Shown here: positions 1 to 64,000 of the stretch, one piece after another
Numbering within the stretch: position 1 is the first letter of the stretch
How the letters are laid out: every line of letters starts with the position of its first letter
Assembly: GCA_021204825.1 (NCBI GenBank)
Contig: JAJPYR010000052.1
Coordinates: forward strand, 550 to 64,549
Length of the DNA stretch: 64,000 bases
DNA from: Clostridia bacterium
GTDB lineage: Bacteria > Bacillota > Clostridia > Christensenellales > Borkfalkiaceae
Reading direction: 5' to 3'
Notes under the pieces: generated by a model
Told to the model about the DNA's origin: nothing
What the model saw: the letters and a program-made list of their open reading frames with translations, nothing else
Databases searched by the model: none
Made by a program: the position numbers and the translations under genes

Positions 1-214
1 TTATGTCAAGGGATCGGACAAGGTACTGGAGGAAGTCATAAATGAGCTCGGCATCAAGTGCGGCGAGTGCACTGAGGACAGAAGTTTCTCGCTGGACAGC
101 TGCAGGTGCGTGGGCGCATGCGGACTGGCTCCCGTCATGATAGTGGACGGGGAAGTGTACGGCAGGATGACGGCCTCACAGGTCAAGGGCATCCTGGACA
201 AGCACAGAGACTGA
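1..214 (+). CDS. hydC: NuoE-like [2Fe-2S] subunit of electron-bifurcating [FeFe]-hydrogenase, C-terminal fragment (5' end outside window)
   Basis: Reading frame from nt 2 gives ...SLDSCRCVGACGLAPVMIVDGEVYGRMTASQVKGILDKHRD*, the Cys-cluster/APV region typical of NuoE/HydC thioredoxin-like ferredoxins. Stop TGA is at 212-214. A NuoF-like gene starts 17 nt later. Confidence 0.8.
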   Translation, partial: YVKGSDKVLEEVINELGIKCGECTEDRSFSLDSCRCVGACGLAPVMIVDGEVYGRMTASQVKGILDKHRD

Positions 215-230
215 GGCGGAGGAGAAGGAG

Positions 231-2123
231 ATGACAAGAGAAGAGCTTGCTAAAATCGCCGCCGAAGGCGCGGACAGGATCAATGTGAGAAGGCTCGTGC
301 GCGAGCAGGCCGAAAAGCTTGCCCCTCAGACCGGATACAGGAAGCAGGTGCTGGTATGCGGCGGAACGGGATGCACGTCCTCTCATTCACTCAAGGTTAT
401 AGAGACCCTTGAGGAGTCCCTTAAGGAGCTCGGCGTGGAAGATGTGCTCATCGTAAAGACCGGATGTTTCGGGCTTTGCGCTCTGGGCCCCATCATGATA
501 GTATATCCGGAAGGGGCGTTCTATCCCCACATGACTCCGGAGCATGTGAAGACTGTTGCAGAGAAGCACCTTGTGCCCGGCGGAGAGCCTGTGAGGGACC
601 TCCTGTTCCAGGAGACAGTCAAGGAGAACGGCGATATCATGCCGTTCGCAGAAGTGCCTTTCTACAAGCACCAGATGAGAATAGCCCTCCGCAACTGCGG
701 CGTCATTGCGGCGGAGGACATAAGGGAGGCCATTGCGGCAGGAGACTATTCCGCCCTTGCAAAGGTTCTCTTTGAGATGACCCCGGATGAGGTTATAGCT
801 GAAGTCAAGAAGTCAGGGCTCCGCGGACGCGGAGGCGCAGGATTCCCCACAGGAGTGAAGTGGCAGTCCTGCAAGGATGCAAAGGGAGATGTGAAGTACA
901 TCTGCTGCAACGCGGATGAAGGAGACCCTGGCGCATTCATGGACAGGTCCGTCCTTGAAGGAGACCCCAACACCGTCCTTGAGGCAATGACCATAGCAGG
1001 CTATGTGGTTAATGCACATCAGGGCTTCATATACGTCCGTGCAGAGTACCCCATTGCCGTGGACAGGCTCAACATAGCCATAGCGCAGGCCAGAGAGTTA
1101 GGCCTTTTAGGAAAGAACATTCTCGGCAGCGGGTTTGACTTCGACATAGAGATACGCCTCGGCGCAGGTGCCTTCGTCTGCGGCGAAGAGACAGCCCTTA
1201 TGGAGAGCATAGAGGGCAAGCGCGGCGAGCCCAGGCCCAGGCCGCCTTTCTCTGCCCAGAGCGGCGTTTACAGGAAGCCTACCGTCCTCAACAACGTTGA
1301 GACATGGGCAAGCATCAACCCCATACTCACAAAGGGCGCAGACTGGTTTGCATCCATTGGCACAGCCAAGAGCCACGGCACCAAGGTGTTCGCGCTCGGC
1401 GGAAAGATCAACAACGTTGGCCTTGTGGAGGTTCCCATGGGAACCACCTTAAGGACCATCATATACGACATAGGCGGCGGCATCCCCAACGGCAAGAAGT
1501 TCAAGGCGGCCCAGACCGGCGGCCCTTCCGGCGGATGCATCCCTGCCAAATACCTGGATGTCGGAATGGACTTCGACAATCTCATTGCCATAGGGTCCAT
1601 GATGGGATCCGGCGGACTCATCGTAATGGACGAGGACACCTGCATGGTGGACATCGCCAAGTTCTACCTGGAGTTCACCGCAGACGAGAGCTGCGGCAAG
1701 TGCATACCCTGCAGAGTGGGCACAAAGAGGCTTTTGGAGCTCCTGCAGAAGATATGTGACGGCAAGGGCGAGCCGGATGACCTCGTGAAGGTCAAGGAGA
1801 TCGCGCAGCACATGAAGACATCATCCCTGTGCGCCCTCGGACAGTCCGCACCCAACCCCATACTCTCCACGATGGAGCATTTCGAGGATGAGTACTGGGC
1901 TCACATCTATGAAAAGAGATGCCCTGCCGGCGTGTGCAAGGCCCTTCTCAATTACTATATCCAGCCTGACAAGTGCCGCGGATGCACGCTCTGCGCGCGC
2001 AACTGCCCTGCAAAGGCAATAACCGGCACTGTAAAACAGCCTCATGTGATAGACCCCACCAAGTGCATCAAGTGCGGCCTCTGCATGTCCAACTGCCGCT
2101 TCGGCGCTATAATCAAGAGGTGA
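231..2123 (+). CDS. hydB: NuoF-like NAD(H)/FMN-binding subunit of electron-bifurcating [FeFe]-hydrogenase
   Basis: 630-aa ORF with the GRGGAGFPTGVKW motif, an N-terminal thioredoxin-like 2Fe-2S region and C-terminal 2x CxxCxxCxxxCP ferredoxin motifs. Flanked by NuoE-like and HydA genes. Confidence 0.9.
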   Translation: MTREELAKIAAEGADRINVRRLVREQAEKLAPQTGYRKQVLVCGGTGCTSSHSLKVIETLEESLKELGVEDVLIVKTGCFGLCALGPIMIVYPEGAFYPHMTPEHVKTVAEKHLVPGGEPVRDLLFQETVKENGDIMPFAEVPFYKHQMRIALRNCGVIAAEDIREAIAAGDYSALAKVLFEMTPDEVIAEVKKSGLRGRGGAGFPTGVKWQSCKDAKGDVKYICCNADEGDPGAFMDRSVLEGDPNTVLEAMTIAGYVVNAHQGFIYVRAEYPIAVDRLNIAIAQARELGLLGKNILGSGFDFDIEIRLGAGAFVCGEETALMESIEGKRGEPRPRPPFSAQSGVYRKPTVLNNVETWASINPILTKGADWFASIGTAKSHGTKVFALGGKINNVGLVEVPMGTTLRTIIYDIGGGIPNGKKFKAAQTGGPSGGCIPAKYLDVGMDFDNLIAIGSMMGSGGLIVMDEDTCMVDIAKFYLEFTADESCGKCIPCRVGTKRLLELLQKICDGKGEPDDLVKVKEIAQHMKTSSLCALGQSAPNPILSTMEHFEDEYWAHIYEKRCPAGVCKALLNYYIQPDKCRGCTLCARNCPAKAITGTVKQPHVIDPTKCIKCGLCMSNCRFGAIIKR

Positions 2124-2128
2124 GAGAT

Positions 2129-3847
2129 ATGGTAAATCTGAAGATAAACGGAATACCGGTATGCGTGCCGGAAGGATCCACTATACTTGAAGCGGCAAGA
2201 GCCGCCGGAGTAAGAATCCCCACCATGTGCTACCTCAAGGACGTGCAGTGCGTGGGTGCATGCCGTCTCTGCCTCGTAGAGGCCACCGGGGCCCGCGGCC
2301 TTGTTGCGGCCTGCGTATATCCTGTGGCAGAGGGCATGGAAGTAAAGACCAACTCAAGAAAGGCCAGAAATTCCAGAAAGACTACAATAGAGCTGCTCCT
2401 TTCCACACACAGGAAGAAGTGCCTCTCATGCGTCCGTTCCGGCAAGTGCGAGCTTCAGAAGCTGGCCCAGGAATACAACTGCGATGAGGACAGGTTTGCA
2501 ACAGACACCACACCGCAGCCCATAGATGACCTTTCCCTTTCCATAGTAAGGGATTCATCCAAGTGCGTAAGGTGCATGAGATGCGTTGCTGCCTGCGAGA
2601 AGCAGACCATCTCCGCCATAGGCCCCATCAACCGCGGCTACGCAAAGAACGTGGGCTCGCCTTTCGGCGAATCCCTTGCAGACACCCCGTGCGTAAACTG
2701 CGGGCAGTGTGTGGTTGCCTGCCCGGTAGGCGCCCTTTATGAGAAGAGCAACACATCAATAATCTGGGACAAGATAGAGGACCCGGATGTGCAGGTTGCC
2801 TTCTTCACAGCACCCTCCGTGCGTGCCACCCTGGGCGAGGCCTTCGGCCTTCCTGCAGGGACCAACTGCGAGGGCAAGATGGTAACGGCCATCAAGCAGA
2901 TGGGCGAGACTGCCATGTGCTTCAACATGGACATCACCGCAGACCTTACCATAATGGAAGAGGCCAACGAGCTCATGACCCGCATCACAAAGGGCGGCAA
3001 GCTTCCCATGTTCACAAGCTGCTGCCCCGCATGGGTAAAGTTCGTGGAGAGCTACTATCCGGAGTACATAGACAGCCTTTCCACATGCAAGTCCCCTCAG
3101 GAGATGTTCTCCGCCGTCCTCAAGACATACTACTGCGAGAAGAACGGCATAGACCCCAAGAACCTCTACGTGGTCTCCGTCATCCCCTGCACGGCCAAGA
3201 AATTTGAGTGCCAGCGTCCTGAAGAGGGCGGCTACACAGACATGGCCATAACTACCCGTGAGCTTGCAAGGATGATTTCCGAGGCATCCCTCAACTTTGA
3301 ATCACTTCCTGACACTCCGTTTGACAACCCGTTCGGCACTGCAACAGGCGCAGGCGCCATCTTCGGAGCAACCGGCGGCGTAATGGAGGCAGCGCTCCGC
3401 ACTGCCGCCCTGAAACTGGACGGCAAGGCCGCACCCCTCAAGTTCCACGAAGTCCGCGGCACTGCAGGCATCAAGGAAGCCACATACATCCTGCGCGGAG
3501 TGGAGATTACCGTAGCCGTGGCATCCGGCCTCGGCAATGCCCGCAAGGTCATGGAGATGATAAAGTCCGGCGAGAAGAACTACACCTTCGTTGAGATCAT
3601 GGCATGCCCCGGCGGCTGTGTCAACGGCGGCGGCCAGCCCTACGTCCATGACGAGATCCGCAACAACTACGACCTCAAGGCTCTGCGTGCGCAGGTCCTT
3701 TATGACAGCGACCGCAAGAACAAGCTGCGCCGCGCTGACCAGGACCCTGCAGTCAACAAGCTCTACAAGGAGTACTTCGGCGCTCCCAACTCCGAGAAGG
3801 CCCACCAGCTTCTCCATACGCACTATGTAAAGCGCCGTCTCTACTGA
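2129..3847 (+). CDS. hydA: [FeFe]-hydrogenase catalytic subunit with N-terminal 2Fe-2S/4Fe-4S accessory domains
   Basis: ATG at 2129 (MVNLKINGIPVCVPEG...), 3 nt after the hydB stop. H-cluster motifs TSCCPAWV and MACPGGCVNGGGQP are present. The upstream part of track ORF 1973.. overlaps hydB and is not used. Confidence 0.92.
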   Translation: MVNLKINGIPVCVPEGSTILEAARAAGVRIPTMCYLKDVQCVGACRLCLVEATGARGLVAACVYPVAEGMEVKTNSRKARNSRKTTIELLLSTHRKKCLSCVRSGKCELQKLAQEYNCDEDRFATDTTPQPIDDLSLSIVRDSSKCVRCMRCVAACEKQTISAIGPINRGYAKNVGSPFGESLADTPCVNCGQCVVACPVGALYEKSNTSIIWDKIEDPDVQVAFFTAPSVRATLGEAFGLPAGTNCEGKMVTAIKQMGETAMCFNMDITADLTIMEEANELMTRITKGGKLPMFTSCCPAWVKFVESYYPEYIDSLSTCKSPQEMFSAVLKTYYCEKNGIDPKNLYVVSVIPCTAKKFECQRPEEGGYTDMAITTRELARMISEASLNFESLPDTPFDNPFGTATGAGAIFGATGGVMEAALRTAALKLDGKAAPLKFHEVRGTAGIKEATYILRGVEITVAVASGLGNARKVMEMIKSGEKNYTFVEIMACPGGCVNGGGQPYVHDEIRNNYDLKALRAQVLYDSDRKNKLRRADQDPAVNKLYKEYFGAPNSEKAHQLLHTHYVKRRLY

Positions 3848-3880
3848 TTCCAACCGTTAACAGCATAATATACAAAAATG

Positions 3881-3915
3881 CCCTCTGTCCCTTCCGGAAC
3901 AGGGGGTATTTCATT
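3881..3915 (+). terminator. Intrinsic terminator after hydA
   Basis: CCCTCTGT-10 nt loop-ACAGGGGG (8 bp including one G-U) followed by the U-rich TATTTCATTCTCTT. Confidence 0.55.
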
Positions 3916-4109
3916 CTCTTATACTTAACGCCACAGGCAAAACAGCCCTCTTACAGCGCGTTAAAGGCCCAAACGGGCCCCTTGCGCGCTGCATCTGCAC
4001 ACAGACCTTGCGGGCGGCCTGCAACTGCCGGCTGCCCTGAAGGGCAGAGGCAATTATGCCCGCAGAAGCAAAGCAGGGCGCAAGCAGCAGCTTATGACCT
4101 TCGCAAGAC

Positions 4110-4352
4110 TTAATCCCTGTCCTGGGTCTCTATCTCTTCCAGTTTGTCCAGATAGTCTTCCACAGCTGCCTGGAAGGCCTTCTCCAGCTCTTCCAGAGAA
4201 TAACCCTCATACGTCACAGGGGCATCCAGGCCCAGCACCTTGCCGTAGAACCTGCCGTGCCCGGCCTCTTCAATGCTCCCTGTGCATCCAAGGTAGCTCA
4301 TTGTTGCCTTGTCCATAATATCCTGCCTCCCGAATACTTCATACTCTCTCAT
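4110..4352 (-). CDS. HicB-like antitoxin N-terminal domain protein (short, no DNA-binding domain; start may be an internal Met)
   Basis: ...MSYLGCTGSIEEAGHGRFYGKVLGLDAPVTYEGYSLEELEKAFQAAVEDYL matches the YxGSxE...FxGKVLGI...YEG...AVxDYL pattern of HicB N-terminal domains. It lies 9 nt downstream of the longer hicB paralogue. Confidence 0.6.
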   Translation of the reverse strand: MREYEVFGRQDIMDKATMSYLGCTGSIEEAGHGRFYGKVLGLDAPVTYEGYSLEELEKAFQAAVEDYLDKLEEIETQDRD

Positions 4353-4361
4353 ATCACAGGC

Positions 4362-4718
4362 CTAAGAACCTGAATTGCCTGTCCTTCTGGACAGCTCATT
4401 GCGCACGGATTCCTCCACAAAGCTGTTAAGGCTCATGTCATGGGACAGAGCATATACGGCGGCCCTTCTGTGGAGCTCCGGCGATACACGCACGTTGAAG
4501 CTTCCCTTGTATGCCTTCTCCGGTCTGATTCCTTTCTCCTCACAGAGGGAGAGGTATGAGTCCACAGCGTCATGGAAGTCCTTTACCAGCTCATCCCCTG
4601 TGCGGCCCTCATATGATATGAGCGCCCGGATACCCAGGACCTTGCCGTAAAACAGGCCGTCCTGCTCAGAGAGCTCTATGCTCCCCGTATAGTCCTTGTA
4701 GTTCATCACAGCGCTCAT
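4362..4718 (-). CDS. hicB: HicB family antitoxin with C-terminal RHH-like region
   Basis: Start MSAVMNYKDYTGSIELSEQDGLFYGKVLGIRALISYEGRTGDELVKDFHDAVDSYL... plus C-terminal KGSFNVRVSPELHRRAAVYA (RHH-like). SD AGGA lies upstream of the ATG at 4718. The N-terminal 49 aa of the track ORF are rejected. Confidence 0.75.
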   Translation of the reverse strand: MSAVMNYKDYTGSIELSEQDGLFYGKVLGIRALISYEGRTGDELVKDFHDAVDSYLSLCEEKGIRPEKAYKGSFNVRVSPELHRRAAVYALSHDMSLNSFVEESVRNELSRRTGNSGS

Positions 4719-4771
4719 TTTATCAGTCCTGCCGGCATTGCGGCCAGCCCGCAGGCGGCCCACTGCCGGAC

Positions 4772-4818
4772 AGTATACACCTGTACGGTTTATTTTGCAA
4801 CTGATAACAGTTGCAAAA
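4772..4818 (-). promoter_or_regulatory. hicB promoter with overlapping palindromic operator
   Basis: Minus strand: -35 TTGCAA (4795-4800), 17-nt spacer, -10 TATACT (4772-4777). A perfect inverted repeat TTTTGCAACTG-ATAA-CAGTTGCAAAA spans 4793-4818 and covers the -35. Confidence 0.6.
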
Positions 4819-4849
4819 CGGCAACTTATGCGCTTATGCGCTTTTGAAG

Positions 4850-4881
4850 CAAAAACAAGCCGCACCCGGAAGGAGTGCGGC
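4850..4881 (-). terminator. Intrinsic terminator after aquaporin gene
   Basis: GCCGCAC-loop-GTGCGGC hairpin (4859-4881). On the minus strand it is followed by TTGTTTTT. Confidence 0.65.
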
Positions 4882-4921
4882 GATCTTCTCTCAAGTCTTA
4901 AGACTGTGTCATGCTGTAAGA

Positions 4922-5710
4922 TTACTCAGCTGCCGTCTCGTCTGCTGCAGCTTCTTCGGTCTTCTCTTCGGGAAGAGTGTCGGAAAGCTTGGAGCTGTCA
5001 ATCTTCTGCTCTTTGTTCTTTGTAAGTGCCTGATATACGAATGCTGCGATGATGCCGCCAAGGCAGGGTGCTATGATCCAGATCCAGAGCTGGCTTGCAG
5101 ATGTTGTGTTGCCGGCGATGCACTGAAGAATGGAGGGAGCGATGGATCTTGCGGGGTTGACGGATGTCCCGGTGATGTTGAGTCCAAGAAGATGTACAAG
5201 GGTAAGAGCAAGGCCGATAACGATGCCTGCATGCTTTCCGCTGTGGAATCTTGTGTCTGTTGCGCCGAGAACTGCGATTACGAATACGAATGTAAGGATG
5301 ATCTCAGCGATGAATCCAACGATGAGGGCAGCGCCTGTTACAGAACCGGTATCACTGTACGCATAGAGTACGGAGGACTGAACCTCATTTCCGCCGAGTG
5401 AGCCAAAGCCGCCCATGAAGAGTGCGAGGATGAACGCGCCTACGAATGCGCCTATAACCTGTGAAAGGATATAGAATCCGCAGTCCTTCCAGGACATTCT
5501 CTTGGAGATTGCCATTCCAATTGATACGGCGGGGTTGATGTGGCATCCGGAGATGTTGCCGATTGAATATGCCATCGCAACTATGACAAGGCCGAAGGCA
5601 AGAGCTGTGGGAACGATGGAAGCTTCTGTGAATGCTGCAACGCCGCAGGCGAAGAGTACGAGCACGCAGGTTCCTATGCCTTCAGCAAGACACTTCTTAA
5701 GCAAAGACAT
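4922..5710 (-). CDS. MIP-family channel (aquaporin/glycerol facilitator) with acidic C-terminal tail
   Basis: Two NPA boxes (HINPAVSIG, SVNPARSIAP). Start MSLLKKCLAEGIGT with SD AAGAGG 9 nt upstream. The longer track ORF start is rejected. Confidence 0.9.
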   Translation of the reverse strand: MSLLKKCLAEGIGTCVLVLFACGVAAFTEASIVPTALAFGLVIVAMAYSIGNISGCHINPAVSIGMAISKRMSWKDCGFYILSQVIGAFVGAFILALFMGGFGSLGGNEVQSSVLYAYSDTGSVTGAALIVGFIAEIILTFVFVIAVLGATDTRFHSGKHAGIVIGLALTLVHLLGLNITGTSVNPARSIAPSILQCIAGNTTSASQLWIWIIAPCLGGIIAAFVYQALTKNKEQKIDSSKLSDTLPEEKTEEAAADETAAE

Positions 5711-5952
5711 TTGTATTACCTCTTTCGCATAGATTTCACCCTGGATTTTAGTCATTTGGCCTGTGGAAGTCAACAGATAAATCCAGCAATTAACGTAAAT
5801 TTGTCGTATTCTGCAAGAGAAAATTTACACATATGTTGCAGCTGTCTGTTTTTCAGCGGCTTGCCGCCTTAAACCCTCATGCAGGCCATCCTCCGCCGGC
5901 AGCATGAAGTGCGGCTCATATGAAAAAGCCCGGGCAGTGCCCGGGCCGGAGG

Positions 5953-7767
5953 TCATTTCCTGCCTGTTTTTGTTTTGGACCTGGCCTTTTTGCCCTTGGG
6001 CTTGGATGTGTCCGGCGTAAGGTCCGGGAAGAACAGCTTTTCCCAGCTCTGGGCGGAGTACAGGGCAGAGCAGTTGGAGTAGAGCTTCTTGTATTTGCCG
6101 TAGAAGAACAGAAACTGGAATACGGTGCGGATAGTGGCCCGGCGGTACTTGCGGCGCTGGGCTTTGTCGAAGGTGCATACATAGCCCTGGCGGCGGACAG
6201 GGTCATAGTTAATGATGGTTTTTTTGCGGAAGCAGTCCATGGCTGCCGGATTTCCGGCATCCGTCACAACCGTTTCATCGGCCAGCATGGAAGGGGGGAA
6301 GTAAGCCTCAAGGAACATTATGACCCTCCCGTGCCGTTTCTTGTCATCGCCGGCGTCATCCGGACGCTCATAATTGAGGTCCTCTATGCCGTACAGAGTC
6401 TCGAGGGTCTCCTTGTCCAGATATACGGGCGCCTTGTCATTTATGACCTTGTTCAGTATAACGGGGTCTGTCCTGGTTAAGAATGACGGGCCTTTTTTGA
6501 CATCCAGAAAAGACCTGTATATGAGCTCCACGCTCATGTAGTTCTTGAGGACCAGCCCTTTGAACATGAAGTATGCGTAGTTTATGGCTGCCTTGAAACG
6601 GCTGCACTTATGGTGCATTATGGCCGTTATAAGGAAATTGCGCCTGGAGTAATAGTCCAGCACTCTGGAGTACTTGTTGTCAAAGTCCTGGTGCCAGACA
6701 GCAAGGCCGTTCATTAAAATGAGCTCCTTGTACGTGCGCAGGCCGTATTCTATATCATCGGATTTTATGAAGAACGGCATCGGAAGGCCGTAATCCTGCA
6801 CAAAGTGCGCAGGCATGCAGCAGTACCACCAGGCATTGTAATCCGGCGTGTCTGCATCCTGGTTCTTAAGAAGGTTTTCTTCCAGGCGCATGTCCAGGTC
6901 CTTGTTCACGGACTTTAGGGAAAGCCCGTTGAACAGTCCGCCGAACTCATGCTGCATGTAGGGGTGGGAGAGCTTCAGCATGACGCCGCCAACGGCGGCA
7001 TCCTTGTGCTCCTCCGTCAGGGCACAGAGTATGTTATATGTGCGTTCTATTGTGCCGAAGCTGAACTGGATGTCATCATCCATAAGCAGCATATGGGTGT
7101 ACTCTTCATGCCTGGAGAGCTCATACATGCCCCTTGCAAAGCCGCCGCTCCCTCCAAGGTTGCGGTTGGGATATACCGTATACAGAGGATCTTCTTCCCA
7201 CGCAAGGGTCTCTGCGTTGTCCACAATGAACACATGAATCCTGTCTGCCCAGACGGGGTTTTTCTGTATGGCCCCCCGGAGCTTCTCCATATTGGCCTTA
7301 AGGAACTCTTCCCTCTTATAGGTGCATATTACAAGTCCCAGCTTGACTGGCCTTTCCGGCTCTTTTTCCGTCTCCCAGCGTGCTCCGTGGAAGACGCATG
7401 CAGAGGCAGCTGTTATGGTGAAGTATAAAAAGCTTCCCATCTTGGTGTCCGGTATTACTGTGGACACGATCCCCCTGCCCTGCCTGAAGTCTGATACCAG
7501 CTCGTGCGGTTCCCCGTTCTGGTCCATGCAGAAGATCTTTACGGTATATATGCCTGTGATGTCCAGATATAATACCGGTTTGTCTATGCCACAGTAATGG
7601 TAATACTCATAATACGGGTACAGATTAAAGAAAGTGCTGAAAGAGACTGTGTCCCCGCACTCTATTCTCAACGTATTATACTGCCTGCTGTGCCTGGCTT
7701 TTCCCCTGTAAAAGAGCTCATTAAGCTCTGTGCTGCCATCTCCCAGCGTTATATCATACAACTTCAC
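5953..7767 (-). CDS. Large GT2-family glycosyltransferase, GlfT2-like (galactofuranosyltransferase-like)
   Basis: 604 aa with LVICTYKREEF, FIVDNAE, NLGGSGGFARG and LLMDDDI motifs, as in bifunctional GlfT2-type GT2 enzymes (recognised from memory). Confidence 0.7.
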   Translation of the reverse strand: MKLYDITLGDGSTELNELFYRGKARHSRQYNTLRIECGDTVSFSTFFNLYPYYEYYHYCGIDKPVLYLDITGIYTVKIFCMDQNGEPHELVSDFRQGRGIVSTVIPDTKMGSFLYFTITAASACVFHGARWETEKEPERPVKLGLVICTYKREEFLKANMEKLRGAIQKNPVWADRIHVFIVDNAETLAWEEDPLYTVYPNRNLGGSGGFARGMYELSRHEEYTHMLLMDDDIQFSFGTIERTYNILCALTEEHKDAAVGGVMLKLSHPYMQHEFGGLFNGLSLKSVNKDLDMRLEENLLKNQDADTPDYNAWWYCCMPAHFVQDYGLPMPFFIKSDDIEYGLRTYKELILMNGLAVWHQDFDNKYSRVLDYYSRRNFLITAIMHHKCSRFKAAINYAYFMFKGLVLKNYMSVELIYRSFLDVKKGPSFLTRTDPVILNKVINDKAPVYLDKETLETLYGIEDLNYERPDDAGDDKKRHGRVIMFLEAYFPPSMLADETVVTDAGNPAAMDCFRKKTIINYDPVRRQGYVCTFDKAQRRKYRRATIRTVFQFLFFYGKYKKLYSNCSALYSAQSWEKLFFPDLTPDTSKPKGKKARSKTKTGRK

Positions 7768-8109
7768 AAGTCTATATTATCATACCAAATCCAAAGCGTC
7801 AACTGTTCAAATGTTCAGCATATACTGCTAAAATGCTGTATATTCCGGACCAGAGAGCCGTCCACGGCCTCCCCGGGGGCCGGGATGCCCCTTCAAGGGA
7901 CCATTGCAGGTGATTCGCAGCCATTGTGCGGACCTTGCATGCAGTGTGAAAGCCATAAGGAATTTGTGCGGATTTTCATATGAAAGCCTGTTAATTATTG
8001 TGCAAACGGATTTTGTGTGATATAATTGCTTGCAATTGACCGGGCAGGCGGCCCGGTGAGAAAATAAAGCTGCCAGATGCCGTGGCAGCGTTTCGCAGGA
8101 GAATGAACA

Positions 8110-9369
8110 GTGCCGCATAATGTTATAGCAGAGGCCAAAAGGTGCCTCAACTGCAAGAATCCGCTGTGCGTGAAGGGATGCCCCATACACACGCCAATCC
8201 CTAAGATGATCTCCATGTTTCTGAACGGACAGATCAAGGAAGCAGGGAAGATGGTCTTTGACAACAACCCTCTGTCCGTAGTCTGCTCAATAGTATGCAA
8301 CCATGACGCCCAGTGCCAGGGGCACTGCGTCAGGGGCATAAAGGGAGAGCCCGTGCTCATCTCCGTTGTGGAGAACTTCATCTCATCCAACTTCCTGGAC
8401 TGCATGAACGTTGAAAAGGGTCCTTCCAACGGCATAAAGGTGGCCGTAGTCGGCGCAGGTCCTGCAGGAATAACCATTGCAATCAAGATGGCGCAGCTCG
8501 GATATGACGTCACCATGTTTGACTCCAAGCCCAAAGTGGGCGGCGTGCTCCGTTACGGAATTCCTGACTTCCGTCTTTCCCACTCCATTGTGGACAAGTA
8601 CGAGGTCCTTCTGCGCAAGCTGGGCGTAAAGATCCGTTACAACATAACCATAGGCAAGGTCATAGGCATTGAGGAGATGTTCAGGGACGGCTTCAAGGCC
8701 ATCTCAATAGGCACTGGAGTTGCCTGGCCCGTGACCCTCAACATAAAGGGAGAATCCTTGGGCCACGTGCACTACGGAGTGCATTACCTCTTTGACCCGG
8801 ACGTATATGACCTCGGGGACAAGGTGGTTGTCATCGGCGCCGGAAACGTTGCCATGGACGTAGCCCGCACGGCTCTCAGAAAAGGCGCCCAGGATGTCAA
8901 GATCATGGTCCGCAGCGACCGCTATTCCGCCAGCAAGGAAGAGCATGACTACGCCGAGATAGAGGGAGCGCAGTTCATATTCAACAAGGCTCCCATGGAG
9001 ATAACCTCTGAGGGCGTATACTTTGCCAACACCGTATGCGATGAAAACCACAAGGTAATATCAATGTCGGATGACTGGGAGTTTGTTCCGGCCACAACCG
9101 TCATGATATGCGTCTCCCAGCGCCCGTCCAGCTTCATTCTCACCCAGACAAAGGGGCTGGAGATAAACGAGAAGGGTCTTGCCAAGATAGGCGAGAACGG
9201 CGAGACAACACGCGAGGGGCTTTTCGCGGCAGGAGACGTAATCCGCGGAGCAAAGACGGTAGTGGAGGCGGCAGAGACGGCAAAGCGTGTCGTGGCAGGC
9301 ATGGATGCATACCTCAAGGGCCTCCAGTACGGCAACGAGGAAGGCGGGGACGAACAGGACAGAGACTGA
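8110..9369 (+). CDS. GltD/NfnB-family NAD(P)H-dependent FAD/FeS oxidoreductase (glutamate synthase small-subunit-like)
   Basis: GTG start with AGGAG 9 nt upstream. N-terminal CLNCKNPLCVKGCP...CQGHCVRG FeS motifs and two Rossmann GxGxxG motifs (VVGAGPAG, VIGAGNVA). No NfnA/GltB partner is adjacent. Confidence 0.8.
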   Translation: MPHNVIAEAKRCLNCKNPLCVKGCPIHTPIPKMISMFLNGQIKEAGKMVFDNNPLSVVCSIVCNHDAQCQGHCVRGIKGEPVLISVVENFISSNFLDCMNVEKGPSNGIKVAVVGAGPAGITIAIKMAQLGYDVTMFDSKPKVGGVLRYGIPDFRLSHSIVDKYEVLLRKLGVKIRYNITIGKVIGIEEMFRDGFKAISIGTGVAWPVTLNIKGESLGHVHYGVHYLFDPDVYDLGDKVVVIGAGNVAMDVARTALRKGAQDVKIMVRSDRYSASKEEHDYAEIEGAQFIFNKAPMEITSEGVYFANTVCDENHKVISMSDDWEFVPATTVMICVSQRPSSFILTQTKGLEINEKGLAKIGENGETTREGLFAAGDVIRGAKTVVEAAETAKRVVAGMDAYLKGLQYGNEEGGDEQDRD

Positions 9370-9395
9370 CATCCTTTCCCGATCCGCTAAGCCTT

Positions 9396-9431
9396 AAAAG
9401 AGCCGCAAAAGAGCCGCAAAAGAGCCGCAAA
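9396..9431. repeat. 11-bp tandem repeat (AAAAGAGCCGC) x3
   Basis: Three perfect head-to-tail copies directly after the oxidoreductase stop codon. Confidence 0.9.
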
Positions 9432-9551
9432 TGACGGCAGATATACTTAAGCCGGCGTCATATGGGCGCATGTATGCAGGAACAGTGTTCCGCATGAAAC
9501 AAACATGCGGGAACACAGGCGGAAACGCAGAACTGAAGCGGGGAAAAATCA

Positions 9552-9938
9552 ATGGCAGGCAAGACGAGCAAGTCTTCAGAGAACTATCTGGAATGCATAC
9601 TGCTTCTGTCCGGGGAATCTGAGATGGTGCACAGAGTGGATGTGGCGAGACGCATGAAAGTGTCCCAGCCGGCAATCCAGAAAGCGGTGCATGTGCTGGA
9701 GGATGAAGGATACGTGGAGTGTGAGGGGATGCATATCTTTCTCACGCCCAGAGGACAGGAGTATGCCGCGTACGTGTACAACAGGCACTGCATTATCCGC
9801 GAGTTCCTTGAAGCCCACGGCGTGAACTTCAGCGATGCCAACGATGACGCCTGTGAGATGGAACACATAGTGAGCGATGCCACCTTTGAGATGATGGAGA
9901 CATACGTCAACGCCCTGCACGGCAGAAAGAAAGAGTAA
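9552..9938 (+). CDS. DtxR/MntR-family metal-dependent transcriptional repressor
   Basis: SENYLECILLLSGE...VARRMKVSQPAIQKAVHVLEDEGYV wHTH, followed by a metal-binding/dimerisation helix region. Confidence 0.85.
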   Translation: MAGKTSKSSENYLECILLLSGESEMVHRVDVARRMKVSQPAIQKAVHVLEDEGYVECEGMHIFLTPRGQEYAAYVYNRHCIIREFLEAHGVNFSDANDDACEMEHIVSDATFEMMETYVNALHGRKKE

Positions 9939-10098
9939 CAGTAACGCAGCAAGGGGTGCGTAAGCTAAGCTTCGCACCCTGTATCATATACAGCCCACAT
10001 ACAGCGCACATGCAGCCCGCAGGGCACTGCAGCTCACAGTGCACTCCAGCCCGGCCGCCCAAGCGGCCGCACCCGGCCCCGGAAGGCCTCATATGCAT

Positions 10099-10974
10099 AT
10101 GAAGACAATAGGCTTCGCCATACTTACATGGAACTCCGTCAACTGCATAAAGGACTGCCTGGACGCCATCCTGAAACTGGATGACACAGGGCTCGTGGCG
10201 TGTGAGATCTCCGTTTTTGACAACGGCTCCGCAGACGGCACCGCAGACTGCCTGCGCTCCCTGGCGTCTCCCAAGATCCGTGCGGCATACTGCGACAGGA
10301 ACATAGGCACCACAAAGGGGCGCAACCTTGCCGCGCAGCAGCTTCCGGATTGTGATTACATCTGCTTCCTGGACTCGGACGCATACATCATGGACCAGGA
10401 CGGTATTCTTTCCGCGCTGGACTACCTGGACACCCATCCGGATGCGGGCATTATCGGACCCGCCCTCGTGAGCGGGGACGGCTCCATACAGCCCTCCGCA
10501 CGCAACATACCGTTACGCCGCGAGAAGTTCCTCAAAGTTATGCCCTTCAAATCTGCGCAGCGCAGGGCGGAGGCCATGGAACACGTCTCATATGATGACT
10601 CTCCGGACATCTTCCCTGTGGGCTACCTCATGTCTGCGTGCATTATAATGAAGTCTGAGACATACAAGGCCATAGGCCCCTGGGACGAGAAGATCTTCTA
10701 CGCCCCGGAGGACGTGGATTACTGTGTCCGCGCCTGGAAGAACGGATTCAAGGTCATATACTGCAGAACCTGGCTTGTCATGCACGAGTGGCAGCGGATC
10801 TCCCGCAAAAAGCTTGTCTCCAGACACAACTTCTCCCACATAAAAGGCCTTATGTACTTCTACCGCAAGCACAAGCATCTCAACAGGCTCCGCGCCTATA
10901 TCCAGGCAGAGTATGATGCCGCCTGCTTCGTCCCTGCCTCTGAGCCTGAAACGGAGCCGCAGGATACGGAATAG
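10099..10974 (+). CDS. GT2-family glycosyltransferase
   Basis: Start MKTIGFAILTWNS. DNGSADGT and LDSDAY (DxD) motifs. The upstream 20 aa of the track ORF are rejected. Confidence 0.8.
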   Translation: MKTIGFAILTWNSVNCIKDCLDAILKLDDTGLVACEISVFDNGSADGTADCLRSLASPKIRAAYCDRNIGTTKGRNLAAQQLPDCDYICFLDSDAYIMDQDGILSALDYLDTHPDAGIIGPALVSGDGSIQPSARNIPLRREKFLKVMPFKSAQRRAEAMEHVSYDDSPDIFPVGYLMSACIIMKSETYKAIGPWDEKIFYAPEDVDYCVRAWKNGFKVIYCRTWLVMHEWQRISRKKLVSRHNFSHIKGLMYFYRKHKHLNRLRAYIQAEYDAACFVPASEPETEPQDTE

Positions 10975-11010
10975 CACACTTATACGCTCTTTAAGCGGTT
11001 TTGCAACAGT

Positions 11011-11886
11011 ATGAAAGAGATAGACTCGGAAGAGCTTAAAAGAATAGAAGTGGACCTTCTGTCCGCCGTGGATGCCATCTGCAGGCAGAACGGATACAAG
11101 TATTCCCTGTACGCAGGAACCCTCATAGGCGCAGTGCGCCACCAGGGCTTCATCCCGTGGGATGATGACGTGGACATAGTCTTAACCCGCCCGGACTATG
11201 ACGCCTTCATAGACTACTGCATGAACAACGAAGTTCCCTTCAACCTTGTATGCAGCCGGACGGAGCCCAATTACGGCTATCTTTTCGCCAAGGTCTGCGC
11301 AAAGAACACGATAATACAGGACAATGTCATAGACATAGACGGCGTTGACCTGGGGGTCTACATAGACCTCTGGCCCCTGGACGGCTTAGGCGACACCCGC
11401 AAGAAGGCCGTAAAGACATACCGCTCCACGCTCTTCAAGCGTGAGCTCCTCGTTGCCGCCAACTGGCGCGGTTTCCACAGGTCCAAAACAAGGCCCTGGT
11501 ACGTGGAGCCTGTACGCCTTGCGTTCTATATAATGAGCCGTTTCTGCTCCAGACAGAAGCTTATAGCATCCCTGGAAAAGAAGTTCCGCAAGACCCCGTA
11601 TGACACATCCGAGTATGACGGCGTAATCATAGGCTCATACCTGGAGAAAGAGATCTTCCGCAAGGGAGAGATGCTTGACGAAGTCATCCCCGCCAAATTC
11701 GAGGACCGTGAGTTCTTCATAACGGCCAACTACGACTCCATTCTCACGCAGGTGTACGGGGATTACATGCAGCTTCCCCCTGAGGCCAAGCAGGTCTCAC
11801 GGCATTCATTTAAAGCCTATTACACGGACACAGAAGCCTCTGAAGAGCCTTCCGCAGAAGGGGAGGCAGAACTCTCCAAGGGCTGA
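11011..11886 (+). CDS. licD: LicD-family phosphotransferase (phosphocholine/ribitol-P type)
   Basis: LYAGTLIGAVRHQGFIPWDDDVDIVL is the hallmark LicD motif. Confidence 0.85.
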   Translation: MKEIDSEELKRIEVDLLSAVDAICRQNGYKYSLYAGTLIGAVRHQGFIPWDDDVDIVLTRPDYDAFIDYCMNNEVPFNLVCSRTEPNYGYLFAKVCAKNTIIQDNVIDIDGVDLGVYIDLWPLDGLGDTRKKAVKTYRSTLFKRELLVAANWRGFHRSKTRPWYVEPVRLAFYIMSRFCSRQKLIASLEKKFRKTPYDTSEYDGVIIGSYLEKEIFRKGEMLDEVIPAKFEDREFFITANYDSILTQVYGDYMQLPPEAKQVSRHSFKAYYTDTEASEEPSAEGEAELSKG

Positions 11887-11977
11887 AAGAGCCCCGCATA
11901 TTCCAAATACAAGCATAAAAAGCGGCCTCCGCAAAAGGGGACCGCTTTATTGGGTGCGTCAGTGCTGGAATGCTGGA

Positions 11978-12817
11978 TTAGAATACAGCCACAACAGCTC
12001 CGCCGTAGGTGTTGGTGATGTATGTCCTTACATCATCTGAAAGAACGGCATCCACGAGGGCCTGGATCTTGTCGCTGTCCTTGTTGTCCGGACGTGCTGC
12101 GATAACGTTGACGTAATCGGTTACGTGCTCATCCGTTGCCTTTTCTGTGGCAAGAACCTGGTATTTGTCCGCAAGGCTATACTGGAGAGCATAGTTGCCG
12201 TTTACGATAGAAATGGTTGCATCTTCAATATTGGTGGCGCAGTACTGAGCCCCGACTTCCGTAATGGTAAAGTCATAGGATGACGAATCAATGTCTTCCT
12301 TTGTCAAGGCGGTCAAATCGGAATTCTCTTTGATTGTAATGAGTCCTTCTGCCTGGAGAAGAAGCAATGCTCTGGCCTCGTTCGTTCCATCGTTGGGAAC
12401 GAGGACAACATCCCCTGACTTCAGATCGTCAAGGCCGGTGTAGGAGCCATACTTTCCGCCTGAGTAGATGGAGAACGGCTCATAGTGCACCTGAGCGACA
12501 GCCACAAGGTCATAATTCCATTCTTCATTGAACCAGTTGAGGTACTGGTTGTGCTGGAAGTAGTTGGCATCCAGAGAGCCGTCATAAAGAAGTTCATTGG
12601 GCGTCACATAGTCATCTATGACTTTTACTTTCAGCTTGTAGCCTTCTTCCTTAAGAATGGGCTTCACAACATTCTCAAGTATCTCAGCATGGGGAGTGGA
12701 TGATGCGCCTACTGTGATGGTGTATTCGCTGTTTCCGCAGGCGGAGAATGCGAGTGTGCCGCACACGGCGGCAGCTGCTACTGTTAAAATGGCAAGTGCC
12801 TTGAATACTTTTTTCAT
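11978..12817 (-). CDS. metQ: Methionine ABC transporter substrate-binding lipoprotein (MetQ/NlpA family)
   Basis: Lipobox LAFSAC. VGASSTPHAEILE...DANYFQHNQYL is typical of NlpA/MetQ. Confidence 0.9.
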   Translation of the reverse strand: MKKVFKALAILTVAAAAVCGTLAFSACGNSEYTITVGASSTPHAEILENVVKPILKEEGYKLKVKVIDDYVTPNELLYDGSLDANYFQHNQYLNWFNEEWNYDLVAVAQVHYEPFSIYSGGKYGSYTGLDDLKSGDVVLVPNDGTNEARALLLLQAEGLITIKENSDLTALTKEDIDSSSYDFTITEVGAQYCATNIEDATISIVNGNYALQYSLADKYQVLATEKATDEHVTDYVNVIAARPDNKDSDKIQALVDAVLSDDVRTYITNTYGGAVVAVF

Positions 12818-12879
12818 AATCTATCTCCTTATTTATAACAAATCTATGCGTATATGTTGATGTTTCGGGCCTGCCCATA

Positions 12880-13572
12880 TTATTTGGCCATGCCTTTGCT
12901 GCGTCTGTCACGCTTCTTCGCAAGCCACAGGCCGAGCTCCTGGAAGACCTGCACGATGATAACTATGAACACCACGGTCACAATCATTACTGTCGTGTTG
13001 TTTCTGTAGTAGCCGTACGTCAAAGCTATCGTGCCAAGTCCGCCGCCCCCGCAGAAGCCTGCCATTGCGGAGTAGCCTATGATTGTCACAAGGGCAACCG
13101 CTGCATTTGAGATGAGGGACGGTACTGCCTCAGGGAGCAAGGTCTTCCACATTGTTTTGAAAGGTGAAGCACCGCATGCAAGGGAGGCTTCTATGAGACC
13201 GGAGTCAACTTCTTTCAGAGATGTCTCTGTAAGCCTCGCTATAAACGGCGCAGCCGCTATAGTCAGCGGCACGGTCACTGACTGCCACCCAAGGGCCGTG
13301 CCCAGAATTGCCCTCGTAAACGGCATTACAAGCACAAGCAGGATGAGGAACGGGATGCTTCGCAGGATGTTCACTATGACGCCCACAATCTTGTTGAGCC
13401 ATATGCAGGGTTTCAGGCCTCCCTTGTCCGTTACGGCAAGCAGCACACCGAGGGGAATGCCTATGACGTGGGCTATTATTGTTGAGATGACGGTCATCCC
13501 TAATGTCTCCAGGATGCCCCATCCGATTTCGCCCCATATGTAACTGGTTATCTCCAACATTCCTGTTATCAT
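12880..13572 (-). CDS. metI: Methionine ABC transporter permease
   Basis: 230-aa polytopic protein with an EAA-like loop (LIEASLACGASPFKTMW). Overlaps the metN stop by 4 nt. Confidence 0.9.
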   Translation of the reverse strand: MITGMLEITSYIWGEIGWGILETLGMTVISTIIAHVIGIPLGVLLAVTDKGGLKPCIWLNKIVGVIVNILRSIPFLILLVLVMPFTRAILGTALGWQSVTVPLTIAAAPFIARLTETSLKEVDSGLIEASLACGASPFKTMWKTLLPEAVPSLISNAAVALVTIIGYSAMAGFCGGGGLGTIALTYGYYRNNTTVMIVTVVFIVIIVQVFQELGLWLAKKRDRRSKGMAK

Positions 13573-14486
13573 AATGACGCTCCTTCGTATGCAAGCAGTC
13601 TCTTTGCGGCTCTTGACTGCGGGTTCGTGAAAACTTCTTCAAGTGTGCCCCTCTCCATAATCTGGCCATCCTCTATGACGGCTATTCTGTTGCAGAGGGA
13701 GCGAACGATGTTGAGCTGGTGGGAAACCACGAAGATGGAAAGGTTGCGGGTCTTGTTGATGTGGAGAAGAAGCTCTACTATCTGCTGTGCTGTCTCAGGG
13801 TCCAGGGCTGAGGTGGCCTCATCGCAGATGAGAAGCTCCGGGTCCAAAGCAAGTGCGCGGGCTATTGCCACACGCTGCTTCTGTCCGCCGGAAAGCTGTG
13901 AGGGGTAGGACTTGAGTTTGTCCCCGAGCTTGACTTCCTCCAAAAGGCTTGTGGCCTTTGCGATGGCTTCATCCTTCTTGACGCCGGCGGCCTCCAGAGG
14001 ATACATGACGTTCTTTAAGGTGTTGCGCTGCTGCAGCAGGTTGAAGTTCTGGAATATCATGCCTATCTTTCCGCGGGCCGCATACAGCTCCTTGCCCTTG
14101 AGCTTCAGGATGTCCCTTCCGCAGAAGAGCACTTCGCCGCTGTCCGGACGCTCCAAAACGTTGACGCACCTTGCAAGCGTGGATTTTCCGGCTCCGGAGA
14201 AGCCTATGACTCCCAGTATCTCGCCGTACCTTATGTCCAGGTTGATGTCCTGCAGCGCGTTAACGGTGCCCTCTTTGGACTTGAAAGTCTTGTTCACGTG
14301 CTTTATGCGCACCACATACTTGGAATCATCTTCATCCTGCTCTTTCGCCAAACCGGCTGCCGGCTCCAGGGCGGCACTGTCTGTGCTTTGCGTATCTTCT
14401 GCGGACGTACAGGCTTCTGCTGCATTCGTATCTTCCAGGGATTCAGTTGTCTCCGGGGCATCCTGCTCCAGCCTTTCTTCTTCCAT
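13569..14486 (-). CDS. metN: Methionine ABC transporter ATPase with ~55-aa acidic N-terminal extension, no obvious NIL domain
   Basis: Walker A GFSGAGKST, signature LSGGQKQRVAIARAL, Walker B LLICDEATSALD. Confidence 0.9.
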   Translation of the reverse strand: MEEERLEQDAPETTESLEDTNAAEACTSAEDTQSTDSAALEPAAGLAKEQDEDDSKYVVRIKHVNKTFKSKEGTVNALQDINLDIRYGEILGVIGFSGAGKSTLARCVNVLERPDSGEVLFCGRDILKLKGKELYAARGKIGMIFQNFNLLQQRNTLKNVMYPLEAAGVKKDEAIAKATSLLEEVKLGDKLKSYPSQLSGGQKQRVAIARALALDPELLICDEATSALDPETAQQIVELLLHINKTRNLSIFVVSHQLNIVRSLCNRIAVIEDGQIMERGTLEEVFTNPQSRAAKRLLAYEGASL

Positions 14487-14666
14487 GAATGGTCTCCTTA
14501 ACGGATGAATAATATGTCTGCGCGCTTTGGCGCAGGATCTTATCTAAATGTAGTGTACCAGGCGTCAGGTGCACATTCGGAACACTGCAGACGGATTCAT
14601 CATAACCCTCCCCATTGAAAAAGCCCGTGGCTCACTGCGCACGGACTTCGTATAAAGACGAGGGCA

Positions 14667-14697
14667 TTATAAAAGCCTGTGCGCATTCACACAGGCT
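14667..14697 (-). terminator. Leader (attenuator) terminator upstream of metN
   Basis: Minus strand AGCCTGTG-TGAATGCG-CACAGGCT followed by TTTTAT, about 150 nt downstream of the promoter and about 180 nt upstream of the metN ATG. Confidence 0.6.
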
Positions 14698-14826
14698 CTG
14701 CTTGCTCAATTCAATCAACATGCGAAGACTGTGTGCCGGATTAACATTCGCCACACATGCCCATAATGCTGGAGTTGTAGTAACTGCTTGTACGCATAAA
14801 GTCTTCCTCGCTTGCTTTGTGTCTAG

Positions 14827-14856
14827 AATATAGCAGACCTTAAAACCGATTGTCAA
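14827..14856 (-). promoter_or_regulatory. Sigma-70-type promoter of metNIQ leader
   Basis: Minus strand TTGACA (14851-14856), 18 nt, TATATT (14827-14832). Confidence 0.6.
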
Positions 14857-15469
14857 CGATTTTAAGGGCACTTCGCCAAATTTCCTTCAGCAAATTTCAA
14901 TCTCCGCAAATTCTGCAATCTGCAGAAATTATGCCACATAGTGATGCATATCTCCTGTCGTGTGCCTGCAAATGCCAGATTCTAATGCCATACAAAAAGT
15001 TAAGACGGCAGAAGCCAGGGCATTACACTGCCCTCTCTTAGCTGTACGATAGCGTGTGAAGGGAGGGGAGGAAGTCGCCAAGCGGCAGACGAGGGCTACG
15101 GCTTCCCTTGTGGCTTACTGTATGATATAACAAACGTATCTGTCCGCACATCATTCTGTACTGCAGAACATAAGCAGCTGCCTTGCAGGATGACGTGATT
15201 CATGGGAGATGATTTTATACGGGTTTGAATCAGATATCAGGTAACAGTCAGACATGTAAAACCATATAGAAGTTATATTTTATATTTTTATTTCAGTATT
15301 TTGCCAGAAAATTACATAAATTGACTTTAAAAACTTGATTTAAACCCTTTTATATTTGAAAGCAACGGGTCACATCCGGCAGACTGGCCACATAGCTGGT
15401 CTCATGCTCAAATGAATCCCACACGGAAGGTATGGGAGAGCGGATTTCCTTCGCAGGGCCTGCAAACGC

Positions 15470-15499
15470 TTGCAGGACAGGGCCTGCCCGTGGTATAAT
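15470..15499 (+). promoter_or_regulatory. Promoter of ruvX fusion gene (apparently leaderless)
   Basis: TTGCAG, 18 nt, extended -10 TGgTATAAT (15494-15499). The ATG lies 6 nt after the -10 and there is no SD. Confidence 0.5.
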
Positions 15500-15505
15500 C
15501 CGGGT

Positions 15506-16324
15506 ATGGAAAGATATGTGGCTTTTGACATCGGGGACAGAAGGATAGGCGTGGCCATATCGGACCCTGGCAACACATATGCCCTGCCGTCCGAGACATA
15601 CAACCGCAAGGGATTCAGGGATGACGTTGCGGCTGTGGCCCAAATAGCGCAGGAAAAGGGCGCCACCTGTGTGGTCTGCGGGCTGCCGGTCAACTTTGAC
15701 GGATCCGAGTCCGTGCAGACGGAGAGGGCCAGAGGCTTTATCCTGGAGCTGGAGAAGCAGCTTAAGGTTCCGGTTGTCTGTGTGGATGAGAGGTTCACCA
15801 CTGTCATGGCGGATGACACCTTAAAGAGCGAGGGCATGAGGGGCGAGAAGCGCAAAAAGTACGTTGATGCCCTGGCGGCTGCCAACATCCTGGACGGGTA
15901 TCTTTCCAGACTGCAGGCACAGAAAAAGAGTGAGGAGACAGATATGAACGAGGATATGGATGACGAGACGGATGATGACGAAGAGTATGAGGAAGGCATC
16001 ATAGAGCTCATAGATGACCAGGGCGAGACCGTGAAGTTCACGCAGATAGGGACTATGGAGTACAAGGACGTGCCCTATGTGTTCCTTGTTCTTGCAGAGC
16101 CTAAGGAAGGGTACTCGGATGAGGACATCTTCGTGTTCAGATATGAGCAGAGGCTTTTAAAGCCCGGCGAGGACGGCTACGTTGAAGGCGAGGACAACAT
16201 CGCCGGAATGCTGTATCCCATAGAGGACGAGGCCCTCATGGAAGAGGTCTTCGAGGCTTTCCAGAACGAGACGGACGATGAAGACGAGGACGAGGATGAC
16301 GATGAGGGAGACATACCCCTCTGA
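15506..16324 (+). CDS. ruvX: RuvX/YqgF Holliday-junction-resolvase-like nuclease fused to DUF1292-like domain and poly-acidic tail
   Basis: N-terminus MERYVAFDIGDRRIGVAISD...DERFTT (YqgF). After an acidic linker, IELIDDQGETVKFTQIGTMEYKDVPYVFLV...LYPIEDEALMEEVFEAF resembles DUF1292 (YrzB-like), which is normally a separate downstream gene. Confidence 0.8.
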   Translation: MERYVAFDIGDRRIGVAISDPGNTYALPSETYNRKGFRDDVAAVAQIAQEKGATCVVCGLPVNFDGSESVQTERARGFILELEKQLKVPVVCVDERFTTVMADDTLKSEGMRGEKRKKYVDALAAANILDGYLSRLQAQKKSEETDMNEDMDDETDDDEEYEEGIIELIDDQGETVKFTQIGTMEYKDVPYVFLVLAEPKEGYSDEDIFVFRYEQRLLKPGEDGYVEGEDNIAGMLYPIEDEALMEEVFEAFQNETDDEDEDEDDDEGDIPL

Positions 16325-16499
16325 TTAAAAACAGGGGCTCATATATGCCCCATTCAAAGCGCACAAGGCTCCTGTTTTGGCGCTGCATGCAAAAAAATCT
16401 GAGACAACAAAAAGGCCCGTACAGACAGCTGTGCGGGTCTTTATGTTTCGGGAGAATCCGGTGATATATCTCACGCCACAAGAGGCGTGAAAGGGTGGG

Positions 16500-16913
16500 T
16501 TAGTCGATTGTTATCTGATGCGATGTGTCTGCCTTGGGTGCGGCCTTGGGAACCTCAAGGGACAGGATGCCGTTATTATACCTTGCCTTGATGTCCTTCT
16601 CTGAGATGTCTGTGCCTACGTAGTAGCTGCGCTGGCAGGACTCGCTTATCTCTCTGCGGATGTAGTGCTTGTCCTTGGACTCTTCCTTGGTCTCCTTCTT
16701 AGCGGAGACGGTGAGGTACCCGCTCTCAAGGGATATCCTGATCTGGTCCTTGTCATAGCCGGGCATTTCCAGCTCCAGCTCGTAAGAGTTCTCGCCCTCT
16801 TTGATGTTGGTTCTCAGTGCGTTGGGCTCATCGTAGAAAGCAGGCATGAAGAAGTCATCAAACGCATCGAACAGATCGTAGGGTGTGGTTTTCTTCTGAA
16901 GTGAGTTTTTCAT
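16500..16913 (-). CDS. Hsp20/alpha-crystallin small heat-shock protein
   Basis: TNIKEGENSYELELEMPGYDKDQIRISLESGYLTVSAKK...YNNGILSLEVPK. Confidence 0.9.
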   Translation of the reverse strand: MKNSLQKKTTPYDLFDAFDDFFMPAFYDEPNALRTNIKEGENSYELELEMPGYDKDQIRISLESGYLTVSAKKETKEESKDKHYIRREISESCQRSYYVGTDISEKDIKARYNNGILSLEVPKAAPKADTSHQITID

Positions 16914-17044
16914 AATCTGATCTCCTTAACGTTTATTGCGGATCTGCAAGCTGCTTGTGTGCTTTCATTCTTATCCGTTCATAATACTATATAAAGCAAA
17001 AATCCGGCGATTAAACAAGATTGCGGAAATTTTCACACAATCTT

Positions 17045-17076
17045 AACAAAACCCCTCATCCAACCGGGTGAGGGGT
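17045..17076 (-). terminator. Intrinsic terminator after kdgK
   Basis: CCCCTCA/TGAGGGG hairpin (17052-17075). On the minus strand it is followed by TTTTGTTAAG. Confidence 0.6.
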
Positions 17077-17147
17077 CTGAATTCTGCTGTTTTGCTGCCG
17101 CGGACTGCTCCCTAAGTCCTGCAGCAGGCGCATTTTCGCAGGATGCG

Positions 17148-18194
17148 TCATCTCTTGATGTCGTAGTTCTGGTTCATAAGGGTCTTTATGGACTCTTCAT
17201 CGTCCGTTATGTTGAAGTCACCGTGCATCGTATGCTTGATGACGGAGGATGCCACGGCGAAGTTCACGAGGGTGTCCGGGTCCATCTCACGCATCATGCC
17301 GAAGATCATGCCGCTGGCGAACGCATCCCCGCCGCCCACGCGGTCCAGGATGGAGAAGCGGAACAGGTTGCTCTCAAAGGTCTCCCCATTGTACCACATG
17401 AATGCCTTAAGGGAGTTCTCGCTGCCGCTGTGGACGTATCTCAAATGCCTGCCTATGGCCTTGAAGTTGTAGCGGTTGTGAAGCTCGCGGAATATCCTGT
17501 CCTGCTCCTTGTAGGAAGGGTACGGGGGCAGGGCGTCCTTCATATCCACGCCGTTCTCGTCCCTTAGGTTGAGGGGCTCTATGCCGAACAGCACATCTAT
17601 GTACGGCAGGTATGTGGTTATGCAGTCCCTGGCTTCCTGCCATCCCCACAGCGCAGACCTGAAGTTGCAGTCAAAGGACACGGTAAGACCTAAGTCCTTT
17701 GCTGCCTTCAGGGCGTACATTGTGAGGTCTCTGCAGTTCTGCGACAGCGCCGGCGTGATGCCGGACATGTGCAGCCAGGTGAAGCCCTTGAGAATCTTCT
17801 CAAAGTCCACCTGCGAGTAGTCATACCTTGAGAACGCGGACCCCTTGCGGTCATAGAACACCTTCGAGGACCTTACGCCGAAGCCTTCCTCGAGGTAGTA
17901 TATTCCAAGCCTGCCGCCCTGTGCATAGATGCAGGGGGAGCAGTGCACGTCATTGGATCTCAAATATCTTATGGCGGCCTTTCCGAGCGCCGTGTCCGGC
18001 ACTACAGAGAAGAATGTGGCATCCACGCCAAGGTTTGCAAGCGCTGCAGCCACATTGGCTTCTGCGCCTCCGTATGTTATGCCGAACGTTGTGGCGTTCT
18101 TAAGCTTTTCATAGTTGGGGGGCGTAAGCCTCATCATGACCTCGCCCATAGTTATGAACCTGTTTCCGGCCAGGCTCTTTTCCTGCTGTTCCAT
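17148..18194 (-). CDS. kdgK: 2-dehydro-3-deoxygluconokinase (PfkB family)
   Basis: Start MEQQEKS with SD AAGGAG 7 nt upstream. YGGAEANVAAALANLG and GGGDAFASGMIFG motifs. Confidence 0.8.
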   Translation of the reverse strand: MEQQEKSLAGNRFITMGEVMMRLTPPNYEKLKNATTFGITYGGAEANVAAALANLGVDATFFSVVPDTALGKAAIRYLRSNDVHCSPCIYAQGGRLGIYYLEEGFGVRSSKVFYDRKGSAFSRYDYSQVDFEKILKGFTWLHMSGITPALSQNCRDLTMYALKAAKDLGLTVSFDCNFRSALWGWQEARDCITTYLPYIDVLFGIEPLNLRDENGVDMKDALPPYPSYKEQDRIFRELHNRYNFKAIGRHLRYVHSGSENSLKAFMWYNGETFESNLFRFSILDRVGGGDAFASGMIFGMMREMDPDTLVNFAVASSVIKHTMHGDFNITDDEESIKTLMNQNYDIKR

Positions 18195-18382
18195 TCTGTC
18201 TCTCCTTGAGAAGTCTGTGCGACACTGTTTTTCCTGCGGGCAAATCTCTTTGCTCAATCATTATACTACACCCGTCTCATTTTGTACAGGGGGCAAATCT
18301 TTTAGCTGTAATTGAAAAGAAGGGGTAACTTAACAAAATAGAGATTTTTACGATAATAAATGCAAATACTGTTCGTTTTTAA

Positions 18383-18411
18383 TTGACATTATAATAATTT
18401 CCGTCTAAAAT
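18383..18411 (+). promoter_or_regulatory. Promoter of XRE/ImmA operon
   Basis: TTGACA (18383-18388), 17 nt, TAAAAT (18406-18411). Followed by a GGAGG SD and the ATG at 18435. Confidence 0.6.
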
Positions 18412-18434
18412 AGGTATCGGAATGGAGGTATATC

Positions 18435-18749
18435 ATGACGGAGGATAGTTTAGGGGGGAGAATGACCGCCTTGTTGAATAGTCAGAACATGACTCAAAAG
18501 GAGCTTGCAGAAAAGGCGGGGATAACAGAGGCCGCAATATCGCATTATATCAAAGGGGATCGTTATCCAAGGTCGTATGTTTTATCAAGGATAGCAGCAG
18601 TTTTAAACACCACAACGGACTATTTAATCGGGGCCACAGGAGAGAATGATGAAATTGCCAATGCTAAAACGTTGCTTGCAAGAAACGCTTCAACAATGAC
18701 AATGCGTCAGAAAAAAGAGATAATGGATATTTTGTTTCCGGATGATTAG
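18435..18749 (+). CDS. XRE-family HTH transcriptional regulator
   Basis: LNSQNMTQKELAEKAGITEAAISHYIKGDRYPRSYVLSRIAAVLNTTTDYLIG (Cro/C1 HTH). Confidence 0.9.
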   Translation: MTEDSLGGRMTALLNSQNMTQKELAEKAGITEAAISHYIKGDRYPRSYVLSRIAAVLNTTTDYLIGATGENDEIANAKTLLARNASTMTMRQKKEIMDILFPDD

Positions 18750-18752
18750 TGG

Positions 18753-19346
18753 ATGGCTATGTATCTTGAGTATGAGACATATGAATATATAAAAGGTGAG
18801 GCTGTAGCGGTATTTAAGCAATATAGCGATTTGTCCTATCCAATTAATGCTTTTGCCGTGGCCAAGGACCTTGGTATTATTGTTGTGCCATATTCAAGTT
18901 TAGCTGATGACATGATGGAAAAATGCATGCAAGAAAGTAAAGATGGGTTTTACTATCCAGGTGATTTTTTTGATGACGAGAACACGACGGATCATATTTA
19001 CTATAATGATTCACAAGTTGAAAGTAGAATAACTTACACTATATTGCATGAGATAGGACATGTAGTGCTTGATCATGAACCAACGACTAATCGTGGACTG
19101 ATAGATGATGATAGACGCGAGGCGGAAGCAAATTTCTTTGCTAAGTATATTCTTGCTCCACCCCCGCTTGTTAATCTGATAATGCCACAGGGTCCAAAGG
19201 ATATAGTCAAATGGTTTCATGTTAGTAAGGAAGCAGGCCAATACGAATACACATATTATCAAAAGTGGCTTGATTTGCCATTTCATATGTATACAGAGTA
19301 TGAATCTTATCTTATAGATAGATTTGCCTGTTGCTTTAATAAGTAA
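18753..19346 (+). CDS. ImmA/IrrE-family (M78, COG2856) zinc metallopeptidase
   Basis: HEIGHVVLDH (HExxH) followed by EAEANFFAKYILAP. Starts 3 nt after the XRE gene. Confidence 0.85.
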   Translation: MAMYLEYETYEYIKGEAVAVFKQYSDLSYPINAFAVAKDLGIIVVPYSSLADDMMEKCMQESKDGFYYPGDFFDDENTTDHIYYNDSQVESRITYTILHEIGHVVLDHEPTTNRGLIDDDRREAEANFFAKYILAPPPLVNLIMPQGPKDIVKWFHVSKEAGQYEYTYYQKWLDLPFHMYTEYESYLIDRFACCFNK

Positions 19347-19432
19347 GTTGAGGTCTTGGTCCACATATCTATGGTGGGCATAAATACATTGACGCGAGCT
19401 GTATTGATACTACCAATGTTAATGCAGCAGAT

Positions 19433-19474
19433 GGAGATATGAATCCTTTGAGTAAGTTTTCATTTCATATCTCC
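19433..19474 (+). repeat. Dyad motif copy A (GGAGATATGAA-20 nt-TTCATATCTCC) containing conserved 22-mer GATATGAATCCTTTGAGTAAGT
   Basis: Perfect 11-bp arms. Located 39 nt upstream of the DUF4417 ATG. Confidence 0.85.
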
Positions 19475-19512
19475 AATATTGTAAATTATAAAAACTTTTA
19501 TAGGAGAGAGAA

Positions 19513-20283
19513 ATGAAAAAAATCTCGAAGAAAGTCCACCATAAAGATGGATCTGTTTCCCGTTGCCCTGAAGATATTTATCGTCTTCTGAATCTCAGTG
19601 TATTGCATTACACGAATATGACACACAGTGCAGAAGGAACGGATATGCCTGTTGTGCCTTGTGATACGCATTTTATCCCGGATTTCCTGGCTCTATACAG
19701 TGAACCAGGATTGTATCATAAAACACCATTAACTGCTGTGTGTTTCTATGAGTATGATTATCTGTTTGATGATATAGATGGAATATACAACGCAATCTAT
19801 TACAACAAGAAGGATTTGCTGGACAGATACAGGGAGAGATTCAAAGATGTCCGCATCTTCATATCGCCGGATTACTCGGAATTTGGTGATTTACACAAGC
19901 CGGAGAATGAATACAGACTGTGGAAAGCCAGAATAGTATCGCTTTGGATTATTAATGATCTTAAAGCAATTCTCATCCCTAGTATAACGTATGTATCAAG
20001 GGAGACTTTCCCTTTTTATTTTAGTGGATTGGAAGATTGTTCTGTTGTTGCCTTCAGTACAAAGGGGCATATCAGGAACAAAGAAGACAGGGCTTTGCTT
20101 GTTGCTGCAGTAAAGTATGCTGTTGACCATCTTCCTCTCAGTACAATAGTTGTTTATTCGGTGTGTGGTCATGACGAGACTTCATTGGAGTTGTTCCGCT
20201 ATGCAAAGGAGAAAGGTGTTGATGTTATAATCCCAAATAACTCTTTACGAGAGCGCAATATGGGAAGGTGCTCTCATGAATAG
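19513..20283 (+). CDS. DUF4417-like protein (function unknown)
   Basis: 256 aa. The pattern ...FYEYDYLFDDIDGIYN...ISPDYSEFGDLHKPENEYRLWKARIVSLW...IPSITYVSRETFPFYFSGLEDCSVVAFST... matches my memory of the DUF4417 family. Its stop overlaps the start of gene X (ATGAATAG). Confidence 0.6.
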   Translation: MKKISKKVHHKDGSVSRCPEDIYRLLNLSVLHYTNMTHSAEGTDMPVVPCDTHFIPDFLALYSEPGLYHKTPLTAVCFYEYDYLFDDIDGIYNAIYYNKKDLLDRYRERFKDVRIFISPDYSEFGDLHKPENEYRLWKARIVSLWIINDLKAILIPSITYVSRETFPFYFSGLEDCSVVAFSTKGHIRNKEDRALLVAAVKYAVDHLPLSTIVVYSVCGHDETSLELFRYAKEKGVDVIIPNNSLRERNMGRCSHE

Positions 20284-20801
20284 CGGCGCATGCAAGCTGA
20301 CAAACGGGCTTGAGGGATTACAGCTTAGCATTAACCAGATTCAAACCATAAATCAGATTTATGAAAACGAGATTGCTTTAGCTGATAAGATATCCGCAGA
20401 GGAGAAGCGCGATTTCTACATGAATAAGTTAGCAAAATCATGTCCTATATCAATCCCTTCAGATACAGAGATTAAATACCAAACTAAGGAAGGGTACATG
20501 CAGGTGACATACACATTTGGCGATGAGAATGTAAAATTTTCATGTAGATGGCATACAAGAAACCCAAAGGCAGCGAAGAAAACAAAAAGCTGCGTGCTAT
20601 TGGGTAATAGAAAAGCATTATATGGGCATAGGGGCAGGTGTGAATCATAGACTATCTGGACGTTATGTTTTGACTGGATTTTCAACTAATGGAGAGCCCA
20701 TATGGACAACCATTGATGATTGGAACAATGCGAAATATGCAAAGTCTACAACAGAAGCACAGAGGCAATTACTGGATGCTGGGCATTGGGAATACAAGTG
20801 A
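20276..20801 (+). pseudogene. Gene X copy 1, frameshifted after the A-run at about 20584-20595
   Basis: Frame 2 ends at 20650 (…KKTKSCVLLGNRKALYGHRGRCES*). Frame 0 from about 20595 continues CYWVIEKHYMGIGAGVNHRLSGRYVLTGFSTNGEPIWTT...DAGHWEYK*, collinear with the C-terminus of intact copy 2. Confidence 0.75.
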
Positions 20802-20925
20802 GTTTTATTGTAAACTCTCCGATCCAATTTTGGATATGCGTTAAAAAATAGGGATGCTGTTTGCATTAAATATTCTCCATAATGAAAAAGCCCGATGAGT
20901 GCTACCAACACCCACCGGGGTAAAG

Positions 20926-20957
20926 GATATGAATCCTTTGAGTAAGTATATTCATAA
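20926..20957 (+). repeat. Dyad motif copy B (same 22-mer, shorter 7-bp stem)
   Basis: GATATGAATCCTTTGAGTAAGT is identical to copies A and C. It lies 46 nt upstream of the Y copy 1 ATG. Confidence 0.8.
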
Positions 20958-20992
20958 TAATATCAAAATTATTTGTTGTCAAGTTTATTTTT

Positions 20993-21409
20993 ATGAGCGG
21001 ACAGCGTATTTACGTGAGGTATAGGACATTGATTATATTTAATTTACCAGATTACAGATTCTATGATGGCTTTGAGGGAGAGGGGGAACTGGAGCTTGAT
21101 TTAGATGGGAATAGAGAAGAATCAATCCATATTTGGGAGGGGTATCTCAATGATGTGCTGCATGACCCAGACTTGAGTGGCAACGGCTGGACTGGTTTCA
21201 TGAGGGACTGGCAGCAAGGTGAAAGAACTCTGGATTCATACAGACAGAATGTTCCCATAGAAGATATAGATGAGTATATAGCGGACTGGAAGCAGTATGA
21301 GAACAGACAATTTATGTTTCCAGACTCCAAAGAATGCTATGAGTTCATTCTGGCTTTCCTGGAATACGCCAAATCCACGGGCCGCATAATATATGCTACA
21401 TACTGGTAA
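20993..21409 (+). CDS. Gene Y copy 1, small acidic protein of unknown function (immunity-like by context)
   Basis: 138 aa ending ...ECYEFILAFLEYAKSTGRIIYATYW*. Paralogue of 22558-22935. The true start may be the TTG at 21029 (LIIFNLPDYRFYDG). Confidence 0.65.
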   Translation: MSGQRIYVRYRTLIIFNLPDYRFYDGFEGEGELELDLDGNREESIHIWEGYLNDVLHDPDLSGNGWTGFMRDWQQGERTLDSYRQNVPIEDIDEYIADWKQYENRQFMFPDSKECYEFILAFLEYAKSTGRIIYATYW

Positions 21410-21436
21410 TCACACAGGAAGACAGCAGGAGACACA

Positions 21437-21589
21437 ATGAAAGTTGCTTTGGACATAAGCACCGTTACTTGCGAGGATATAGACTTCACGCCCCTTAATG
21501 AGACTGCAGCTTCAATGCTCCCTTCGGTGAGAATCCAGATGCCTTTAATGAAAATATAGATGCCATTATAATCGACAAGGTCTAACATA
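21437..21589 (+). pseudogene. Degenerate 5' fragment of the 2-hydroxyacid dehydrogenase gene
   Basis: ATGAAAGTTGCTTTGGACATAAGCACCGTTACTTGCGAGGATATAGACTTCACGCCCC is near-identical to the start of the gene at 22962, including the upstream GGAGACACA SD. It then decays with indels and stops. Confidence 0.85.
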
Positions 21590-21625
21590 AGCTGTGTTAA
21601 TACTACCAATTTTAATGCAGCCAAT

Positions 21626-21667
21626 GGAGATATGAATCCTTTGAGTAAGTTTTTATTTCATATCTCT
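21626..21667 (+). repeat. Dyad motif copy C
   Basis: GGAGATATGAA...TTCATATCTCT, 10-bp arms, same 22-mer. Confidence 0.85.
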
Positions 21668-21706
21668 AATATATATAACTTTACATCAATTTTATTGGAG
21701 AGAGAA

Positions 21707-21844
21707 ATGAAAAAAATCTCGAAGAAAGTCCACCATAAAGATGGAGCTGTTTCCCATTGCCCTAAAGATATTAATCGTCTTATGAATCTTATTTCTCATA
21801 ACTCTTTACGAGAGCGCAATATGGAGAGGTGCTCTCATGAATAG
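21707..21844 (+). pseudogene. In-frame deletion remnant of DUF4417 gene (45 codons: N-terminal ~28 aa joined to C-terminal ~15 aa)
   Basis: MKKISKKVHHKDGAVSHCPKDINRLMNL / ISH / NSLRERNMERCSHE*. It keeps the SD, the ATG and the ATGA-type overlap with gene X copy 2. Confidence 0.8.
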
Positions 21845-22370
21845 TGGTGCATGCAAGCTGACAAGCGGGCTTGAGGGATTACAGCTAAGCATCAACCAGA
21901 TTCAAACCATAAATCAAATTTATGATAATGAGATAGCTCTTGCAGATAAGATATCCGCTGAGGAGAAGCGTGATTTCTACATGAACAAGTTAGCTAAATC
22001 ATGTCCCTTATCAATCCCTTCAGATGCAGAGATTGAGTATCAAACCAAGAATGGGTACATGCAGGTGGCATATACCTTTAGTGATGATAATGCTAAATAT
22101 ACATGCAGATGGCATACAAGAAATCTCAATGCCATGAACAAAACAAAAAAGGCTTGCTATTGGGTTATTGAAAAGCATGTAATGGGGAAAGGCTATGGCA
22201 AGGATTACCACCCTGCAGGGTGGTATGTGCTGACTGGTATTTCAAATAATGGAGAGCCTATATGGACAACAGAAGTTGAGTGGAGAAAAGCACGAAATGC
22301 AAATTATAATAATCATGCAACAGAAGGGCAAAAGGAATTGCTCGAGTCTGGACACTGGGAATACAAATAA
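21837..22370 (+). CDS. Gene X copy 2 (intact), 177-aa protein of unknown function (toxin-like by context)
   Basis: The N-terminal ~57 aa are nearly identical to copy 1 and the C-terminal third is much more diverged. Conserved CRWHTRN and GHWEYK* features. No family recognised. Confidence 0.7.
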   Translation: MNSGACKLTSGLEGLQLSINQIQTINQIYDNEIALADKISAEEKRDFYMNKLAKSCPLSIPSDAEIEYQTKNGYMQVAYTFSDDNAKYTCRWHTRNLNAMNKTKKACYWVIEKHVMGKGYGKDYHPAGWYVLTGISNNGEPIWTTEVEWRKARNANYNNHATEGQKELLESGHWEYK

Positions 22371-22454
22371 CTATATCCAAGGATGAAATATTTTCCGTGC
22401 AATCGAGAATGTGTAATAAAAAAGGAAGTTAAGACCTCGCTATCGAGAACAAAA

Positions 22455-22473
22455 ATCAATTCTTTGAATAAGT
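22455..22473 (+). repeat. Degenerate dyad-motif copy D
   Basis: ATCAATTCTTTGAATAAGT matches ATGAATCCTTTGAGTAAGT at 16/19 positions, upstream of Y copy 2. Confidence 0.5.
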
Positions 22474-22557
22474 GTTTTAATGAAATTATAAACATTAAGT
22501 TTTCGAATACAAGTGAGAAGTTTAGAGACTAAACAACAAAAAGTAGGCTATTTGATT

Positions 22558-22935
22558 ATGGATATGTTTAATTTACCCGATGATCGCTTTTATAACGGCT
22601 ATGAAGATGAACCCGAAGTGGAGCTTTCATTGGATGGCAACGAACAGGAGTCTATCCATATTTGGTTTGGTTACATATCGGATATCTTGGATCATCCTGA
22701 TTTGAGCGGCAACGGATGGACAGGTTTTATGCGGGATTACCAGCAGGGTGAACGTACTATCGAAAATCTTGGCCAAATTGTTCCTATAGATCTGGATGAG
22801 TATATTGCAGACTGGAAGCAATATTCGGACAGGGTTTTTGACTTGCCGGAGACCAAGGAATGTTATGATTTCATCCTTGCCTTCATGGAATACGCCAGGC
22901 GTGAGGGCCGTACCGTCACCGTGACATACTGGTAA
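22558..22935 (+). CDS. Gene Y copy 2, small acidic protein of unknown function (immunity-like by context)
   Basis: MDMFNLPDDRFYNGYEDEPEVELSLDGNEQESIHIW...GNGWTGFMRDYQQGERT...ECYDFILAFMEYARREGRTVTVTYW*. The upstream 15 codons of the track ORF (GTG start) are less likely. Confidence 0.65.
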   Translation: MDMFNLPDDRFYNGYEDEPEVELSLDGNEQESIHIWFGYISDILDHPDLSGNGWTGFMRDYQQGERTIENLGQIVPIDLDEYIADWKQYSDRVFDLPETKECYDFILAFMEYARREGRTVTVTYW

Positions 22936-22961
22936 ACACACGGAGAACAGCAGGAGACACA

Positions 22962-23906
22962 ATGAAAGTTGCTTTGGACATAAGCGCCGTTACATGCGGG
23001 GATATAGACTTCACGCCCTTTGAGGAACTTGGAGAGGTTGTGCTCTTCAATGAGCCCTCGAAGGAGGAGCTGCATGCGCTTGCCGCGGACACAGATGCCA
23101 TTATAGTGAACAAGGTCCTTATAGACAGGGACTTTTTGGCGCATGCGCCTTTGCTCAGATACGTGGGGCTGTTTGCTACAGGGTACAACAACATAGACCT
23201 GCAGGCGTGCAGGGAGAGGGGCATAGTGGTTTCAAACGTGCCCGCATATTCCACAAACGCCGTCACACAGCATGTCTTTGCCCTTCTGCTGTCCCTTATG
23301 GGAAAGATACCGGAATATGCTGCATCCGTGCAGCAGGGAGACTGGATACGCAGCAGGGCGTTCTGCTACTTCCCCTGGCCAACATATGAAATCTCCGGCA
23401 AGACATTCGGCATCATAGGATACGGCAGCATTGGAAGGAGCGTGGCCAGGGTGGCGGACGCTTTCGGATCCAGGGTTATTGTCAACACCCGCACAAAGCC
23501 TCAAGACTGCGCGTATGAGCTCGTGTCCAAGGAAACCATATTCCGCACAGCGGACATTGTGTCGCTGCACTGCCCTCTCACAGACCAGACAGCAAAGCTT
23601 GTGAACGCAGACACCCTGGCCATGATGAAGCCCACGGCGTACCTTGTCAACGCCGCCCGCGGAGGCCTCGTGGATGAGCCGGCCTTGGCCGCCGCCCTCA
23701 ACGAAGGACGCATAGCGGGAGCGGGAGTGGACACCATCTCAGAAGAGCCCATGAAGGCCTCCAACCCTTTGCTTGGCGCAAGGAACTGCATCATAACACC
23801 CCATATAGCCTGGGTGCCGCATGAGACCCGGGACAGGCTTGTTCATACCGCCCTCTCCAACCTCAAGGCATTCCTTGCAGGCAGGCCGCAGAATACAGTC
23901 TCTTAA
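22962..23906 (+). CDS. D-isomer-specific 2-hydroxyacid dehydrogenase (glycerate/hydroxypyruvate reductase-like)
   Basis: GIIGYGSIGRSVA NAD motif, ...NAARGGLVDE..., ...ITPHIAW catalytic His region. Confidence 0.85.
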   Translation: MKVALDISAVTCGDIDFTPFEELGEVVLFNEPSKEELHALAADTDAIIVNKVLIDRDFLAHAPLLRYVGLFATGYNNIDLQACRERGIVVSNVPAYSTNAVTQHVFALLLSLMGKIPEYAASVQQGDWIRSRAFCYFPWPTYEISGKTFGIIGYGSIGRSVARVADAFGSRVIVNTRTKPQDCAYELVSKETIFRTADIVSLHCPLTDQTAKLVNADTLAMMKPTAYLVNAARGGLVDEPALAAALNEGRIAGAGVDTISEEPMKASNPLLGARNCIITPHIAWVPHETRDRLVHTALSNLKAFLAGRPQNTVS

Positions 23907-24100
23907 GCTTGCGCAAAAGAGAGCATATTCTGTTTCCGTAAACCCGTTCTGCCTTCGCAAAACGGGCATGGTTTGGCCTGCTAAGAAACAAATGTTCATA
24001 CTCAAACCCAATTCAGCAACTTTTGCTGGCTGGCAAAAAAAGCTCCCCCGGCATGCGGGAGAGCATGTATTTCATATTCATATGGTGTTTGGCGGCAGGA

Positions 24101-25294
24101 TTAGTTTGTGGCCTCGTTGGGTACGCCGTCCCAAAGGGTGCTCTCTATGCTGGAGAGTGTGTAGTTGAGGGTGCCGAGATTGTATGCAAGGGGTGATGAG
24201 ATGGCAAGCATCGTAGCCCTGCCGGTGTTGTTTGAGCGGTTTTCTATTTCCGTGAACCAGTATGTCTGATATACGCCGGCCATGTTGCCGGAACCTTCTA
24301 CGGATACGGCCACGGTGCCTACTGTGTCATTCGCGGTTACGTTGCCGTCCGAGTCTGTTGTGGTTGCCGTTGCGAAGAGGCCGCCTTCTGCCATGACGGC
24401 GGATACGGATGCAAGTGCATCATCATCCATTGCCGTATCTTCGCCTATATAATAATATGTAAGCATTCCGGCCTTGGGGACGAAGAGGTTCACGGACTGG
24501 GAGAGGGATGATGAGAGGTCACTCATTGCCCTGATGGAGACCTCCATGGAGCTGTTGTCGAAGAACGTGTCATCCGTGTCAAGGTCGTACGCTGTTGTGT
24601 CATTGTTGGCACTGTCCAGGTTGTCCGCGTATTCCACGGTGGCCTTGTAGCCGTCATACGTATAGTACGTAGTGTATGTGCAGTCCACAAAGTTTACGGC
24701 TTCATCAATGGAGCCGGGGGTATATACGGCGGGAGAATGGCTCACAATCTCCTGTCTGGAATACAGGGGCCTCAAGTAGTCTTCGCAGGAAAGGAAGTAG
24801 CACTCCGTTATGGCCTTGTCTCCGTCATATGTTGCCGTGTCTGCATCTGTGCCCGTGGCGTCGGTGCCCGTGTATGTGAATGTGACGGCGTCAAAGGTAA
24901 GCTCCGTCTTGTAATAGTATGCGGTTATTGTGCCGGCCTCAGAGTATGTTTCCCTGTAATCATCGCTGTCATATACCAGCGTGCCTGTGTCAAACGTAGT
25001 GGCATAGAAGGTGGTTGTGTATTTGCCGCCCTCATAGTTCACTTTGTATGATGCGTTGTATGCCACATCCTCGCTGTCATCCAGGGTGACATCGTAGTGC
25101 AGGATTTCCGGAGAGTAGTACTCGCTTCCGCTGTCCTTATTGAAGTAGTCCTGAATCCCCTTGGTTTTGGTGTAATTGTACCAGTTGGAGTCCAGGGCAA
25201 GCTTGACGGCGGTTGAGCCGGAAGAGCAACCTGCGATGCCTACTATGCAGCATGTGGCGATTATGGCCGGTATGAGAAAGAGCCTTTTTTTCAT
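24101..25294 (-). CDS. Hypothetical lipoprotein, T/Y/D-rich
   Basis: Signal peptide with lipobox IAGCSS. No family recognised. Confidence 0.7.
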   Translation of the reverse strand: MKKRLFLIPAIIATCCIVGIAGCSSGSTAVKLALDSNWYNYTKTKGIQDYFNKDSGSEYYSPEILHYDVTLDDSEDVAYNASYKVNYEGGKYTTTFYATTFDTGTLVYDSDDYRETYSEAGTITAYYYKTELTFDAVTFTYTGTDATGTDADTATYDGDKAITECYFLSCEDYLRPLYSRQEIVSHSPAVYTPGSIDEAVNFVDCTYTTYYTYDGYKATVEYADNLDSANNDTTAYDLDTDDTFFDNSSMEVSIRAMSDLSSSLSQSVNLFVPKAGMLTYYYIGEDTAMDDDALASVSAVMAEGGLFATATTTDSDGNVTANDTVGTVAVSVEGSGNMAGVYQTYWFTEIENRSNNTGRATMLAISSPLAYNLGTLNYTLSSIESTLWDGVPNEATN

Positions 25295-25635
25295 TGTCTT
25301 CCCATGGGCAGACTGCTGCCCGCAAAAATTTCCTGTCCATTATATCATACAAAATATCAATTGTAAAAGCATTTGATTCCGCCTTTTTACAGAATCTGCA
25401 AGAATCTGAAGAATATAAAGCATTTGTAAAGATCACATAAAAATAAAAGCTTGATATATTTCCGCATTTTGAGGAAAAACATAAAAATATTCAACCTGTG
25501 CGGTTGGAATCGGACTTTTGACGTCTGATTGCTGACCGCATAGTTTTTTACTCTTCAAATTCATCGTGTAAAGTGGTCCGGTTCTGGACCCTTTAAATTG
25601 CTTGGTTTGTAGGTAAGTATTTTTTACATTTTTTC

Positions 25636-25664
25636 TTTACATTCTGCCTATATACGTGTATAAT
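25636..25664 (+). promoter_or_regulatory. IS-internal promoter
   Basis: TTTACA, 17 nt, TATAAT, upstream of the SD AAAGAGG and the ATG at 25699. Confidence 0.5.
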
Positions 25665-25698
25665 ACTTTGTAATGTAGGTAAGAAAGAGGCTTTACAG

Positions 25699-25941
25699 AT
25701 GTTCGTTCACGCCATACCAAACAACCGTGGCAAGAAAGATGGATACTTCTGTTCTCTGGTAGAATCACATCGTGTTAATGGAGTTCCAACACATAAAACG
25801 ATTCTTTCCTTTGGGTTCATCCCTGCTGAAAGGGTTCCATATCTGAAAGCTGCCTTCAATACCGGAGATCCTGAGGAAATCTTAGCTCAGGAGAAAAGTA
25901 GGTTAGAAAACAGAAGGACGGAGGCACAGAAAGATGAGTAA
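25699..25941 (+). CDS. IS ORF1, small N-terminal/accessory protein
   Basis: 80 aa. GYFCSLVESHRVNGVPTHKTILSFG resembles N-terminal segments of IS4/IS1634-type transposases. Its stop overlaps the ORF2 ATG (GATGAGTAA). Confidence 0.55.
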   Translation: MFVHAIPNNRGKKDGYFCSLVESHRVNGVPTHKTILSFGFIPAERVPYLKAAFNTGDPEEILAQEKSRLENRRTEAQKDE

Positions 25942-26215
25942 ACAGACAGGCAAAACAGAACCCAAGAAACAGGCAACCCTTGAGGTAATTGCAAGAATTA
26001 CGGATGCCGATGGAACTGTTGTGGAGAAGATAACATCCTCCATAGGTTTCCCCTCTACTGATGACTTTGATTTGGAGACCCGTGAGGGGTTCCTGAATGA
26101 CTTTGATCCTATGGAGAAAGCCGGTCTGGAGGGGCGCGAGGCTATCCCGCAGGTCTGTTCCGAATACCTTGAAGTTGCAGCATCCAAAAAAAAACCAAAA
26201 AAGGAAGACGAGTAA
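25934..26215 (+). CDS. IS ORF2, N-terminal part of transposase (upstream of A9 slippery run)
   Basis: 93 aa ending ...EVAASKKKPKKEDE*. The A9 run lies at 26186-26194. Confidence 0.55.
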   Translation: MSKQTGKTEPKKQATLEVIARITDADGTVVEKITSSIGFPSTDDFDLETREGFLNDFDPMEKAGLEGREAIPQVCSEYLEVAASKKKPKKEDE

Positions 26216-26265
26216 CATCTGTTGAGTCTGAACTGGGGCGTGTACCGTTCTCCTGCTTTGGTTCA

Positions 26266-27477
26266 TTGGCCGGTTCTATTCAACCCAAAGAACGCATTCC
26301 GTCTTACGGGTTTACGGAGCTTTGCTGCCGTTTTAGTACTTCGTGTAGTTATCGCAAATCCGTTGAGATGATAAACAGAGTCTTCCACAGACCCGTTGCA
26401 GATGAGATAAAAGACCGCACTTTCTCTGACTACATACATCGTGTTGGGGAGGGAATTATATCAACAGAGCAAAGTGCTTCCAATAACATACTGCAGGTAT
26501 TTGGCTTTGATTCCAAAACCGGACAGCTGAAAGAGAATGTCACTTTGCCTAATGATTTCACTGGAAATGTGGAAGATGAAGATGGTGATTCCACCCCCAC
26601 ATATACAGAAGAAGACATCCAGGGTGCAATTGATGAAATCAATGGATCCAGAGACAAGAAGATTACTGCAAAGGCAGATGATATCCAGGCTGAAATAGAA
26701 ACCAATTCAGACACTGCAGTATATATCTCAATAGATCACATAGGAGTGACGCGCCAGAAGGACATTAGAAAAGGCAATGCTGTCCGGGAGACAAAGTATG
26801 TACAGAACTGTGTAGCTCATATTCAGCAGAGTGATAACAGATATGTCCTTACAAGTGTTGACACGGACAGCCTTTTTAAGGCTGTTCTGGCTTTTCTTCT
26901 TGCCAACAATCTGCTCAAATATAATCTCGTATTCTTTACGGACGGTGCAACTGACCTCAAGTCTAAAATTGCATCGTTCTTTTCATTCCGTCCATACAAA
27001 CTTATTCTCGATTGGTATCACATAGAGAAAAGAATATATGAGATTTTGAGTATGGCTGTTTCAGGGAACAAGGCAAAGAAACAAGGAGTCCTGGAGAATA
27101 CGCTTGGATACTTGTGGGTTGGCGATGTTGACGGAGCTGCCAATTTCATAAAGTCACTTCCTAACAGTGACATTAAAAATGCCGCGAAGGTACAGGAAGT
27201 TCTTAACTATCTGGACAAAAAGGCTCCGAATATGGCCTGTTATGCGGTACGGAAGCAACTTGGACTCAGAGTATCCAGCAACCGCGTTGAAAAGGAGAAC
27301 GATATGTTGGTGGCAAGCAGACAGAAGCACAATGGTATGTCATGGACCAAGGACGGAAGTGGTTCCTTGGCGGCAATTGAAATGATATACCAAAACAAAC
27401 AGGAAAAACTCTGGTTCCAAAAGAAGCAGATTCTTGGCATCACCATGGTTGCCTCAGTGACCCTTAAAGCAGCCTGA
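26266..27477 (+). CDS. IS ORF3, DDE transposase catalytic part (ISLre2/ISKra4-like); frame is open from 26173
   Basis: ISIDHIGV..., FFTDGATDL, LDWYHIEKRIYE, VSSNRVEKENDMLVASRQKHNGMSWTKDGSGSLAAIE are typical of this transposase group. A -1 shift at the A9 run would fuse it to ORF2. Confidence 0.8.
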   Translation: MAGSIQPKERIPSYGFTELCCRFSTSCSYRKSVEMINRVFHRPVADEIKDRTFSDYIHRVGEGIISTEQSASNNILQVFGFDSKTGQLKENVTLPNDFTGNVEDEDGDSTPTYTEEDIQGAIDEINGSRDKKITAKADDIQAEIETNSDTAVYISIDHIGVTRQKDIRKGNAVRETKYVQNCVAHIQQSDNRYVLTSVDTDSLFKAVLAFLLANNLLKYNLVFFTDGATDLKSKIASFFSFRPYKLILDWYHIEKRIYEILSMAVSGNKAKKQGVLENTLGYLWVGDVDGAANFIKSLPNSDIKNAAKVQEVLNYLDKKAPNMACYAVRKQLGLRVSSNRVEKENDMLVASRQKHNGMSWTKDGSGSLAAIEMIYQNKQEKLWFQKKQILGITMVASVTLKAA

Positions 27478-27554
27478 CAAACTATTCCAACCGCACAGGT
27501 TGAAAATATTCCGCGCTGATTTTTTATTCTTTTGTTCAATATACCTAAAAAACG

Positions 27555-27583
27555 TTTACTTTTTATTGAAAATACTATATAAT
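27555..27583 (+). promoter_or_regulatory. Promoter of XRE-M78/PIN operon
   Basis: TTTACT, 17 nt, TATAAT, then the SD GGAGGTG and the ATG at 27605. It lies about 50 nt from the right end of the IS. Confidence 0.55.
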
Positions 27584-27604
27584 ATAAACATTGGAGGTGA
27601 AATT

Positions 27605-28648
27605 ATGAGTTCATTTAGCAAGAATTTAAGATTTTACAGGTTGAAGAGTGGAATGACGAAGAAGGAGTTGGCGGACAAGTGCCAGCTTACCCCGATGGCA
27701 ATCTCTAATTATGAGAATGGGAAGCGTACCCCTAGATATGATCTTATTGAAGAGATTGCAAATGTGTTGAACGTTCGCTTTGTCGATCTTATTAATACTA
27801 GAGATGAGTCACTGGTTTTCAGTTATGGGGAATTCAGGAAGAGTGAATCTTTAAGTGGCTATCAGGAAGAACTGATAAAGGCGTCCACAGAAGATTACCT
27901 TGACAGTCTTCTCAGTGCTGCTTTTTTCATTTCAGGGAAGGTTTTACCTGACTGTCCTTCTTGTCATGTCCTGAATTTGAGCGACAATATTGAAAATGAT
28001 GCAAAAGCGCTGAGGCAGTATCTTGGTTTCCCTTTAAGCGGACCCATCCCCAATATGATTACTTCACTTGAGAATAAGGGCATACTTGTTTACAAATGTT
28101 ATGACGCCGGGGAGGCTTTTTCTGGTATGAACGGGTTTGTGAATGACAGACCGTTCATAGTGATTAATGGGAATATGAATCCTGAAAGGAATCGCGCAAC
28201 CATGGCACACGAACTCGCACATTTGATGTTTATAAGGGATGATGCAATGTCATCCAAGGCCATAGAGAGCAGGGTTACCGCAATCAGTGGGGCCTTTCTT
28301 ATAGGATTAGCTGATTTACAGCTTGAAGTTGGAATTAAGAGAGATGAAATCACTTCGGACATGCTTATGGTCTGCAAAAAGTATGGAATATCATCCTGCT
28401 TGCTGGTTAGGAGAATGAAAGTAACGGGTATTATAGAAGACAGTCTAGAAGAACAGTTCTATACGGATCATCCTAGCTGGCACGAAGAAGAACCGTCACG
28501 TATACAGGATGAGTCATCAGATTTATTAGAGCAGTTAGTACTCCGTGCTATATCAGAGAGAGAAATCAGCATAATGAAAGGGGCTGAGCTCCTAAAAGAT
28601 AATTATGATGGAGTTCTAAATAGATTAAATAGGATAAGAGAGGGTTAA
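27605..28648 (+). CDS. Fused XRE-HTH / ImmA-IrrE (M78, COG2856) metallopeptidase protein (antitoxin/sensor-like)
   Basis: Start MSSFSKNLRFYRLKSGMTKKELADKCQLTPMAISNYENGKRTP (HTH). HELAHLMF (HExxH) in the central domain. The N-terminal 35 aa of the track ORF are rejected. Confidence 0.85.
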   Translation: MSSFSKNLRFYRLKSGMTKKELADKCQLTPMAISNYENGKRTPRYDLIEEIANVLNVRFVDLINTRDESLVFSYGEFRKSESLSGYQEELIKASTEDYLDSLLSAAFFISGKVLPDCPSCHVLNLSDNIENDAKALRQYLGFPLSGPIPNMITSLENKGILVYKCYDAGEAFSGMNGFVNDRPFIVINGNMNPERNRATMAHELAHLMFIRDDAMSSKAIESRVTAISGAFLIGLADLQLEVGIKRDEITSDMLMVCKKYGISSCLLVRRMKVTGIIEDSLEEQFYTDHPSWHEEEPSRIQDESSDLLEQLVLRAISEREISIMKGAELLKDNYDGVLNRLNRIREG

Positions 28649-29191
28649 ATGACACTAATAAGCAGTGATACTAACATTTGGCTTGATTTTGAAGCCATAG
28701 GGGAACTTGATGTTCCCTTCCTTTTACCTTATACGTACCTGATGGCCAAGAAGGCTATCTCCAAGGAAATTCTTCGCCCTGAAGATCTTGCATTGAGGTT
28801 AAAAAGATATGGTCTGAAAGGAGTAACTCTTGATGAGACCGAAGAGCTTTTGGTGGAATCATATAGCAGCAATAACATGCCCAAGTGCTTTCGCAGACTG
28901 ACCAACTATGACAGGATGGCACTTGCTATAGCAAAAAACCGCGGCATCATGTTGCTAACAGGTGATAACTATTTAAGACAGGCCGCTGAGGCAGAGCACG
29001 TTCCTTATATGGGAACAATCGGGCTTCTGGACAAGCTCAATGAAGCGGGGTTTAGGGAGCAGTACAGCAGGTGTTTGCAGGCCTTTTACAAGGCATTGAA
29101 CGATGTGAGAATTCGTTTACCCAAGGAAGAACTCAAGACCAGATTGGATATTTTGGAAGCGTCTGAAGGAGGTAAGCACACGGATGAATAA
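28649..29191 (+). CDS. PIN-like nuclease domain protein (DUF3368/COG2405-like), putative toxin
   Basis: The ATG directly abuts the upstream TAA (TAAATG). N-terminal SSDTNIWLDF (acidic PIN residue), ...YDRMALAIAKNRGIMLLTGDNYLRQAAEAEHVPYMGTIGLLDKL resembles the PIN C-terminal half. Confidence 0.65.
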   Translation: MTLISSDTNIWLDFEAIGELDVPFLLPYTYLMAKKAISKEILRPEDLALRLKRYGLKGVTLDETEELLVESYSSNNMPKCFRRLTNYDRMALAIAKNRGIMLLTGDNYLRQAAEAEHVPYMGTIGLLDKLNEAGFREQYSRCLQAFYKALNDVRIRLPKEELKTRLDILEASEGGKHTDE

Positions 29192-29226
29192 GGAATGAAT
29201 GAGTCATATTCAGAACGTTATTTCGC

Positions 29227-29255
29227 TTGACACCCTATATGGGCGTGGATATAAT
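29227..29255 (+). promoter_or_regulatory. Promoter of FMN riboswitch-ribU unit
   Basis: TTGACA (29227-29232), 17 nt, TATAAT (29250-29255). Confidence 0.7.
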
Positions 29256-29261
29256 ATAGCC

Positions 29262-29385
29262 GAAAGTTGTTCTTTGAGGCGGGGCGTAATTCCCCACCGG
29301 CAGTATAGTCTGCAAAGAAGGTTTTCCTTCCCGAACAGGTGAGATTCCTGTACCGACAGTTACAGTCTGGATGGTAAAAGACGTA
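29262..29385 (+). promoter_or_regulatory. FMN riboswitch (RFN element) aptamer
   Basis: GTTCTTTGAGGCGGGGCGTAATTCCCCACCGGCAGTATAGTCTGC...GGTGAGATTCCTGTACCGACAGTTACAGTCTGGATGGTAAAAGA matches the conserved RFN core (GGGGnGnAATTCCCCACCGGCGGTA...CCGACAGTnnAGTCTGGATG). Confidence 0.9.
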
Positions 29386-29401
29386 TGCTTTTAGTGTATA
29401 T

Positions 29402-29432
29402 CCGCCCCTCATTGAACCGAGGGGCTTTTTTG
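29402..29432 (+). terminator. Riboswitch expression-platform terminator
   Basis: GCCCCTC-ATTGAACC-GAGGGGC followed by TTTTTT. Confidence 0.8.
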
Positions 29433-29471
29433 TATGAGAGCAGCTTTTAAACCAATAAAGGAAGCTTAATT

Positions 29472-30278
29472 ATGGAAAACGAGAATGTGCAGGATCTGGG
29501 CTCTCTGCAGGATATGGACGGACGGACAGATGAAAGCCAGGATGTGAAGCCGGATGCGGCCTCCTTGGATGCACCGGAGGATGCAGCGTCGCAGGCTGAG
29601 GCTCCTGCGGACGGGCAGATGACTGAGGTTCCCGGGAAGAGAACAGCGGGGGAGAGGTTTGCAGGATACTTTACGGCCACAAGGATAGCATATATAGCCG
29701 TCTTTACGGCCCTGTCATATGTCCTGGGGCTTCTGGACTTTTCCATCCTGCCTGCAGTGCCCTTCCTGAAGGTGGACTTCTCCAATACCTTCGTAATGAT
29801 AGCGGGCTTCTCATTAGGCCCCGTTGCAGGCACCATAGTGGCCGTATTGAAGGAGCTGCTGCATGCCATAACCTTCGGCCAGACAGCGTTTGTGGGAGAG
29901 CTTGCCAACATACTGCTTGTACTGCCGTACATGTTAATACCGGCTATAGCATACCGCAGGCACAAGGGAATAAAGGTCGTAATAGTGACCCTTATTCTTG
30001 GATGCATAGCCCAGTGCATTGTCTGCATTCCGGTAAACTACCTGCTTAACTTCCCGGCATACCTTATGGCCTTCACAGGATGCACATGGCGCGAGGGGAT
30101 GGATTACTTCCTGGATCTCTGGTACTTCGCCCTTGCGTTCAACGCCATCAAGACGGCGCTTGTCTCTGTGGCCACTTTAATCGTATACAAGCCTCTGTCA
30201 AGGCTCATTAAGCTTACGGCGGCCAGGTTTGACAAGATCAAGGCAAAGAGGGAGAAAAACAGGAAGGCCTCCAAGTAA
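29472..30278 (+). CDS. ribU: ECF-transporter S component, riboflavin-specific (RibU-like) with ~55-aa acidic N-terminal extension
   Basis: Polytopic membrane protein (ATRIAYIAVFTALSYVLG...FLKVDFSNTFVMIAGFSLGP) directly controlled by the FMN riboswitch. Confidence 0.8.
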   Translation: MENENVQDLGSLQDMDGRTDESQDVKPDAASLDAPEDAASQAEAPADGQMTEVPGKRTAGERFAGYFTATRIAYIAVFTALSYVLGLLDFSILPAVPFLKVDFSNTFVMIAGFSLGPVAGTIVAVLKELLHAITFGQTAFVGELANILLVLPYMLIPAIAYRRHKGIKVVIVTLILGCIAQCIVCIPVNYLLNFPAYLMAFTGCTWREGMDYFLDLWYFALAFNAIKTALVSVATLIVYKPLSRLIKLTAARFDKIKAKREKNRKASK

Positions 30279-30334
30279 CCTGCAAGGGGCGCCTGGCGCT
30301 CCGGGTTTAAGCCCGGACATCATACAACGGCTAT

Positions 30335-30368
30335 ATCCCGTGCTCTGTGCAGCGCGGGATTCTTTTTT
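30335..30368 (+). terminator. Intrinsic terminator after ribU
   Basis: ATCCCGTGC-8 nt-GCGCGGGAT followed by TCTTTTTT. Confidence 0.7.
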
Positions 30369-30527
30369 GCCTGGGGAAGGCATGCGTCAGGATATGCGTC
30401 AGAGTGTCGCATATCTCCGGGGCTTTTGGAAAAAGTGCGGAATATGTGCCAGGAAAGAGGATGCGGAAGTTGGGCGCAGGATATGGCAAATCTGAGAATT
30501 CAGGGGTAAAAATATGCGGCAAATAAA

Positions 30528-30556
30528 TTGCAAAATGGAAATCATGTGTTTATAAT
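30528..30556 (+). promoter_or_regulatory. Promoter of tsaE-tsaB-rimI (apparently leaderless)
   Basis: TTGCAA, 17 nt, TATAAT (30551-30556). The ATG at 30563 lies 6 nt after the -10 and there is no SD. Confidence 0.5.
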
Positions 30557-30562
30557 ATAGGC

Positions 30563-30967
30563 ATGGCTGAATTCATTTCACACAGTGCAGACGAGACGGT
30601 CTCTTTCGCGGCGGAATATGCCAAAACCCTTAAGGGCGGGGATATTGTGCTGTTAAAGGGAGACCTGGGGGCAGGGAAGACGGTGTTCTGCAAGGGCCTG
30701 GCTTTAGGGCTTGGCCTTGAGGACGAGATTCTGAGCCCCACATATGCCTATATGAATGATTACAGCGGCAGGCTGTACCACTTTGACTGCTACCGCTTAT
30801 CCTGCGGCGAGCAGGCGGAGGGCCTGGGGCTTACGGACTACTTCTATATGGACGGCATATGCGTCATAGAATGGGCTGAGAACATAGCCTCCGTGCTGCC
30901 TTCCGGGTGCAGGCATGTGGAGATTGCAAAGACCGGGGATACTGTGAGGCGTATTTCATATGAATGA
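30563..30967 (+). CDS. tsaE: tRNA t6A37 biosynthesis ATPase TsaE
   Basis: LKGDLGAGKTVFCKGL P-loop, SPTYAY motif. Confidence 0.9.
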   Translation: MAEFISHSADETVSFAAEYAKTLKGGDIVLLKGDLGAGKTVFCKGLALGLGLEDEILSPTYAYMNDYSGRLYHFDCYRLSCGEQAEGLGLTDYFYMDGICVIEWAENIASVLPSGCRHVEIAKTGDTVRRISYE

Positions 30968-31571
30968 TACCTTGAGCTACATAGCTGTGGATACATCCTC
31001 CAGATATCTCACCGTCCTGGCAAAGTGCCGGGGCGGGAAGGCTTTAAGATATACGCCGGAGTGCGCAATGCGCCATTCGGTGATTCTTATGGATGAAATA
31101 TCCAAGGCCCTTTCAGAGGCCGGCATGGAGCCGAAGGATGCGGACTTCTTTGCAGCCGTAACCGGGCCGGGGTCCTTTACGGGCATACGCATAGGGATAT
31201 CCGCCGTCAAAGGCTTCGCCTTGGCCTGCGGGAAGCCCATGATGGGCATAACGTCCTTTGATCTTCTGGCAGACGGCATACGGGACGAGAGGTTTTATGT
31301 TGTCATAGACGCCGGCCATGACCATTATTACGTCCAGGGATATGAAGGAGGCTGCCCCCTGCAGCCTGCGTTCATGCCGGGAGACAAGGTGCGCGCATAT
31401 GACGCCCCTTTGTACGGGTTTGAAGACCTTCCTTTGGACGGTTATACGAGGCTTAACCCCGGGGATATGCTGGAAGGGGCAGTGGAGAGCGGCAGGCATC
31501 CGCTGGGAGACGCCATTGAGGCGCTTTATGTGAGAAAGTCCCAGGCAGAGGAGGCCAGGGAATGCAGATAA
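30960..31571 (+). CDS. tsaB: tRNA t6A37 biosynthesis protein TsaB (YeaZ)
   Basis: IAVDTSS..., GPGSFTGIRIGISAVKG. Overlaps tsaE. Confidence 0.85.
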   Translation: MNDTLSYIAVDTSSRYLTVLAKCRGGKALRYTPECAMRHSVILMDEISKALSEAGMEPKDADFFAAVTGPGSFTGIRIGISAVKGFALACGKPMMGITSFDLLADGIRDERFYVVIDAGHDHYYVQGYEGGCPLQPAFMPGDKVRAYDAPLYGFEDLPLDGYTRLNPGDMLEGAVESGRHPLGDAIEALYVRKSQAEEARECR

Positions 31572-31999
31572 GAGGCTGGAAATACAGGGATATACTGAGA
31601 ATATCCGAGATGGAGAAGGAATGCTTTCCGGAGGAGCCGTGGAGCTTCACCATGCTGGTGACCTGCTTTGAGCAGGAAAGCTTCACGGGCATTGTGTCCA
31701 CAGAGGAGGACGGGGAGATTACGGGTTATGCCGGCATCACCATTGCAGCGGATGAGGCGGACATACAGAACATAGCCGTTTCGGAGCCGTACAGAAACAG
31801 CGGCGTGGGGACAGCCCTTCTGGAGAACCTGCTTGCCAAGGCAAAGGACAAGGGCGTGAAGAAGGTGTTCCTTGAAGTGCGCGTCTCCAACAGCGCGGCC
31901 ATGAGCCTGTATCTCAAGACCGGATTCGTGGGCGTATATGCAAGAACGAGATATTACACGGACGGCGAGGACTGCCTCGTGATGGCAAAGAACATATAG
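31562..31999 (+). CDS. rimI: Ribosomal-protein-alanine N-acetyltransferase (GNAT)
   Basis: IQNIAVSEPYRNSGVGTALLENL acetyl-CoA motif. Canonical tsaE-tsaB-rimI context. Confidence 0.85.
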   Translation: MQIRGWKYRDILRISEMEKECFPEEPWSFTMLVTCFEQESFTGIVSTEEDGEITGYAGITIAADEADIQNIAVSEPYRNSGVGTALLENLLAKAKDKGVKKVFLEVRVSNSAAMSLYLKTGFVGVYARTRYYTDGEDCLVMAKNI

Positions 32000-32057
32000 C
32001 GCGGGAACAGACAGATGTGGTTATTATCCTGTTAATGATGGGGACAGAAGAGGAAAG

Positions 32058-33653
32058 ATGGCTTTCATTTCAGTTGGAAAGACAGCAGAGTGCGTGCTTG
32101 TGGCGGTAATACTTGCAGCCCTTTTGACCGGCTGCTCATACAGAATCATGGGGGTGGTGCAGTCCTCCGGGTTTTCCGGCAAGCGTGCTTTCACGTGGTT
32201 TAAAAAGAAGGACAATCACACATTCGGGCGGCACGGGGTGCTGTTTGTGCTGTGCGCCCTCTCTTCTGCCGTCATAGGGCTGTGCTTTGCCTTTGCCGGC
32301 ACATGGGGCGGGGTATGCTCACTTGTGCCCGTCATTGCCTTCCTTATACTGTACATCTGGGCGGACAACACGAGGGCCGTATATGTGCTGGTGGAGAAGA
32401 CCCCCCGCATAACGAGGGTCATGGTCATAGACTTCGTACTGTACGCCATATTCTGCTACATAGCCGTGGCCCTTTTGAACTTCGGTGACAACGTATGGGG
32501 CAACACATACTTTTCCCTGCTCCGCTACGTGCCCATGTCCCTCTTTGTCCTTCTGCTCATACCCGTCACCCTTCTTGCAAACCTTGTTTCCAAGGCATAT
32601 GACGTCCCGCACGGCAAAAAGTACCTCAGGGCCGCAAAGGAGAAGATTGCGGCTTCGGACATTAAGATAATAGGAATAAGCGGCAGCGCAGGCAAGGCCG
32701 TCACCAAGTCCGTCCTTCATGACCTTCTGGGAAAGAAGTACAGGGTCTTCTCAACCGTCCGCGCCCATTACACGCCGCTCGGCATCTCCAAGGCCTTAGT
32801 GGGTGTGAACATGTCGGACTATGACATTTTCATCGTAGAGATGAAGGCCCGCTACGCAGGGGACGTTGCGCGCCTCTGCGACATCCTTCCCCCGGACTGC
32901 TCCATTACCACGGACATATGCGCGGAGCATGCGGAAGCCTTCGGCACGAAAGAGAACATGATAGCCGCCAACGGCGAGCTCCTATCCCTCACAAAGGGCC
33001 TCAACATAATAGCGGACTCCTGCTGGGAGGACTTTTCCTCCGCCAGGACGGAGGGCGCCAAAGAGAGGGAATGCTGCGTATCCGGAATACAGTGCTCCAC
33101 AGAGGGCACCACGTTCACCCTTACCTTAGGCGGCGAGGCCAGGGAGATACACACAAAGCTCCTCGGGGAGTTTACGGCTCACTGCATTGGCCTGGCTGCG
33201 CAGATGGCCTTCTCCTTAGGGCTTACAATAGATGAGATAGCAGACGGCCTGGCCACAACAGACTGCGTGGAGCACAGGCTCCAGCACACAGACAAGGACG
33301 GCGTCATTGTACTGGATGACATGCGCGCCTCAACCCTCACGGAGGCCCGCTCCGCAGCCGGCGTCCTTGCAACGCATGAAGGGCGCAGGATTGTTATCAC
33401 GGGCGGCCTTTCAGAGCTGGGAGTAATGGAGCCGGAGGAGAACCGGGAGCTCGGCGCCTCGCTCCTCTGCGCAGATGAGATCATCTTAATCGGCACGACC
33501 CTCGTCAAGGATGTCCAGAAGGGATACCATGCCGCAGGCGGCAGGGAAGAGAACGTCAAGATATTCAACACGGAAGCCAAGGCCAGGGATTACCTTGCAT
33601 CAATCCAGACTGCAGGGGACTGCGTCCTGTACCTGGACGTTGAAGTGGAGTAG
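32058..33653 (+). CDS. Mur-ligase-family (MurF-like) protein with N-terminal ~190-aa multi-TM domain and atypical P-loop
   Basis: N-terminal hydrophobic helices, then IIGISGSAGKAVTKS (GKA instead of GKT/S), EMKARYAGDV, TTDICAEHAEAFG, VEHRLQ, LDDMRAS, collinear with MurF motifs. Confidence 0.65.
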   Translation: MAFISVGKTAECVLVAVILAALLTGCSYRIMGVVQSSGFSGKRAFTWFKKKDNHTFGRHGVLFVLCALSSAVIGLCFAFAGTWGGVCSLVPVIAFLILYIWADNTRAVYVLVEKTPRITRVMVIDFVLYAIFCYIAVALLNFGDNVWGNTYFSLLRYVPMSLFVLLLIPVTLLANLVSKAYDVPHGKKYLRAAKEKIAASDIKIIGISGSAGKAVTKSVLHDLLGKKYRVFSTVRAHYTPLGISKALVGVNMSDYDIFIVEMKARYAGDVARLCDILPPDCSITTDICAEHAEAFGTKENMIAANGELLSLTKGLNIIADSCWEDFSSARTEGAKERECCVSGIQCSTEGTTFTLTLGGEAREIHTKLLGEFTAHCIGLAAQMAFSLGLTIDEIADGLATTDCVEHRLQHTDKDGVIVLDDMRASTLTEARSAAGVLATHEGRRIVITGGLSELGVMEPEENRELGASLLCADEIILIGTTLVKDVQKGYHAAGGREENVKIFNTEAKARDYLASIQTAGDCVLYLDVEVE

Positions 33654-33735
33654 CCGCTCCCCGGTACCCTGTCCGGCGCATCCCTCGCACGCGCGTGCGC
33701 GGAACATCCTGCCTAAGAACACCCATCACCTGGCA

Positions 33736-33766
33736 GCACCCGGCTATTTATGGCCGGGTGCTTTTA
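33736..33766 (+). terminator. Intrinsic terminator after Mur-ligase-like gene
   Basis: GCACCCGGC-8 nt-GCCGGGTGC followed by TTTT. Confidence 0.75.
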
Positions 33767-34115
33767 TGACCCGGCCCATTCGTCCGGTCCGTTCTGTCTG
33801 TCCGTCCCTTCTGTCTGTGGGCATCCTGCCCTTCATGGGCACTCATGGATCCGGTCCTGTATGGGCACCTGTTTCCCCTGTCCCGCATACGGCTCCCGCC
33901 TGCGCCTGTCTGCTGCCGGCACATCCCTTCTCCAGGTCTGTCCCCGGCACCCGTGCATCCTTGCGTGGCATGCCGGCGGAAGTCCCCCGGCAGCCACATC
34001 CGGTCACATCCGGCCGCAGATTTAAGGCGTTCAAACGCTTGCTAAAAGGAAGGGGTTTAAGATATAATTTTTGCCAGAAGATACTGCATGAAGCACACAA
34101 GGCAAAGGAGGCATC

Positions 34116-35330
34116 ATGGCTAAGATACAGATGAAGACGCCCATTGTGGAGATGGACGGGGATGAGATGACCAGGATTCTGTGGGGGTGGATAAAGGACA
34201 TCCTTATCCTTCCGTATGTGGACCTCAGGACAGAGTATTATGATCTCTCACTCGTCAAGAGGGATGAGACGGAGGACCAGATAACCATAGACGCCGCAGA
34301 GGCTACAAAGCGCCTGGGCGTGGCTGTGAAGTGCGCCACCATAACCCCCAACGCACAGCGCGTGGAGGAGTACCATCTCAAGAAGATGTGGAAGAGCCCC
34401 AACGGCACGGTGCGCCGCATACTGGACGGCACCGTCTTCCGCAAGCCCATACTGGTAAAGGGAATCACCCCGTACGTTCCCGGCTGGACCAAGCCCATTG
34501 CCATTGCCCGTCATGCATACGGCGACATATACAACTCCGTTGAGACAAAGGTCTCAAAGGGAGACAGCGCATACCTCGTAATCCAGGACAGTGACGGCAA
34601 CGAAGTGTCCCGCCAGCTCATTCATTCCTTCGGCACCGGGGACGGCATCGTGCAGGGCATACACAACCTGGATGACTCCATCCGTGCCTTTGCGAGAAGC
34701 TGCTTCAACTACGGCCTCTCTGAGAAGCTCCCCGTATGGTTCGGCGCCAAGGATACCATCTCCAAGACTTATGACCACCGGTTCAAGGACATCTTCAACG
34801 AGATCTTTGAGGCGGAGTACAAAGAGGCCTTTGACGAGGCCGGCCTGTACTTCATGTACACGCTCATAGATGACATCGTGGCTCGCGTGATGCGCTCCGA
34901 AGGCGGCATGCTCTGGGTATGCAGGAACTATGACGGTGATGTCATGAGCGACATGGTTGCCACCGCATACGGCTCCCTTGGCATGATGAGCTCCGTCCTT
35001 GTATCTCCGGACGGCAAGTACGAGTACGAGGCCGCTCACGGCACGGTAACCCGCCACTACTACAAGTATCTCAAGGGAGAGGAGACCTCCACAAACTCCG
35101 TTGCAACTATCTGGGCCTGGACCGGCGCCCTTGCAAAGCGCGGCGAGCTGGATGACATTCCCGAGCTCGTATCCTTCGCCAAGAAACTTGAGAAGGCCAC
35201 ACTGGACACCATTGAGAGCGGCTATATGACCGGAGACCTCATTCCCATGTTCCGCTCCGAGGGCATAACACCCGTCAAGATGAACTCCATCCAGTTCCTG
35301 CAGGCCATAGCCTCCAGGCTGGAGAAGTAA
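34116..35330 (+). CDS. icd: NADP-dependent isocitrate dehydrogenase, eukaryote-like (type II) homodimeric form
   Basis: PIVEMDGDEMTRILWGWIKDILILPYVDL...KCATITPN is characteristic of IDH1/2-type enzymes. TTGCTA, 18 nt, TATAAT promoter upstream. Confidence 0.9.
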   Translation: MAKIQMKTPIVEMDGDEMTRILWGWIKDILILPYVDLRTEYYDLSLVKRDETEDQITIDAAEATKRLGVAVKCATITPNAQRVEEYHLKKMWKSPNGTVRRILDGTVFRKPILVKGITPYVPGWTKPIAIARHAYGDIYNSVETKVSKGDSAYLVIQDSDGNEVSRQLIHSFGTGDGIVQGIHNLDDSIRAFARSCFNYGLSEKLPVWFGAKDTISKTYDHRFKDIFNEIFEAEYKEAFDEAGLYFMYTLIDDIVARVMRSEGGMLWVCRNYDGDVMSDMVATAYGSLGMMSSVLVSPDGKYEYEAAHGTVTRHYYKYLKGEETSTNSVATIWAWTGALAKRGELDDIPELVSFAKKLEKATLDTIESGYMTGDLIPMFRSEGITPVKMNSIQFLQAIASRLEK

Positions 35331-35478
35331 CCCCTCCGGCCCTCACTGTCCGTACAGTCCGCAGATAAAAATTCCGGGGAATCCCTGCAGCACTGGATAA
35401 AAATCTTTGGCAAACACCTGTACAGACTGGAAAAATCCGGAGAAATCACCCGCCAGGGAGCGGGAAGGGAGTTAAGAG

Positions 35479-35955
35479 ATGTACTGCAAGATATGCGGAG
35501 CAAAGCTGGATGATGACGCAAGATTCTGTCCCATGTGCGGGACGGCGGTGAACCGTGAGCCTGCAGGGCTGGAGTCAGATGATCCGTTTGACATTCCGGA
35601 CAATACAAAAGCCGGCAGCGCAGGAGGCGCATCCGGTCCCAATGCAGGACAGGCACAGCAGAACAGCCAGGGCCAGGAATATTCCCGGCAGGCGCCGCCC
35701 CAGGGCGGCTATTACCAGCAGCCTCCGTATTACTATCCTCCGCAGCCTGTGCCCCAGTCCAGTGATGCAAGAAGCGGCGGCTTTGCGGCTCTGTGTTTCT
35801 TCTTCCCCATCGTTGGCCTCATCCTGTACATAATATGGCATGACACCCTTCCCTTAAGGGCAAAATCCTGCGGCAAGGGAGCCCTGGCAGGGGTTATTAC
35901 TTACATCTGCCTGATTATAGTGTATGTTATTATTGTCGCGGCTGTTCTGGCGTGA
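35479..35955 (+). CDS. Zinc-ribbon membrane protein with Q/P/G/Y-rich linker
   Basis: MYCKICGAKLDDDARFCPMCG zinc ribbon, a low-complexity middle and two C-terminal TM helices. Confidence 0.75.
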   Translation: MYCKICGAKLDDDARFCPMCGTAVNREPAGLESDDPFDIPDNTKAGSAGGASGPNAGQAQQNSQGQEYSRQAPPQGGYYQQPPYYYPPQPVPQSSDARSGGFAALCFFFPIVGLILYIIWHDTLPLRAKSCGKGALAGVITYICLIIVYVIIVAAVLA

Positions 35956-36003
35956 TAAGCACAAGTGCAGCTGCCTGCTCATTCATTATGATAAGCTAAG
36001 CAA

Positions 36004-36030
36004 AAGGCCGTCCCGCAAGGGGACGGCCTT
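36004..36030. terminator. 11-bp GC-rich hairpin (possible bidirectional terminator)
   Basis: AAGGCCGTCCC-GCAAG-GGGACGGCCTT flanked by A-runs. The U-tract is better on the minus strand. Confidence 0.4.
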
Positions 36031-36133
36031 AAAAAAACATTGCCCACGGAAAAGGACGGAAGGAGACAGCCTGCCGGCCCGGAGCCGGGACCGGCCAGAG
36101 GGACCGGGCCAGAGGGAGCGGGGCCAGGAGGAC

Positions 36134-36161
36134 AAAAAAACTGCGTCAACTAGTGACGCAG
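36134..36161 (-). terminator. Intrinsic terminator of orphan small transcript
   Basis: CTGCGTCA-5 nt-TGACGCAG. On the minus strand it is followed by TTTTTTT (A7 at 36134-36140 on plus). Confidence 0.8.
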
Positions 36162-36508
36162 GAAAAATTTTCTATTTAGTTGTCGTTTGCGGGACTCGCC
36201 TCCCATGCGACTTTCTTTTGGTTTTGGAACCGCGCAGCCATTTATTGCAACCGCTAATCACTTGTCGCCCCAGGAATCAGATTCCCTCCATAAAGCTGTT
36301 CATTGGTAAGTTCCTCCTTACACTTCTATCGTTGAGGTACAGTAAAGTCTGTCAAAATGAATCATGGCTTCACCTCCTACGATATCCCCTATCATAAAGA
36401 GACGTCTTATGAAAATTTTTATCCCCTGTCTCAGGTCCTAAGAAACTACTCTCCAAATGCTATATTTTGTTGGCGCCTAACATTTTTTGTTAGTTTCTTT
36501 CTTTTTCT
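36134..36508 (-). ncRNA. Orphan ~375-nt transcription unit (unclassified sRNA or micropeptide mRNA)
   Basis: Bounded by a consensus promoter (36515-36542) and a strong terminator, with no ORF of 60 aa or more. Contains AGGAGGTG-5 nt-ATG (15 codons, 36365-36318) and TAAGGAGG-8 nt-ATG (8 codons, 36303-36277). Confidence 0.45.
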
Positions 36509-36514
36509 GGCTTA

Positions 36515-36542
36515 ATTATAGCACATCGAGGGAAGTTGTCAA
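36515..36542 (-). promoter_or_regulatory. Near-consensus sigma-70 promoter of orphan transcript
   Basis: Minus strand TTGACA (36537-36542), 16 nt, extended -10 TGcTATAAT (36515-36520). Confidence 0.7.
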
Positions 36543-36928
36543 TACCCAAAAACAAAAAAAATCTGTGATTTTTTTGCATTTCGGGAAAAATTGTGCACAT
36601 TGCATAACGAATCCGACAAAACCATGCCCGGTGTGGGGACACTTTGCTCCATTAAAGTCCAAAGTATGCGCATATATGCACGGATTCAAGGGCGGAGCAA
36701 GGCGGGAAGGGATATGCGACATAAGCCACGGGAGTGTGCTTTGGGCATGTGAGAGGGGCAGGATAATGGACTGAACCGGATGAAATGCAATAAAAATGTA
36801 CCATTATTGCAGAATTTTTTGTGAATTATTAACATTCCTGCCGGGATTTCAGAGTTTGCCCCATTTGTTTACCATTTGACGGGGCGGGTGCTATACTGTA
36901 TGCGAAATTCTGGAAGGAGGTCCGCAGT

Positions 36929-38404
36929 ATGTTCTCAGGCAATTCAACGCTCGGTTTCGTTGCCGTTCTAGCAATCATTCTTGCATTCACCAAACTGTTC
37001 GGGCTCATCTTCCACAAGATCGGCCTTCCGCAGGTTTTGGGCTACATAGTGGCCGGCATCCTTATAGGCCCCGCCATCTTCGGAGACTTTGCCGGATACT
37101 GTCTCATAGGCTTTGAGGACTCCGGATACACAGCCCTGTTCACCCTTCCTGCCAGCGCGGCAGACGGCACAGGTTTCAACGTGTCCAACGCCCTGGACAT
37201 CTTCTCCAAGATAGGCGTGCTGCTTCTCATGTTCTCCACAGGCCTGGAGACGGATATAAAGCAGATGAGGAAGACGGGCGTCACGGCGCTCCTTGTTGCA
37301 CTCGTGGGCGTTCTGGTGCCTTTTGCGCTCGGCATTGTAATCTCGCTGCCTTTCGGAAACATAGGGCTCGGGTTTGAGACGCCTGCCAACCTGTACAGAT
37401 GCATCTTCGTGGGAACCATTCTCACGGCCACAAGCGTAGCCATTACAGTTTCCGTATTGAAGGAGCTGGGAAAGATAAGCACAAAGCTCGGGACCACGAT
37501 AGTCTCGGCTGCAATTATAGATGATGTAATAGGCATCGTTCTTCTGTCCATCGTAACCGGCATCGCGCAGGCTTCCACGGAGCAGGAGTATGCGAACGGC
37601 TTTGAAGCATTCAAGGGCACCATATACGGCACCATAATAATGATTGTGGCCTTCTTCGTATTCGCCATCGCTGTCGGCTGGGTGCTTTCCAAGATATTCA
37701 AGTGGATGGACAGGAGATGGCCCAACCATCACAGAATCCCCGTCTTCTCCATAGCCGTATGCTTCGCATATGCATGGATTGCGGATGAGATCTTCGGCGT
37801 TGCAGACATTACCGGCGCATTCCTTGCAGGAATAGTCCTTTCCACGGACCACAGGGCAAGCCAGTATACGGACAAGAAGGTGGACGTCAACACGTACATG
37901 ATCTTCTCGCCTGTATTCTTCGCCAACATAGGCATCTCCAACATAACCTTTGCAGGCCTGGACCCCACAATCCTTCTGTGGGCATTCCTTGCAGTCATCA
38001 TGGGGCTCATAGGAAAGGTTGTAGGCTGCGGAGCAGTATTCAAGGCATTCAAGTACAACTGGCGCGAGAGCACAATAGGCGGCGTAGGCATGATGGCCCG
38101 AGGGGAAGTGGCCCTCATCATTACCTCCACGGTCACAAGCTCGGCTCTGGGCGAGTATGCCCTTCCGTCCGAGTTCATGATAATGACCGTGCTTCTCATA
38201 CTGTTCTCCTCAATCCTCACGCCCATCATGCTCAAGGTCTTCTACAAAGGAGACAAGAGCGGCCTTCCGCTCTCCGGCGGAGGCCTCACAGAAACCGTCC
38301 CGGATTCCGAAGGCGGAGAGGGTGCATCCGCACCATCCCCAGACTCCGGCGGCACATCATCCGGCCCGGAGCCGGACCCCTCTGCCCCTGCAGAAGGCAA
38401 GTAA
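36929..38404 (+). CDS. Cation:proton antiporter (CPA2/Kef-type) with S/G/P-rich C-terminal tail
   Basis: LGLPQVLGYIVAGILIGP at the N-terminus and about 12 TM segments. SD GGAAGGAGG. Confidence 0.85.
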   Translation: MFSGNSTLGFVAVLAIILAFTKLFGLIFHKIGLPQVLGYIVAGILIGPAIFGDFAGYCLIGFEDSGYTALFTLPASAADGTGFNVSNALDIFSKIGVLLLMFSTGLETDIKQMRKTGVTALLVALVGVLVPFALGIVISLPFGNIGLGFETPANLYRCIFVGTILTATSVAITVSVLKELGKISTKLGTTIVSAAIIDDVIGIVLLSIVTGIAQASTEQEYANGFEAFKGTIYGTIIMIVAFFVFAIAVGWVLSKIFKWMDRRWPNHHRIPVFSIAVCFAYAWIADEIFGVADITGAFLAGIVLSTDHRASQYTDKKVDVNTYMIFSPVFFANIGISNITFAGLDPTILLWAFLAVIMGLIGKVVGCGAVFKAFKYNWRESTIGGVGMMARGEVALIITSTVTSSALGEYALPSEFMIMTVLLILFSSILTPIMLKVFYKGDKSGLPLSGGGLTETVPDSEGGEGASAPSPDSGGTSSGPEPDPSAPAEGK

Positions 38405-38571
38405 CGCCCCGGCGCAGCCCTGCCGCAGCAGGGCAGGCAGCCAAGGTGCCAATAAAGGCAGCCGCAACAACCATCCATATCTAAGGCAGCATAAAACCCG
38501 CAGAGACAACTCTGCGGGTTTTGCAATGCCTTGTTCAATTGGCTGCCGGCTGGCTCACTGTGGCCTTTTGC

Positions 38572-38802
38572 TTATCTGGAAAGCACCCATGCGCGGACGT
38601 CCGCCTTGTCAATAGGCGTTATGCTCTCCTGTGGGTATTTGGATTTGTATCCGCCGTAGGTGTAGATGAAGTAAAGCCCGTCTTTTGTAATGTATAATGT
38701 CTCTTCATAGCCGTATGGATCGCCGGGAACACCGCAGGTGAATTTCTTGTCTATGACGGAGGATGCGGTATCATACATAACCCCGTCTATGGCCTTGCAC
38801 AT
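38572..38802 (-). CDS. Small hypothetical protein (76 aa)
   Basis: TTGACA, 17 nt, TAAACT promoter and a GGAG SD upstream. YDTASSVID...ETLYITKDGLYFIYTYGG...ITPIDKADVRAWV resembles a recurrent small Firmicutes protein family with no known function. Confidence 0.55.
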   Translation of the reverse strand: MCKAIDGVMYDTASSVIDKKFTCGVPGDPYGYEETLYITKDGLYFIYTYGGYKSKYPQESITPIDKADVRAWVLSR

Positions 38803-39448
38803 AAAAATTCACACTCCATATAATCATAACTTACGTCGCGGTTTGAAGTTTAACACCCGCCGCAGAATCTGTCAAACTGCGCAAAACAACTTTTCCCGGG
38901 CCCCTGTCTTTTGTGAGATTACACAATAATTTGTTATTCACACGCACAAAACTGCATCATGCGCCGTATCCGATGCCGCTTGCGTCCGCAGATTTTATGC
39001 ATTATGCATTGCCCGTCCATATGTGCATTGTCTGCCCCGGAAACTGCTCCGGATTCCTGTGCCTTGCGACTGAAGCCTGCTGCAGCCGGCAATCTGTTCT
39101 TCCGGCCCGCTTCCTGCGCCGGAGAGTCCGTTCCGCATTTCATGAAATTTTCTGCAAACATGGCCTCAAGAGCCCGTTCTTTCCGCCGCAGCGGGCAGCA
39201 AAAGCGCACTGAGTGCAGCGCTCCGGCATTTTTACATATTCCGCACTTTTCCATGACTAAAATAGTGCCGCAGTATATATGCACGTTTGCACGAAGCGCA
39301 GAGCATATGCTATGCGGTGCGGCATACAGACCATATGCATGCCAGTCCCTGAAAAATTGCTGTTTGCAGCCTATACATAAAGTTTGGCTGAAGGCAGGCG
39401 CCGTTTGCCTTCTTTTGGTGAAAGTTACCATGCTTTTCCATCACAATA

Positions 39449-39477
39449 TTGACATTTTGTCTAAAAATTTCTATACT
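39449..39477 (+). promoter_or_regulatory. Strong promoter ~285 nt upstream of giant surface-protein gene
   Basis: TTGACA (39449-39454), 17 nt, TATACT (39472-39477). Confidence 0.6.
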
Positions 39478-39762
39478 CTACTCGCAAAACCAAGGTCATT
39501 TTGCACTGTTGGGATTGCAACTTTTTCAAACTGAACAAATCATATTCAAAGGGTACCCTTTGGCATGGACTGCTTTGCAGTCCATGCATACACTCTTGTA
39601 AGCCCTTGTAATCAGGACATTGCATCCACATTGGCGGCAATATACAGACAGGCTTATTAAGGGAACATCTCCGAAGAGTATCCTTCGCAGCGGGCGGCGG
39701 AAATGCTGCCAATGCTCCTTGTGCTTTTGCAGGACACCGTAAAGGTATGACTGGGGGATGTT

Positions 39763-42700
39763 ATGAAGCGGATTACCAAATGCATAGTGGCTTTGCTTTT
39801 CTGCGTGGCAATTGTGTGCTGCGCCCTGGCCGCCGGATGCACATTAACTAATGTGAAGATATATCTGGAGGGGGAGGAAGGCATCTCGTTCAATACTGAA
39901 GAAGTGGAGACGGATACAGACGGCAATGCGTACATAAGTGCGTGCAGAGGCTGCACTTATGCCGTGGACGCCATAACCTCCGGCTGTTACACCTTGGATC
40001 CCGGCTGCCATCTGGAAGGCTGGACGCTGTACGTGGACGACGTAAAGCAGGAGATATCCGGCACCGAGACGGCCCTCACCTTTGAGTTCAAGGTAAACTA
40101 CGGATCCACATACACTCTCAAAGCCAGCGTTGCCCCTGCCGAGACAACGGATATAACCCTTGAGGGCGCAGACGGGCTTACAATCCAAACGCAAACAATC
40201 TCCGCTATCATAGACGTTCCATTCTCCGTATCCACCATCCCGGATGACGCATACACCCTTGAGGGTGACTGCACCTTCAACGGATGGACCCTTTACGTGG
40301 ACGGTGAAGAGACCGAAATGCCGGATGACGGCACCTTCACTCCGGAAAGCGGCCACACATACGTTCTCAAAGCAAACACTATTATTCCTGTGGAATCCGT
40401 TACAGTCAGCCAGTCTGCAGTATCCCTTACACTTGGGTCGGATGACGTATCCAAAGAATCTGCAAGCGTAACTGTTTCTGTAACGCCGGATAATGCCTCC
40501 AGCAAAAACTGGACGGCGTCAAGCAGCGACACAGGGGTTGCCACTGTAACTGAGAGCGGCGAAGGAAACGGCTCCATAACCATTACAGCCGTGTCCAAAG
40601 GCAACGCCACCATAACAGTAACAGCATCGGACGGCAGCGGCAAGTCTGCAGACATAGAGGTAACAGTAACCCAGCTTGTTACAGGCATATCTGCAGATGC
40701 AAGCCAGGCAGAGCTTCCTGCAGGCGTATCCATTGAATGCGGCATTACTGTAACTCCTTCAGATGCAACAGACACAAGCTGGACGGCGTCAAGCGCGGAT
40801 TCATCTGTTGCAAGGGTTTCTCTGGATAATGATTCATTCAGCGAGTCAGTCACAGGAACTGGTGATGCAACTCTGTACATCAATGGCGAGGGCATCGGCG
40901 AAACTGCCATAACCATAACGTCCACAGACGGCAATGCCACATACTCAATCAGTGTGACAGTTGTGGCATCTGAGACTGGATTCTCCATAACATCATATGA
41001 TGACACGCTGTATGTGGGCGGTGGCACTTCTGCATTTGCAGCCACCATGTACTTCTCGGATAACTCCAGCCGTACCAGCGGATTTACCTGGTCGTCTTCA
41101 GATCCCTCCGTTGCCACAGTCAACAACTATGGCGAGGTAACGCCGGTTGCAAAGGGCACGACCACAATAACGGCATCCTGTTTATATGAAGGCGAGACAT
41201 ACACTACAGCCGGAGTAGTGGTAACGGTAGTGCAGCTTGTAACGGAGATTAAGACAAGCGAGACATCCGTAAGCCTTACTGTCAACGGCTCAAATAATAC
41301 AGCAGCCATAACAGTATCCGCAGAGCCTTCAGATGCGGATGTGCAGACCTGGACAGCGGCAAGCAGCAACGAAAGCATAGCCACAGTATCTCAGAGCGGA
41401 GATACAATAACCATCACGGCCGTTGCGACAGGCAGCGCTTCAATAATCATTGCATCTACGGACGGCGGGGCTGAGGCTGCAGTCAATGTTTCCGTAACCA
41501 ATCCCATATCCGGCATATCAATCAGCTCAGATCTCCATGAGATAACCGTTGGCAGCAGCACAGCATTAGACATCACCGTTACTCCATCGGATGCGGATGA
41601 AACAGGCTGGACCATTTCCAGCAATTCAGATGCCGTGACCCTTGGCACAACAAGCGGAGCCGGCACAGAAACAGTAACCGTCACAGGAGCGAAGGCCGGC
41701 ACGGCTGCCATAACGGTAATTTCCACAGCAGACTCCAACATTACGGCCTCCATAGAGGTAACGGTAGTGCAGCTTGTTACAGAAATTACAGCAGGCGAGT
41801 CTTCCGTATCCCTCATTCTCGGCGGAGATGAGGCAGATACAACAGCAGACGTAACAATCTCTATAACCCCGGATGATGCCTCCAATAAAGATTGGACTGC
41901 AACCAGTGATAATGAAGATGTTGCAACAGCTACATCCAGCGGAGAGGGAGACGGCAGCGTAACCATTAAAGCCGTTAAGGCCGGCACGGCTACAATAACC
42001 ATAGCATCCGCAGACGGCAATGCAAGAACAACAATCTCCGTAACCGTGACCCAGCTTGTAACAAGCATTGAAGCAGGACAGTCTTCCGTATCCCTTGTTC
42101 TCGGAACAGATGACACAGCCAACGAGTCCGCTACGGTAGCCATTACTGTAACGCCTTCAGATGCTTCCGATGCAGCCTGGACTGCATCTAGCAGTGATAC
42201 TGGCGTTGCTACAGTAACAGAGAGCGGAAACGGCTCCGGCAACTTAACAATCACGGCCACAGCAGCAGGTACGGCAACCATAACCATTACCGGAACAGAT
42301 GCCAATGCAAAGACAGCTACAGTACAGGTAACGGTAACCCAGCTTGTAACCGGATTCACTTTAGGCGAAGAGTCTGTGGACCTCACTCTCGGCGGAGATT
42401 CTTCACTTGCTTCCACAATCGTAACAGTGCAGGTAGATCCTTCAGATGCTACCAACCAGGAGTGGACTGTATCAAGCGATGATACATCAGTTGCAACTGT
42501 TGCAAAGAGCGGAGACAACTCTGGTGTAGTCATTACAGCAGTAAAGGCCGGAGATGCCACAATAACCATCACAGCATCAGATGACGGCGCCGTAACAGCT
42601 ACAATTTCCGTATCCGTAACGCAGCTCGTAACCAAGATTGAAGCAGCCTCTAATTATGTAGAGCTTCCTGTAGGCGAAACCAGCATTACCCATACAGATG

Positions 42701-45700
42701 AAATAACAACTATTGAGCCTTCAGATGCATCCAACATGAACTGGACTGCTACAAGCAATGACACAACTGTGGCAACAGTTACACCTGAGAGCGGAACCGG
42801 CACAGGCGTATCCATAACCATAACCGGTGTGGCAATGGGCGAGGCCACCATAACCATAGGCTCCGAAGACGGTAACGTTACGTATGAAATAACTGTAAAG
42901 GTAGTGGCGGCCGAGACAGCATTCTCTATAACATCATCCACAAGCACACTGTATGTAGACGGGGATTCCTCCACATTCGTGGCTACGATGTACTTCTCAG
43001 ACGGCACCAGCATAACAGAAGGTTTCACATGGACATCCTCAGATTCTTCCGTAGCTACAGTAGAAGATGGCGTTGTAACACCTGTTGCAAAGGGCACAAC
43101 AACTATAACCGCTACATATGAGTATGAGGACGAAACCTTCACTGTATCCAATCCTATAGAGCTTACAGTAGAGCAGCTCGTAACAAGCATTGAAGCCGGA
43201 GAGAATTCTGTAGACCTTGTTCTCGGCGGAGATTCTTCACTTGCTTCTGCAACAGTTGACATCACTGTAGCACCTTCAGACGCCAACAACCAGGCTTGGA
43301 CAGCAACAAGCGACAATGAATCCGTTGCAACCGTAACAGCCAGCGGTGAGGGTACAGGCAGCATAACCATTACGGCGGTTGCTGCAGGAACAGCCACTAT
43401 AACCATCAAGGCGTCAGACAACGGCGGCGAGACGGCTATAATAACCGTAAACGTAACTCAGCTTGTAACCAGCATCACGGCAGATGAGGATTCTGTATCA
43501 CTCATCCTCGGCGGAGATGAAGATGATGCTTCCACAACAGTAGCCATAACTGTAGAGCCTTCAAACGCTACAAACGCAGCCTGGACAGCAACCAGCAATG
43601 ACGAGACAGTTGCTACAGTAGAATACACAGGCAACGGAACAGGCACAGTAACAATCACAGCGGTAGCAGCCGGCACAACAACCATAACCATTACCGGATT
43701 AGATGCCAATGCCAAGACAACTACCATAACCGTAACAGTAACCCAGCTCGTGACAAACATCACGGCAGATGAGACTTCTGTGACACTCATTCTTGGTTCT
43801 TCAGATACCGCAAATGAGTCCGCTACAGTAACCATCACAGTAGAGCCCACAGACGCCACTAACGCTGCATGGACGGCATCAAGCAGTGATACAGATGTTG
43901 CAACAGTAACAGGTACAGGCAACGGCACTGGCAGCATAACAATCACAGCCGTGGCAGCAGGCACGGCAACAATAACCATTACCGGAGCAGACGCCAATGC
44001 CAAGACGGTTGCAATCTCTGTAACAGTAACCCAGCTTGTAACAGAAATCACTGCAAGCGAGTCCTCCGTAGACCTCATCCTTGGCTCCGGAGACACGGCC
44101 AATGAGTCTGCTACAGTAACCATTACTGTAGATCCTTCAGACGCTACAAACGGAGCATGGACTGCAGAGAGCAGCAATACAGGCGTTGCAACAGTAGAAT
44201 ATACTGGAAACGGAACAGGCAGTATAACAATCACAGCAGTTGCAGCAGGTGAGGCTACAATAACCATCACCGGAACAGACGCCAATGCAAAGACTGCTTC
44301 CATAACCGTTAACGTAACCCAGTACATAACAGGCTTCACGCTAGGCAGTGATTCTGTTGCACTTATCCTTGGCGGAGATGCAGATGATGCAACTGCAGAT
44401 GTAACAGTAGCTGCAGTTCCTACAGACGCATCTAACCAGAACTGGACAGTATCCAGCAGCAATACGGGCGTTGCTACAGTATCCAAGGCCGGAGATGATT
44501 CATACATCACTATAACAGCAGTTGCAGCAGGCGAGGCAACAATAACCATTACGGCATCAGACAATGGCGCAAAGACCGTTATAATCTCCGTATCCGTAAC
44601 ACAGCTTGTAACCAAGATTGAGGCGGAGGAGTCTTCTGTATCCCTTACGCTTGGAACAGACAGCACAGCCAATGAGTCTGCTACAGTAGCCATTACCGTA
44701 TCTCCGGATGATGCCTCCAACGCAGCATGGACTGCAACCAGTGATGATGAAGATGTTGCAACTGTAACATCTGGCGGCACAGGAGAGGGTAGCATAACCA
44801 TTAAAGCCGTTAAGGCCGGCACGGCTACAATAACCATTGCATCCTCAGACGGCAATGCAAGCACAACAATCACTGTCTCTGTAACTCAGCTCGTAACAAG
44901 CATTACTCTTGAGCCTTCAACAGATACAGATATCATTGTCGGAGACACTCTGGATGTAACTGTAATGGTTGGACCGGAGGATGTAACAGATGATTCCTGG
45001 ACTGTATCCAGCGGCAATGATTCCGTTGCGTCTATAACAAAGAATGAAAATGGCACATTCACCATTACTGGTGCGACCGTAAGCGCAACTCCTGTTACCA
45101 TAACGGTAACAGCAGGAGACGGCAGCGGCGTAACAGCTGCAATCACTGTAACAGTAGTTGCCAGAGAGGAAGGCTTCTCCATAACGACATCCACAGACAC
45201 GCTGTATGTAGACGGAGATACCTTCACCTTTGAAGCTGCAATGACCTTCTCAGACAGCACAAGCATAACGGAAGGCTTCACGTGGACATCTTCAGATTCT
45301 ACTGTGGCTACAGTAGATTCCGAGACAGGCGTTGTAACACCCTTAGCAAGTGGCACAACCGACATTACCGCCACATATGAGTATGAAGGCACAACATACA
45401 CAACAACTGCCGTAACTGTAAGAGTCATACAGCTTGTAACAGCAATCGAGACAAGCGAGTCTGAAGTAAATCTTACAGTCAACGGATCGGCAACTGTTAC
45501 TATATCCGTAACACCGGATAATGCAGATGACCAGACATGGTCTGCTGTATCCAATTCCGCATCCGTTGCCACGGTCACAGACAACGGGAACGGCACAATC
45601 ACCATCACGGCTGTTAGCGTCGGCAGTACTTCAATCGTTATAGCATCCACAGATCAAGGCGCCGAAGCTGTTATCACTGTCGTTGTAACCAATCCTGTAA

Positions 45701-48456
45701 CAGGCATTGAAATCAGCGCGGATTCCACATCAATCAATGTAGGAGACAGCACATCAGCAACTATAACCGTTACACCTTCAGCCCCGGATGACGCATCCTG
45801 GACTATCACTGTGACAGGTGATTCAAGTGCCGTGACATTATCACAGTATGCTGGATCTGGAGAGCAGACTATAACAATCACAGGCTTGGCAGAAGGCGAA
45901 GCGGTTGTTACTGTAACTTCCGGCGCAGAAGGCACTGTCTCTGATTACGTAAATATAACTGTTTCAAAGATATACGTTTCAGCCATTACAACCAGCTCTG
46001 CATCCGTAACTCTTACATACCAGGGAGAGTCCGAAACTGTAACAGTAACCGTAGAGCCTGCTAATGCAACAGACGGAACATGGACAGCACAGAGCAATGA
46101 TACTTCTGTTGCTACAATAACCTACGATTCCAGCAGCATAATCATCACTCCTGCAGGCGCAGGCTCCACAACAATAACCATTACAGCTGCAGACGGCAGC
46201 GGAGTAACGGCTGATATAGAAGTCAATGTAACCGTTGCAGTTTCCGGTGTATCCATAGACCAGGGAGATGACACGATTACACTTGAGAAAGGAAGCACAT
46301 TCACACTCACAGCAACTGTTACACCGGACAATGCAAGCAACAAGAATGTGGCCTGGTCTTCCAGCGATACAAGTGTTGTCACAGTAGAAGACGGCGTCAT
46401 AACGGCTGTGGCTGCCGGAACGGCCACAATAACCGTTAAGACAGAGGACGGGGAGTATGAGGACAGCATTGAAGTCCTCGTTCCCAACCATGTGACAGCC
46501 ATGGCGGTTACAGAGGATGACACAGAAGTGACCGATGTCTATGCAATTGTGGACGGAGAAGCAGTTGTGCTCACGGTAACCCTTACAGCCCAGGAAGATT
46601 CCAAACCCATTACTTATGACGGCTGGACGGCAGAGATTGTTTCCGGAGATGAGTACATCAGCATCAGGACAGTCAATGACAACATAAGGATAACGGGAGT
46701 TGCAGGCGGCGAGGCAACAATTACTGTCACCCCCAATGACACTGCCAATGTATCTGAAAAGACAATTACAGTAAAAGTCATACAGGCCTCCATAACAGGC
46801 ACTGAAAGCATCATCATTTACAGCGAAACAAACACAACAACACTGACCCTCAATCTGACCAACCTCACGAGTGAGGACATCACATCCGTAACATGGAACT
46901 CATCCAATCCGGAAATTGCAACGGTCGCCGGAAACGAAACATCTGCAACTACGGCAACAGTGACAAAGGCATCGGATGACCAGTTCGGATCCACAACCAT
47001 AACAGCAACAGCAGAAACAGCCTATGGAGATGTTACAGCCACATATGTTGTCTGCGTAACCGCCAATTACTTCTACCTGGCGGGAGTAAATCAAGATTCA
47101 TGGACCAGTGATTATGACTCTGCGGATGCGGCAAAGGAAGCAGGAGTTCTTCTTGAAGCATCCGATGACAATCCCTATGTATACAGTGTGACAATCCATA
47201 TCAGCCTGGATGAAACTCTTTATGGATTCGCAATATGCTTTGACGGCATGCCAGAAGATTACAAAGATATCTTCTGGGGCTATGCCATAAGGTCAGGTTC
47301 GGTATACTATGATGAAGCGCATTCCAGTGCAGAGTATGTAACCAGTTATGGCGATGATAACAACCTGCAGGTGACTGCATCCGGAGACTATGTCATAACC
47401 CTGGACTTCTCCGCAGGCGGCCCGGCTGTTCTGACCATCTGCCAGGCCGGCATAGATGTGAGTGAAGTGACCCTCACATTGACAGGCGATTCTGCATCTT
47501 TGAATTCAACAACCAACACCAGCGTGACATACACATATTCCGTAGGCCCTGCAGACGCACAGTACTCGAACGATGAAGTCAGCGTGGAGCTCATATCATA
47601 TGTGGACGGATGGGAGTCCTACATGGAGCTTGACACAGATTACACATCCAACACTGTAACCGTCATCTGCATAGGCGACCCTTACATGACATTCACCCTT
47701 ACGCTGGTTGTTACGATACAGGATGTGGAATCCAACCTTATGTACATCACTGTCAATGCCTCCTCCGGAACTGCAGTGTACATTGAAAAGATCACATATG
47801 ATGAAGATTCATACGCATACAATGTGAATAACGGTGGGAGCGCCTGGACAACTGCAGTGCATGCCCTTGCCACAGATGCAGAAGGCAATGTGGCTTCAGA
47901 TGAGACAGTGACATATGCGCCGGCAGCAGGCTATGAGGATTACATTACTGTAAAGACCACAAGCAAGGGAGGAGTTGTAACGGCAACAACGCTCGGCACA
48001 TTCAAGGTCACGGCAACATCCAACGGCGACAGCAGCATAACAGCGGATATTGAGGTAACGTTCTATTCCGACACGTTCTATCTGTATATCGGATCTACAG
48101 AATGGACTGAACTGGACCAGACAGCAACTACAATAGAAGGTACTAAAGTTGCTGATCTGGGCCTGACGGCGGCAGATTCCACTAACAAAGTCTTTACCGG
48201 AACATTCGACTTCACATCCACATATACAGATTCAGAATTCTTCATCCTGTACCTCGGATGGGCCGGATGGGGAGATGATGGCTTCACTGTAAATGGTGAC
48301 TTCCTTGACACGACAAACTCAAACGGCGCCTATGTGAATCCAGACGGCAGTGATGATCATTTCGAGGTTACTACGGCTGGCACATATACAATCACGATAG
48401 ACCTGTCCGGCACAGATCCGGTGGTAACTATCAACCTCATGTCATCCGACAACTGA
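39763..48456 (+). CDS. Giant (2,897-aa) lipoprotein-anchored surface protein: 2 Listeria-Bacteroides-type repeats, about two dozen Big_2-like Ig modules, 2 C-terminal CBM-like beta-sandwich domains
   Basis: Lipobox LAAGC at the N-terminus. FNGWTLYVDG-type repeats. Modules ...VTQLVTxIxAxESSVSLxLG...ATVxITVxPSDATNxAWTAxSSxxxVATV...GxGSITITAVAAGTATITIT...VTVTQLVT, with a canonical Big_2 at about 46237-46480 (LEKGSTFTLTATVTPDNASNKNVAWSSSDTSVVTVEDGVITAVAAGTATITV). No LPXTG, SLH or choline-binding motifs. Confidence 0.9.
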   Translation: MKRITKCIVALLFCVAIVCCALAAGCTLTNVKIYLEGEEGISFNTEEVETDTDGNAYISACRGCTYAVDAITSGCYTLDPGCHLEGWTLYVDDVKQEISGTETALTFEFKVNYGSTYTLKASVAPAETTDITLEGADGLTIQTQTISAIIDVPFSVSTIPDDAYTLEGDCTFNGWTLYVDGEETEMPDDGTFTPESGHTYVLKANTIIPVESVTVSQSAVSLTLGSDDVSKESASVTVSVTPDNASSKNWTASSSDTGVATVTESGEGNGSITITAVSKGNATITVTASDGSGKSADIEVTVTQLVTGISADASQAELPAGVSIECGITVTPSDATDTSWTASSADSSVARVSLDNDSFSESVTGTGDATLYINGEGIGETAITITSTDGNATYSISVTVVASETGFSITSYDDTLYVGGGTSAFAATMYFSDNSSRTSGFTWSSSDPSVATVNNYGEVTPVAKGTTTITASCLYEGETYTTAGVVVTVVQLVTEIKTSETSVSLTVNGSNNTAAITVSAEPSDADVQTWTAASSNESIATVSQSGDTITITAVATGSASIIIASTDGGAEAAVNVSVTNPISGISISSDLHEITVGSSTALDITVTPSDADETGWTISSNSDAVTLGTTSGAGTETVTVTGAKAGTAAITVISTADSNITASIEVTVVQLVTEITAGESSVSLILGGDEADTTADVTISITPDDASNKDWTATSDNEDVATATSSGEGDGSVTIKAVKAGTATITIASADGNARTTISVTVTQLVTSIEAGQSSVSLVLGTDDTANESATVAITVTPSDASDAAWTASSSDTGVATVTESGNGSGNLTITATAAGTATITITGTDANAKTATVQVTVTQLVTGFTLGEESVDLTLGGDSSLASTIVTVQVDPSDATNQEWTVSSDDTSVATVAKSGDNSGVVITAVKAGDATITITASDDGAVTATISVSVTQLVTKIEAASNYVELPVGETSITHTDEITTIEPSDASNMNWTATSNDTTVATVTPESGTGTGVSITITGVAMGEATITIGSEDGNVTYEITVKVVAAETAFSITSSTSTLYVDGDSSTFVATMYFSDGTSITEGFTWTSSDSSVATVEDGVVTPVAKGTTTITATYEYEDETFTVSNPIELTVEQLVTSIEAGENSVDLVLGGDSSLASATVDITVAPSDANNQAWTATSDNESVATVTASGEGTGSITITAVAAGTATITIKASDNGGETAIITVNVTQLVTSITADEDSVSLILGGDEDDASTTVAITVEPSNATNAAWTATSNDETVATVEYTGNGTGTVTITAVAAGTTTITITGLDANAKTTTITVTVTQLVTNITADETSVTLILGSSDTANESATVTITVEPTDATNAAWTASSSDTDVATVTGTGNGTGSITITAVAAGTATITITGADANAKTVAISVTVTQLVTEITASESSVDLILGSGDTANESATVTITVDPSDATNGAWTAESSNTGVATVEYTGNGTGSITITAVAAGEATITITGTDANAKTASITVNVTQYITGFTLGSDSVALILGGDADDATADVTVAAVPTDASNQNWTVSSSNTGVATVSKAGDDSYITITAVAAGEATITITASDNGAKTVIISVSVTQLVTKIEAEESSVSLTLGTDSTANESATVAITVSPDDASNAAWTATSDDEDVATVTSGGTGEGSITIKAVKAGTATITIASSDGNASTTITVSVTQLVTSITLEPSTDTDIIVGDTLDVTVMVGPEDVTDDSWTVSSGNDSVASITKNENGTFTITGATVSATPVTITVTAGDGSGVTAAITVTVVAREEGFSITTSTDTLYVDGDTFTFEAAMTFSDSTSITEGFTWTSSDSTVATVDSETGVVTPLASGTTDITATYEYEGTTYTTTAVTVRVIQLVTAIETSESEVNLTVNGSATVTISVTPDNADDQTWSAVSNSASVATVTDNGNGTITITAVSVGSTSIVIASTDQGAEAVITVVVTNPVTGIEISADSTSINVGDSTSATITVTPSAPDDASWTITVTGDSSAVTLSQYAGSGEQTITITGLAEGEAVVTVTSGAEGTVSDYVNITVSKIYVSAITTSSASVTLTYQGESETVTVTVEPANATDGTWTAQSNDTSVATITYDSSSIIITPAGAGSTTITITAADGSGVTADIEVNVTVAVSGVSIDQGDDTITLEKGSTFTLTATVTPDNASNKNVAWSSSDTSVVTVEDGVITAVAAGTATITVKTEDGEYEDSIEVLVPNHVTAMAVTEDDTEVTDVYAIVDGEAVVLTVTLTAQEDSKPITYDGWTAEIVSGDEYISIRTVNDNIRITGVAGGEATITVTPNDTANVSEKTITVKVIQASITGTESIIIYSETNTTTLTLNLTNLTSEDITSVTWNSSNPEIATVAGNETSATTATVTKASDDQFGSTTITATAETAYGDVTATYVVCVTANYFYLAGVNQDSWTSDYDSADAAKEAGVLLEASDDNPYVYSVTIHISLDETLYGFAICFDGMPEDYKDIFWGYAIRSGSVYYDEAHSSAEYVTSYGDDNNLQVTASGDYVITLDFSAGGPAVLTICQAGIDVSEVTLTLTGDSASLNSTTNTSVTYTYSVGPADAQYSNDEVSVELISYVDGWESYMELDTDYTSNTVTVICIGDPYMTFTLTLVVTIQDVESNLMYITVNASSGTAVYIEKITYDEDSYAYNVNNGGSAWTTAVHALATDAEGNVASDETVTYAPAAGYEDYITVKTTSKGGVVTATTLGTFKVTATSNGDSSITADIEVTFYSDTFYLYIGSTEWTELDQTATTIEGTKVADLGLTAADSTNKVFTGTFDFTSTYTDSEFFILYLGWAGWGDDGFTVNGDFLDTTNSNGAYVNPDGSDDHFEVTTAGTYTITIDLSGTDPVVTINLMSSDN
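41769..44884 (+). repeat. Most regular part of the intragenic array (~282-290-bp period, one Big_2-like module each)
   Basis: CAGCT(T/C)GT(A/G/T)AC (QLVT) module boundaries at 41769, 42050, 42340, 42620, 43172, 43457, 43742, 44027, (44312 variant QYIT), 44600 and 44884. Confidence 0.9.
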
Positions 48457-48522
48457 TTCCCAAAATAATACACGCCGGCATTCCGGACATGAATCCCGGC
48501 AGCAGCAAAACCCGTGCAGTAA

Positions 48523-48555
48523 TCCCGGCCTGGCAATCCAGGCCGGGAATTTGTT
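48523..48555 (+). terminator. Intrinsic terminator after giant gene
   Basis: TCCCGGCCTGG-CAAT-CCAGGCCGGGA followed by ATTTGTT. Confidence 0.75.
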
Positions 48556-48603
48556 ACGGAATCCTCAAGTCATCAGGTGATTTTGTTTGTCAAGCAAAAC
48601 CGC

Positions 48604-48632
48604 TTGACAGCTCTCATTTAAGGTAGTATACT
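48604..48632 (+). promoter_or_regulatory. Promoter of ylxM-ffh operon
   Basis: TTGACA, 17 nt, TATACT. Confidence 0.65.
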
Positions 48633-48666
48633 TGGTGTAAAGTAAAAGAACTTTACAGGCATCCGC

Positions 48667-49032
48667 ATGGACAAGTTGGAATTCATGAAGCTGTGGGATT
48701 TGTATCAGCCGCTGCTGACGCCCACACAAAGGGATATCACGGATCTGTACTTCAATCTGGACTTAACTGCCGCAGAGATAGCGGAGCAGAAGGGCATTTC
48801 AAGGCAGGCTGTGTCGGAGTGCCTCAAGACCTGCAAGCAGCAGCTCGCGGACTTTGAGGACAAGCTTCAGTTTGCGGCCCGGATAAAGGAGATGGGCAGG
48901 GAAAAGGAAAGGCTTGTAAAGGACGTGGAGGAATGGAGGGAGAGCTTTGAAAAAGCTCATCCGGAGTATTCCCTAGATGCAGAGCAGCTGTCCGGGATTG
49001 TAAGGGGAACGGACAGAGGAACAGAGAAATAA
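48667..49032 (+). CDS. ylxM: YlxM/UPF0122 putative DNA-binding protein (SRP operon)
   Basis: LLTPTQRDITDLYFNLDLTAAEIAEQKGISRQAVSECLK. Immediately upstream of ffh. Confidence 0.9.
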   Translation: MDKLEFMKLWDLYQPLLTPTQRDITDLYFNLDLTAAEIAEQKGISRQAVSECLKTCKQQLADFEDKLQFAARIKEMGREKERLVKDVEEWRESFEKAHPEYSLDAEQLSGIVRGTDRGTEK

Positions 49033-49048
49033 GGAACGCAGGTGGCTT

Positions 49049-50386
49049 ATGGGAGCATTTTCCTCTCTCACAGAGAGACTTAACCATATATTCTCCAAGC
49101 TCACAAAGAGGGGCAGGCTTACGGAGCTTGAGATAAAGCAGGCGATGCGTGAAGTGCGCGTGGCCCTTCTGGAAGCGGATGTCAACGTGCAGGTTGCAAA
49201 GAAGTTCTGCGCGGATGTGTCTGAGAAAGCCGTAGGCCAGGAGATTCTGAAGAGCCTCAACCCCTCACAGCAGGTCATTGCCATTGTAAGGGATGAGCTT
49301 GTTTCTCTCATGGGCTCCAAGAACCAGAAGCTCAACATTGCCAGCAAGCCGCCCACGGTCATAATGATGTGCGGCCTGCAGGGCGCCGGCAAGACAACCC
49401 TTTGCGGCAAGCTTGCAGTGCTCCAGAAAAAGAACGGCAAAAAGCCCCTTCTGGTGGCGTGCGACATATACAGGCCCGCAGCCATAAACCAGCTGCAGGT
49501 TGTAGGCAAGAACGCAGGAGCTGAGGTCTTTGAAAGAGGCACGCAGAACCCTGTAAAGACCGCCAAAGAGGCCGTGGAGTATGCAAAGTCCTACGGATTT
49601 GACCCCGTCATCCTGGATACAGCCGGAAGACTGGAGCTTGACGAGCCCCTTATGAAGGAGCTGGAGAACATAAAGAACGCCGTGGATGTCACGGAGATAC
49701 TGCTTACTGTGGACAGCATGATGGGCCAGGTGGCCGTGAACGTGGCGAAGACGTTCAACGAGAGGCTTGAGATAACGGGCGTTGTGCTTACCAAGCTGGA
49801 CGGAGACACGAGAGGCGGCGCATGCCTTTCCATAAAGGCCGTGACAGGCAAGCCCATAAAGTTCATAGGCGTTGGCGAGAAGCTCACAGACCTGGAGCCT
49901 TTCTACCCGGACAGGATGGCAACGCGCATACTTGGAATGGGAGACGTCCTCACGCTCATAGACAAGGCGCAGGAGGCAGTCTCTGAGCAGCAGGCCAAGG
50001 AAATGCAGAAGAAGATGATGGAAAACACCTTCACCCTCGAGGATTACCTTGTCCAGTTTGAGAACCTCAAGAACATGGGCGGCATGCAGAACGTTTTGAA
50101 CATGCTTCCCGGCGGAAACAAGATTAACCCCGGGGACATAGATGAGAAGGCCATAGAGCGCACGAAGGCCATCATCCTTTCCATGACCAAGCAGGAGCGC
50201 ACGGATCCGTCCATAATCAACGCCTCACGGCGCAAGCGCATAGCCGCCGGCTCCGGCACAACAGTGCAGGACGTGAACAAAGTCCTCCGCCAGTTTGACC
50301 AGACCAAGCAGCTTATGAAGCAGATGAAGAACGGCGGCAAGCCCGGCAAGCCCAACAACAAGACAGTGCGCCGCATATACCGCTGA
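49049..50386 (+). CDS. ffh: Signal recognition particle protein Ffh
   Basis: GLQGAGKTT, DTAGR and TKLDGD GTPase motifs, with a Met-rich M domain. Confidence 0.95.
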   Translation: MGAFSSLTERLNHIFSKLTKRGRLTELEIKQAMREVRVALLEADVNVQVAKKFCADVSEKAVGQEILKSLNPSQQVIAIVRDELVSLMGSKNQKLNIASKPPTVIMMCGLQGAGKTTLCGKLAVLQKKNGKKPLLVACDIYRPAAINQLQVVGKNAGAEVFERGTQNPVKTAKEAVEYAKSYGFDPVILDTAGRLELDEPLMKELENIKNAVDVTEILLTVDSMMGQVAVNVAKTFNERLEITGVVLTKLDGDTRGGACLSIKAVTGKPIKFIGVGEKLTDLEPFYPDRMATRILGMGDVLTLIDKAQEAVSEQQAKEMQKKMMENTFTLEDYLVQFENLKNMGGMQNVLNMLPGGNKINPGDIDEKAIERTKAIILSMTKQERTDPSIINASRRKRIAAGSGTTVQDVNKVLRQFDQTKQLMKQMKNGGKPGKPNNKTVRRIYR

Positions 50387-50632
50387 TGCCCTTGCCGGAG
50401 CAGCCTGTGCACGGGCCGCAGGAAAGCCTGCCGGTCCTGTGCGGGCATCTTCCAAAGGGACCGGACACAGGTCACAGCAGCCGCAAACGAGGCATTTATA
50501 CGCACTTAAAGCCCCTTGCAGGGCACACAGACAGCCGTCTCCGGACGGCTCCGGGCCGCCTCCGGCGGCAATTCCAAACAGGCAGAAATTTTAATTTTAT
50601 ATAGCCGCAAAGGCAAAAGGAGTAACTTTATT

Positions 50633-50929
50633 ATGGCAGTTAAGATGAGACTTACCAGAATGGGAGACAAGAAGAGTCCGTTCTACCGCATCGTGGTAGT
50701 AGATTCTCACAAGGCACGTTCCGGCGAGTACCTTGACAAGATCGGCTCATATGACCCTCTTACAGAGCCCGCAACAATCGTCCTGGATGTGGAGAAAGCA
50801 AAGAAGTGGCTTGCACAGGGAGTGCAGCCCACAGAGACCGTGCGCAACATTCTCGTAAAGCAGGGAGCTATGGAGCCTTCCGCAACGCCTTCCGTGCCCA
50901 AGACGAACAACAAGAAAAAGAAGAACTGA
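50633..50929 (+). CDS. rpsP: 30S ribosomal protein S16
   Basis: MAVKMRLTRMGDKKSPFYRIVVVDS. SD AAAGGAG. The upstream 39 aa of the track ORF are rejected. Confidence 0.95.
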   Translation: MAVKMRLTRMGDKKSPFYRIVVVDSHKARSGEYLDKIGSYDPLTEPATIVLDVEKAKKWLAQGVQPTETVRNILVKQGAMEPSATPSVPKTNNKKKKN

Positions 50930-50971
50930 TCCGCCATACGCCATGCCTGCATGGCCGGGAGATGATGCATT

Positions 50972-51220
50972 ATGGAAAACAACACGCTTGAACTTGTAAA
51001 GTATATAGTGGGAGCATTCGCAGAGAAGGCAGACGAGGTAGAGTACACCGTTGAGGAGAAGGATGCCGTAGTGGAGATATCCGTCTACCTTGCAGAGAGC
51101 GACATGGGCAAGGTCATAGGCAAGCAGGGAAAGATTGCCAAGGCCATGCGCACTCTCGTAGCCGCCGCAACACCCCGCAACGCAAAGAAAACCATCGTGT
51201 CCATAAAGGAGAAAGCCTGA
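50972..51220 (+). CDS. khpA: KH-domain RNA-binding protein (YlqC/KhpA-like)
   Basis: MGKVIGKQGKIAKAMRTL GxxG KH motif. Conserved position after rpsP. Confidence 0.85.
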   Translation: MENNTLELVKYIVGAFAEKADEVEYTVEEKDAVVEISVYLAESDMGKVIGKQGKIAKAMRTLVAAATPRNAKKTIVSIKEKA

Positions 51221-51549
51221 CGCCCGTTGGCGCATGCCTTCCCTTAACGGACACCCATATACAGCCTGCCCGCTTTTTTGCGGGCAATTGGATGCCACAC
51301 GAAGAGAGCCCCTTCCCGGGGGCAGTTCCTTGCTGTGGGCATTTGCATTTCTGCAAAAAAGACCCCAAAAGGGGGTCTTCCGCAGGGCCGCTCAGGCCGG
51401 AATTTTTTGCCGCATTGAACGGAGTACGAACTGTTGTTTGTACTTTTGCCCAAACGGCGGCAAATAAGCGTCTGAGCGCACCTGTATGCGCGCTTAAGGC
51501 GCATGCAGCGCCCCTTTGAAGGGCGCCCGGAGAAAATACAAGGTAACAG

Positions 51550-52050
51550 ATGAGTGAAGACAAGCTGGCCGTAGCCGCCGTACTGAAGCCCCAGGGCATA
51601 TGCGGGGAGATTAAGGTCAAAGTGTATCTGGACAATGCGGACAGCCTCAAGAAGGTCAGGAGGCTGTACATAGAGGGCAGGGAGTATGACGTCCTGCGCG
51701 TGAGAGGGGATGCCGACATGGCATACATAACCTTGAAAGGCGTGGCTGACAGGAATGCTGCCGAGCTTCTCCGCGGGAAAGAGCTGGAGGCAGAAAGGTG
51801 TGACCTTCCGGAGCCCCCGGACGGTTCATACTACATAGCGGACCTTCTGGGCTGCGAGGTTGTGTATGAGAGCGGGGAAACGGTTGGCACAGTGTCTTCC
51901 GTAGTGCCGTCCCGCACAACCATCTATTACCTGGACACCCCCAAGGGCGAAGTGTCCTTTGCAGCGGCGGAGGGTGTCATTCTGGACATAAACACAGAGA
52001 GCAGGAAGATAACGGTCTCAAAGAAGCGTTTCAAGGAAGTGTCCGTGTGA
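51550..52050 (+). CDS. rimM: 16S rRNA processing protein RimM
   Basis: VAAVLKPQGICGEIKV...YYIADLLGCEVV PRC-barrel pattern. Precedes trmD. Confidence 0.9.
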   Translation: MSEDKLAVAAVLKPQGICGEIKVKVYLDNADSLKKVRRLYIEGREYDVLRVRGDADMAYITLKGVADRNAAELLRGKELEAERCDLPEPPDGSYYIADLLGCEVVYESGETVGTVSSVVPSRTTIYYLDTPKGEVSFAAAEGVILDINTESRKITVSKKRFKEVSV

Positions 52051-52757
52051 AGATAACTATTCTCACCCTTTTCCCGGAGATGTTCATACCGCTCCGGGAG
52101 AGCATCATTGGCCGGGCCGTGAAGGGCGGAAAACTGGATATACAGACTGTCAACATCCGTGACTTTGCCGAAAACAAGCACTCAAAGTGCGATGACTATC
52201 CATTCGGCGGCGGAGCCGGGATGGTCATGATGCCCCAGCCCATAGGCTCCTGTTTCGATGCCCTTGACCCCTGTCACGAGGCCTATCACATCTACCTTTC
52301 CCCAAAGGGCAAGGTCTTCACGCAGTCCAAGGCCTTTGAGCTCCTTTCCCACGAGGATATCATAATGCTCTGCGGGCACTATGAGGGAGTGGACCAGCGC
52401 ATAATAGACCTCTACATAGATGAAGAGATTTCCATAGGGGACTATGTCTTAACCGGCGGCGAGCTTCCCGCCATGGTTGTATGTGACTGCATAGCCCGCT
52501 ATGTGGACGGCGTCCTCTCAGACGGCTCGCTTGTGGATGAGAGCATCTCCTCAGGGCTCCTCGAGTACCCTCAGTACACCCGTCCTGCAGAGTACAAGGG
52601 CATCAAGGTCCCCGAGGTCCTTCTTTCCGGAGACCACGCGAAGACGGATGAATGGCGGCACAGGGAGAGCCTCCGCTTGACACGCGAGATGCGCCCGGAC
52701 CTTCTTGGCCCTGCCGGCTCAGGTCCCAAAACGGACCCTGACGGCGGCGCCTTCTAG
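52047..52757 (+). CDS. trmD: tRNA (guanine37-N1)-methyltransferase
   Basis: The GTG start overlaps the rimM stop. ILTLFPEMF..., GHYEGVDQR, SIGDYVLTGGELPA. Confidence 0.95.
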   Translation: MKITILTLFPEMFIPLRESIIGRAVKGGKLDIQTVNIRDFAENKHSKCDDYPFGGGAGMVMMPQPIGSCFDALDPCHEAYHIYLSPKGKVFTQSKAFELLSHEDIIMLCGHYEGVDQRIIDLYIDEEISIGDYVLTGGELPAMVVCDCIARYVDGVLSDGSLVDESISSGLLEYPQYTRPAEYKGIKVPEVLLSGDHAKTDEWRHRESLRLTREMRPDLLGPAGSGPKTDPDGGAF

Positions 52758-52947
52758 CGCAAAACAGCGCATACATGAGCGCTTACAGCGCCTTATACGC
52801 TCCTTGCATGCGGCCAGTTCAGTACGGGCCCCTGTATGTCCGCAGCAAAGCCCATATGGGCTTGAACAGAGCCCATACAGATACAGCTACAGCGCCTTGG
52901 CGCGGATGCAGACCAGCGGGGATGAATGATTACGGGAGGGCAGTTAT

Positions 52948-53802
52948 ATGAAGACAATACAATGGTATCCCGGTCATATGACGAAGGCCATGAGGATGAT
53001 GGAAAGCAGCCTGTCCATAGTGGACGGGGTTATATTCATCCTGGACGCAAGGTGCCCGGCTTCCACATTCAACCCCAGGCTCAAGAAAATGGCAGGCGCA
53101 AAGCCTGTGCTGTACATTCTCAACAAGGCAGACCTTGCAGATGAGCGCGCGGACATACTGCTAAAGAGGATGCAGTCCCAGGGCGCAGAGGCCATAAAGA
53201 TCAACGCAGGAAAAGCGGCTTCAAAGCGGGATATAGAGGGGGCAATCGCACGCATAACGGAAGAAAAGCGCGCCCGCGCCGCCTCCAGGGGACAGTCCAA
53301 AGTCTTCCGCTTCATGGTGGCCGGCGTGCCCAACACCGGAAAGAGCACAATCATAAACCTGCTTGCCGGCACAAAGCGCGCGGACACAGGCAACAAGGCG
53401 GGCGTGACCCGCGGCAAGCAGTGGATTTCGTGCGAGGGGTATGATCTTCTGGACACCCCCGGCACAATGCCGCCTTACTTTGACAACCAGACCTTCGCAA
53501 AGCGGATGGCTTACATCGGCTCCATAAACGATGACATCCTGGACATGGATGACATAGCCTTAGGGCTCATAGAAGACCTCCAGCCACGCTATTTTGCACG
53601 CCTGAATGAGCGGTACGGCAAGGGAGAGGGCACTCCCCTGGAGATTCTGGACGCCGTATGCCGCTCCCGCGGATTCCTCATAAAGGGCGGGGAGCTGGAC
53701 TATGACCGCGGCGAAAGGGCCGTCATAGATGACTTCCGCAAGGGCCGCTTAGGGCGCATAACCCTGGACTCGCCCGAAGATGCGGACAGCATGAAATTCT
53801 GA
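52948..53802 (+). CDS. rbgA: Ribosome biogenesis GTPase A (YlqF)
   Basis: IQWYPGHMTKA, circularly permuted NKADL...GVPNTGKST...DTPG. Confidence 0.9.
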   Translation: MKTIQWYPGHMTKAMRMMESSLSIVDGVIFILDARCPASTFNPRLKKMAGAKPVLYILNKADLADERADILLKRMQSQGAEAIKINAGKAASKRDIEGAIARITEEKRARAASRGQSKVFRFMVAGVPNTGKSTIINLLAGTKRADTGNKAGVTRGKQWISCEGYDLLDTPGTMPPYFDNQTFAKRMAYIGSINDDILDMDDIALGLIEDLQPRYFARLNERYGKGEGTPLEILDAVCRSRGFLIKGGELDYDRGERAVIDDFRKGRLGRITLDSPEDADSMKF

Positions 53803-53819
53803 CATACGGGGAGGCATAT

Positions 53820-54524
53820 ATGAGCAAATCAAAGGCTCCCCACACACTTCTGGACCTGGACCCGGCCTTTTCCTCCGGAAAGCCTTCCGGCAGGACCCGT
53901 TCCAAGTCCGCACCCGTGGACAAGCTCATGATAGAGCATGAGCTGCAGGCCAAAGGCTGCAGGTACATATGCGGCGTGGATGAAGTGGGCCGCGGCCCCC
54001 TTGCAGGGCCCGTTGTGTGCGCGGCCGTAATAATGCCCCTGGATGAGGGGTCCATAATACAGGGCATAGATGATTCCAAGAAGCTCACAGAGCGCAGGCG
54101 CTATATACTCGCAGAGCAGATACGCTCAAGGGCGGTATGCTTCCGGATCGGCATAAAGAGCCCGCAGGACATTGACCGCCTGAACATCCTTGAAGCCACA
54201 AAGCTTGCCATGAAGGAGGCCATAGAAAGCCTCCCCATACAGCCGGACTTCGTCATAACGGACGGCAACATGACGCTGGACATTTCTCTCCCGCAGAGGT
54301 ATGTCATAAAGGGGGACGCCGGCAGCTACACCATAGGGGCTGCATCCATCCTTGCCAAGACATACCGGGATGACCTCATGACGAAGCTCTCTTCAAAGTA
54401 CCCGGAATACAACTTCGCGCAGAACAAGGGATATCCTTCCAAAGAGCACATCCAGGCCATCCTGGACCACGGCCTCTGCCCTGAGCACCGCCGCTCATTT
54501 ACGTCCAAATGGGCCGCGGACTGA
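53820..54524 (+). CDS. rnhB: Ribonuclease HII with ~45-aa N-terminal extension
   Basis: CGVDEVGRGPLAGPVV, DDSKKL, ...GYPSKEH. Confidence 0.9.
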   Translation: MSKSKAPHTLLDLDPAFSSGKPSGRTRSKSAPVDKLMIEHELQAKGCRYICGVDEVGRGPLAGPVVCAAVIMPLDEGSIIQGIDDSKKLTERRRYILAEQIRSRAVCFRIGIKSPQDIDRLNILEATKLAMKEAIESLPIQPDFVITDGNMTLDISLPQRYVIKGDAGSYTIGAASILAKTYRDDLMTKLSSKYPEYNFAQNKGYPSKEHIQAILDHGLCPEHRRSFTSKWAAD

Positions 54525-54729
54525 CACCCAATCCCGGGGAACCATACCAGAGCCGTGCACATACAGGCGCATGCATGCGCCCTGCGCCTAACCTGGCGCA
54601 TTCCAAGGCACTTTACGTGCCGCCACAACTTAAGAACATACGCGCAGCAGAGCGAAGATAAGGGGCTCTTCTGCAGGAACCATACATTACATATTATTAT
54701 AATACCAGGAATTGAGGGGGATACGGAGT

Positions 54730-55356
54730 ATGGAGCATGCATATGAACTGCGTTCAACGATACGCCGTGAAGTGAGCATAGAGGTTATTCCCGGCCACTT
54801 TGCGACAAAGAACTCGCACATAAGCCACTTTGTGGACATGTACAAGATCAAGTGCCAGCTCAAGGAGGCCAAGGCAGCCGCAAGGATGTTCACGGACCTT
54901 CTCATGGGCACGCCCATAGAGAGCATAATATCCCTGGACAGGATGAAGATGGTAGGGGCCTACATGGCCGAGTTCCTGTCCAACGGAGTTAGCGTAAGCT
55001 CCAGGCAGAACATCTCCGTCCTTTCCCCTGAGGTTACGGACGGCATTCTTATCCTGCGTGACAACGTCATGCAGTACGTGCGCGGCAAGCGCGTGCTCAT
55101 CCTCACAGATTCCGCCACGACAGGCAAGTCCGTGCATTCCATAGCGGACGGCGTCCGTTACTACGGCGGATACCCTGTGGCCATTGCTGCGGTCTTCGGC
55201 GGCGACTTTGAGAGCGATCTTCCTGTTGTGAAGCTCTTCGGCCTCAAGGACATTCCCACATACTGTTCATACTCGCCCCTTGAGTGCCCTCTTTGCAAGA
55301 AGGGCGTGAAGGTGGACGCCGTAGTGAACAGCTACGGATACAGCAAGATAGAGTAG
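54730..55356 (+). CDS. Phosphoribosyltransferase-like domain protein
   Basis: ATG with GAGGGGG 9 nt upstream. VLILTDSATTGKS PRPP-loop-like motif. The TTG start at 54712 is less likely. Confidence 0.6.
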   Translation: MEHAYELRSTIRREVSIEVIPGHFATKNSHISHFVDMYKIKCQLKEAKAAARMFTDLLMGTPIESIISLDRMKMVGAYMAEFLSNGVSVSSRQNISVLSPEVTDGILILRDNVMQYVRGKRVLILTDSATTGKSVHSIADGVRYYGGYPVAIAAVFGGDFESDLPVVKLFGLKDIPTYCSYSPLECPLCKKGVKVDAVVNSYGYSKIE

Positions 55357-55421
55357 CCCCGCCGGTTCAAAGCCGGCATGACGGAAGAAAACGCCTTAAG
55401 CGCAAGGAGGGCAGCCGCCAA

Positions 55422-56144
55422 GTGAACTACATAGTCATAATCATTGTTGTGGTTCTGGTCTTTGTGCTCGTCATGTCCTCTTACGCCCGCGGCAAGCACG
55501 TGCCCAGGGAGATAAAGCCAAAGGACCCCGCAAAGCAGGATGAAGACCACAAGTGCCTCGAGGTCCGCGCGCAGGAGGGCCAGCTCCAGGACATCATAGA
55601 TGAGTACCAGGCGAAGGGCTGGACCTTTGAGTCCAAGGAGACCAAGCCCAACACAGGAATGTTCGGCTCGGACATATGGTATCTCACCTTCCACCGCACA
55701 ACCCGTGAAGAGGCCGAGGCACTTGAAGCAAAGCGCCGCAAGACCATTAACCTTCCGGACCCCATCCCCGCAGAGAAGACAGTGCAGCCTGCAGAGCCCG
55801 CAGAGGACCCATTCGGCATGGCACCCGCACCGGATAATACTGCAGATGAAGACACGTCCGGCATGGCGCCCGCTCACGCACAAGGCGAAGGAGATGACCT
55901 CTTCGGCTTTGATTCCGCACCGCAGCCTGCGGACGAAGACCCCTTCGCAGATGAGCCGCCGCAGCTTCCTCCTGCAAAACCTCTGGAGCAGGCCTCAGGA
56001 GATGAGAAATGGGTGCAGGATGCGCCGGAGAACGGCACAGAGCCGGATGCAGTCCCTGCGGAAAGGGCAGACGGTACGGATCCTGCGGACAGTGAAGCCC
56101 CGGCAGACGCTGCAGAGGATACGTATCCCGCAGGGAAGCAGTAA
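55422..56144 (+). CDS. Membrane-anchored protein with small alpha/beta domain and acidic P/A/D/E-rich tail
   Basis: GTG start 11 nt after AAGGAGG. N-terminal TM IVIIIVVVLVFVLVM, globular part ...LQDIIDEYQAKGWTFESKE...WYLTFHR. The upstream part of the track ORF overlaps the previous gene. Confidence 0.55.
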   Translation: MNYIVIIIVVVLVFVLVMSSYARGKHVPREIKPKDPAKQDEDHKCLEVRAQEGQLQDIIDEYQAKGWTFESKETKPNTGMFGSDIWYLTFHRTTREEAEALEAKRRKTINLPDPIPAEKTVQPAEPAEDPFGMAPAPDNTADEDTSGMAPAHAQGEGDDLFGFDSAPQPADEDPFADEPPQLPPAKPLEQASGDEKWVQDAPENGTEPDAVPAERADGTDPADSEAPADAAEDTYPAGKQ

Positions 56145-56374
56145 TATTGGAAGGCTTGCGGACATCCGCGTGTGAGCACGCAGACGGGTGCATGAAAGAG
56201 CCGATTTTGGGCGGATTTTATAAGTTGTAAAGCGAAAGATTTTCTCAGAGCGGCCCGAAAGGGGCGTAAAATGAGTTGATTTTTTCAAAAGTCTTTGTTA
56301 ATATAAGTTTCGACTTCGGGGCAGTCCGCTGCAAAGGGTGCATGAATGCCTTGGTATATTTTGGAGGTTACATC

Positions 56375-56719
56375 ATGAAAGGTTTGATAGAGGCCATAGA
56401 AAAGGAAGGCATGAAGACGGACGTCCCCAAGTTCAACGTGGGAGACACAGTGAGAGTCGGCTTCAAGGTAGTAGAGGGCACCAAGGAGAGAATACAGAAC
56501 TTCGAGGGTGTCGTAATCGCAAAGAAGCACGGCGGCATCCGTGAGACATTCACTGTAAGGCGCCTTTCCTTCGGTGTCGGTGTGGAGAGAACATTCCCGC
56601 TTCACTCTCCTAAGATTTCAGACATCAAAGTGGTCCGCCGCGGCAAGGTAAGAAGGGCTAAGCTGTACTACTTAAGAGGCCTCACCGGAAAGGCAGCAAA
56701 GATCAAGGAAGTAAGATAA
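56375..56719 (+). CDS. rplS: 50S ribosomal protein L19
   Basis: [35 protein letters not shown]...[16 protein letters not shown]. Confidence 0.95.
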
Positions 56720-57041
56720 TAAATAAGCTCCTGCTATGCGCGGGGGCTTTTAAATTACCTGTGGCCTTTCCGGGGCGCATGCCGCCCCTTCCGGAGCCCT
56801 GCGCGCTCTTCCAAAGGCCGCGACCCGTCTGCAGTCCGCATACGGGCTTTGCCAGACCGGCAGGGGTTCAAACTGTTGTGCACTTTGCACAAATTTTCGC
56901 ATTCAAAACAAAGTTTTTGGCCTGCAGATGTTTAAAACGGCGGCAAGTGCTTTAAATAATGTTATGTACAGCCAGTGAGCTGCAGCAAATACAGGAAACA
57001 TCCGGCTGCCTCAAAGGTAGCCGCAAATTTAAGGAGATCAT

Positions 57042-59435
57042 ATGGATCTTATCATTGTGGAGTCGCCCTCCAAGGCGAAGACAATTTCAAAGTATCTCAA
57101 AGGGAAGTACAAGGTGGATGCGTCCGGCGGGCATGTAAGGGACCTGCCGCAGAAGACCATAGGTGTACGCATATCCAAGGACGTGGAGCCAAAGTATGAG
57201 GTATCCCCGGACAAGAAGGAGACCATAAAGAAGCTCCAGGATGACGCAAAGAGGGCCGGCAAGGTATATCTTGCGACAGACCCGGACCGTGAAGGGGAGG
57301 CCATCTCCTGGCATCTCCAGACGGTGCTTGGGATGGACCCCAAGGAGAACAGCAGGATAGAGTTCAACGAGATCTCGCAGAAGGCCGTGAGCAGCGCCCT
57401 GCAGCATCCCAGGACAATCAACATGAACCTCGTGAACGCGCAGCAGGCAAGGCGTGTCCTGGACAGGCTCGTGGGATACAAGCTGTCCCCGATGCTCTCC
57501 AAGCGCATACAGAGGGGCCTTTCCGGCGGCCGTGTGCAGTCTGTGGCATTGAGGCTTATCGTAGACCGTGAGCGCGAGATACAGGCATTCCAGCCGGAGC
57601 AGTACTGGGTGCTTACGGCAGACCTGCAGGACAAGTACAAGCAGTATGCGCCTTTCAAGGCCACATGCCAGCTCAAGAAAAAGGGCGGGAACATCTCCAA
57701 AGAGACGGCTGAGGAGATTGAAAAGAAGGTTGCGGACGGCACTTTCTACGTAAAGAAGGTGGCAAGGTCCGTGAAGACCCAGGGCGCGCCCCCGCCGTTC
57801 ACCACATCCTCGCTGCAGCAGGACGCGTACAACAAGCTGGGCCTTACGTCCCCGGACACCATGAACGTCGCGCAGCACCTGTATGAAGGCATGGAAGTGG
57901 GCGGAGAGCTCATGGCGCTTGTGACATATATCCGTACGGACTCCGTGCGCGTCTCCTCCGAGGCGCAGGCTGCCGCAAGGGAATTCATATCCGCAAGCTT
58001 TGGCCCGGACTACGTTCCGGCAAAGCCCAACTATTACGCCGCAAAGAAGGGCGCGCAGGACGCCCATGAGGCCATACGGCCCATAAGCCTTTCCGTAACC
58101 CCGGCGAAGGTGAAGAGCTCCCTGGACAAAAAGCATTACAACGTATACAAGCTCATATATGACCGCTTCCTTGCGTCCCAGATGGCTCCCGCAAAGTATG
58201 ACTCCATGCAGATAGAGGCCTCGGCCGGCGGGGTTACCTTCAAGGCAAGCGGCAGGTCCATGATCTTTGCCGGCTATACGGCCGCATACCAGGACGTAAA
58301 GGCCGACACGGAAGAGGACGAGCCCTCCCAGAAGCTTCTGCCCCCGCTTGAGGAAGGGGACAGGCTCACCACCCTCGGCCTCAAGAAGGACGAGAAGTTC
58401 ACTGCTCCTCCGAAGAGATACACGGACGCATCCCTTGTAAAGGCGATGGAGGACAGCGGCATAGGCCGCCCTTCCACATACGCGCAGATAATAAAGGTCC
58501 TCACGACCCGCAAGTATGTGACCAAGGAAGGCAAGAACATGGTGCCCACAGAAGTCGCATACCGCATGACGGACATGCTGGTGAAGTACTTCCCGGACAT
58601 CATGGACGTGAACTTCACAGCCCATATGGAAGACCAGCTGGATGACATAGAAGAGGGAGGCGTTGACTGGCAGCGCATGATTCTGGACTTCTATCCCTCA
58701 TTCACAGATGAGCTCAAGTCTGCTTCCACGGATGAGGATGAGATGACGGACATCCTGTGCCCCAAGTGCGGAAAGCCCATGGTGCGCAAGCCCGGCCGCC
58801 ACGGCACATACCTTGCATGCTCCGGATGGCCTGACTGCTCCTGCATAATCTCCGAATCCGAAACGGAGGTTTCTGACATAAAGTGCCCTAAGTGCGGGGA
58901 GAACATGATAGTGAAGAGCGGCAAGTACGGCAAGTTCCTTGCATGCCCCAACTATCCCGACTGCAAGACGCGCCTTCCCATAGACGTGGTCCTCACGGAT
59001 GAGAAGTGTTCCGCCTGCGGAGGCCCCATGTATCTCAAGCACGGGCGCTACGGCGACTATCTTGAGTGCGGCCTGTGCGCAAACCGCAAGCCCCTCACGC
59101 CCAAGCCAGGCAAAAAGACGGCCACATCTGCAGCCCCTGACGCCGCATCCGGCGCTCCGGAGCGCTACGAAGGCACCTGTCCCGTATGCGGCAAGCCCAT
59201 GCGCCGCATGCGTTCCAAGTCACGCAAGATATACTACGGCTGCACCGGCTACCCTGAGTGCTCTTTCTTAAGCTGGGACATCCCCACAGGGCAGAAGTGC
59301 CCCAAGTGCGGCGAACCTCTTGTCGTAAAGGGGGACAAGGTTGTCTGCTCCAGCAAGGAGTGCAAGTACACCGAGGCCATGTCCTCAGACCTTCGCGCCC
59401 TCTTAGGCCGCGAGCCCAAGGAAGATGAGACCTGA
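57042..59435 (+). CDS. topA: DNA topoisomerase I with multiple C-terminal zinc ribbons
   Basis: LIIVESPSKAKTISKYL, TOPRIM DPDREGEAI, YIRTDS active-site Tyr region and at least 4 CPKCG-type Zn ribbons. Confidence 0.95.
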   Translation: MDLIIVESPSKAKTISKYLKGKYKVDASGGHVRDLPQKTIGVRISKDVEPKYEVSPDKKETIKKLQDDAKRAGKVYLATDPDREGEAISWHLQTVLGMDPKENSRIEFNEISQKAVSSALQHPRTINMNLVNAQQARRVLDRLVGYKLSPMLSKRIQRGLSGGRVQSVALRLIVDREREIQAFQPEQYWVLTADLQDKYKQYAPFKATCQLKKKGGNISKETAEEIEKKVADGTFYVKKVARSVKTQGAPPPFTTSSLQQDAYNKLGLTSPDTMNVAQHLYEGMEVGGELMALVTYIRTDSVRVSSEAQAAAREFISASFGPDYVPAKPNYYAAKKGAQDAHEAIRPISLSVTPAKVKSSLDKKHYNVYKLIYDRFLASQMAPAKYDSMQIEASAGGVTFKASGRSMIFAGYTAAYQDVKADTEEDEPSQKLLPPLEEGDRLTTLGLKKDEKFTAPPKRYTDASLVKAMEDSGIGRPSTYAQIIKVLTTRKYVTKEGKNMVPTEVAYRMTDMLVKYFPDIMDVNFTAHMEDQLDDIEEGGVDWQRMILDFYPSFTDELKSASTDEDEMTDILCPKCGKPMVRKPGRHGTYLACSGWPDCSCIISESETEVSDIKCPKCGENMIVKSGKYGKFLACPNYPDCKTRLPIDVVLTDEKCSACGGPMYLKHGRYGDYLECGLCANRKPLTPKPGKKTATSAAPDAASGAPERYEGTCPVCGKPMRRMRSKSRKIYYGCTGYPECSFLSWDIPTGQKCPKCGEPLVVKGDKVVCSSKECKYTEAMSSDLRALLGREPKEDET

Positions 59436-60783
59436 TTCCGCCGTTCCGGCATCCGGCCCCCGGCCGGATAATGCCCCAGTCCTGTCCGCTGCGGAGATAC
59501 AGGTCATAGGCGCAGGCCTCGCCGGCTGCGAGGCCGCGCTGCAGCTTGGGCAGGCAGGCTTCCGTGTCCTTTTGAAGGACATAAAGCCCGCCTCATACAC
59601 GCCTGCCCACACCAATCCGGACTTTGCGGAGCTGGTCTGCTCCAACTCCCTGAAGGGCGAGGATCCGTACTCCAACGCCTGCGGCCTTTTAAAGGCTGAG
59701 ATGAGGGCCTTCGGGTCCGTCATGTTGGAGGCCGCGGACGCAACGCGCGTTCCTGCGGGCGGCGCCCTGGCAGTGGACCGGGACCGCTTTGCTGCATACA
59801 TAACGGACAAAATCCGCTCCAGCCCCGGCATACGCACCGTATGCGAAGAGGTCCGCTCTGTTCCTTCCGGCCCCTGCATAATATGCACGGGACCCTTGAC
59901 CACTGGCCCCCTGAATGATGACATATCCCGCATATGCGGCTCCCCGCTGCACTTCTATGACGCCTCGGCTCCGATAGTCTCCAGGGAGAGCATAGACATG
60001 TCCAAAGCCTTCCTGGGAGACCGCTACGGCAAGGGCGGGGATGACTACATAAACTGCCCCCTTTCCAAAGAGGAGTATTACGCCTTCGTGCATGAGCTCC
60101 TTTCCGCGGAAAAGGCAGAGCTCCACTCCTTTGAAAAGCGCGAGATTTTTGAAGGCTGCATGCCTGTGGAGGTCATGGCATCCCGCGGGGAAGATTCCCT
60201 GCGCTTTGCAAACTTCAAGCCCGTAGGCCTCAGCGGCCCCGCAGGAGAGAGGCATTTCGCCGTCCTGCAACTCCGCAGGGAGACGGAGTCCGGCGAGGCA
60301 TACAACCTGGTTGGCTGCCAGACCAACCTGAAGTTCGGCGAGCAGAAGCGCGTGTTCTCCATGATCCCTGCGCTCCGCAACGCAGAGTTTCTCCGCTACG
60401 GTGTAATGCACCGCAACACCTTCTTAAACTCCCCGCAGTGCCTTAATGCAGACTTTTCCTTAAAGACAGACCCCATGGTCTTTTTCGCGGGCCAGATAAC
60501 TGGAGTGGAGGGGTACGTGGAAAGCGCGGCAAGCGGCATTCTTGCCGCCCGCCATCTCATATCCCGCCTTACAGGCAGGGAGCCTTCCGTCCCCGGGGAT
60601 GACACCGTAATGGGAGCCCTCTCCAGGCACATATCCGCAGAGACGGACAACTTCCAGCCAATGAATGCCAACTTTGGCATCCTGCGCCCCCTGGAGACAC
60701 CCGTACGGGACAGGAAGGCAAGGTACCATGCCTTAGCCGAGCGGTCATTAAAGAGCATCCAGGCATATCTCCGGTTAGCCTGA
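59425..60783 (+). CDS. trmFO: Methylenetetrahydrofolate--tRNA-(uracil54-C5)-methyltransferase TrmFO (Gid)
   Basis: IQVIGAGLAGCEAA, ...VCSNSLK..., GQITGVEGYVESAASG. The exact start is uncertain (about 20 aa of unusual N-terminus). Confidence 0.9.
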   Translation: MRPDSAVPASGPRPDNAPVLSAAEIQVIGAGLAGCEAALQLGQAGFRVLLKDIKPASYTPAHTNPDFAELVCSNSLKGEDPYSNACGLLKAEMRAFGSVMLEAADATRVPAGGALAVDRDRFAAYITDKIRSSPGIRTVCEEVRSVPSGPCIICTGPLTTGPLNDDISRICGSPLHFYDASAPIVSRESIDMSKAFLGDRYGKGGDDYINCPLSKEEYYAFVHELLSAEKAELHSFEKREIFEGCMPVEVMASRGEDSLRFANFKPVGLSGPAGERHFAVLQLRRETESGEAYNLVGCQTNLKFGEQKRVFSMIPALRNAEFLRYGVMHRNTFLNSPQCLNADFSLKTDPMVFFAGQITGVEGYVESAASGILAARHLISRLTGREPSVPGDDTVMGALSRHISAETDNFQPMNANFGILRPLETPVRDRKARYHALAERSLKSIQAYLRLA

Positions 60784-60981
60784 GCTTTAAGGCCTGGCAG
60801 GCCTTAAATCCGGCGCCGGATGCGTATTTTCTGCAAAAAGCCTGTTTTTGCCCGCGCTTATGTGGAATATTTGTGAAATTTTCGCGGATTGGTTTTAGAC
60901 GGGCCAAAAAGTGTTTATATAATATTATGGAGGGCGCTTTGCACCCTGCAGCATACAGGACTTTAAAAGAGAGTGAATCAT

Positions 60982-61518
60982 ATGACAGAATTCCATGCGA
61001 CAACGATATGCGGCGTCAAGAGAGACGGCGTAACGGCCATAGCCGGAGACGGCCAGGTCACAATGGGCGAGAATGTCATCTTCAAGACATCCGCGCAGAA
61101 GGTAAGAAGGATATTCGGAGGCAAGGTCATCCTTGGCTTTGCAGGCTCCGTCTCGGATGCCTTCTCGCTTTCCGAGAAGTTTGAGGGGATGCTCAACAAG
61201 TTCTCCGGGAACCTGATGCGCTCCGCAGTGGAGCTCGCTGAGCTGTGGCGCAGCGACAAGACTCCCCGCCAGCTCAATGCCATGATGATAGTCGCAGACA
61301 GCGAGGTCATGCTCGTGGTATCCGGAACCGGTGAGGTCATAGAGCCGGATGACGGCGTCATAGCCATAGGCTCCGGCGGGAACTATGCCCTTGCGGCTGC
61401 CCGTGCCCTTGTGCAGAACACGGACATGGATGCCCCCACAATCGCAACAAAGGCCCTCAAGATAGCCAGCGAGATCTGCGTCTTCACAAATGACAACATC
61501 CGCTGTGAGGTTGTATAA
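60982..61518 (+). CDS. hslV: ATP-dependent protease subunit HslV (ClpQ/CodW type)
   Basis: [16 protein letters not shown]...AGDGQVT, as in the B. subtilis ClpQ N-terminus. GAGAG SD 9 nt upstream. Confidence 0.9.
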
Positions 61519-61668
61519 GCCCTTAAAGCCGGCCCATGCGGCAGCAGGCGCAGAATATGTTCTTCCGCGCCGTACAGGGCGCGCATTCGCGCCTTCCGGC
61601 CGCTGTAACCATCCGTTTTTGCGGATATAAGATGGACAGGAGCCCTGCAAAGGGCACAGGAGATTATT

Positions 61669-62985
61669 ATGGATCTTACCCCCAAACAGATAGTGCATGA
61701 GCTCAACAAGCACATCATAGGGCAGGACGAGGCCAAGAGGTCTGTAGCCATTGCCCTCAGAAACAGATACAGAAGGTCCCAGCTCTCACCGGAACTGCAG
61801 GAAGAGATAACGCCCAAGAACATCATCATGAAGGGCCCCACAGGCGTAGGAAAGACAGAGATAGCAAGAAGGCTTGCAAAGCTCGTGAAGGCGCCTTTCA
61901 TAAAGGTGGAAGCCACCAAGTACACTGAGGTAGGCTATGTGGGCAGGGACGTGGAGTCCATGGTCCGTGACCTTGCAGAGTGCGCCATACGCCTTGTGAA
62001 GGAAGAGAAGACGGAAGAGGTATCATACAAGGCCACTGCGGCTGCAGAGAAGAAGATTCTCAAGGTCCTTGCAGAGTCCAAGCGTGAGGAGAGGGGCGAG
62101 ACCGCGAAAGAGGTCTTCGAACACCAGCTCCTGGACGACATCCATGAGGGCAAGTATGACTCCGCCGTCATAGAGATAGACGTGCCGGACGATCCCAAGC
62201 CCCTGGAGCTTTCTCCCGGAGCGGGCGCTGCCATAGACCTTTCATCCCTCATGGGCGGCATGGGCATAGGCAAGCGCCACAAAAAGCGCAAGATAACGGT
62301 TGCCGAGGCCCGCAGGCTTCTCATAGAGGAAGAGGCGGACAAGCTCATAGACAACGACGCCGTGACCACGGAGGCTCTCAAAAGAGCTGAAAATGACGGC
62401 ATAATCTTCATAGACGAGATAGACAAGATAGCCGGCAAGAACAACACATCCGGCGCGGACGTGTCCCGTGAAGGCGTGCAGAGGGACATCCTGCCCATTG
62501 TGGAAGGCTGCACGGTAAACACCAAGTACGGCCCCATCAAGACGGACTACATCCTCTTCATAGCCGCAGGCGCCTTCAACGTCTCCAAGATAGAGGACTT
62601 GATCCCCGAGCTCCTTGGCCGTTTTCCCATCCAGGTGGAGCTCAAGAGCCTCACGAAGGAAGACTTCGTGAAGATCCTCTCCCAGCCTGAGAACTCCCTC
62701 ACGATGCAGTACTCCGCACTCCTCGCCGTGGACAACATAGACCTCTCATTCACGCATGACGCCTTAGAGAAGCTTGCAGAGATAGCAGAGGACATCAACA
62801 CGACTTCAGAGGACATAGGCGCCCGCCGTCTCCACACCGTCATGGAGTGCCTTCTTTCGGACATCTCCTTCGAGGCCGGCGGCAACGACTACCCCGTAGT
62901 CCCTCTCACCGTGGACAGCAAGTACGTTGAGGACCATCTCCAGAACATCATAGAGAACAGGGACCTCAAGAAGTACGTCCTGTAA
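61669..62985 (+). CDS. hslU: ATP-dependent protease ATPase subunit HslU (ClpY)
   Basis: LTPKQIVHELNKHIIGQDEAKRSVAIALRNR, GPTGVGKTEIARRLA, IIFIDEIDK. Confidence 0.95.
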   Translation: MDLTPKQIVHELNKHIIGQDEAKRSVAIALRNRYRRSQLSPELQEEITPKNIIMKGPTGVGKTEIARRLAKLVKAPFIKVEATKYTEVGYVGRDVESMVRDLAECAIRLVKEEKTEEVSYKATAAAEKKILKVLAESKREERGETAKEVFEHQLLDDIHEGKYDSAVIEIDVPDDPKPLELSPGAGAAIDLSSLMGGMGIGKRHKKRKITVAEARRLLIEEEADKLIDNDAVTTEALKRAENDGIIFIDEIDKIAGKNNTSGADVSREGVQRDILPIVEGCTVNTKYGPIKTDYILFIAAGAFNVSKIEDLIPELLGRFPIQVELKSLTKEDFVKILSQPENSLTMQYSALLAVDNIDLSFTHDALEKLAEIAEDINTTSEDIGARRLHTVMECLLSDISFEAGGNDYPVVPLTVDSKYVEDHLQNIIENRDLKKYVL

Positions 62986-63153
62986 TCCGCTCCCGTCCGG
63001 GGCTGGATCCGGTCCCCTGGCCCGGAACCCGAAACCCCAACAGGTGTTGGAATTTTAACCTCCAGGCCGGCATGTTTAACCTACAACGCCGTTTATGCCT
63101 GCCTTTTAACCTGCAGACGCACACAAGTAGACATACACACAAAGGAGTATCCT

Positions 63154-64000
63154 GTGATCAACATACCCAAGGGCACGAAAGACGTTCTGCCCGACCAGTC
63201 GTACAAGTGGAGATTCATAGAAGACACCGCAAGGGAAGTGGCCCGTGCGTACAACCTCAAGGAGATACGCACGCCCACCTTTGAATACACGGAGCTGTTC
63301 CAGCGCGGAGTGGGAGAGACCACGGACGTTGTGAACAAGGAGATGTACACTTTCGAGGACAAGCACGGCAGAAGCATAACGCTCAAGCCGGAAGGCACAG
63401 CAGGAGCTGTGCGCATGTTCATAGAGAACGGCCTCGCATCATCCCCGCTGCCTGTGAAGACGTATTACTTCACGCCAGCGTTCCGTTATGAGCGCCCCCA
63501 GGCAGGACGCTTGCGCGAGTTCCACCAGTTCGGCATAGAGATATTCGGCTCCGAGAGCCCTGACACAGACGCCGAGGTCATCTTCGCGGCCTCATCTTTC
63601 CTCAGAAAACTTGGCCTTACGGACTACAGGCTGGAGATAAACTCCATAGGCTGCCCCGCTTGCCGTGCGGCGTACAACAAGGCCCTCCGCGAGTACTTTG
63701 AGCCCAGAAAGGCAGATCTCTGCCCCACATGCCAGGAGAGGCTGGAAAAGAACCCCTTGCGCATACTGGACTGCAAGGAAGAGAAGTGCCAGGCAATATG
63801 CGAGGATGCGCCCCGCATCCTTGACTTCCTTTGCGATGACTGCGCCACCCACTTTGACAAGGTGCGCCACCGCCTGGACACGCAGGGCATGAAGTACACT
63901 GTGAATCCGGACATAGTGCGCGGGCTGGATTACTACACCAAGACCGTCTTCGAGTTCGTCTCAACCAGGATTGGCGCGCAGGGCACCATCTGCGGCGGAG
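63154..64000 (+). CDS. hisS: Histidine--tRNA ligase (5' part; continues beyond window)
   Basis: GTG start 6 nt after AAAGGAG. PKGTKDVLP, EIRTPTFEYTELF, LKPEGTAGAVR, FRYERPQAGRLREFHQ. Confidence 0.9.
   Translation, partial: MINIPKGTKDVLPDQSYKWRFIEDTAREVARAYNLKEIRTPTFEYTELFQRGVGETTDVVNKEMYTFEDKHGRSITLKPEGTAGAVRMFIENGLASSPLPVKTYYFTPAFRYERPQAGRLREFHQFGIEIFGSESPDTDAEVIFAASSFLRKLGLTDYRLEINSIGCPACRAAYNKALREYFEPRKADLCPTCQERLEKNPLRILDCKEEKCQAICEDAPRILDFLCDDCATHFDKVRHRLDTQGMKYTVNPDIVRGLDYYTKTVFEFVSTRIGAQGTICGG

Follow-up and report, generated by a model that had tools for sequence, protein, structure and literature searches.

A DUF4417-linked array of putative toxin and immunity genes in an AT-rich island of a Clostridia bacterium

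Introduction

Switches built from an XRE-family repressor and an ImmA-type peptidase answer the same signals as prophage induction, as is established for ImmR/ImmA, and abortive-infection systems commonly use RNase effectors. Regulators of the CapH/CapP type are known from anti-phage operons, and gate immune operons on DNA damage. Toxins that act between cells have other hallmarks: the immunity gene follows the toxin gene, the immunity proteins are acidic and structured, toxin and immunity types vary one to one, cassettes are swapped and arranged in tandem, and orphan immunity genes are kept under selection. We analysed a 64,000-nucleotide stretch of Clostridia bacterium DNA (the window), in which a first-pass annotation made from the sequence alone had proposed an island combining such a regulatory switch with a polymorphic toxin-immunity cassette.

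Results

The AT-rich block that the first-pass annotation placed between GC-rich genes was evident in its GC content, which was 0.36-0.43 over 18.25-22.9 kb compared with 0.53-0.58 in the genes on either side, kdgK/PfkB and the 2-hydroxyacid dehydrogenase gene. The consensus promoter described at its start was recovered as a promoter-like site (Table 1) lying, on our reading of the sequence, 24 nt 5' of the XRE start, in a region where such sites are not in excess (18 seen vs 17.3 expected by chance). The separate XRE and ImmA/IrrE peptidase genes were likewise recognised, the second starting 3 nt past the stop codon of the first and encoding an HEIGH motif at residue 99. The top PADLOC match of the XRE gene was capH (6.7e-13), and its match to the NCBIfam RstR-like model (1.3e-15) fell under that model's cut-off; the match of the M78 gene to capP (8.4e-12) was confined to the peptidase part (positions 9-127 of the 242-position profile). 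PADLOC matched no island component besides these regulators. The 5' leader region preceding DUF4417 holds an 11-bp inverted repeat (19433-19443/19464-19474) and a 22-mer at 19436-19457. A candidate antisense sRNA, confined to the lineage of the window and matching no Rfam family, carries a 22-nt seed complementary to the DUF4417 5'UTRs, at which it may act, and folds with -26.1 kcal/mol (z -4.4).

Table 1. Features of the island, in window coordinates.
Feature	Position	Strand	Evidence or remark
Promoter-like site, TTGACA-17-TAAAAT	18383..18411	+	top score in region, 11/12 matches
XRE-family HTH repressor gene, 104 aa	18435..18749	+	Pfam HTH_3 2.6e-14
ImmA/IrrE-type M78 zinc peptidase gene, 197 aa	18753..19346	+	Peptidase_M78 5.9e-11
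Leader region 5' of DUF4417	19397..19512	+	second copy at 21590-21706 (repeat families D5, D7)
DUF4417 gene, 256 aa, sole intact copy in window	19513..20283	+	PF14386 9.5e-16
X1 putative toxin pseudogene, leader + Ntox30-like domain	20276..20801	+	net +1 frameshift
Candidate antisense sRNA gene	20883..20982	-	promoter 20982-20954, seed, terminator 20919-20891
Y1 immunity gene, putative	21029..21409	+	Y-family HMM 2.3e-48
Pseudo-copy of 2-hydroxyacid dehydrogenase 5' end	21438..~21585	+	right end of unit 1
DUF4417 remnant, 45 codons	21707..21844	+	HMM positions 1-28 and 240-255
X2 intact toxin gene, putative, 177 aa	21837..22370	+	leader/linker 1-57, toxin domain ~58-177
Y2 intact acidic immunity gene, putative, 125 aa	22558..22935	+	Y-family HMM 2.9e-51

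A DUF4417-X-Y cassette had been read as present twice, and this was correct for both Y genes and for X2, but X1 proved to be frameshifted and the second DUF4417 to be a remnant. Unit 1 comprises the intact DUF4417 gene, X1, Y1 and a 150-nt pseudo-copy of the dehydrogenase 5' end, while unit 2 comprises the DUF4417 remnant followed by X2 and Y2. A net +1-nt indel at about 20580-20600, which is not a simple homopolymer slip, splits X1 into ORFs in different frames (20276-20650, 124 aa, truncated; 20622-20801, 59 aa), both matched by the X-family HMM (profile positions 11-91 and 84-155); because the genome is a MAG, this frameshift could conceivably be an assembly error. The DUF4417 remnant has lost profile positions 29-239 in frame (83% deleted) and retains its ATGA-type overlap with X2. 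The dehydrogenase flank is repeated with 91% identity (21417-21501 vs 22942-23026), and the pseudo-copy continues in degraded form ('...DAIIIDKV').

With the frameshift repaired, identity between X1 and X2 was 96.5% in residues 1-57 and fell to 66.7% in 58-105 and 62.3% in 106-177, and Y1 and Y2 were 67-68% identical by alignment, bearing out the near-identical X N-termini, diverged C-termini and two-thirds-identical Y proteins that had been estimated by eye. Synonymous divergence (dS) between the units was 0.06 in the DUF4417 5' remnant; it reached 0.62 across the X leader and about 1 across the toxin domain of X, and was saturated in Y. These values ruled out a simple recent duplication; dN/dS between X1 and X2 was 0.04 in the leader and 0.24 in the toxin domain. 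We suggest that the array was formed by recombination between diverged island alleles, anchored on the dehydrogenase flank. The XRE, M78 peptidase, DUF4417, X2 and Y2 genes are intact and correctly coupled in the window, whose working set would be the unit 1 DUF4417 with X2 and Y2 of unit 2.

In line with its provisional assignment, the window DUF4417 protein scored 58.2 bits on PF14386, whose cut-off is 28.9, and had 306 homologues at E<=1e-5. Its AF2 model (pLDDT 86.8) is an alpha/beta fold with weak TIM-barrel-like matches only in the PDB and invariant Asp, Ser, Lys and Cys at strand ends, so that DUF4417 looks like a cytosolic, enzyme-like protein and would be the constant partner of the system.

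We surveyed 80 other genome loci with DUF4417 homologues (40-65% identity, several phyla). In these 80 genomes DUF4417 was almost always followed by a coupled small ORF and then by a small acidic ORF: 69 of 72 downstream ORFs overlapped or abutted DUF4417, and 57 of 59 next ORFs overlapped or abutted the toxin gene. In the window, the proposed translational coupling of DUF4417 and X was seen as the ATGAATAG overlap at both junctions. The DUF4417-X-Y order occurred in 22/80 independent genome loci, as well as in metagenome contigs, so the linkage is conserved in other genomes; the regulators were linked too, with XRE and/or M78 genes, separate or fused, directly upstream in 52 of the 78 loci that had upstream sequence. 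Module GC was under flank GC in 61/71 loci (p 4e-10). The hosts, both monoderm and diderm, included cultured Eubacterium ruminantium, Lachnospira multipara and Fibrobacter intestinalis and one Coriobacteriaceae genome without a MAG label. No secretion, lysis, integrase or phage genes were recurrent beside the 80 loci, where 123 neighbours gave 120 different Pfam families. The toxins were basic (median net charge +6) and the downstream proteins acidic (median -12), and in none of the toxins was a hydrophobic segment, signal peptide, transmembrane segment or known trafficking domain found.

In the first small ORF the leader (…SGLAHGTSGSPQ.SLEQ.E…) is conserved and the C-terminal toxin varies. 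The conserved X N-terminus of the first-pass annotation was therefore real but required correction, being a specific leader tied to DUF4417: each of the 75 leader-bearing ORFs had a DUF4417 gene or remnant immediately before it, and the locus flanks contained no others. This leader spans ~35 residues (consensus M..SNSGLAHGTSGSPQxSLEQxEY..K..ENE; the window version is diverged). The toxin C-termini formed 14 clusters and the downstream proteins 15, and their pairing was essentially one to one, which is the co-variation expected earlier for X and Y. At DUF4417 loci lacking X, other toxin/immunity pairs stood behind the same leader, with toxin clusters matching EndoU_bacteria (2.7e-26), Ntox50 (9.7e-27) and DUF6883/BECR-Tox3 (2.4e-17), and two loci (L031 and L067) with 96% identical DUF4417 proteins carried different toxins. 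Leader identity followed DUF4417 identity (Spearman 0.35, Mantel p 0.001) and the correlation stayed at 0.32 between loci with different toxins, although this co-variation could partly be plain linkage. A distant DUF4417 subfamily goes with a second leader type, MGxGxxxNFGxTKGS.

Residues ~50-175 of X recur at the C-terminus of prePAAR/PAAR, RHS, TcdB/SpvB+RHS and eCIS-core proteins. The domain was always C-terminal among the 222 relatives found with phmmer, in host proteins of 96-2478 aa; the 16 of 149 X representatives with the DUF4417-type leader were all 96-279 aa, and thus none of these is a large multidomain toxin. Together with the one-to-one clusters, this supports the proposed polymorphic toxin/immunity pair, and X appears to be a bona fide polymorphic-toxin domain. 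The RWHT and GHW motifs, which lie within the landmarks CRWHTRN and GHWEYK singled out from the two copies, are invariant or near-invariant throughout the X family; the X2 toxin domain carries R91, H93, T94 and H173 and retains every family-invariant residue. X gave weak matches to Ntox30, whose motif is RxH according to Zhang et al., and its RWH…GHW motif shares this RxH. The X2 model (AF2, pLDDT 85.6) had no structural neighbour in the PDB. We regard X as a distant Ntox30-like putative RNase, and X2 is most likely a metal-independent RNase using the invariant R91-W-H93 and G-H173-W. X and Y matched no Pfam family, and X, Y and DUF4417 no PADLOC or NCBIfam model, consistent with the earlier failure to place X and Y in any family.

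Y1 probably starts at TTG 21029, which is preceded by GAGGT; the ATG at 20993 would give 138 aa. Y2, identical in sequence to P0003, ends 26 nt short of the start codon of the dehydrogenase gene. Wherever an ORF was called downstream of X at an X-type DUF4417 locus (23 of 23 loci), it was Y, which is predicted to be the cognate inhibitor of X. Of the 44 Y genes for which 1.5 kb or more of upstream sequence was available, 24 had no X, and these orphans were under purifying selection (dN/dS 0.11-0.25 over dS 0.06-1.2). In a related genome (L001) the same site holds a chimeric Y1/Y2 gene only, and DUF4417-Y fusions without a toxin were found elsewhere. Y1 appears to be kept as an extra immunity gene beside the dead X1.

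Discussion

We give an even chance to the reading that the island is an array of two cassettes belonging to a regulated polymorphic toxin-immunity system that is anchored by DUF4417 and acts between cells. Its functional unit would consist of DUF4417, a small basic leader-toxin and an acidic, toxin-specific immunity protein. The XRE repressor would hold the operon off until stress, sensed as DNA damage or ssDNA, led the M78 peptidase to cut it, a release that we modelled on ImmR/ImmA and CapH/CapP. DUF4417, toxin and immunity protein would then be made in near-stoichiometric amounts through the coupling indicated by the observed overlaps, and DUF4417 would recognise the constant leader, as their obligate linkage and co-variation suggest, in a role that we liken to that of the N-terminal trafficking domains of Rhs/CDI/LXG toxins. 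The toxin would hit cells without a matching Y, while Y would shield the producer and its kin. Against this reading, the 80 loci appear to offer no export route or delivery genes, a range of both monoderm and diderm hosts would be expected of conflict systems inside the cell more than of envelope-specific delivery, the CapH/CapP type of regulator has its known place in anti-phage operons, and DUF4417, as modelled, looks like an enzyme and not a carrier.

It is possible, though we consider it rather unlikely, that the island instead encodes an inducible three-part module working inside the cell as a toxin-antitoxin or abortive-infection system, in which phage infection or DNA damage would cause the M78 peptidase to remove the XRE repressor, DUF4417 as sensor or activator would hold, release or process the toxin via its leader, and the RNase would shut down the infected cell, with Y as the antitoxin sparing uninfected cells. 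Such a module would fit a self-contained cassette that lacks linked secretion genes, is spread over phyla with differing envelopes, shows the low GC that marks an acquired island and counts RM, AbiEii-like or WYL genes among its neighbours; its regulators match capH and capP of CBASS-type operons best, which suits DNA-damage gating, and an RNase would be a common effector for abortive infection. However, as the toxin and immunity genes are coupled they would be induced together, leaving no obvious way to free the toxin. The gene order, acidic immunity proteins, one-to-one polymorphism, cassette swapping, tandem arrangement and selected orphans are hallmarks of toxins acting between cells and not those of known defence systems, all identified toxin domains come from the polymorphic-toxin repertoire, and PADLOC lacks every component but the regulators.

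With one toxin and one DUF4417 gene dead, the window array may be partly decaying. That the locus is now largely the remains of an acquired island in decay, with at most residual immunity and with its tandem arrangement, dead X1 and deleted DUF4417 as neutral debris, seems improbable to us: the frameshift, the deletion, the dehydrogenase pseudo-fragment, the loss of all but Y in the related genome and the toxin-less DUF4417-Y fusions would agree with it, but a full set of genes remains intact and coupled, the DUF4417 deletion is in frame and preserves the X2 overlap, X2 has all family-invariant residues, and dN/dS between the X copies is low in both leader and toxin domain. We think it very improbable that DUF4417 is a packaging-associated protein that loads leader-tagged toxins into the particles of a co-induced prophage or an infecting phage, from which they would enter the next cell with the phage DNA and hurt competitors or phage progeny. 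In favour of this, the DUF4417 relatives of phages are fused to ParB and their genes lie just 5' of those for terminase and capsid, fusions of the linked toxin family DUF6883/BECR-Tox3 to the phage head protein MuF are frequent, XRE/ImmA switches share their signals with prophage induction, and phage delivery would account for the envelope independence. Those phage relatives, though, are only 23-30% identical to the island protein and differ in architecture, the island-type subfamily is nearly missing from viral contigs (1 locus in 2.9 million), prophage genes are not recurrent near the 80 loci, and nothing points to DUF4417 as a virion protein.

For the preferred reading, a regulated toxin-immunity array, the selected orphan Y genes, the lone Y of the related genome and the dead X1 beside an intact Y1 are signs that point to action between cells. 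The locus is apparently an undescribed variant of polymorphic toxin systems, and the module to which it belongs is widespread in gut and rumen bacteria.

Layout of the island and history of its two units

The island occupies about 18.3-22.9 kb and has a GC content of 36-43%, compared with 53-58% in both of the housekeeping genes that flank it. The M78 peptidase gene begins three bases past the stop codon of the XRE gene, and a gap of 166 nt separates it from the DUF4417 gene, whose product passed the threshold for PF14386 with residues 44-216 aligned to profile positions 8-166 of 183. The start of X1, the toxin candidate of unit 1, overlaps the DUF4417 stop codon by ATGAATAG. Promoter-like sites were not enriched in the island region.

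Positions of features of the island and its flanking genes in the window
Feature	Position	Strand	Remarks
PfkB/kdgK-type kinase gene, left flank	17148-18257	minus	53-58% GC
Promoter-like site TTGACA-17-TAAAAT	18383-18411		best-scoring of the region
XRE HTH gene	18435-18749		HTH_3, 2.6e-14
M78 peptidase gene	18753-19346		Peptidase_M78, 5.9e-11; HEIGH at residue 99
5'UTR site of DUF4417, complementary to candidate sRNA	19436-19457		22 nt, exact
DUF4417 gene	19513-20283		58.2 bits, cut-off 28.9
Candidate antisense sRNA, about 65 nt	20883-20982	minus	X1-Y1 spacer, unit 1; predicted RNA at 20883-20947
Terminator hairpin of candidate sRNA	20919-20891	minus	
Promoter-like site of candidate sRNA, TTGACA-17-TATTAT	20982-20954	minus	strong
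Degraded copy of first ~150 nt of dehydrogenase gene	21438-~21585		after Y1
Second copy of DUF4417 upstream region	21590-21706		
5'UTR site of DUF4417 remnant, complementary to candidate sRNA	21629-21650		22 nt, exact
DUF4417 remnant	21707-21844		45 codons
X2	21837-22370		
Promoter-like site TGGAGA-18-TATAAT	22281-22310		10 of 12 matches; inside X2 3' end, upstream of Y2
Y2	22558-22935		
2-hydroxyacid dehydrogenase gene, right flank	22962-23906		53-58% GC

The first-pass annotation had described a cassette of DUF4417, X (the small toxin candidate) and Y (its acidic downstream partner) that was present twice. Two units that share parts are indeed there, but X1 is a pseudogene and the second DUF4417 gene is a remnant. 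Through a net +1 nt indel near 20580-20600, X1 is broken into two ORFs of 124 and 59 aa that lie in different frames. The X-family profile matched them at positions 11-91 and 84-155, respectively, and in the publicly available annotation (Clostridia bacterium MAG, LUD51_03555) the X1 product likewise has 124 aa. Of the second DUF4417, profile positions 1-28 and 240-255 are all that is left; they are joined in frame, and the overlap with X2 is kept. The decay in similarity along the units that had been reported by eye was borne out by alignment, as repaired X1 and X2 were 96.5% identical over residues 1-57, 66.7% over residues 58-105 and 62.3% over residues 106-177, and Y1 and Y2 were 67-68% identical.

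We rejected a simple recent tandem duplication because dS between the units ranged from 0.06 to saturation along the repeat unit: it was 0.06 in the DUF4417 5' remnant, 0.62 in the X leader (dN/dS 0.04), about 1 in the toxin domain (dN/dS 0.24) and saturated in Y. The flank copy of the start of the dehydrogenase gene was 91% identical to the resident gene. The two units appear to be a mosaic rather than a recent duplicate, most likely produced when diverged alleles of one island were stacked via homologous recombination anchored on the conserved flanks. As in the displaced or orphan cassettes of polymorphic toxins, the cassettes in the window share their upstream region, the ends of DUF4417 and the leader.

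The reverse of such stacking is seen in a related genome (L001; GCA_965308025.1), which has a single Y gene, at 1854-2234, between the same kdgK and dehydrogenase flanks, its kdgK being 86% identical to that of the window at the nucleotide level. This gene is a chimera of Y1 and Y2, with its first two thirds 87-98% identical to Y1 and the remainder, into the dehydrogenase gene, 88-97% identical to unit 2, exactly what a deletion between Y1 and Y2 in a window-like array would leave. The similarity of the Y1-like part to the window exceeds that of the flanking housekeeping genes (82-86%), which suggests a recent exchange of island alleles between lineages. Nor is the stacking of cassettes unique to the window, as tandem modules or cassettes also occur in L083 (DUF4417 at 2020-2670 and 5890-6666) and in L089 (X at 1438-2100, Y at 2081-2461 and DUF4417 from 2434).

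The X-Y spacers of the window, of about 190 nt, are unusual. In that of unit 1 we observed a candidate antisense sRNA with its own promoter-like site and terminator hairpin, in which a 22-nt stretch is exactly complementary to the 5'UTRs of both DUF4417 and its remnant, and which has a predicted fold of -26.1 kcal/mol (z -4.4). It belongs to no Rfam family, an Rfam scan of the island gave no match, and the 22-mer was missing from all other fetched loci. This candidate sRNA may act as a lineage-specific antisense brake on DUF4417/toxin expression. A further promoter-like site, inside the 3' end of X2, could allow expression of Y2 apart from the repressed operon.

DUF4417 modules in other genomes

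A word-indexed search with the DUF4417 protein found 306 homologues at E<=1e-5, typically of 255 aa and 45-64% identical, and 96 DUF4417 loci, 80 of which were fetched, came from scanning one genome per species. The hosts are mostly gut and rumen MAGs, including some assigned to Bacteroidota, Negativicutes, Mollicutes, Treponema and others, together with the cultured strains Eubacterium ruminantium ATCC 17233, Lachnospira multipara LB2003 and Fibrobacter intestinalis ATCC 43854 and a Coriobacteriaceae genome without a MAG label. The loci are spread over Bacillota, Bacteroidota, Fibrobacterota, Actinomycetota, Spirochaetota and others.

In 69 of 72 loci DUF4417 and the gene that follows it overlap or abut, and the third gene stands in the same relation to the toxin ORF in 57 of 59; the translational coupling of the first pair argues for DUF4417 being made in step with the toxin. 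A programmed frameshift that would fuse DUF4417 to the toxin was rejected, as the toxin frame is +1 in 46 loci and +2 in 26. This first downstream protein, of 130-190 aa, opens with a leader of about 35 residues (consensus MrgsnSGLAhGTsGSPQxSLEQxEyxaKaxENE). An HMM of the leader detected 75 ORFs, each directly behind a DUF4417 gene or remnant, and no leader ORF elsewhere in the flanks of the fetched loci.

Behind the leader, the C-terminal toxin parts fell into 14 clusters, so that one N-terminus is shared by many toxin domains, as in polymorphic toxins. X is carried by 22 of the 80 genome loci, and the other leader-borne domains include EndoU_bacteria (2.7e-26), Ntox50 (9.7e-27), DUF6883 (2.4e-17), which was recently classified as BECR-Tox3 RNase, and several that are unassigned. 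The second downstream proteins formed 15 clusters, among them DUF7674 and a pentapeptide-repeat protein, that correspond essentially one to one with the toxin clusters (59 loci); again as in polymorphic toxins, the gene in the immunity position lies immediately downstream and co-varies with the toxin domain. The toxins are basic and their partners acidic, with median net charges of +6 and -12, respectively. Different toxins are found with nearly identical DUF4417 proteins and leaders (DUF4417 is as much as 96% identical between L031 and L067), which shows recent cassette exchange, and module GC was lower than flank GC in 61 of 71 loci (p 4e-10). Together, the DUF4417 loci of other genomes supported, and considerably extended, the toxin/immunity interpretation first proposed for the window. 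In the literature that could be searched, no paper describes a DUF4417-leader-toxin system.

The identity of the leaders follows that of the DUF4417 proteins (Spearman 0.35, Mantel p 0.001), including among loci with different toxins (Spearman 0.32), and a distant DUF4417 subfamily (L002, L003 and L087) has another leader, MGxGxxxNFGxTKGS, on the same X domain. Either leader was present on 16 of 149 representative X-domain proteins, all of 96-279 aa, and hence none of these is a large multidomain toxin. We conclude that the leader and DUF4417 together occupy the place of the trafficking domains in classical polymorphic toxins.

Separately, we observed two proteins of 370-372 aa (P0240 and P0243; locus L170, 1051-2163) that join DUF4417 directly to a Y-like immunity domain and lack a toxin between the two; their clusters comprise 28 and 5 member sequences. 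These fusions represent either an intermediate of decay or a stable form without toxin.

X as a predicted toxin domain

With X as query, the word-indexed protein search found X itself and X1 and nothing else; 222 relatives, 58 of them at E<=1e-10, came from an exhaustive phmmer search against 1.84 billion representatives. Residues ~50-175 of X always align to the extreme C-terminus of these relatives, which are 96-2478 aa long, the long ones being prePAAR/PAAR, RHS-repeat, TcdB/SpvB+RHS and eCIS-core proteins. This occurrence on other trafficking architectures is characteristic of polymorphic toxins, and X is predicted to be a polymorphic-toxin domain. In a 36-member alignment P61, Y74, R91, H93, G117, W143 and L169 were invariant and W92, T94, G172 and H173 nearly so. 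The AF2 model of X (mean pLDDT 85.6, and >90 over most of the toxin domain) consists of a six-stranded sheet followed by two helices, with residues 1-40 poorly ordered. It had no neighbour in the PDB by Foldseek (best E 0.17); likewise, X and Y matched no family in Pfam, PHROGs, PADLOC or NCBIfam, and sequence-profile searches of the PDB with the X, Y and DUF4417 alignments found nothing.

Seven of the 36 X-family members weakly matched the N-terminal half of Pfam Ntox30 (PF15532; best E 0.0015). Scanned singly, members scored 13.6-14.7 bits over profile positions 5-57 of 103, X2 had no match at E<=1, and all X-family scores were under the Ntox30 gathering threshold of 25 bits. Zhang et al. 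(2012, PMC3482391) present Ntox30 as a predicted RNase of the two-histidine kind that is all-beta, carries an RxH motif and lacks a known immunity protein. Like it, X has a conserved RxH motif on a beta-strand within a mainly beta architecture, and is C-terminal on Rhs, T6SS, T7SS and TcdB-type toxins. However, the C-terminal half of X consists of two helices and GHW in place of the 'R, THIP' signature of Ntox30; a THIP-like motif is absent from the X alignment, the fold is not all-beta, and X has the partner Y whereas Ntox30 has no assigned immunity family. Because its C-terminal half does not fit, we call X Ntox30-like and not a member of that family.

One locus (L004, 4899-6549) has an X-like/Y-like cassette without the DUF4417 leader, with an N-terminal '...AAKLARLADK...' motif shared with other X homologues; behind it come an Ntox50 cassette and a 103-aa ORF, and two large minus-strand genes lie alongside. 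It resembles an orphan-cassette array belonging to another toxin system in which the X domain is also used.

The DUF4417 protein

The AF2 model of DUF4417 (pLDDT 86.8, pTM 0.83) consists of beta-alpha repeats; D57, D82, D86, D120, S122, S182, K184 and C218, all invariant, are at or just past strand ends, and R140 and C176 are invariant too. Foldseek comparison of the model with the PDB gave weak TIM-barrel-like matches, the best being UlaE (probability 0.97, TM 0.42), and comparison with viral models gave unnamed proteins only. Going by this model, DUF4417 looks like an enzyme. A transmembrane segment was rejected, as the hydrophobic window forms a charged amphipathic helix that is buried in the model.

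DUF4417 proteins of phages are ParB fusions that adjoin terminase genes and are 23-30% identical to that of the island, and only one locus of the island subfamily was found among 2.9 million viral contigs, for which reasons we rejected a phage origin of the module. In Streptococcus phage IPP53 (L171, 2838-4659) and in mycobacteriophage matches H1-H19, DUF4417 is fused to ParB-like domains and lies just upstream of terminase and capsid genes or at the left end of the genome, and in IPP53 there is a 20-nt overlap between the ParB-like gene and the one that follows it.

Regulators and gene neighbourhood

XRE and/or M78-type genes lie just before DUF4417 in 52 of the 78 loci with upstream sequence, either separate or as one HTH+M78 fusion protein of ~360 aa. 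In the window, the XRE HTH and M78 HExxH genes are adjacent and upstream of the operon, as in CapH/CapP-type pairs, and their best PADLOC matches are capH and capP; the M78 protein (197 aa, ending ...ACCFNK) matched only positions 9-127 of 242 of the capP profile, its peptidase part. CapH/CapP is a repressor-peptidase switch triggered by DNA damage, as is ImmR/ImmA of ICEBs1. Compared with PADLOC-DB v2 at E<=0.1, DUF4417, X and Y had no match and the regulators alone did. A Fic_N+Fic protein of 200-406 aa replaces XRE/M78 in six loci (L002, L010, L020, L044, L052 and L081), and in eight others a protein of 124-189 aa without a Pfam match is in the regulator position. Fic genes were also found near three orphan Y genes.

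The 123 neighbouring proteins outside the five-gene module represented 120 Pfam families. Most were housekeeping proteins, and a few were RM, AbiEii-like or WYL proteins. A linked secretion system, integrase or prophage was rejected, since none, nor any phage structural gene, recurs among these 123 neighbours (Fic, HTH and a few RM/Abi proteins do), and no recurrent extra gene, including a lysis or release gene, was found in or next to the module. Neither a Pfam trafficking domain nor a signal peptide nor a hydrophobic segment was found in the toxins, and we rejected a membrane or secreted localisation for them.

Action between or within cells

We rank first a reading in which the toxins act between cells, and regard it as about evenly balanced between right and wrong. 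It is favoured by the position of immunity after toxin, by their co-variation, and by the swapping and stacking of cassettes, and all identified toxin domains belong to the repertoire of secreted polymorphic toxins. The dead X1 beside an intact Y1, the Y-only locus L001 and the toxin-less P0240/P0243 fusions fit the same pattern. In a survey based on Y, no X was found beside 24 of the 44 Y genes that had at least 1.5 kb of upstream sequence. Two groups of these orphan Y genes, in varied contexts, had dN/dS of 0.11-0.25 over dS of 0.06-1.2, indicating that they are kept by selection; known toxin/immunity islands were not found around the orphan Y genes.

Ranked second is an inducible toxin-antitoxin or abortive-infection module acting inside the cell, which we consider possible though rather doubtful. 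The absence of an export device, a host range that crosses envelope types, and regulators of a kind known from defence operons all favour it. A virion-hitchhiking variant is a further possibility, with weak support.

We also put forward, as an unlikely proposal, that DUF4417 and the ~35-residue leader constitute a hitherto unrecognised means of deploying polymorphic toxins without any envelope-spanning secretion system, which would account for the presence of the module in both monoderm and diderm bacteria. In one form of this proposal, DUF4417 would modify the leader-tagged toxin by enzymatic action, or carry it, and would link it to a generic vehicle, for example co-induced phage virions or released DNA. 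Another possibility is that DUF4417 is a leader-dependent activator that would free the immunity-bound toxin only in invaded cells.

Comparison with known systems

With polymorphic toxin systems (CDI CdiA-CT/CdiI, Rhs, LXG/T7SS and MuF-toxins; PMC3482391) the module shares a constant N-terminus with swappable C-terminal toxins, a co-varying cognate immunity gene immediately downstream, toxin domains found across delivery systems (X, EndoU, Ntox50 and DUF6883), and displaced or orphan cassettes in tandem together with orphan immunity genes. In those systems, however, a large trafficking, repeat or secretion domain is part of the polypeptide, whereas the module has the short leader and a separate, coupled 255-aa DUF4417. 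The module also has toxins of only 130-190 aa, no linked secretion system and its own XRE/M78 switch, and it spans monoderm and diderm phyla.

CapH/CapP and ImmR/ImmA likewise place an XRE repressor gene beside an M78 (HExxH) gene directly upstream of a toxic operon, with fused and split forms across loci. CapP has a second (GAF) domain with a cysteine-switch loop, and its cleavage of the repressor is stimulated by ssDNA; the match of the module is limited to the CapP peptidase domain. What the switch of the module would regulate is a toxin/immunity cassette, in place of CBASS, BREX or mobile-element transfer genes, and in some loci the switch is exchanged for Fic or for the 124-189 aa protein.

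SOS-inducible nuclease colicin and S-pyocin operons resemble the module, as predicted, in being stress-inducible operons with a nuclease-type toxin and a tightly linked, co-produced acidic immunity protein, for which the window has a possible separate promoter. Unlike them, the module has toxins that consist of leader and toxin domain only, without receptor-binding or translocation domains, no lysis gene, XRE/M78 in place of LexA or PrtR, and an additional DUF4417, and it is not confined to one phylum.

TAC and other three-gene TA systems likewise co-transcribe the genes of three small cytosolic proteins, of which one is a toxin, another inhibits it and the third works through a short recognition segment, as is predicted for the module. 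The third protein of TAC is a SecB-like chaperone that works on the tail of the antitoxin, whereas the constant segment of the module is on the toxin and its partner is enzyme-like. The module also differs in having the toxin repertoire and polymorphism of inter-cell toxins.

Implications

As judged from sequence comparison, the locus appears to be a widespread, apparently undescribed variant of polymorphic toxin system that is gated by XRE/M78 and in which DUF4417 and a short leader would replace the trafficking domain. It gives a first functional context to DUF4417, previously noted mainly as a fusion partner of phage ParB, and defines two putative new families, X (an Ntox30-like toxin with a confident AF2 model and no PDB neighbour) and Y (its immunity protein). 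The cassette is compact, self-regulated and horizontally mobile, with about a hundred loci in gut and rumen bacteria of several phyla, and HMMs of the leader and DUF4417 are a simple tool for mining metagenomes for new toxin/immunity pairs. Its toxins have all the evolutionary hallmarks of inter-bacterial weapons yet no visible export route, which is a conceptual challenge, and understanding how DUF4417 deals with the leader would bring to light either a new principle of delivery or an inducible suicide or defence module of a new class. If the proposed deployment by DUF4417 and the leader were true, it would be the first function assigned to DUF4417 and would establish a new family of toxin systems that is common in the microbiomes of gut and rumen.

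Follow-up and report, generated by a model that had tools for sequence, protein, structure and literature searches.

A tandem DUF4417-led cassette with predicted toxin and immunity genes in a low-GC island of a Clostridia genome

Polymorphic toxin loci, including those of Rhs, CdiA-CT/CdiI, LXG and MafB, carry orphan toxin-CT/immunity modules, as set out by Zhang et al (2012; PMC3482391). The features described there are a toxin domain common to carriers with differing trafficking parts, an immunity gene directly downstream, neighbouring copies with a conserved 5′ part but a diverged 3′ part and immunity gene, and displaced or broken toxin copies that retain their immunity gene. Here we describe a locus that resembles such loci in each of these respects. 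It differs from them in that its predicted toxin is a 177-aa stand-alone protein without a recognised trafficking domain, is translationally chained to a DUF4417 gene, and belongs to an iterated unit that takes in DUF4417 and an RNA leader as well as part of a chromosomal gene. The locus also recalls the polyimmunity loci and proteins covered there, since sister genomes carry a predicted immunity gene (Y) alone or a two-Y ORF, in one orientation and behind a single promoter, and since content varies among close relatives. Unlike in those loci, the copies here number no more than one or two and all belong to one family, and its Y genes are interrupted by toxin genes, so that by definition it is no polyimmunity locus. 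The S8-PTS of Gram-positive bacteria (Li, Tan and Zhang, 2022; PMC9424270) similarly combine a constant accessory protein and an immunity gene with a small toxin whose N-terminal part is constant and whose toxin domain can be exchanged. In the three-component S8-PTS, however, the accessory protein is an S8 peptidase rather than DUF4417, and any processing at the present locus would be putative.

The locus lies within a 64,000-nucleotide stretch of DNA, which we call the window, and forms a 4.6-kb island (18298-22941, + strand) with a GC content of 35-43% in a composition profile, compared with 52-59% in the flanks. The island splits a PfkB-family 2-dehydro-3-deoxygluconokinase-like gene (17148-18257, - strand; NCBIfam matches) from an intact D-2-hydroxyacid dehydrogenase gene (22962-23906, + strand; Pfam 2-Hacid_dh_C, E = 8e-58, and NCBIfam). 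In 10 congeners the kinase and dehydrogenase genes adjoin each other divergently with the site empty, as it is in genome G476, and alignment with the empty site of G476 showed that the island has replaced the ancestral dehydrogenase promoter. On the left, homology with the sister genome L020 stops at 18297.

At this end of the island, a promoter-like TTGACA-17-TAAAAT (18383-18411, + strand; a consensus match alone, 11/12 positions) precedes genes for a predicted CapH-like XRE-family HTH repressor (18435-18749, + strand; Pfam HTH_3, E = 2.6e-14; PADLOC capH, E = 6.7e-13) and a predicted CapP/ImmA-like M78 metallopeptidase (18753-19346, + strand; Pfam Peptidase_M78, E = 5.9e-11; PADLOC capP, E = 8.4e-12) with an HEIGH motif visible in its translation. 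An XRE HTH repressor followed by an M78 metallopeptidase (HExxH) is the arrangement of CapH/CapP in CBASS and other defence operons, and of ImmR/ImmA in ICEBs1. As in those systems, the pair is upstream of its cargo and co-directional with it; unlike in those systems, the cargo is a predicted toxin/immunity cassette in place of a module for CBASS or for mobile-element excision, and cleavage is putative. A stress signal may act through the CapH-like repressor and CapP-like protease to open the operon.

The first-pass annotation of this DNA had proposed that 19397-~23115 consists of two collinear tandem units, and a repeat search, gapped alignment and BLAST against the own genome agree on this. 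Unit 1 spans 19397-21589 and unit 2 spans 21590-~23121 (both + strand), with the final ~160 nt of unit 2 being the 5′ end of the live dehydrogenase gene; three pieces of unit 2 were recovered by the own-genome BLAST (E = 5e-141, 2e-69 and 5e-69). Each unit holds DUF4417 or its remnant, followed by genes that we call X and Y. The units are 92-93% identical between 19397-19594 and 21590-21788, and 87% identical between 20237-20588 and 21798-22149. Past 20588/22149, the C-terminal half of X is 57-77% identical, the X-Y spacer 23-55% and Y 60-73%; identity returns to 80-92% from the Y stop through the SD into the dehydrogenase gene, over its first ~90 nt. As the annotation had also claimed, unit 1 terminates in a degraded copy, ~175 nt long, of the SD and 5′-most ~150 nt of the dehydrogenase gene (21417-21589, + strand; repeat family D4 and alignments), which is 87% identical over its first 82 nt and 61% identical with indels beyond, for a raw divergence of ~25% overall. 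The inter-unit junction fuses dehydrogenase nt ~160-175 to the spacer 5′ of DUF4417, bearing out the proposed in-situ origin. Since the dehydrogenase 5′ end runs into the cassette leader at this junction, the alignments place the formation of the junction in this lineage, at a time when the cassette already abutted the dehydrogenase gene. The fragment and this genome's own dehydrogenase have three derived states in common relative to L020, G476 and a further sister genome, G477.

DUF4417, a phage-enriched domain, is encoded intact in unit 1 only (19513-20283, + strand, 256 codons; Pfam PF14386, E = 9.5e-16; phrog_8680 and phrog_940), and the stop codon of this gene overlaps the start of X1. 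Unit 2 is shorter by 633 nt in frame, leaving a 45-codon ORF (21707-21844, + strand; ORF list and gapped alignment) that retains the SD, ATG and stop found in unit 1 and, as DUF4417 does there with X1, overlaps the start of X2 by 8 nt. This retention had been attributed to selection for translational coupling into X, which is plausible from the sequence: the stop/start overlap is the norm in the family, and an SD-hiding fold is common to both leaders. Against this, the exact inter-unit identity of 49 nt across the SD, ATG and first 13 codons of DUF4417 or its remnant is accompanied by equally perfect identity of 39 nt across the useless dehydrogenase start, so gene conversion could account for both. 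Among 30 DUF4417 loci sampled across the class, 17 have an ORF with an MGxGxxGNFGNTKG leader and a variable C-terminus that begins on the DUF4417 stop, and an HTH/M78 pair lies upstream in 4. The island is a member of this class of DUF4417-led toxin/immunity cassettes.

X is whole in unit 2 only (X2, 21837-22370, + strand, 177 aa; ORF list). In X1 (20276-20801, + strand), the reading frame shifts by +1 between 20584 and 20594, adjoining the suspected A-run, an A5 at 20584-20588; the first frame stops at 20650, the second is open from 20595 to 20801 (68 codons), and a profile of X homologues matches both pieces. A phmmer search of 1.84e9 proteins yielded 222 remote homologues of X residues ~50-175, and the matching segments form the very C-terminal end of proteins that are 118-2478 aa long. 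Pfam identified RHS_repeat, PAAR with prePAAR, and SpvB/TcdB_midN with RHS in these carriers, and precomputed domains of further carriers comprise WXG100, PT-HINT, RHS core and DUF4280. On sequence evidence, a polymorphic-toxin C-terminal domain makes up X residues ~50-175, and its conserved motifs RWHT and GHW are present in X2. The domain has no match in Pfam or the PDB, and the AlphaFold 2 models of X2 (pLDDT 82.8) and Y2 (pLDDT 84.5) have none among solved structures. Neither a signal peptide nor a secretion domain is present in X, and the typical class leader is missing too: the sequence at its N-terminus, MNSGACKLTSGLEG, resembles MGxGxxGNFGNTKG only distantly.

Downstream of X lie acidic ORFs predicted to encode immunity proteins: Y1 (21029-21409, + strand, 126 aa, pI 4.2; TTG start, with an in-frame ATG upstream at 20993) and Y2 (22558-22935, + strand, 125 aa, pI 4.1), the predicted cognate immunity protein of X2 from gene order elsewhere. 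Both are open, giving the net content of one DUF4417, one X and two Y that the first-pass annotation had counted, and Y1 is without an intact partner toxin in this genome. Y is likely an immunity protein because it is the conserved downstream partner of X-domain genes in at least six other genomes; its homologues are directly 3′ of, or overlap, such genes in G288, G410, G145, G335 and G226, and X and Y are fused in protein P0012. A 1015-aa protein of G145 terminates in the X-type domain; its gene lies inside a prophage terminase-portal block, just 3′ of those for the terminase, the portal and a 509-aa protein, and Y comes next. This phage connection is shared with the MuF polymorphic toxins of temperate phages (Jamet et al, 2017; PMC5576092); unlike in those, none of the proteins tested gave a MuF match, and no phage structural genes lie beside the cassette within the window. 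At the same site, L020 has a single Y and G477 a Y-Y fusion ORF, both 3′ of the ancestral dehydrogenase promoter. Y genes without a toxin therefore do exist at this site, where relatives, by their gene content, retain Y alone. Together with the X toxin domain and the position of Y elsewhere, this agrees with the orphan immunity role suggested earlier. From domain sharing and gene order alone, we infer that X would be toxic and Y neutralising. Toxin-less antidote genes in relatives are expected where strains fight with interchangeable toxins.

Leader 1 (19425-19512, + strand; repeat family D7 and folds) contains a 22-mer (19436-19457) in an 11-bp dyad (19432-19442/19463-19473), and leader 2 (21618-21706, + strand; repeats and folds) has the identical 22-mer at 21629-21650 with the same dyad and SD-hiding fold. 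The alternative folds of leader 1 are an SD/AUG-hiding structure (-25.7 kcal/mol) and the dyad hairpin (-22.0 kcal/mol). On the - strand of unit 1 (20878-20982), we found a candidate antisense sRNA of ~65-70 nt (transcript ~20947-20880), with a consensus promoter TTGACA-17-TATTAT at 20982-20954, a 13-bp terminator hairpin at 20919-20891, a fold of -26.1 kcal/mol (z -4.9) and no match in Rfam. Nucleotides 1-22 of this candidate are the complement of the 22-mer in each leader, with duplex energies of -37.5 and -39.8 kcal/mol. We predict that the CapH/CapP-like pair and this sRNA gate the island. The candidate resembles the antisense RNA of type I toxin-antitoxin systems of the par/Fst type in being small and convergent, with a 5′ end that matches, in antisense, repeats in the leader of the toxin operon, a leader able to hide its SD; unlike in those systems, the predicted toxin has its own protein immunity, and one predicted sRNA gene would serve two leaders.

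We favour, with a probability of about 0.6, the reading that the locus consists of two tandem units of a foreign polymorphic toxin/immunity cassette led by DUF4417, in a low-GC island beside the dehydrogenase gene. X2 would be the sole toxin made, expressed from leader 2 via the remnant ORF of 45 codons, whose end overlaps the X2 start, with Y2 as its cognate immunity protein; X1 would be dead, and Y1 would be a second immunity protein retained against competitors' X1-type toxins. We conjecture that the single DUF4417 of unit 1, a putative helper protein, acts in trans, as might the single sRNA of unit 1, pairing with the 22-mer of both leaders and favouring the SD-hiding fold.

A simpler history, that of the first-pass annotation, has one in-situ tandem duplication of an identical unit followed by independent mutational decay. 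The losses are complementary as it claimed, with DUF4417 whole in unit 1 and X in unit 2; the units are collinear with a dehydrogenase fragment at their junction; and the divergence of that fragment and an X-N dS of 0.60 fit one event of that age, about that of the divergence from the sister species (baseline dS 0.63 for kinase and dehydrogenase). However, divergence in the C-terminal half of X, the X-Y spacer and Y exceeds that of these flanks two- to many-fold. Saturation is reached in the C-terminal half of X and in Y (pS 0.64-0.79; 0.76-0.79 for Y1 versus Y2), with a dN/dS of 0.1-0.2 (X-C between units: dS 1.4, dN/dS 0.21), indicating long divergence under purifying selection, not decay. 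The Y of L020 is a mosaic, Y1-like at 61/74 informative sites in its first ~95 codons (dS 0.72 and dN/dS 0.10 against the Y1 N-part) and Y2-like at 15/16 at its end, and the Y1 C-terminus is akin to that of a third allele, in G477. Single duplication with reciprocal point decay is not supported by these data, and we consider it unlikely. As the comparisons show, the units carry old, diverged X-CT/Y alleles; the saturation and the mosaic suggest that different old alleles were joined by recombination, which probably brought in or exchanged them. One of several histories compatible with the mosaic would be a duplication roughly as old as the sister-species split (dS ~0.6), with at least two later recombination tracts putting foreign alleles into the X-CT/Y-N core and the Y1 C-terminus.

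We are similarly doubtful that X and Y are an intracellular toxin-antitoxin or abortive-infection effector pair in a CapH/CapP-gated defence island, with the extra Y as a spare antitoxin. The regulators are recognised by the capH and capP models of defence systems, X is without an export signal, a stand-alone X homologue in L055 adjoins a type I restriction system and an AAA_21 ATPase, and the antisense-RNA gate is akin to type I toxin-antitoxin control. Nevertheless, the toxin domain also terminates RHS, PAAR, WXG100 and PT-HINT proteins, which are secreted effectors; the toxin-less Y and the Y-Y fusion of relatives suit protection from an incoming toxin better than an addiction module; and DUF4417, X and Y match no PADLOC model. 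Far less credible is an assembly artefact, in which two strain variants of a single-unit cassette were joined or the frameshift is a homopolymer error. The source genome is a MAG in 102 contigs, the units share exact repeats of 30-49 nt, and beyond an exact repeat of 30 nt at 21624-21653 the order of the units is the assembler's choice. Yet 21461-21623 is unique and could not come from a single-unit strain, combining the dehydrogenase 5′ end with indels and a second, distinct spacer copy. In addition, two Logan contigs (run SRR15221361) from a second assembler are letter-for-letter identical to 19522-21451 and 21716-22976 of the window, with the frameshift and its A5 run, which is short for a systematic error, reproduced in contig L022. 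Each of the two ends exactly 30 nt inside an exact inter-unit repeat, where a k=31 graph would break with both units present. We give just as little credence to slippage, ribosomal or transcriptional, at the A-run of X1, which would yield some full-length X1 and two toxins, each with its own immunity protein. The shift falls at an A-rich lysine-codon run, and the second frame is open with a dN/dS of 0.21 against X2, but this low value may just reflect a recent break; five As are short for efficient slippage, and relatives need no such device, the G288 gene being uninterrupted.

A 4.6-kb island of low GC content (18298-22941; 35-43% GC, within a chromosome of 52-59% GC) is flanked by a divergent PfkB-type KDG kinase gene and a D-2-hydroxyacid dehydrogenase gene, which are neighbours ~135 nt apart in ten congeneric species. 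At the head of the island are genes for an XRE HTH protein and an M78 peptidase; the series DUF4417-X-Y then follows twice, in unit 1 (19397-21589) and unit 2 (21590-~23121). We read the locus as a DUF4417-led polymorphic toxin/immunity cassette arrayed in two units, the roles of X as toxin, of Y as immunity protein and of a small RNA being predicted from sequence. Six long repeat families connect the units; their copies start 2193-2194 nt apart ahead of the DUF4417 deletion and 1525-1569 nt apart beyond it. A gapped alignment and a MAFFT-based sliding window agree with this repeat search that the two segments are collinear, as the first-pass annotation had proposed. The copies lie head to tail and create a novel right-end/left-end junction at 21589/21590, the arrangement of a tandem segmental duplication. 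BLAST against the whole genome found no further copies of either unit, and exact look-ups of DUF4417 and of a 40-codon open reading frame in the dehydrogenase fragment found no additional contigs.

Identity between the units varies sharply along their length. It is 88-95% across the spacer, the leader and the first 27 DUF4417 codons. Unit 2 then lacks a net 633 nt of the DUF4417 body, without loss of frame, after which identity returns to 87-93% over the end of DUF4417 and the first ~70 X codons. The remainder of X is 57-77% identical, the X-Y spacer 23-55%, and Y1 and Y2 60-73% at the DNA level; values climb back to 80-92% over the Y stop codon, the Shine-Dalgarno sequence (SD) and the dehydrogenase start (its first ~90 nt). 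Unit 1 retains an intact DUF4417 gene (19513-20283), and its X gene (X1) undergoes a +1 frame change between 20584 and 20594, beside an A5 run, with the new frame open to 20801. At the right end of the unit (21417-21589) lies a copy of the dehydrogenase SD and of ~150 nt from the 5' end of that gene, strongly decayed and carrying indels in its distal half. In unit 2, DUF4417 is cut to a 45-codon in-frame remnant (21707-21844) that keeps its SD, ATG, stop and 8-nt overlap with the start of X2. These features had in the main been read correctly at first pass, as had the net content of one DUF4417, one X and two Y, which would correspond to one partner gene, one live toxin gene and two immunity genes.

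Because the assembly is a 102-contig MAG, we considered whether the array could be a chimera of two strains. Two Logan contigs, from a separate assembly of SRR15221361, are identical to 19522-21451, frameshift included, and to 21716-22976. Both stop exactly 30 nt into exact inter-unit repeats (19503-19551/21697-21745 and 21422-21460/22947-22985), which is the expected k=31 graph break when both units are present. The segment at 21461-21623, in which a dehydrogenase start with many indels precedes a distinct second copy of the spacer, is unique sequence that no single-unit strain could supply, and we therefore rejected the chimera. The order of the units past the 30-nt repeat at 21624-21653 depends on the MAG assembler.

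Word-seeded homologue searches with X and Y recovered no more than the copies in the window itself, a single sister genome and a single Logan contig. X was placed by an exhaustive phmmer search of 1.84 billion representatives, which gave 222 matches. In these matches, X residues ~50-175 always align to the extreme C-terminus of proteins of widely differing length, including RHS-repeat, prePAAR/PAAR, SpvB-TcdB_midN-RHS, WXG100, PT-HINT, RHS-core and DUF4280 proteins. This placement on diverse carriers identifies residues ~50-175 as a polymorphic-toxin C-terminal domain, and hence as a predicted toxin; among its conserved positions are RWHT and, C-terminally, GHW. Neither X nor Y matches Pfam, NCBIfam, PADLOC or PHROGs, and PDB sequence profiles show no relative of X. 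The AlphaFold 2 model of X is confident (pLDDT 82.8, with the domain mostly above 90) apart from the N-terminal 50 residues, which form two low-confidence helices, and has no significant Foldseek match in the PDB.

Y is an acidic protein of 125-126 residues (pI 4.1-4.2). Of 399 genomes scored in the class, 11 have a homologue by a Y profile at E <= 0.01, and seven score below 1e-20, our genome being counted both times. Wherever the flank is available (genomes G288, G410, G145, G335 and G226), the Y homologue lies directly behind or overlaps a gene for an X-type domain. In G288, start/stop overlaps chain DUF4417 to a 244-aa X homologue and this in turn to Y; a G145 prophage has an X domain ending a 1015-aa protein with Y next; and the database protein P0012 is an X-Y fusion. 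From this conserved linkage across genomes, we infer that Y is the predicted immunity partner of X. Its model (pLDDT 84.5) has no significant Foldseek match to solved structures, and PDB sequence profiles give none; the best match, YfbM (1ryl), was set aside at E 2.4. Searches of metagenome and viral contigs with Y found no related loci. Two orphan protein families would thereby acquire a role, X as the toxin domain of RHS, PAAR, WXG100 and PT-HINT effectors and Y as its partner.

Set against polymorphic toxin systems as outlined by Zhang et al (2012; PMC3482391), the locus shares a C-terminal toxin domain found on different trafficking N-termini, a predicted immunity gene directly downstream of the toxin gene, and a constant 5' part with toxin/immunity alleles that vary between copies and strains. 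In such systems the C-terminal domain is toxic and is specifically neutralized by its immunity protein, as predicted here for X and Y. The locus differs in that X has no recognizable delivery route: Pfam, NCBIfam and PADLOC detect no secretion or delivery domain. It also differs from MuF polymorphic toxins, since neither X nor the 1015-aa carrier of G145 has a Pfam hit to the MuF (phage head morphogenesis) domain that those toxins bear at the N-terminus. That carrier lies in a prophage head block (locus L076, G145:C23, 5001-13272) comprising a large terminase, a P22-like portal, a 509-aa protein, the 1015-aa protein and the Y homologue. The 509-aa and 1015-aa proteins have no Pfam match, and the latter may be a MuF-like toxin carrier of an unrecognized family. 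Separately, JGI/ENA contigs from several metagenomes (L057-L060) encode stand-alone X-domain proteins of 127-174 aa (gene at 4001-4384/4525) between murA-like and spoIID genes. Downstream of these is a ~15-residue Y-like trace and no recognizable immunity gene, and stand-alone X homologues beside murA/spoIID or a restriction system have no clear Y.

We sampled 30 DUF4417 loci from the 399 genomes of the class. In most of them the next open reading frame begins on the DUF4417 stop codon, and in 17 of the 30 this frame carries the leader MGxGxxGNFGNTKG ahead of a variable C-terminal part; an HTH/M78 pair lies just upstream in four. The window and G288 share this layout, with the DUF4417 stop overlapping the start of the toxin-domain gene and the immunity gene following. 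The N-terminus of X, MNSGACKLTSGLEG, aligns with MGCGLTSGLTSGK and MSCGKNSGVTNGG of its homologues and is a distant version of the leader that fails the motif. In the searchable literature DUF4417 occurs in four papers, none of which concerns toxins. Among them it is described as enriched in phages and frequently fused to a ParB-type fold, or is just listed on a phage protein; DUF4417-led toxin/immunity cassettes are not described in that literature. A DUF4417 search of genome contigs gave just two distant loci. Our 2-Mb genome holds four other DUF4417 genes (C27:18654-19202, C28:14789-15259, C96:17393-17899 and C89:6296-6826), which outscore the island copy on the Pfam model (83-144 bits versus 58) and have no X-type toxin domain beside them.

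The two regulators at the head of the island find their best PADLOC matches in capH (XRE HTH, 6.7e-13) and capP (M78 peptidase, 8.4e-12), and the peptidase translation shows HEIGH (HExxH). In CapH/CapP-type pairs, the repressor is cleaved by the peptidase in a signal-dependent manner. The island pair resembles them in having an XRE HTH protein encoded ahead of an M78 peptidase with HExxH, and in lying next to the operon that it would regulate.

At the DNA level, a search of the genus (all 156 genomes), with one NCBI contig added, revealed four states of the kinase-dehydrogenase site in close relatives. The site is empty in G476, with only the ancestral promoter (TTGCTA-17-TATAAT) between kinase and dehydrogenase; the sister genome L020 (GCA_965308025.1) has one Y between this promoter and the dehydrogenase; G477 (L080, G477:C32, 757-1788) has two tandem Y domains in one open reading frame behind the promoter; and our genome has the full island without the promoter. 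The G477 domains are 39% identical to each other, with no toxin gene at the site, and fit a homogeneous-type polyimmunity protein as that class is presented by Zhang et al (2012; PMC3482391). Toxin-less Y genes thus exist in this lineage, which supports the proposal that the surplus Y of the array is a predicted orphan immunity gene. That the sister's lone Y might instead be a native, cassette-independent gene was rejected, as in unrelated genomes Y follows toxins of the X type. The L020 Y is flanked by a short direct repeat, CACACGAAA (1820-1850 and 2235-2260), which occurs once, as GCACGGAAG, at the empty G476 site (L081, ~1480-1520); it could mark how Y entered between promoter and dehydrogenase. 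The site offers a natural example of a compact toxin/immunity cassette gaining and shedding parts, with four states at one chromosomal position.

Different segments of the units have diverged to very different degrees at synonymous sites. The N-terminal 104 codons of X differ between units by a dS of 0.60, about equal to that of the kinase and dehydrogenase genes between our genome and L020 (0.63-0.64), and the ~25% overall raw divergence of the dehydrogenase fragment from the live gene fits a neutral copy of that age. The fragment shares three derived states with the genome's own dehydrogenase gene relative to L020, G476 and G477, so the unit junction formed in this lineage after its split from those genomes. 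This agrees with the suggestion that the duplication arose in situ across the cassette/chromosome junction. The other half of the earlier account, that reciprocal decay explains the differences between the units, is not supported as it stood. The C-terminal half of X has a dS of 1.4 between units, and Y1 and Y2 are saturated (pS 0.76-0.79) with a dN/dS of just 0.1-0.2; such divergence at low dN/dS points to long purifying selection rather than decay. The out-of-frame part of X1 also has a low dN/dS, which suggests that X1 was broken recently on the time scale of allele divergence. The collinear repeats, the gene losses and the junction of the earlier reading stand, its orphan Y gains support, and its simple decay history is disfavoured by the dS contrast and the mosaic Y alleles, so that the interpretation is supported in part.

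This mosaicism extends across our genome, L020 and G477. Over codons ~6-95 the L020 Y agrees with Y1 at 61 of the 74 informative sites, its end is Y2-like (15 of 16 sites), and the Y1 C-terminus, KSTGRIIYATYW, resembles that of the first G477 Y, RSTGRKIYVTYR. At least two recombination tracts would be needed to produce the three-way pattern; alternatively, integration or excision through crossing-over inside Y could account for it. Overall, the comparisons indicate that the array is the product of a lineage-specific duplication across the cassette/chromosome boundary and of exchange of old toxin/immunity alleles.

Both units keep a leader ahead of DUF4417 or its remnant (19425-19512 and 21618-21706). 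A 22-mer is present in identical form at 19436, 20926 and 21629 and in degenerate form at 22452. The copy at 20926 falls within a candidate small RNA of ~65-70 nt on the minus strand (20878-20982), with a near-consensus promoter TTGACA-17-TATTAT at 20982-20954, a strong 13-bp terminator at 20919-20891, a fold of -26.1 kcal/mol (z -4.9) and no Rfam match. Over its first 22 nt this RNA is complementary to the 22-mers in both leaders (19436-19457 and 21629-21650), and antisense to its own locus too. Leaders 1 and 2 can each adopt a fold that hides SD and AUG (-25.7 and -24.9 kcal/mol) or an alternative dyad hairpin in which both are exposed (-22.0 and -17.0 kcal/mol), and the small RNA is predicted to pair with one dyad arm (duplex -37.5 and -39.8 kcal/mol). 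The unit-2 counterpart of the small RNA (22395-22480) is degenerate and has lost its fold (z 0.46) while both leaders are intact, so one predicted small RNA gene seems to serve two leaders.

The first-pass annotation had also suggested that selection keeps translational coupling into X, which is plausible. The overlap of partner stop and toxin start is the norm among DUF4417-led cassettes in the 30 sampled loci; the longest exact identity between units, 49 nt, spans the SD, ATG and 13 codons of the remnant; and both leaders retain the same alternative folds. Together, these observations fit selection on regulated entry into X2. Three points call for caution. X2 has its own SD-like sequence, GGAGAGGTG, just upstream; a third of all deletions would keep the frame by chance; and, since a 39-nt exact identity equally covers the start of the useless dehydrogenase fragment, gene conversion could instead have produced the exact identities. 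Unit 2, which has lost DUF4417 and still has an intact predicted toxin gene, provides a natural experiment that bears on any need for DUF4417 in cis.

A broader reading, to which we give a probability of roughly 0.3 and so think less likely than not, is that the array represents a long-lived division of labour and not wreckage. Two diverged alleles would have been kept for about the lifetime of the species, with one DUF4417 gene and one small RNA gene acting in trans through perfectly conserved leaders; DUF4417-led cassettes would then be an undescribed, phage-linked deployment of small interchangeable toxins, in this array with toxin and immunity folds unlike any solved structure.

Two further features of the window lie outside the array. 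A second low-GC stretch (25300-29200; 35-45% GC), just past a lipoprotein gene, encodes a 382-aa fused HTH and M78 peptidase protein (27500-28648) and two open reading frames without a Pfam match (25699-25941 and 26266-27477), and is possibly another small mobile or defence island. Farther along, a 2897-aa open reading frame (39763-48456) with 19 Big_2 repeats and hyaluronate-lyase-N and cadherin-like matches encodes a predicted giant surface adhesin-type protein.

Follow-up and report, generated by a model that had tools for sequence, protein, structure and literature searches.

Introduction

Fused COG2856-Xre genes, many of which stand in operons with PIN or RelE toxins, were described by Makarova et al. 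2009 (PMC2701414), who proposed a three-component toxin-antitoxin (TA) system. Matelska et al. 2017 (PMC5499597) later placed COG2405 (DUF3368) among the PIN-like families which are co-transcribed with HTH and DUF955 genes, as exemplified by Geobacillus sp. Y412MC61, where an HTH-DUF955 gene lies upstream of the COG2405 gene GYMC61_2169; the same authors found UPF0175 exclusively in a COG2405 context. Systems with a Zn-peptidase antitoxin were named RosmerTA by Millman et al. 2022 (preprint), who obtained no transformant of an rmrA deletion mutant, and RmrA thus behaves as an antitoxin. In the work of Ernits et al. 2023 (PMC10440598) the ImmA/Rosmer antitoxin node (D25, NetFlax) is linked to PIN-like domains, and phage-borne RmrTA is reported to defend, the RmrT of the Kita phage being a membrane-depolarising protein.

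The stretch of DNA analysed here (64,000 nucleotides, hereafter the window) carries two abutting genes on its + strand, one encoding a 347-aa HTH-M78 protein (27605-28648) and the other a 180-aa PIN-like protein (28649-29191). Their domain architecture and gene order, with HTH-M78 upstream and PIN downstream, are exactly those of the COG2856-Xre TA systems and of the COG2405 pairs with HTH-DUF955 genes, for which the earlier reports are comparative-genomic predictions. With RosmerTA the locus shares an antitoxin that joins an N-terminal HTH to an M78/ImmA domain, the matches to RmrA models, the two-gene operon and the variability of the toxin partner; it differs in that the window toxin matches no PADLOC RmrT model and that the validated RmrT of the Kita phage is not a nuclease. 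Since the PIN partner has no RmrT model, a standard defence finder would report an orphan RmrA here and no complete RosmerTA.

The VapBC and the COG2405-UPF0175 (COG2886) TA pairs resemble the locus in their four-acidic PIN toxin, the upstream position of the antitoxin, the tight coupling and a DNA-binding antitoxin which probably autoregulates. The window antitoxin, however, is a 347-aa, enzyme-containing protein, unlike the small RHH, AbrB, Phd and UPF0175 proteins. An M78 metallopeptidase and an XRE HTH repressor are likewise combined in ImmR/ImmA (ICEBs1), DdrO/IrrE (Deinococcus) and CapH/CapP (CBASS), whereas here repressor and protease form one polypeptide; moreover, those systems control mobile-element, repair or CBASS gene sets, and here a single nuclease is found.

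The locus is best explained as a bicistronic, translationally coupled TA-type module of the COG2856-Xre / RosmerTA-like kind, in which the PIN ribonuclease would be the toxin and the HTH-M78 protein the antitoxin-regulator. To this reading we assign a probability of roughly 0.75. The initial annotation had arrived at the same class of system, and the RmrA matches, the PIN fold with its catalytic set and the conserved pairing support it. The annotation had also regarded the pairing with this PIN subtype as unusual, which does not hold: judging from Makarova et al. 2009, Matelska et al. 2017 and Ernits et al. 2023 the pairing is known, and it was found here in at least 78 species genomes. The locus is a well-preserved, ordinary member of a known TA/defence architecture which is common in gut and rumen bacteria, and no new kind of system. 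What is added here is modest, namely an invariant candidate operator, figures for co-divergence and a decay series; as far as we have seen, the subfamily's operator and decay series are not described in Makarova et al. 2009 or Matelska et al. 2017. The literature searched yielded no experimental data for any member of this HTH-M78/PIN subfamily, and among the RosmerTA systems in the literature surveyed only some were bench-tested, all of them with non-PIN toxins.

Results and Discussion

The HTH-M78 protein

The longest open reading frame of the upstream gene opens at TTG 27500. We chose ATG 27605 as the start codon because it is preceded by a ribosome binding site (GGAGG at 27593-27597) and because the N-termini of the homologues agree with it. 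The resulting gene (27605-28648, + strand) encodes a protein of 347 aa, which was characterized via Pfam, PADLOC, AF2 and Foldseek and is a putative RmrA-like antitoxin-regulator. It comprises an HTH domain (about aa 4-65), an M78 core (about aa 126-235) and a helical C-terminal domain (about aa 236-347). Both Pfam matches, HTH_3 (E 1.2e-14) and Peptidase_M78 (E 1.4e-7), exceed the Pfam cut-off, and 14 RmrA models of PADLOC match the protein, the best of them (PDLC03949, E 1.7e-37) over residues 6-331 of 347. The fusion of a Cro/C1 HTH with an ImmA/IrrE HExxH domain, which had been recognized from the letters alone, is borne out.

The peptidase motif H202-E203-x-x-H206 (HELAH, residues 202-206) is encoded at nt 28208-28222 and is followed by an intact downstream glutamate, E221 (nt 28265-28267). 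H202, E203 and E221 are kept in 70/70 paired relatives and H206 in 69/70. An AF2 model, computed from an alignment of 23 relatives, reached a pLDDT of 91.4; according to Foldseek its protease part resembles CapP, IrrE and PprI, while the N-terminal HTH resembles XRE repressors. The M78 region is furthermore matched by PDB entry 9vzy, a 393-aa HTH protein (E 7e-5). Membership of the spr1629 antitoxin equivalog was considered and rejected, as the NCBIfam score of 57 bits is far below the cut-off of 335. At 30 positions which are invariant among 19 sampled relatives the window protein departs from the consensus, placing it on a divergent branch.

The PIN nuclease

The second gene (28649-29191, + strand) follows immediately: at the junction TAAATG the stop codon of the HTH-M78 gene directly precedes the ATG of the PIN gene. 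The two abutting frames of 347 and 180 aa are thus present just as first read. The 180-aa product is a putative toxin of the COG2405/DUF3368 type, as assigned by alignment, AF2, Foldseek, Pfam and PADLOC. Taken alone, the window protein stays below the Pfam thresholds both for PIN (PF01850, 19.0 bits vs a cut-off of 23.6) and for DUF3368 (PF11848, 16.5 bits vs 27.3). When the aligned relatives were searched at E <= 0.01, PIN matched 32/32 and DUF3368 22/32, and at least 253 relatives with about 45-52% identity carry precomputed Pfam labels of DUF3368 and/or PIN, PF11848 included. An NCBIfam search with the 180-aa protein gave no match.

The candidate catalytic residues are D7, E40, D88 and D106, and D13 and D128 are conserved likewise. 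In the alignment of 32 sequences D7, D13, E40, D88 and D128 do not vary, and D106 hardly does; all six residues are conserved in 78/78 sequences taken from species genomes. Searched as a profile against the PDB, the PIN alignment returned chance-level matches only (beta-xylosidase, E 0.13; NOB1, E 0.83), and the fold was consequently assigned by AF2 and Foldseek. The AF2 model (pLDDT 91.9) was matched, among the PDB entries listed by Foldseek, mostly to PIN-domain proteins with a probability of 1.00 and a TM-score of up to 0.67 (normalized to the target), comprising HARP RNase P, VapC21, SSO1118 (2mdt), PAE2754, Nmd4 and SMG6. Of these, 2mdt is the structure which Matelska et al. 2017 (PMC5499597) list for COG2405. 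At the level of family and predicted structure the PIN fold of the 180-aa protein is firm. The initial annotation had called this protein PIN-like and had named structure prediction as the test of that call; the predicted fold and the intact D7/E40/D88/D106 set agree with it.

The sole consistent PADLOC match of the family is PDC-S70, which was hit by 32/32 members and has been described as a PIN-nuclease defence candidate (PMC12988326). RmrT models, on the other side, did not match the window protein at E <= 0.1, and with a limit of E <= 0.01 they matched none of the 32 members of the family. Compared with its family the window PIN protein has a 5-aa insertion and a longer C-terminus. As the window pair belongs to a divergent clade, with these changes in the PIN protein and the substitutions in the antitoxin, its full activity is not guaranteed.

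Conserved pairing and distribution

Whether the pairing recurs in other genomes, as the initial annotation had proposed to check, was addressed by a survey with one genome per GTDB species, in which 184 genomes contained a relative and the best 80 loci were analysed. The HTH-M78 gene lies directly upstream on the same strand in 78/80 of these species-level loci. One of the two exceptions is located at a contig end; the other, L086, is without the HTH-M78 partner, and its PIN gene is a pseudogene that lacks a start codon and contains two in-frame stops. The pair is hence kept in 78/79 loci which have enough upstream sequence (best 80 of 184), and no intact PIN gene without an HTH-M78 partner was found among the best 80. 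The distance from the stop codon of the first gene to the start codon of the second lies mostly between -15 and +6 nt, with a mode of 3 (70 loci). UPF0175/COG2886, the usual partner of COG2405, is absent from the upstream position, which is occupied by HTH-M78 in the window and in the 78 loci.

The pairwise distances of antitoxin and PIN protein correlate (r = 0.83; Mantel test, 0 of 2000), indicating that both genes travel and diverge as a unit. In three relatives picked at random a 346-aa HTH-M78 gene is positioned 2-4 nt upstream of the PIN gene, each time within unrelated flanks, and as the neighbouring genes vary among the loci it is the pair that forms the conserved unit. Lachnospiraceae, Oscillospiraceae, Erysipelotrichaceae and other anaerobes of the gut or rumen make up most of the hosts, and the subfamily extends over at least about 180 species of such anaerobes. 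More distant pairs, which share about 28-31% identity and align collinearly from end to end, occur on conjugative and mobilizable plasmids, among them a conjugative plasmid of Rhizobium and an IncC plasmid of Vibrio; on the Vibrio plasmid the pair directly precedes the type I restriction gene hsdR.

This distribution bears on the question of whether the pair could be a selfish addiction module, which would serve only to maintain itself or the accessory DNA around it and would contribute nothing to phage defence. The occurrence of the pair is sporadic, since 24 species sampled from the same genus and 16 from other families of the order yielded neither gene; the pair is also present on conjugative plasmids, it has persisted at one chromosomal site through species divergence (see below), and a relative of the PIN protein was not found in the phage collection, all of which would suit such a module. 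Nevertheless we consider it unlikely, for RmrA-type systems defended against phage when they were tested, the related PIN models are defence candidates in PADLOC (PDC-S70) and one of the distant pairs abuts a restriction gene. Furthermore, a catalytically conserved protease of the signal-responsive type is hard to explain by addiction, and the repeated loss of the toxin at the chromosomal site shows that any addiction there is weak.

Promoter and candidate operator

A consensus scan upstream of the HTH-M78 gene revealed a sigma-70-like promoter of the operon (TTTACT-17-TATAAT, 27555-27583, + strand) with 10/12 matches to the consensus. It is spanned by a dyad, GTTTAC-N24-ATAAAC (27554-27589, + strand), whose 5' half-site overlaps the -35 element and whose 3' half-site comes after the -10 element. 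The dyad follows a family-wide pattern: within the 110 nt before the HTH-M78 gene, GTTTA[CT]-N22-24-NTAAAC was present in 57/57 family upstream regions, where shuffled sequences would be expected to yield 0.025 loci. The family consensus reads tgTTTActttTtt..aAAatatg.TAtAATATAAACA, and in 52/57 loci the dyad encloses a -10 element of the form TAnAAT. In seven loci another dyad occurs upstream of the first. In the close relatives L010-L012 the dyad is kept and the spacer differs. Judged from this conservation the dyad is likely the operator through which the HTH domain would repress its own operon. The centres of its two half-sites are separated by about 29 bp, a wide spacing for a simple XRE dimer.

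Within the window the pattern occurs once (27554-27589), and within the genome at 4 places, compared to 1-2 for the control. Only the copy at 27554-27589 shows the TTTACT-17-TATAAT architecture upstream of an HTH-M78 gene. Since the dyad with this promoter architecture is confined to the operon's own promoter, no regulon is visible. This observation is relevant for a second alternative, according to which the HTH-M78 protein is a repressor/anti-repressor switch of the ImmR/ImmA (ICEBs1), DdrO/IrrE or CapH/CapP type that controls neighbouring cargo, such as DUF4417 toxin-immunity cassettes or a mobile element, with the PIN protein as an accessory RNase. M78 proteases of known function indeed cleave XRE repressors and thereby induce gene sets, the protease part resembles CapP and IrrE in fold, and both L001/L002 and 7/80 species loci have a DUF4417 gene 200-270 nt downstream of PIN; in addition, the DUF4417 island of the window (18383-22935) carries an unfused XRE + M78 pair of its own. 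In about 90% of the loci, however, there is no conserved feature downstream of the pair, and its surroundings differ. The restriction of the dyad to the operon's own promoter, the fact that the PIN gene is never intact without its partner among the best 80 loci and the loss of the PIN gene as the first step of the decay series described in the next section also speak against a switch for cargo genes, which we regard as quite improbable.

Site history and decay series

A protein look-up in NCBI assemblies provided two genomes, L011 and L012, with HTH-M78 homologues of 78% and 64% identity. In both, the homologue has the same neighbours as in the window, with a lipoprotein gene on one side and an FMN-riboswitch/ECF transporter gene on the other, and the longer contig of L012 runs on into tsaE, tsaB, rimI and a mur-ligase gene, like the window. 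Because the flanking proteins of L011 and L012 are 70-91% identical to those of the window, the module was inherited at this chromosomal site. A third relative, L010, has an antitoxin with 85% identity; its contig comprises 1.9 kb and no flanks, so that the shared site is read from L011 and L012.

Arranged by the state of their genes these loci form a series. The window combines the peptidase motif HELAH with an intact PIN gene. L010 retains HELAH, and its PIN frame is broken near residue 142. In L011 the motif has changed to HELAR and a disrupted PIN remnant is left (residues 1-41), and L012 has YELAR and no PIN gene. Between L012 and the window the M78 and C-terminal domains are 55-57% identical, as compared to 78% for the HTH. 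The apparent order of decay, in which the toxin is lost first, the protease motif next and the DNA-binding part stays, is as would be expected of a TA pair, and it hints that protease activity matters only as long as the toxin is present. As both orphan genomes share H206R, the link between toxin loss and HExxH decay effectively comes from one lineage.

That the window copy is itself an inactive remnant heading for loss, like its syntenic relatives, is very improbable: their PIN gene is frameshifted, truncated or deleted, the window clade differs at many otherwise invariant antitoxin positions and an insertion sequence (IS) entered 44 nt upstream of the promoter, but in the window neither frame is interrupted, no catalytic or family-invariant residue is missing from the PIN protein and HExxH, E221, promoter, dyad and ribosome binding site are preserved.

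Proposed mechanism

For the TA-type module a sequence of events can be outlined. At rest, the HTH domain would bind the dyad that brackets the -35 and -10 elements and keep the operon autorepressed, as suggested by the family-wide conservation of the dyad. At the same time the HTH-M78 protein would hold the PIN nuclease inactive, probably via its M78 and C-terminal parts; we infer this from the co-divergence of both proteins, from the finding that the M78 and C-terminal domains decay preferentially after toxin loss and from the fact that no intact PIN gene lacks its partner among the best 80 loci. By analogy to ImmA, IrrE and CapP, phage infection, DNA damage or a similar trigger may then activate the peptidase, which would cut the regulator itself or a partner, whereby the operon would be derepressed and the nuclease freed. 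If the analogy extends to the toxin, the freed PIN nuclease would cleave RNA and arrest growth, in the sense of abortive infection or addiction.

A more specific version sees the M78 peptidase as the trigger of the system rather than a passive scaffold: a signal-activated, self-processing antitoxin which represses its own promoter via the wide dyad and gates the PIN RNase, its catalytic site being under selection only while the toxin is present. We put this version forward tentatively, as a possibility that may well turn out otherwise. If true, a subfamily with an invariant operator and decay intermediates would be a tractable model of infection sensing by protease antitoxins of the RosmerTA type.

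The locus offers handles on how a protease-bearing antitoxin senses its trigger and frees its toxin. First, the subfamily is large and uniform, and the catalytic residues of both enzymes are preserved in it. Second, binding assays can be applied directly to the strictly conserved candidate operator that spans the promoter. Third, nature provides a decay series where, once the toxin has gone, the protease motif is lost as well and the DNA-binding domain remains.

DNA setting and the neighbouring insertion sequence

The module is embedded in DNA of low GC content (0.36-0.44), compared to about 0.52-0.57 in the flanks and the genome, in line with the AT-rich setting noted at the outset. Upstream lies an ISKra4-like IS, which occupies 25484-27510 (+ strand) including its target duplications, with the IS proper at 25492-27502; it is a neighbour of the module and not a component. 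Its ends are perfect inverted repeats of 19 bp, its target duplication is the 8-bp sequence AAAATATT (25484-25491 and 27503-27510), and its transposase matches the NCBIfam model ISKra4 with E 6e-24. The IS is single-copy in the assembly, and L011 and L012 lack it in their homologous intergenic region. Repeats, duplication and absence in these relatives together identify it as a genuine lineage-specific insertion. The initial annotation, which spoke of a freshly inserted IS beside the module, was therefore right about the element, as duplication, inverted repeats and the empty site in relatives demonstrate; freshness does not extend to the module, which is no recent arrival and occupies the same site in diverged relatives. 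Destruction of the promoter by the IS was considered and ruled out: the insertion lies 44 nt upstream of the -35 element, and dyad, promoter and ribosome binding site are intact. In the transposase region ORF1 overlaps ORF2 by ATGAGTAA, and ORF2 and ORF3 are split at a run of nine A (26186-26194); for this split, a frameshift or homopolymer error is just as likely as decay.

Genomic context of the pair

Some relatives of the HTH-M78/PIN pair (27605-28648 and 28649-29191) lie next to DUF4417 cassettes. A DUF4417 gene lies directly 3' of the pair in the relative loci L001 and L002 (L001 4700-6154). Among the best 80 species loci, drawn from 184 species genomes with a relative, seven show the same arrangement (L025, L027, L036, L038, L042, L055 and L072); the distance from the PIN gene to the DUF4417 gene in the loci bearing one is 200-270 nt. 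In the window, a DUF4417 island (18383-22935) is located 5 kb upstream of the pair and carries unfused XRE (18435-18749) and M78 (18753-19346) genes. M78/XRE switches and DUF4417 cassettes form a recurrent neighbourhood. The M78 gene of the island is one of six in the 2.04-Mb genome (G000) that exceed the Pfam cut-off for Peptidase_M78. Contigs C27, C68, C70 and C96 of this genome carry open reading frames of about 250-400 aa that may represent further HTH-M78 modules with other partners.

The neighbours that the pair has in other genomes include a SocA/Panacea-domain protein (L007, 6574-7602), a PIN7 protein adjoining a HATPase gene (L004, 7092-7754) and the type I restriction gene hsdR (L096, 2996-5308), anecdotal instances of defence-island or TA-island contexts.

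For L011, a relative with the HTH-M78 homologue at the same chromosomal site, the PIN remnant (2478-2672) contains a short tandem duplication (CAGCGATTATAAG CAGCGAT...) which breaks the SSDTNIW motif, ahead of a deletion removing the remaining PIN gene. The gene was inactivated in two steps, duplication and deletion.

Downstream of the PIN gene, a sigma-70 promoter of perfect consensus (TTGACA-17-TATAAT, 29227-29255) precedes an FMN riboswitch (29266-29386; RF00050, 90 bits) with its terminator (29404-29425), and an ECF S-component gene (29472-30278) comes next. The stretch from the PIN stop codon (29191) to this promoter yielded no terminator, so read-through from the pair would run into the riboswitch leader.

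Upstream of the pair, the coding region (25699-27477) of the ISKra4-like insertion sequence is split over three frames. ORF1 comprises 80 aa and overlaps ORF2 by ATGAGTAA; an A9 run (26186-26194) is situated just 5' of the ORF2 end, and by that point the frame bearing the DDE residues has already opened. The splitting could reflect early decay, an assembly error in the homopolymer or programmed frameshifting.
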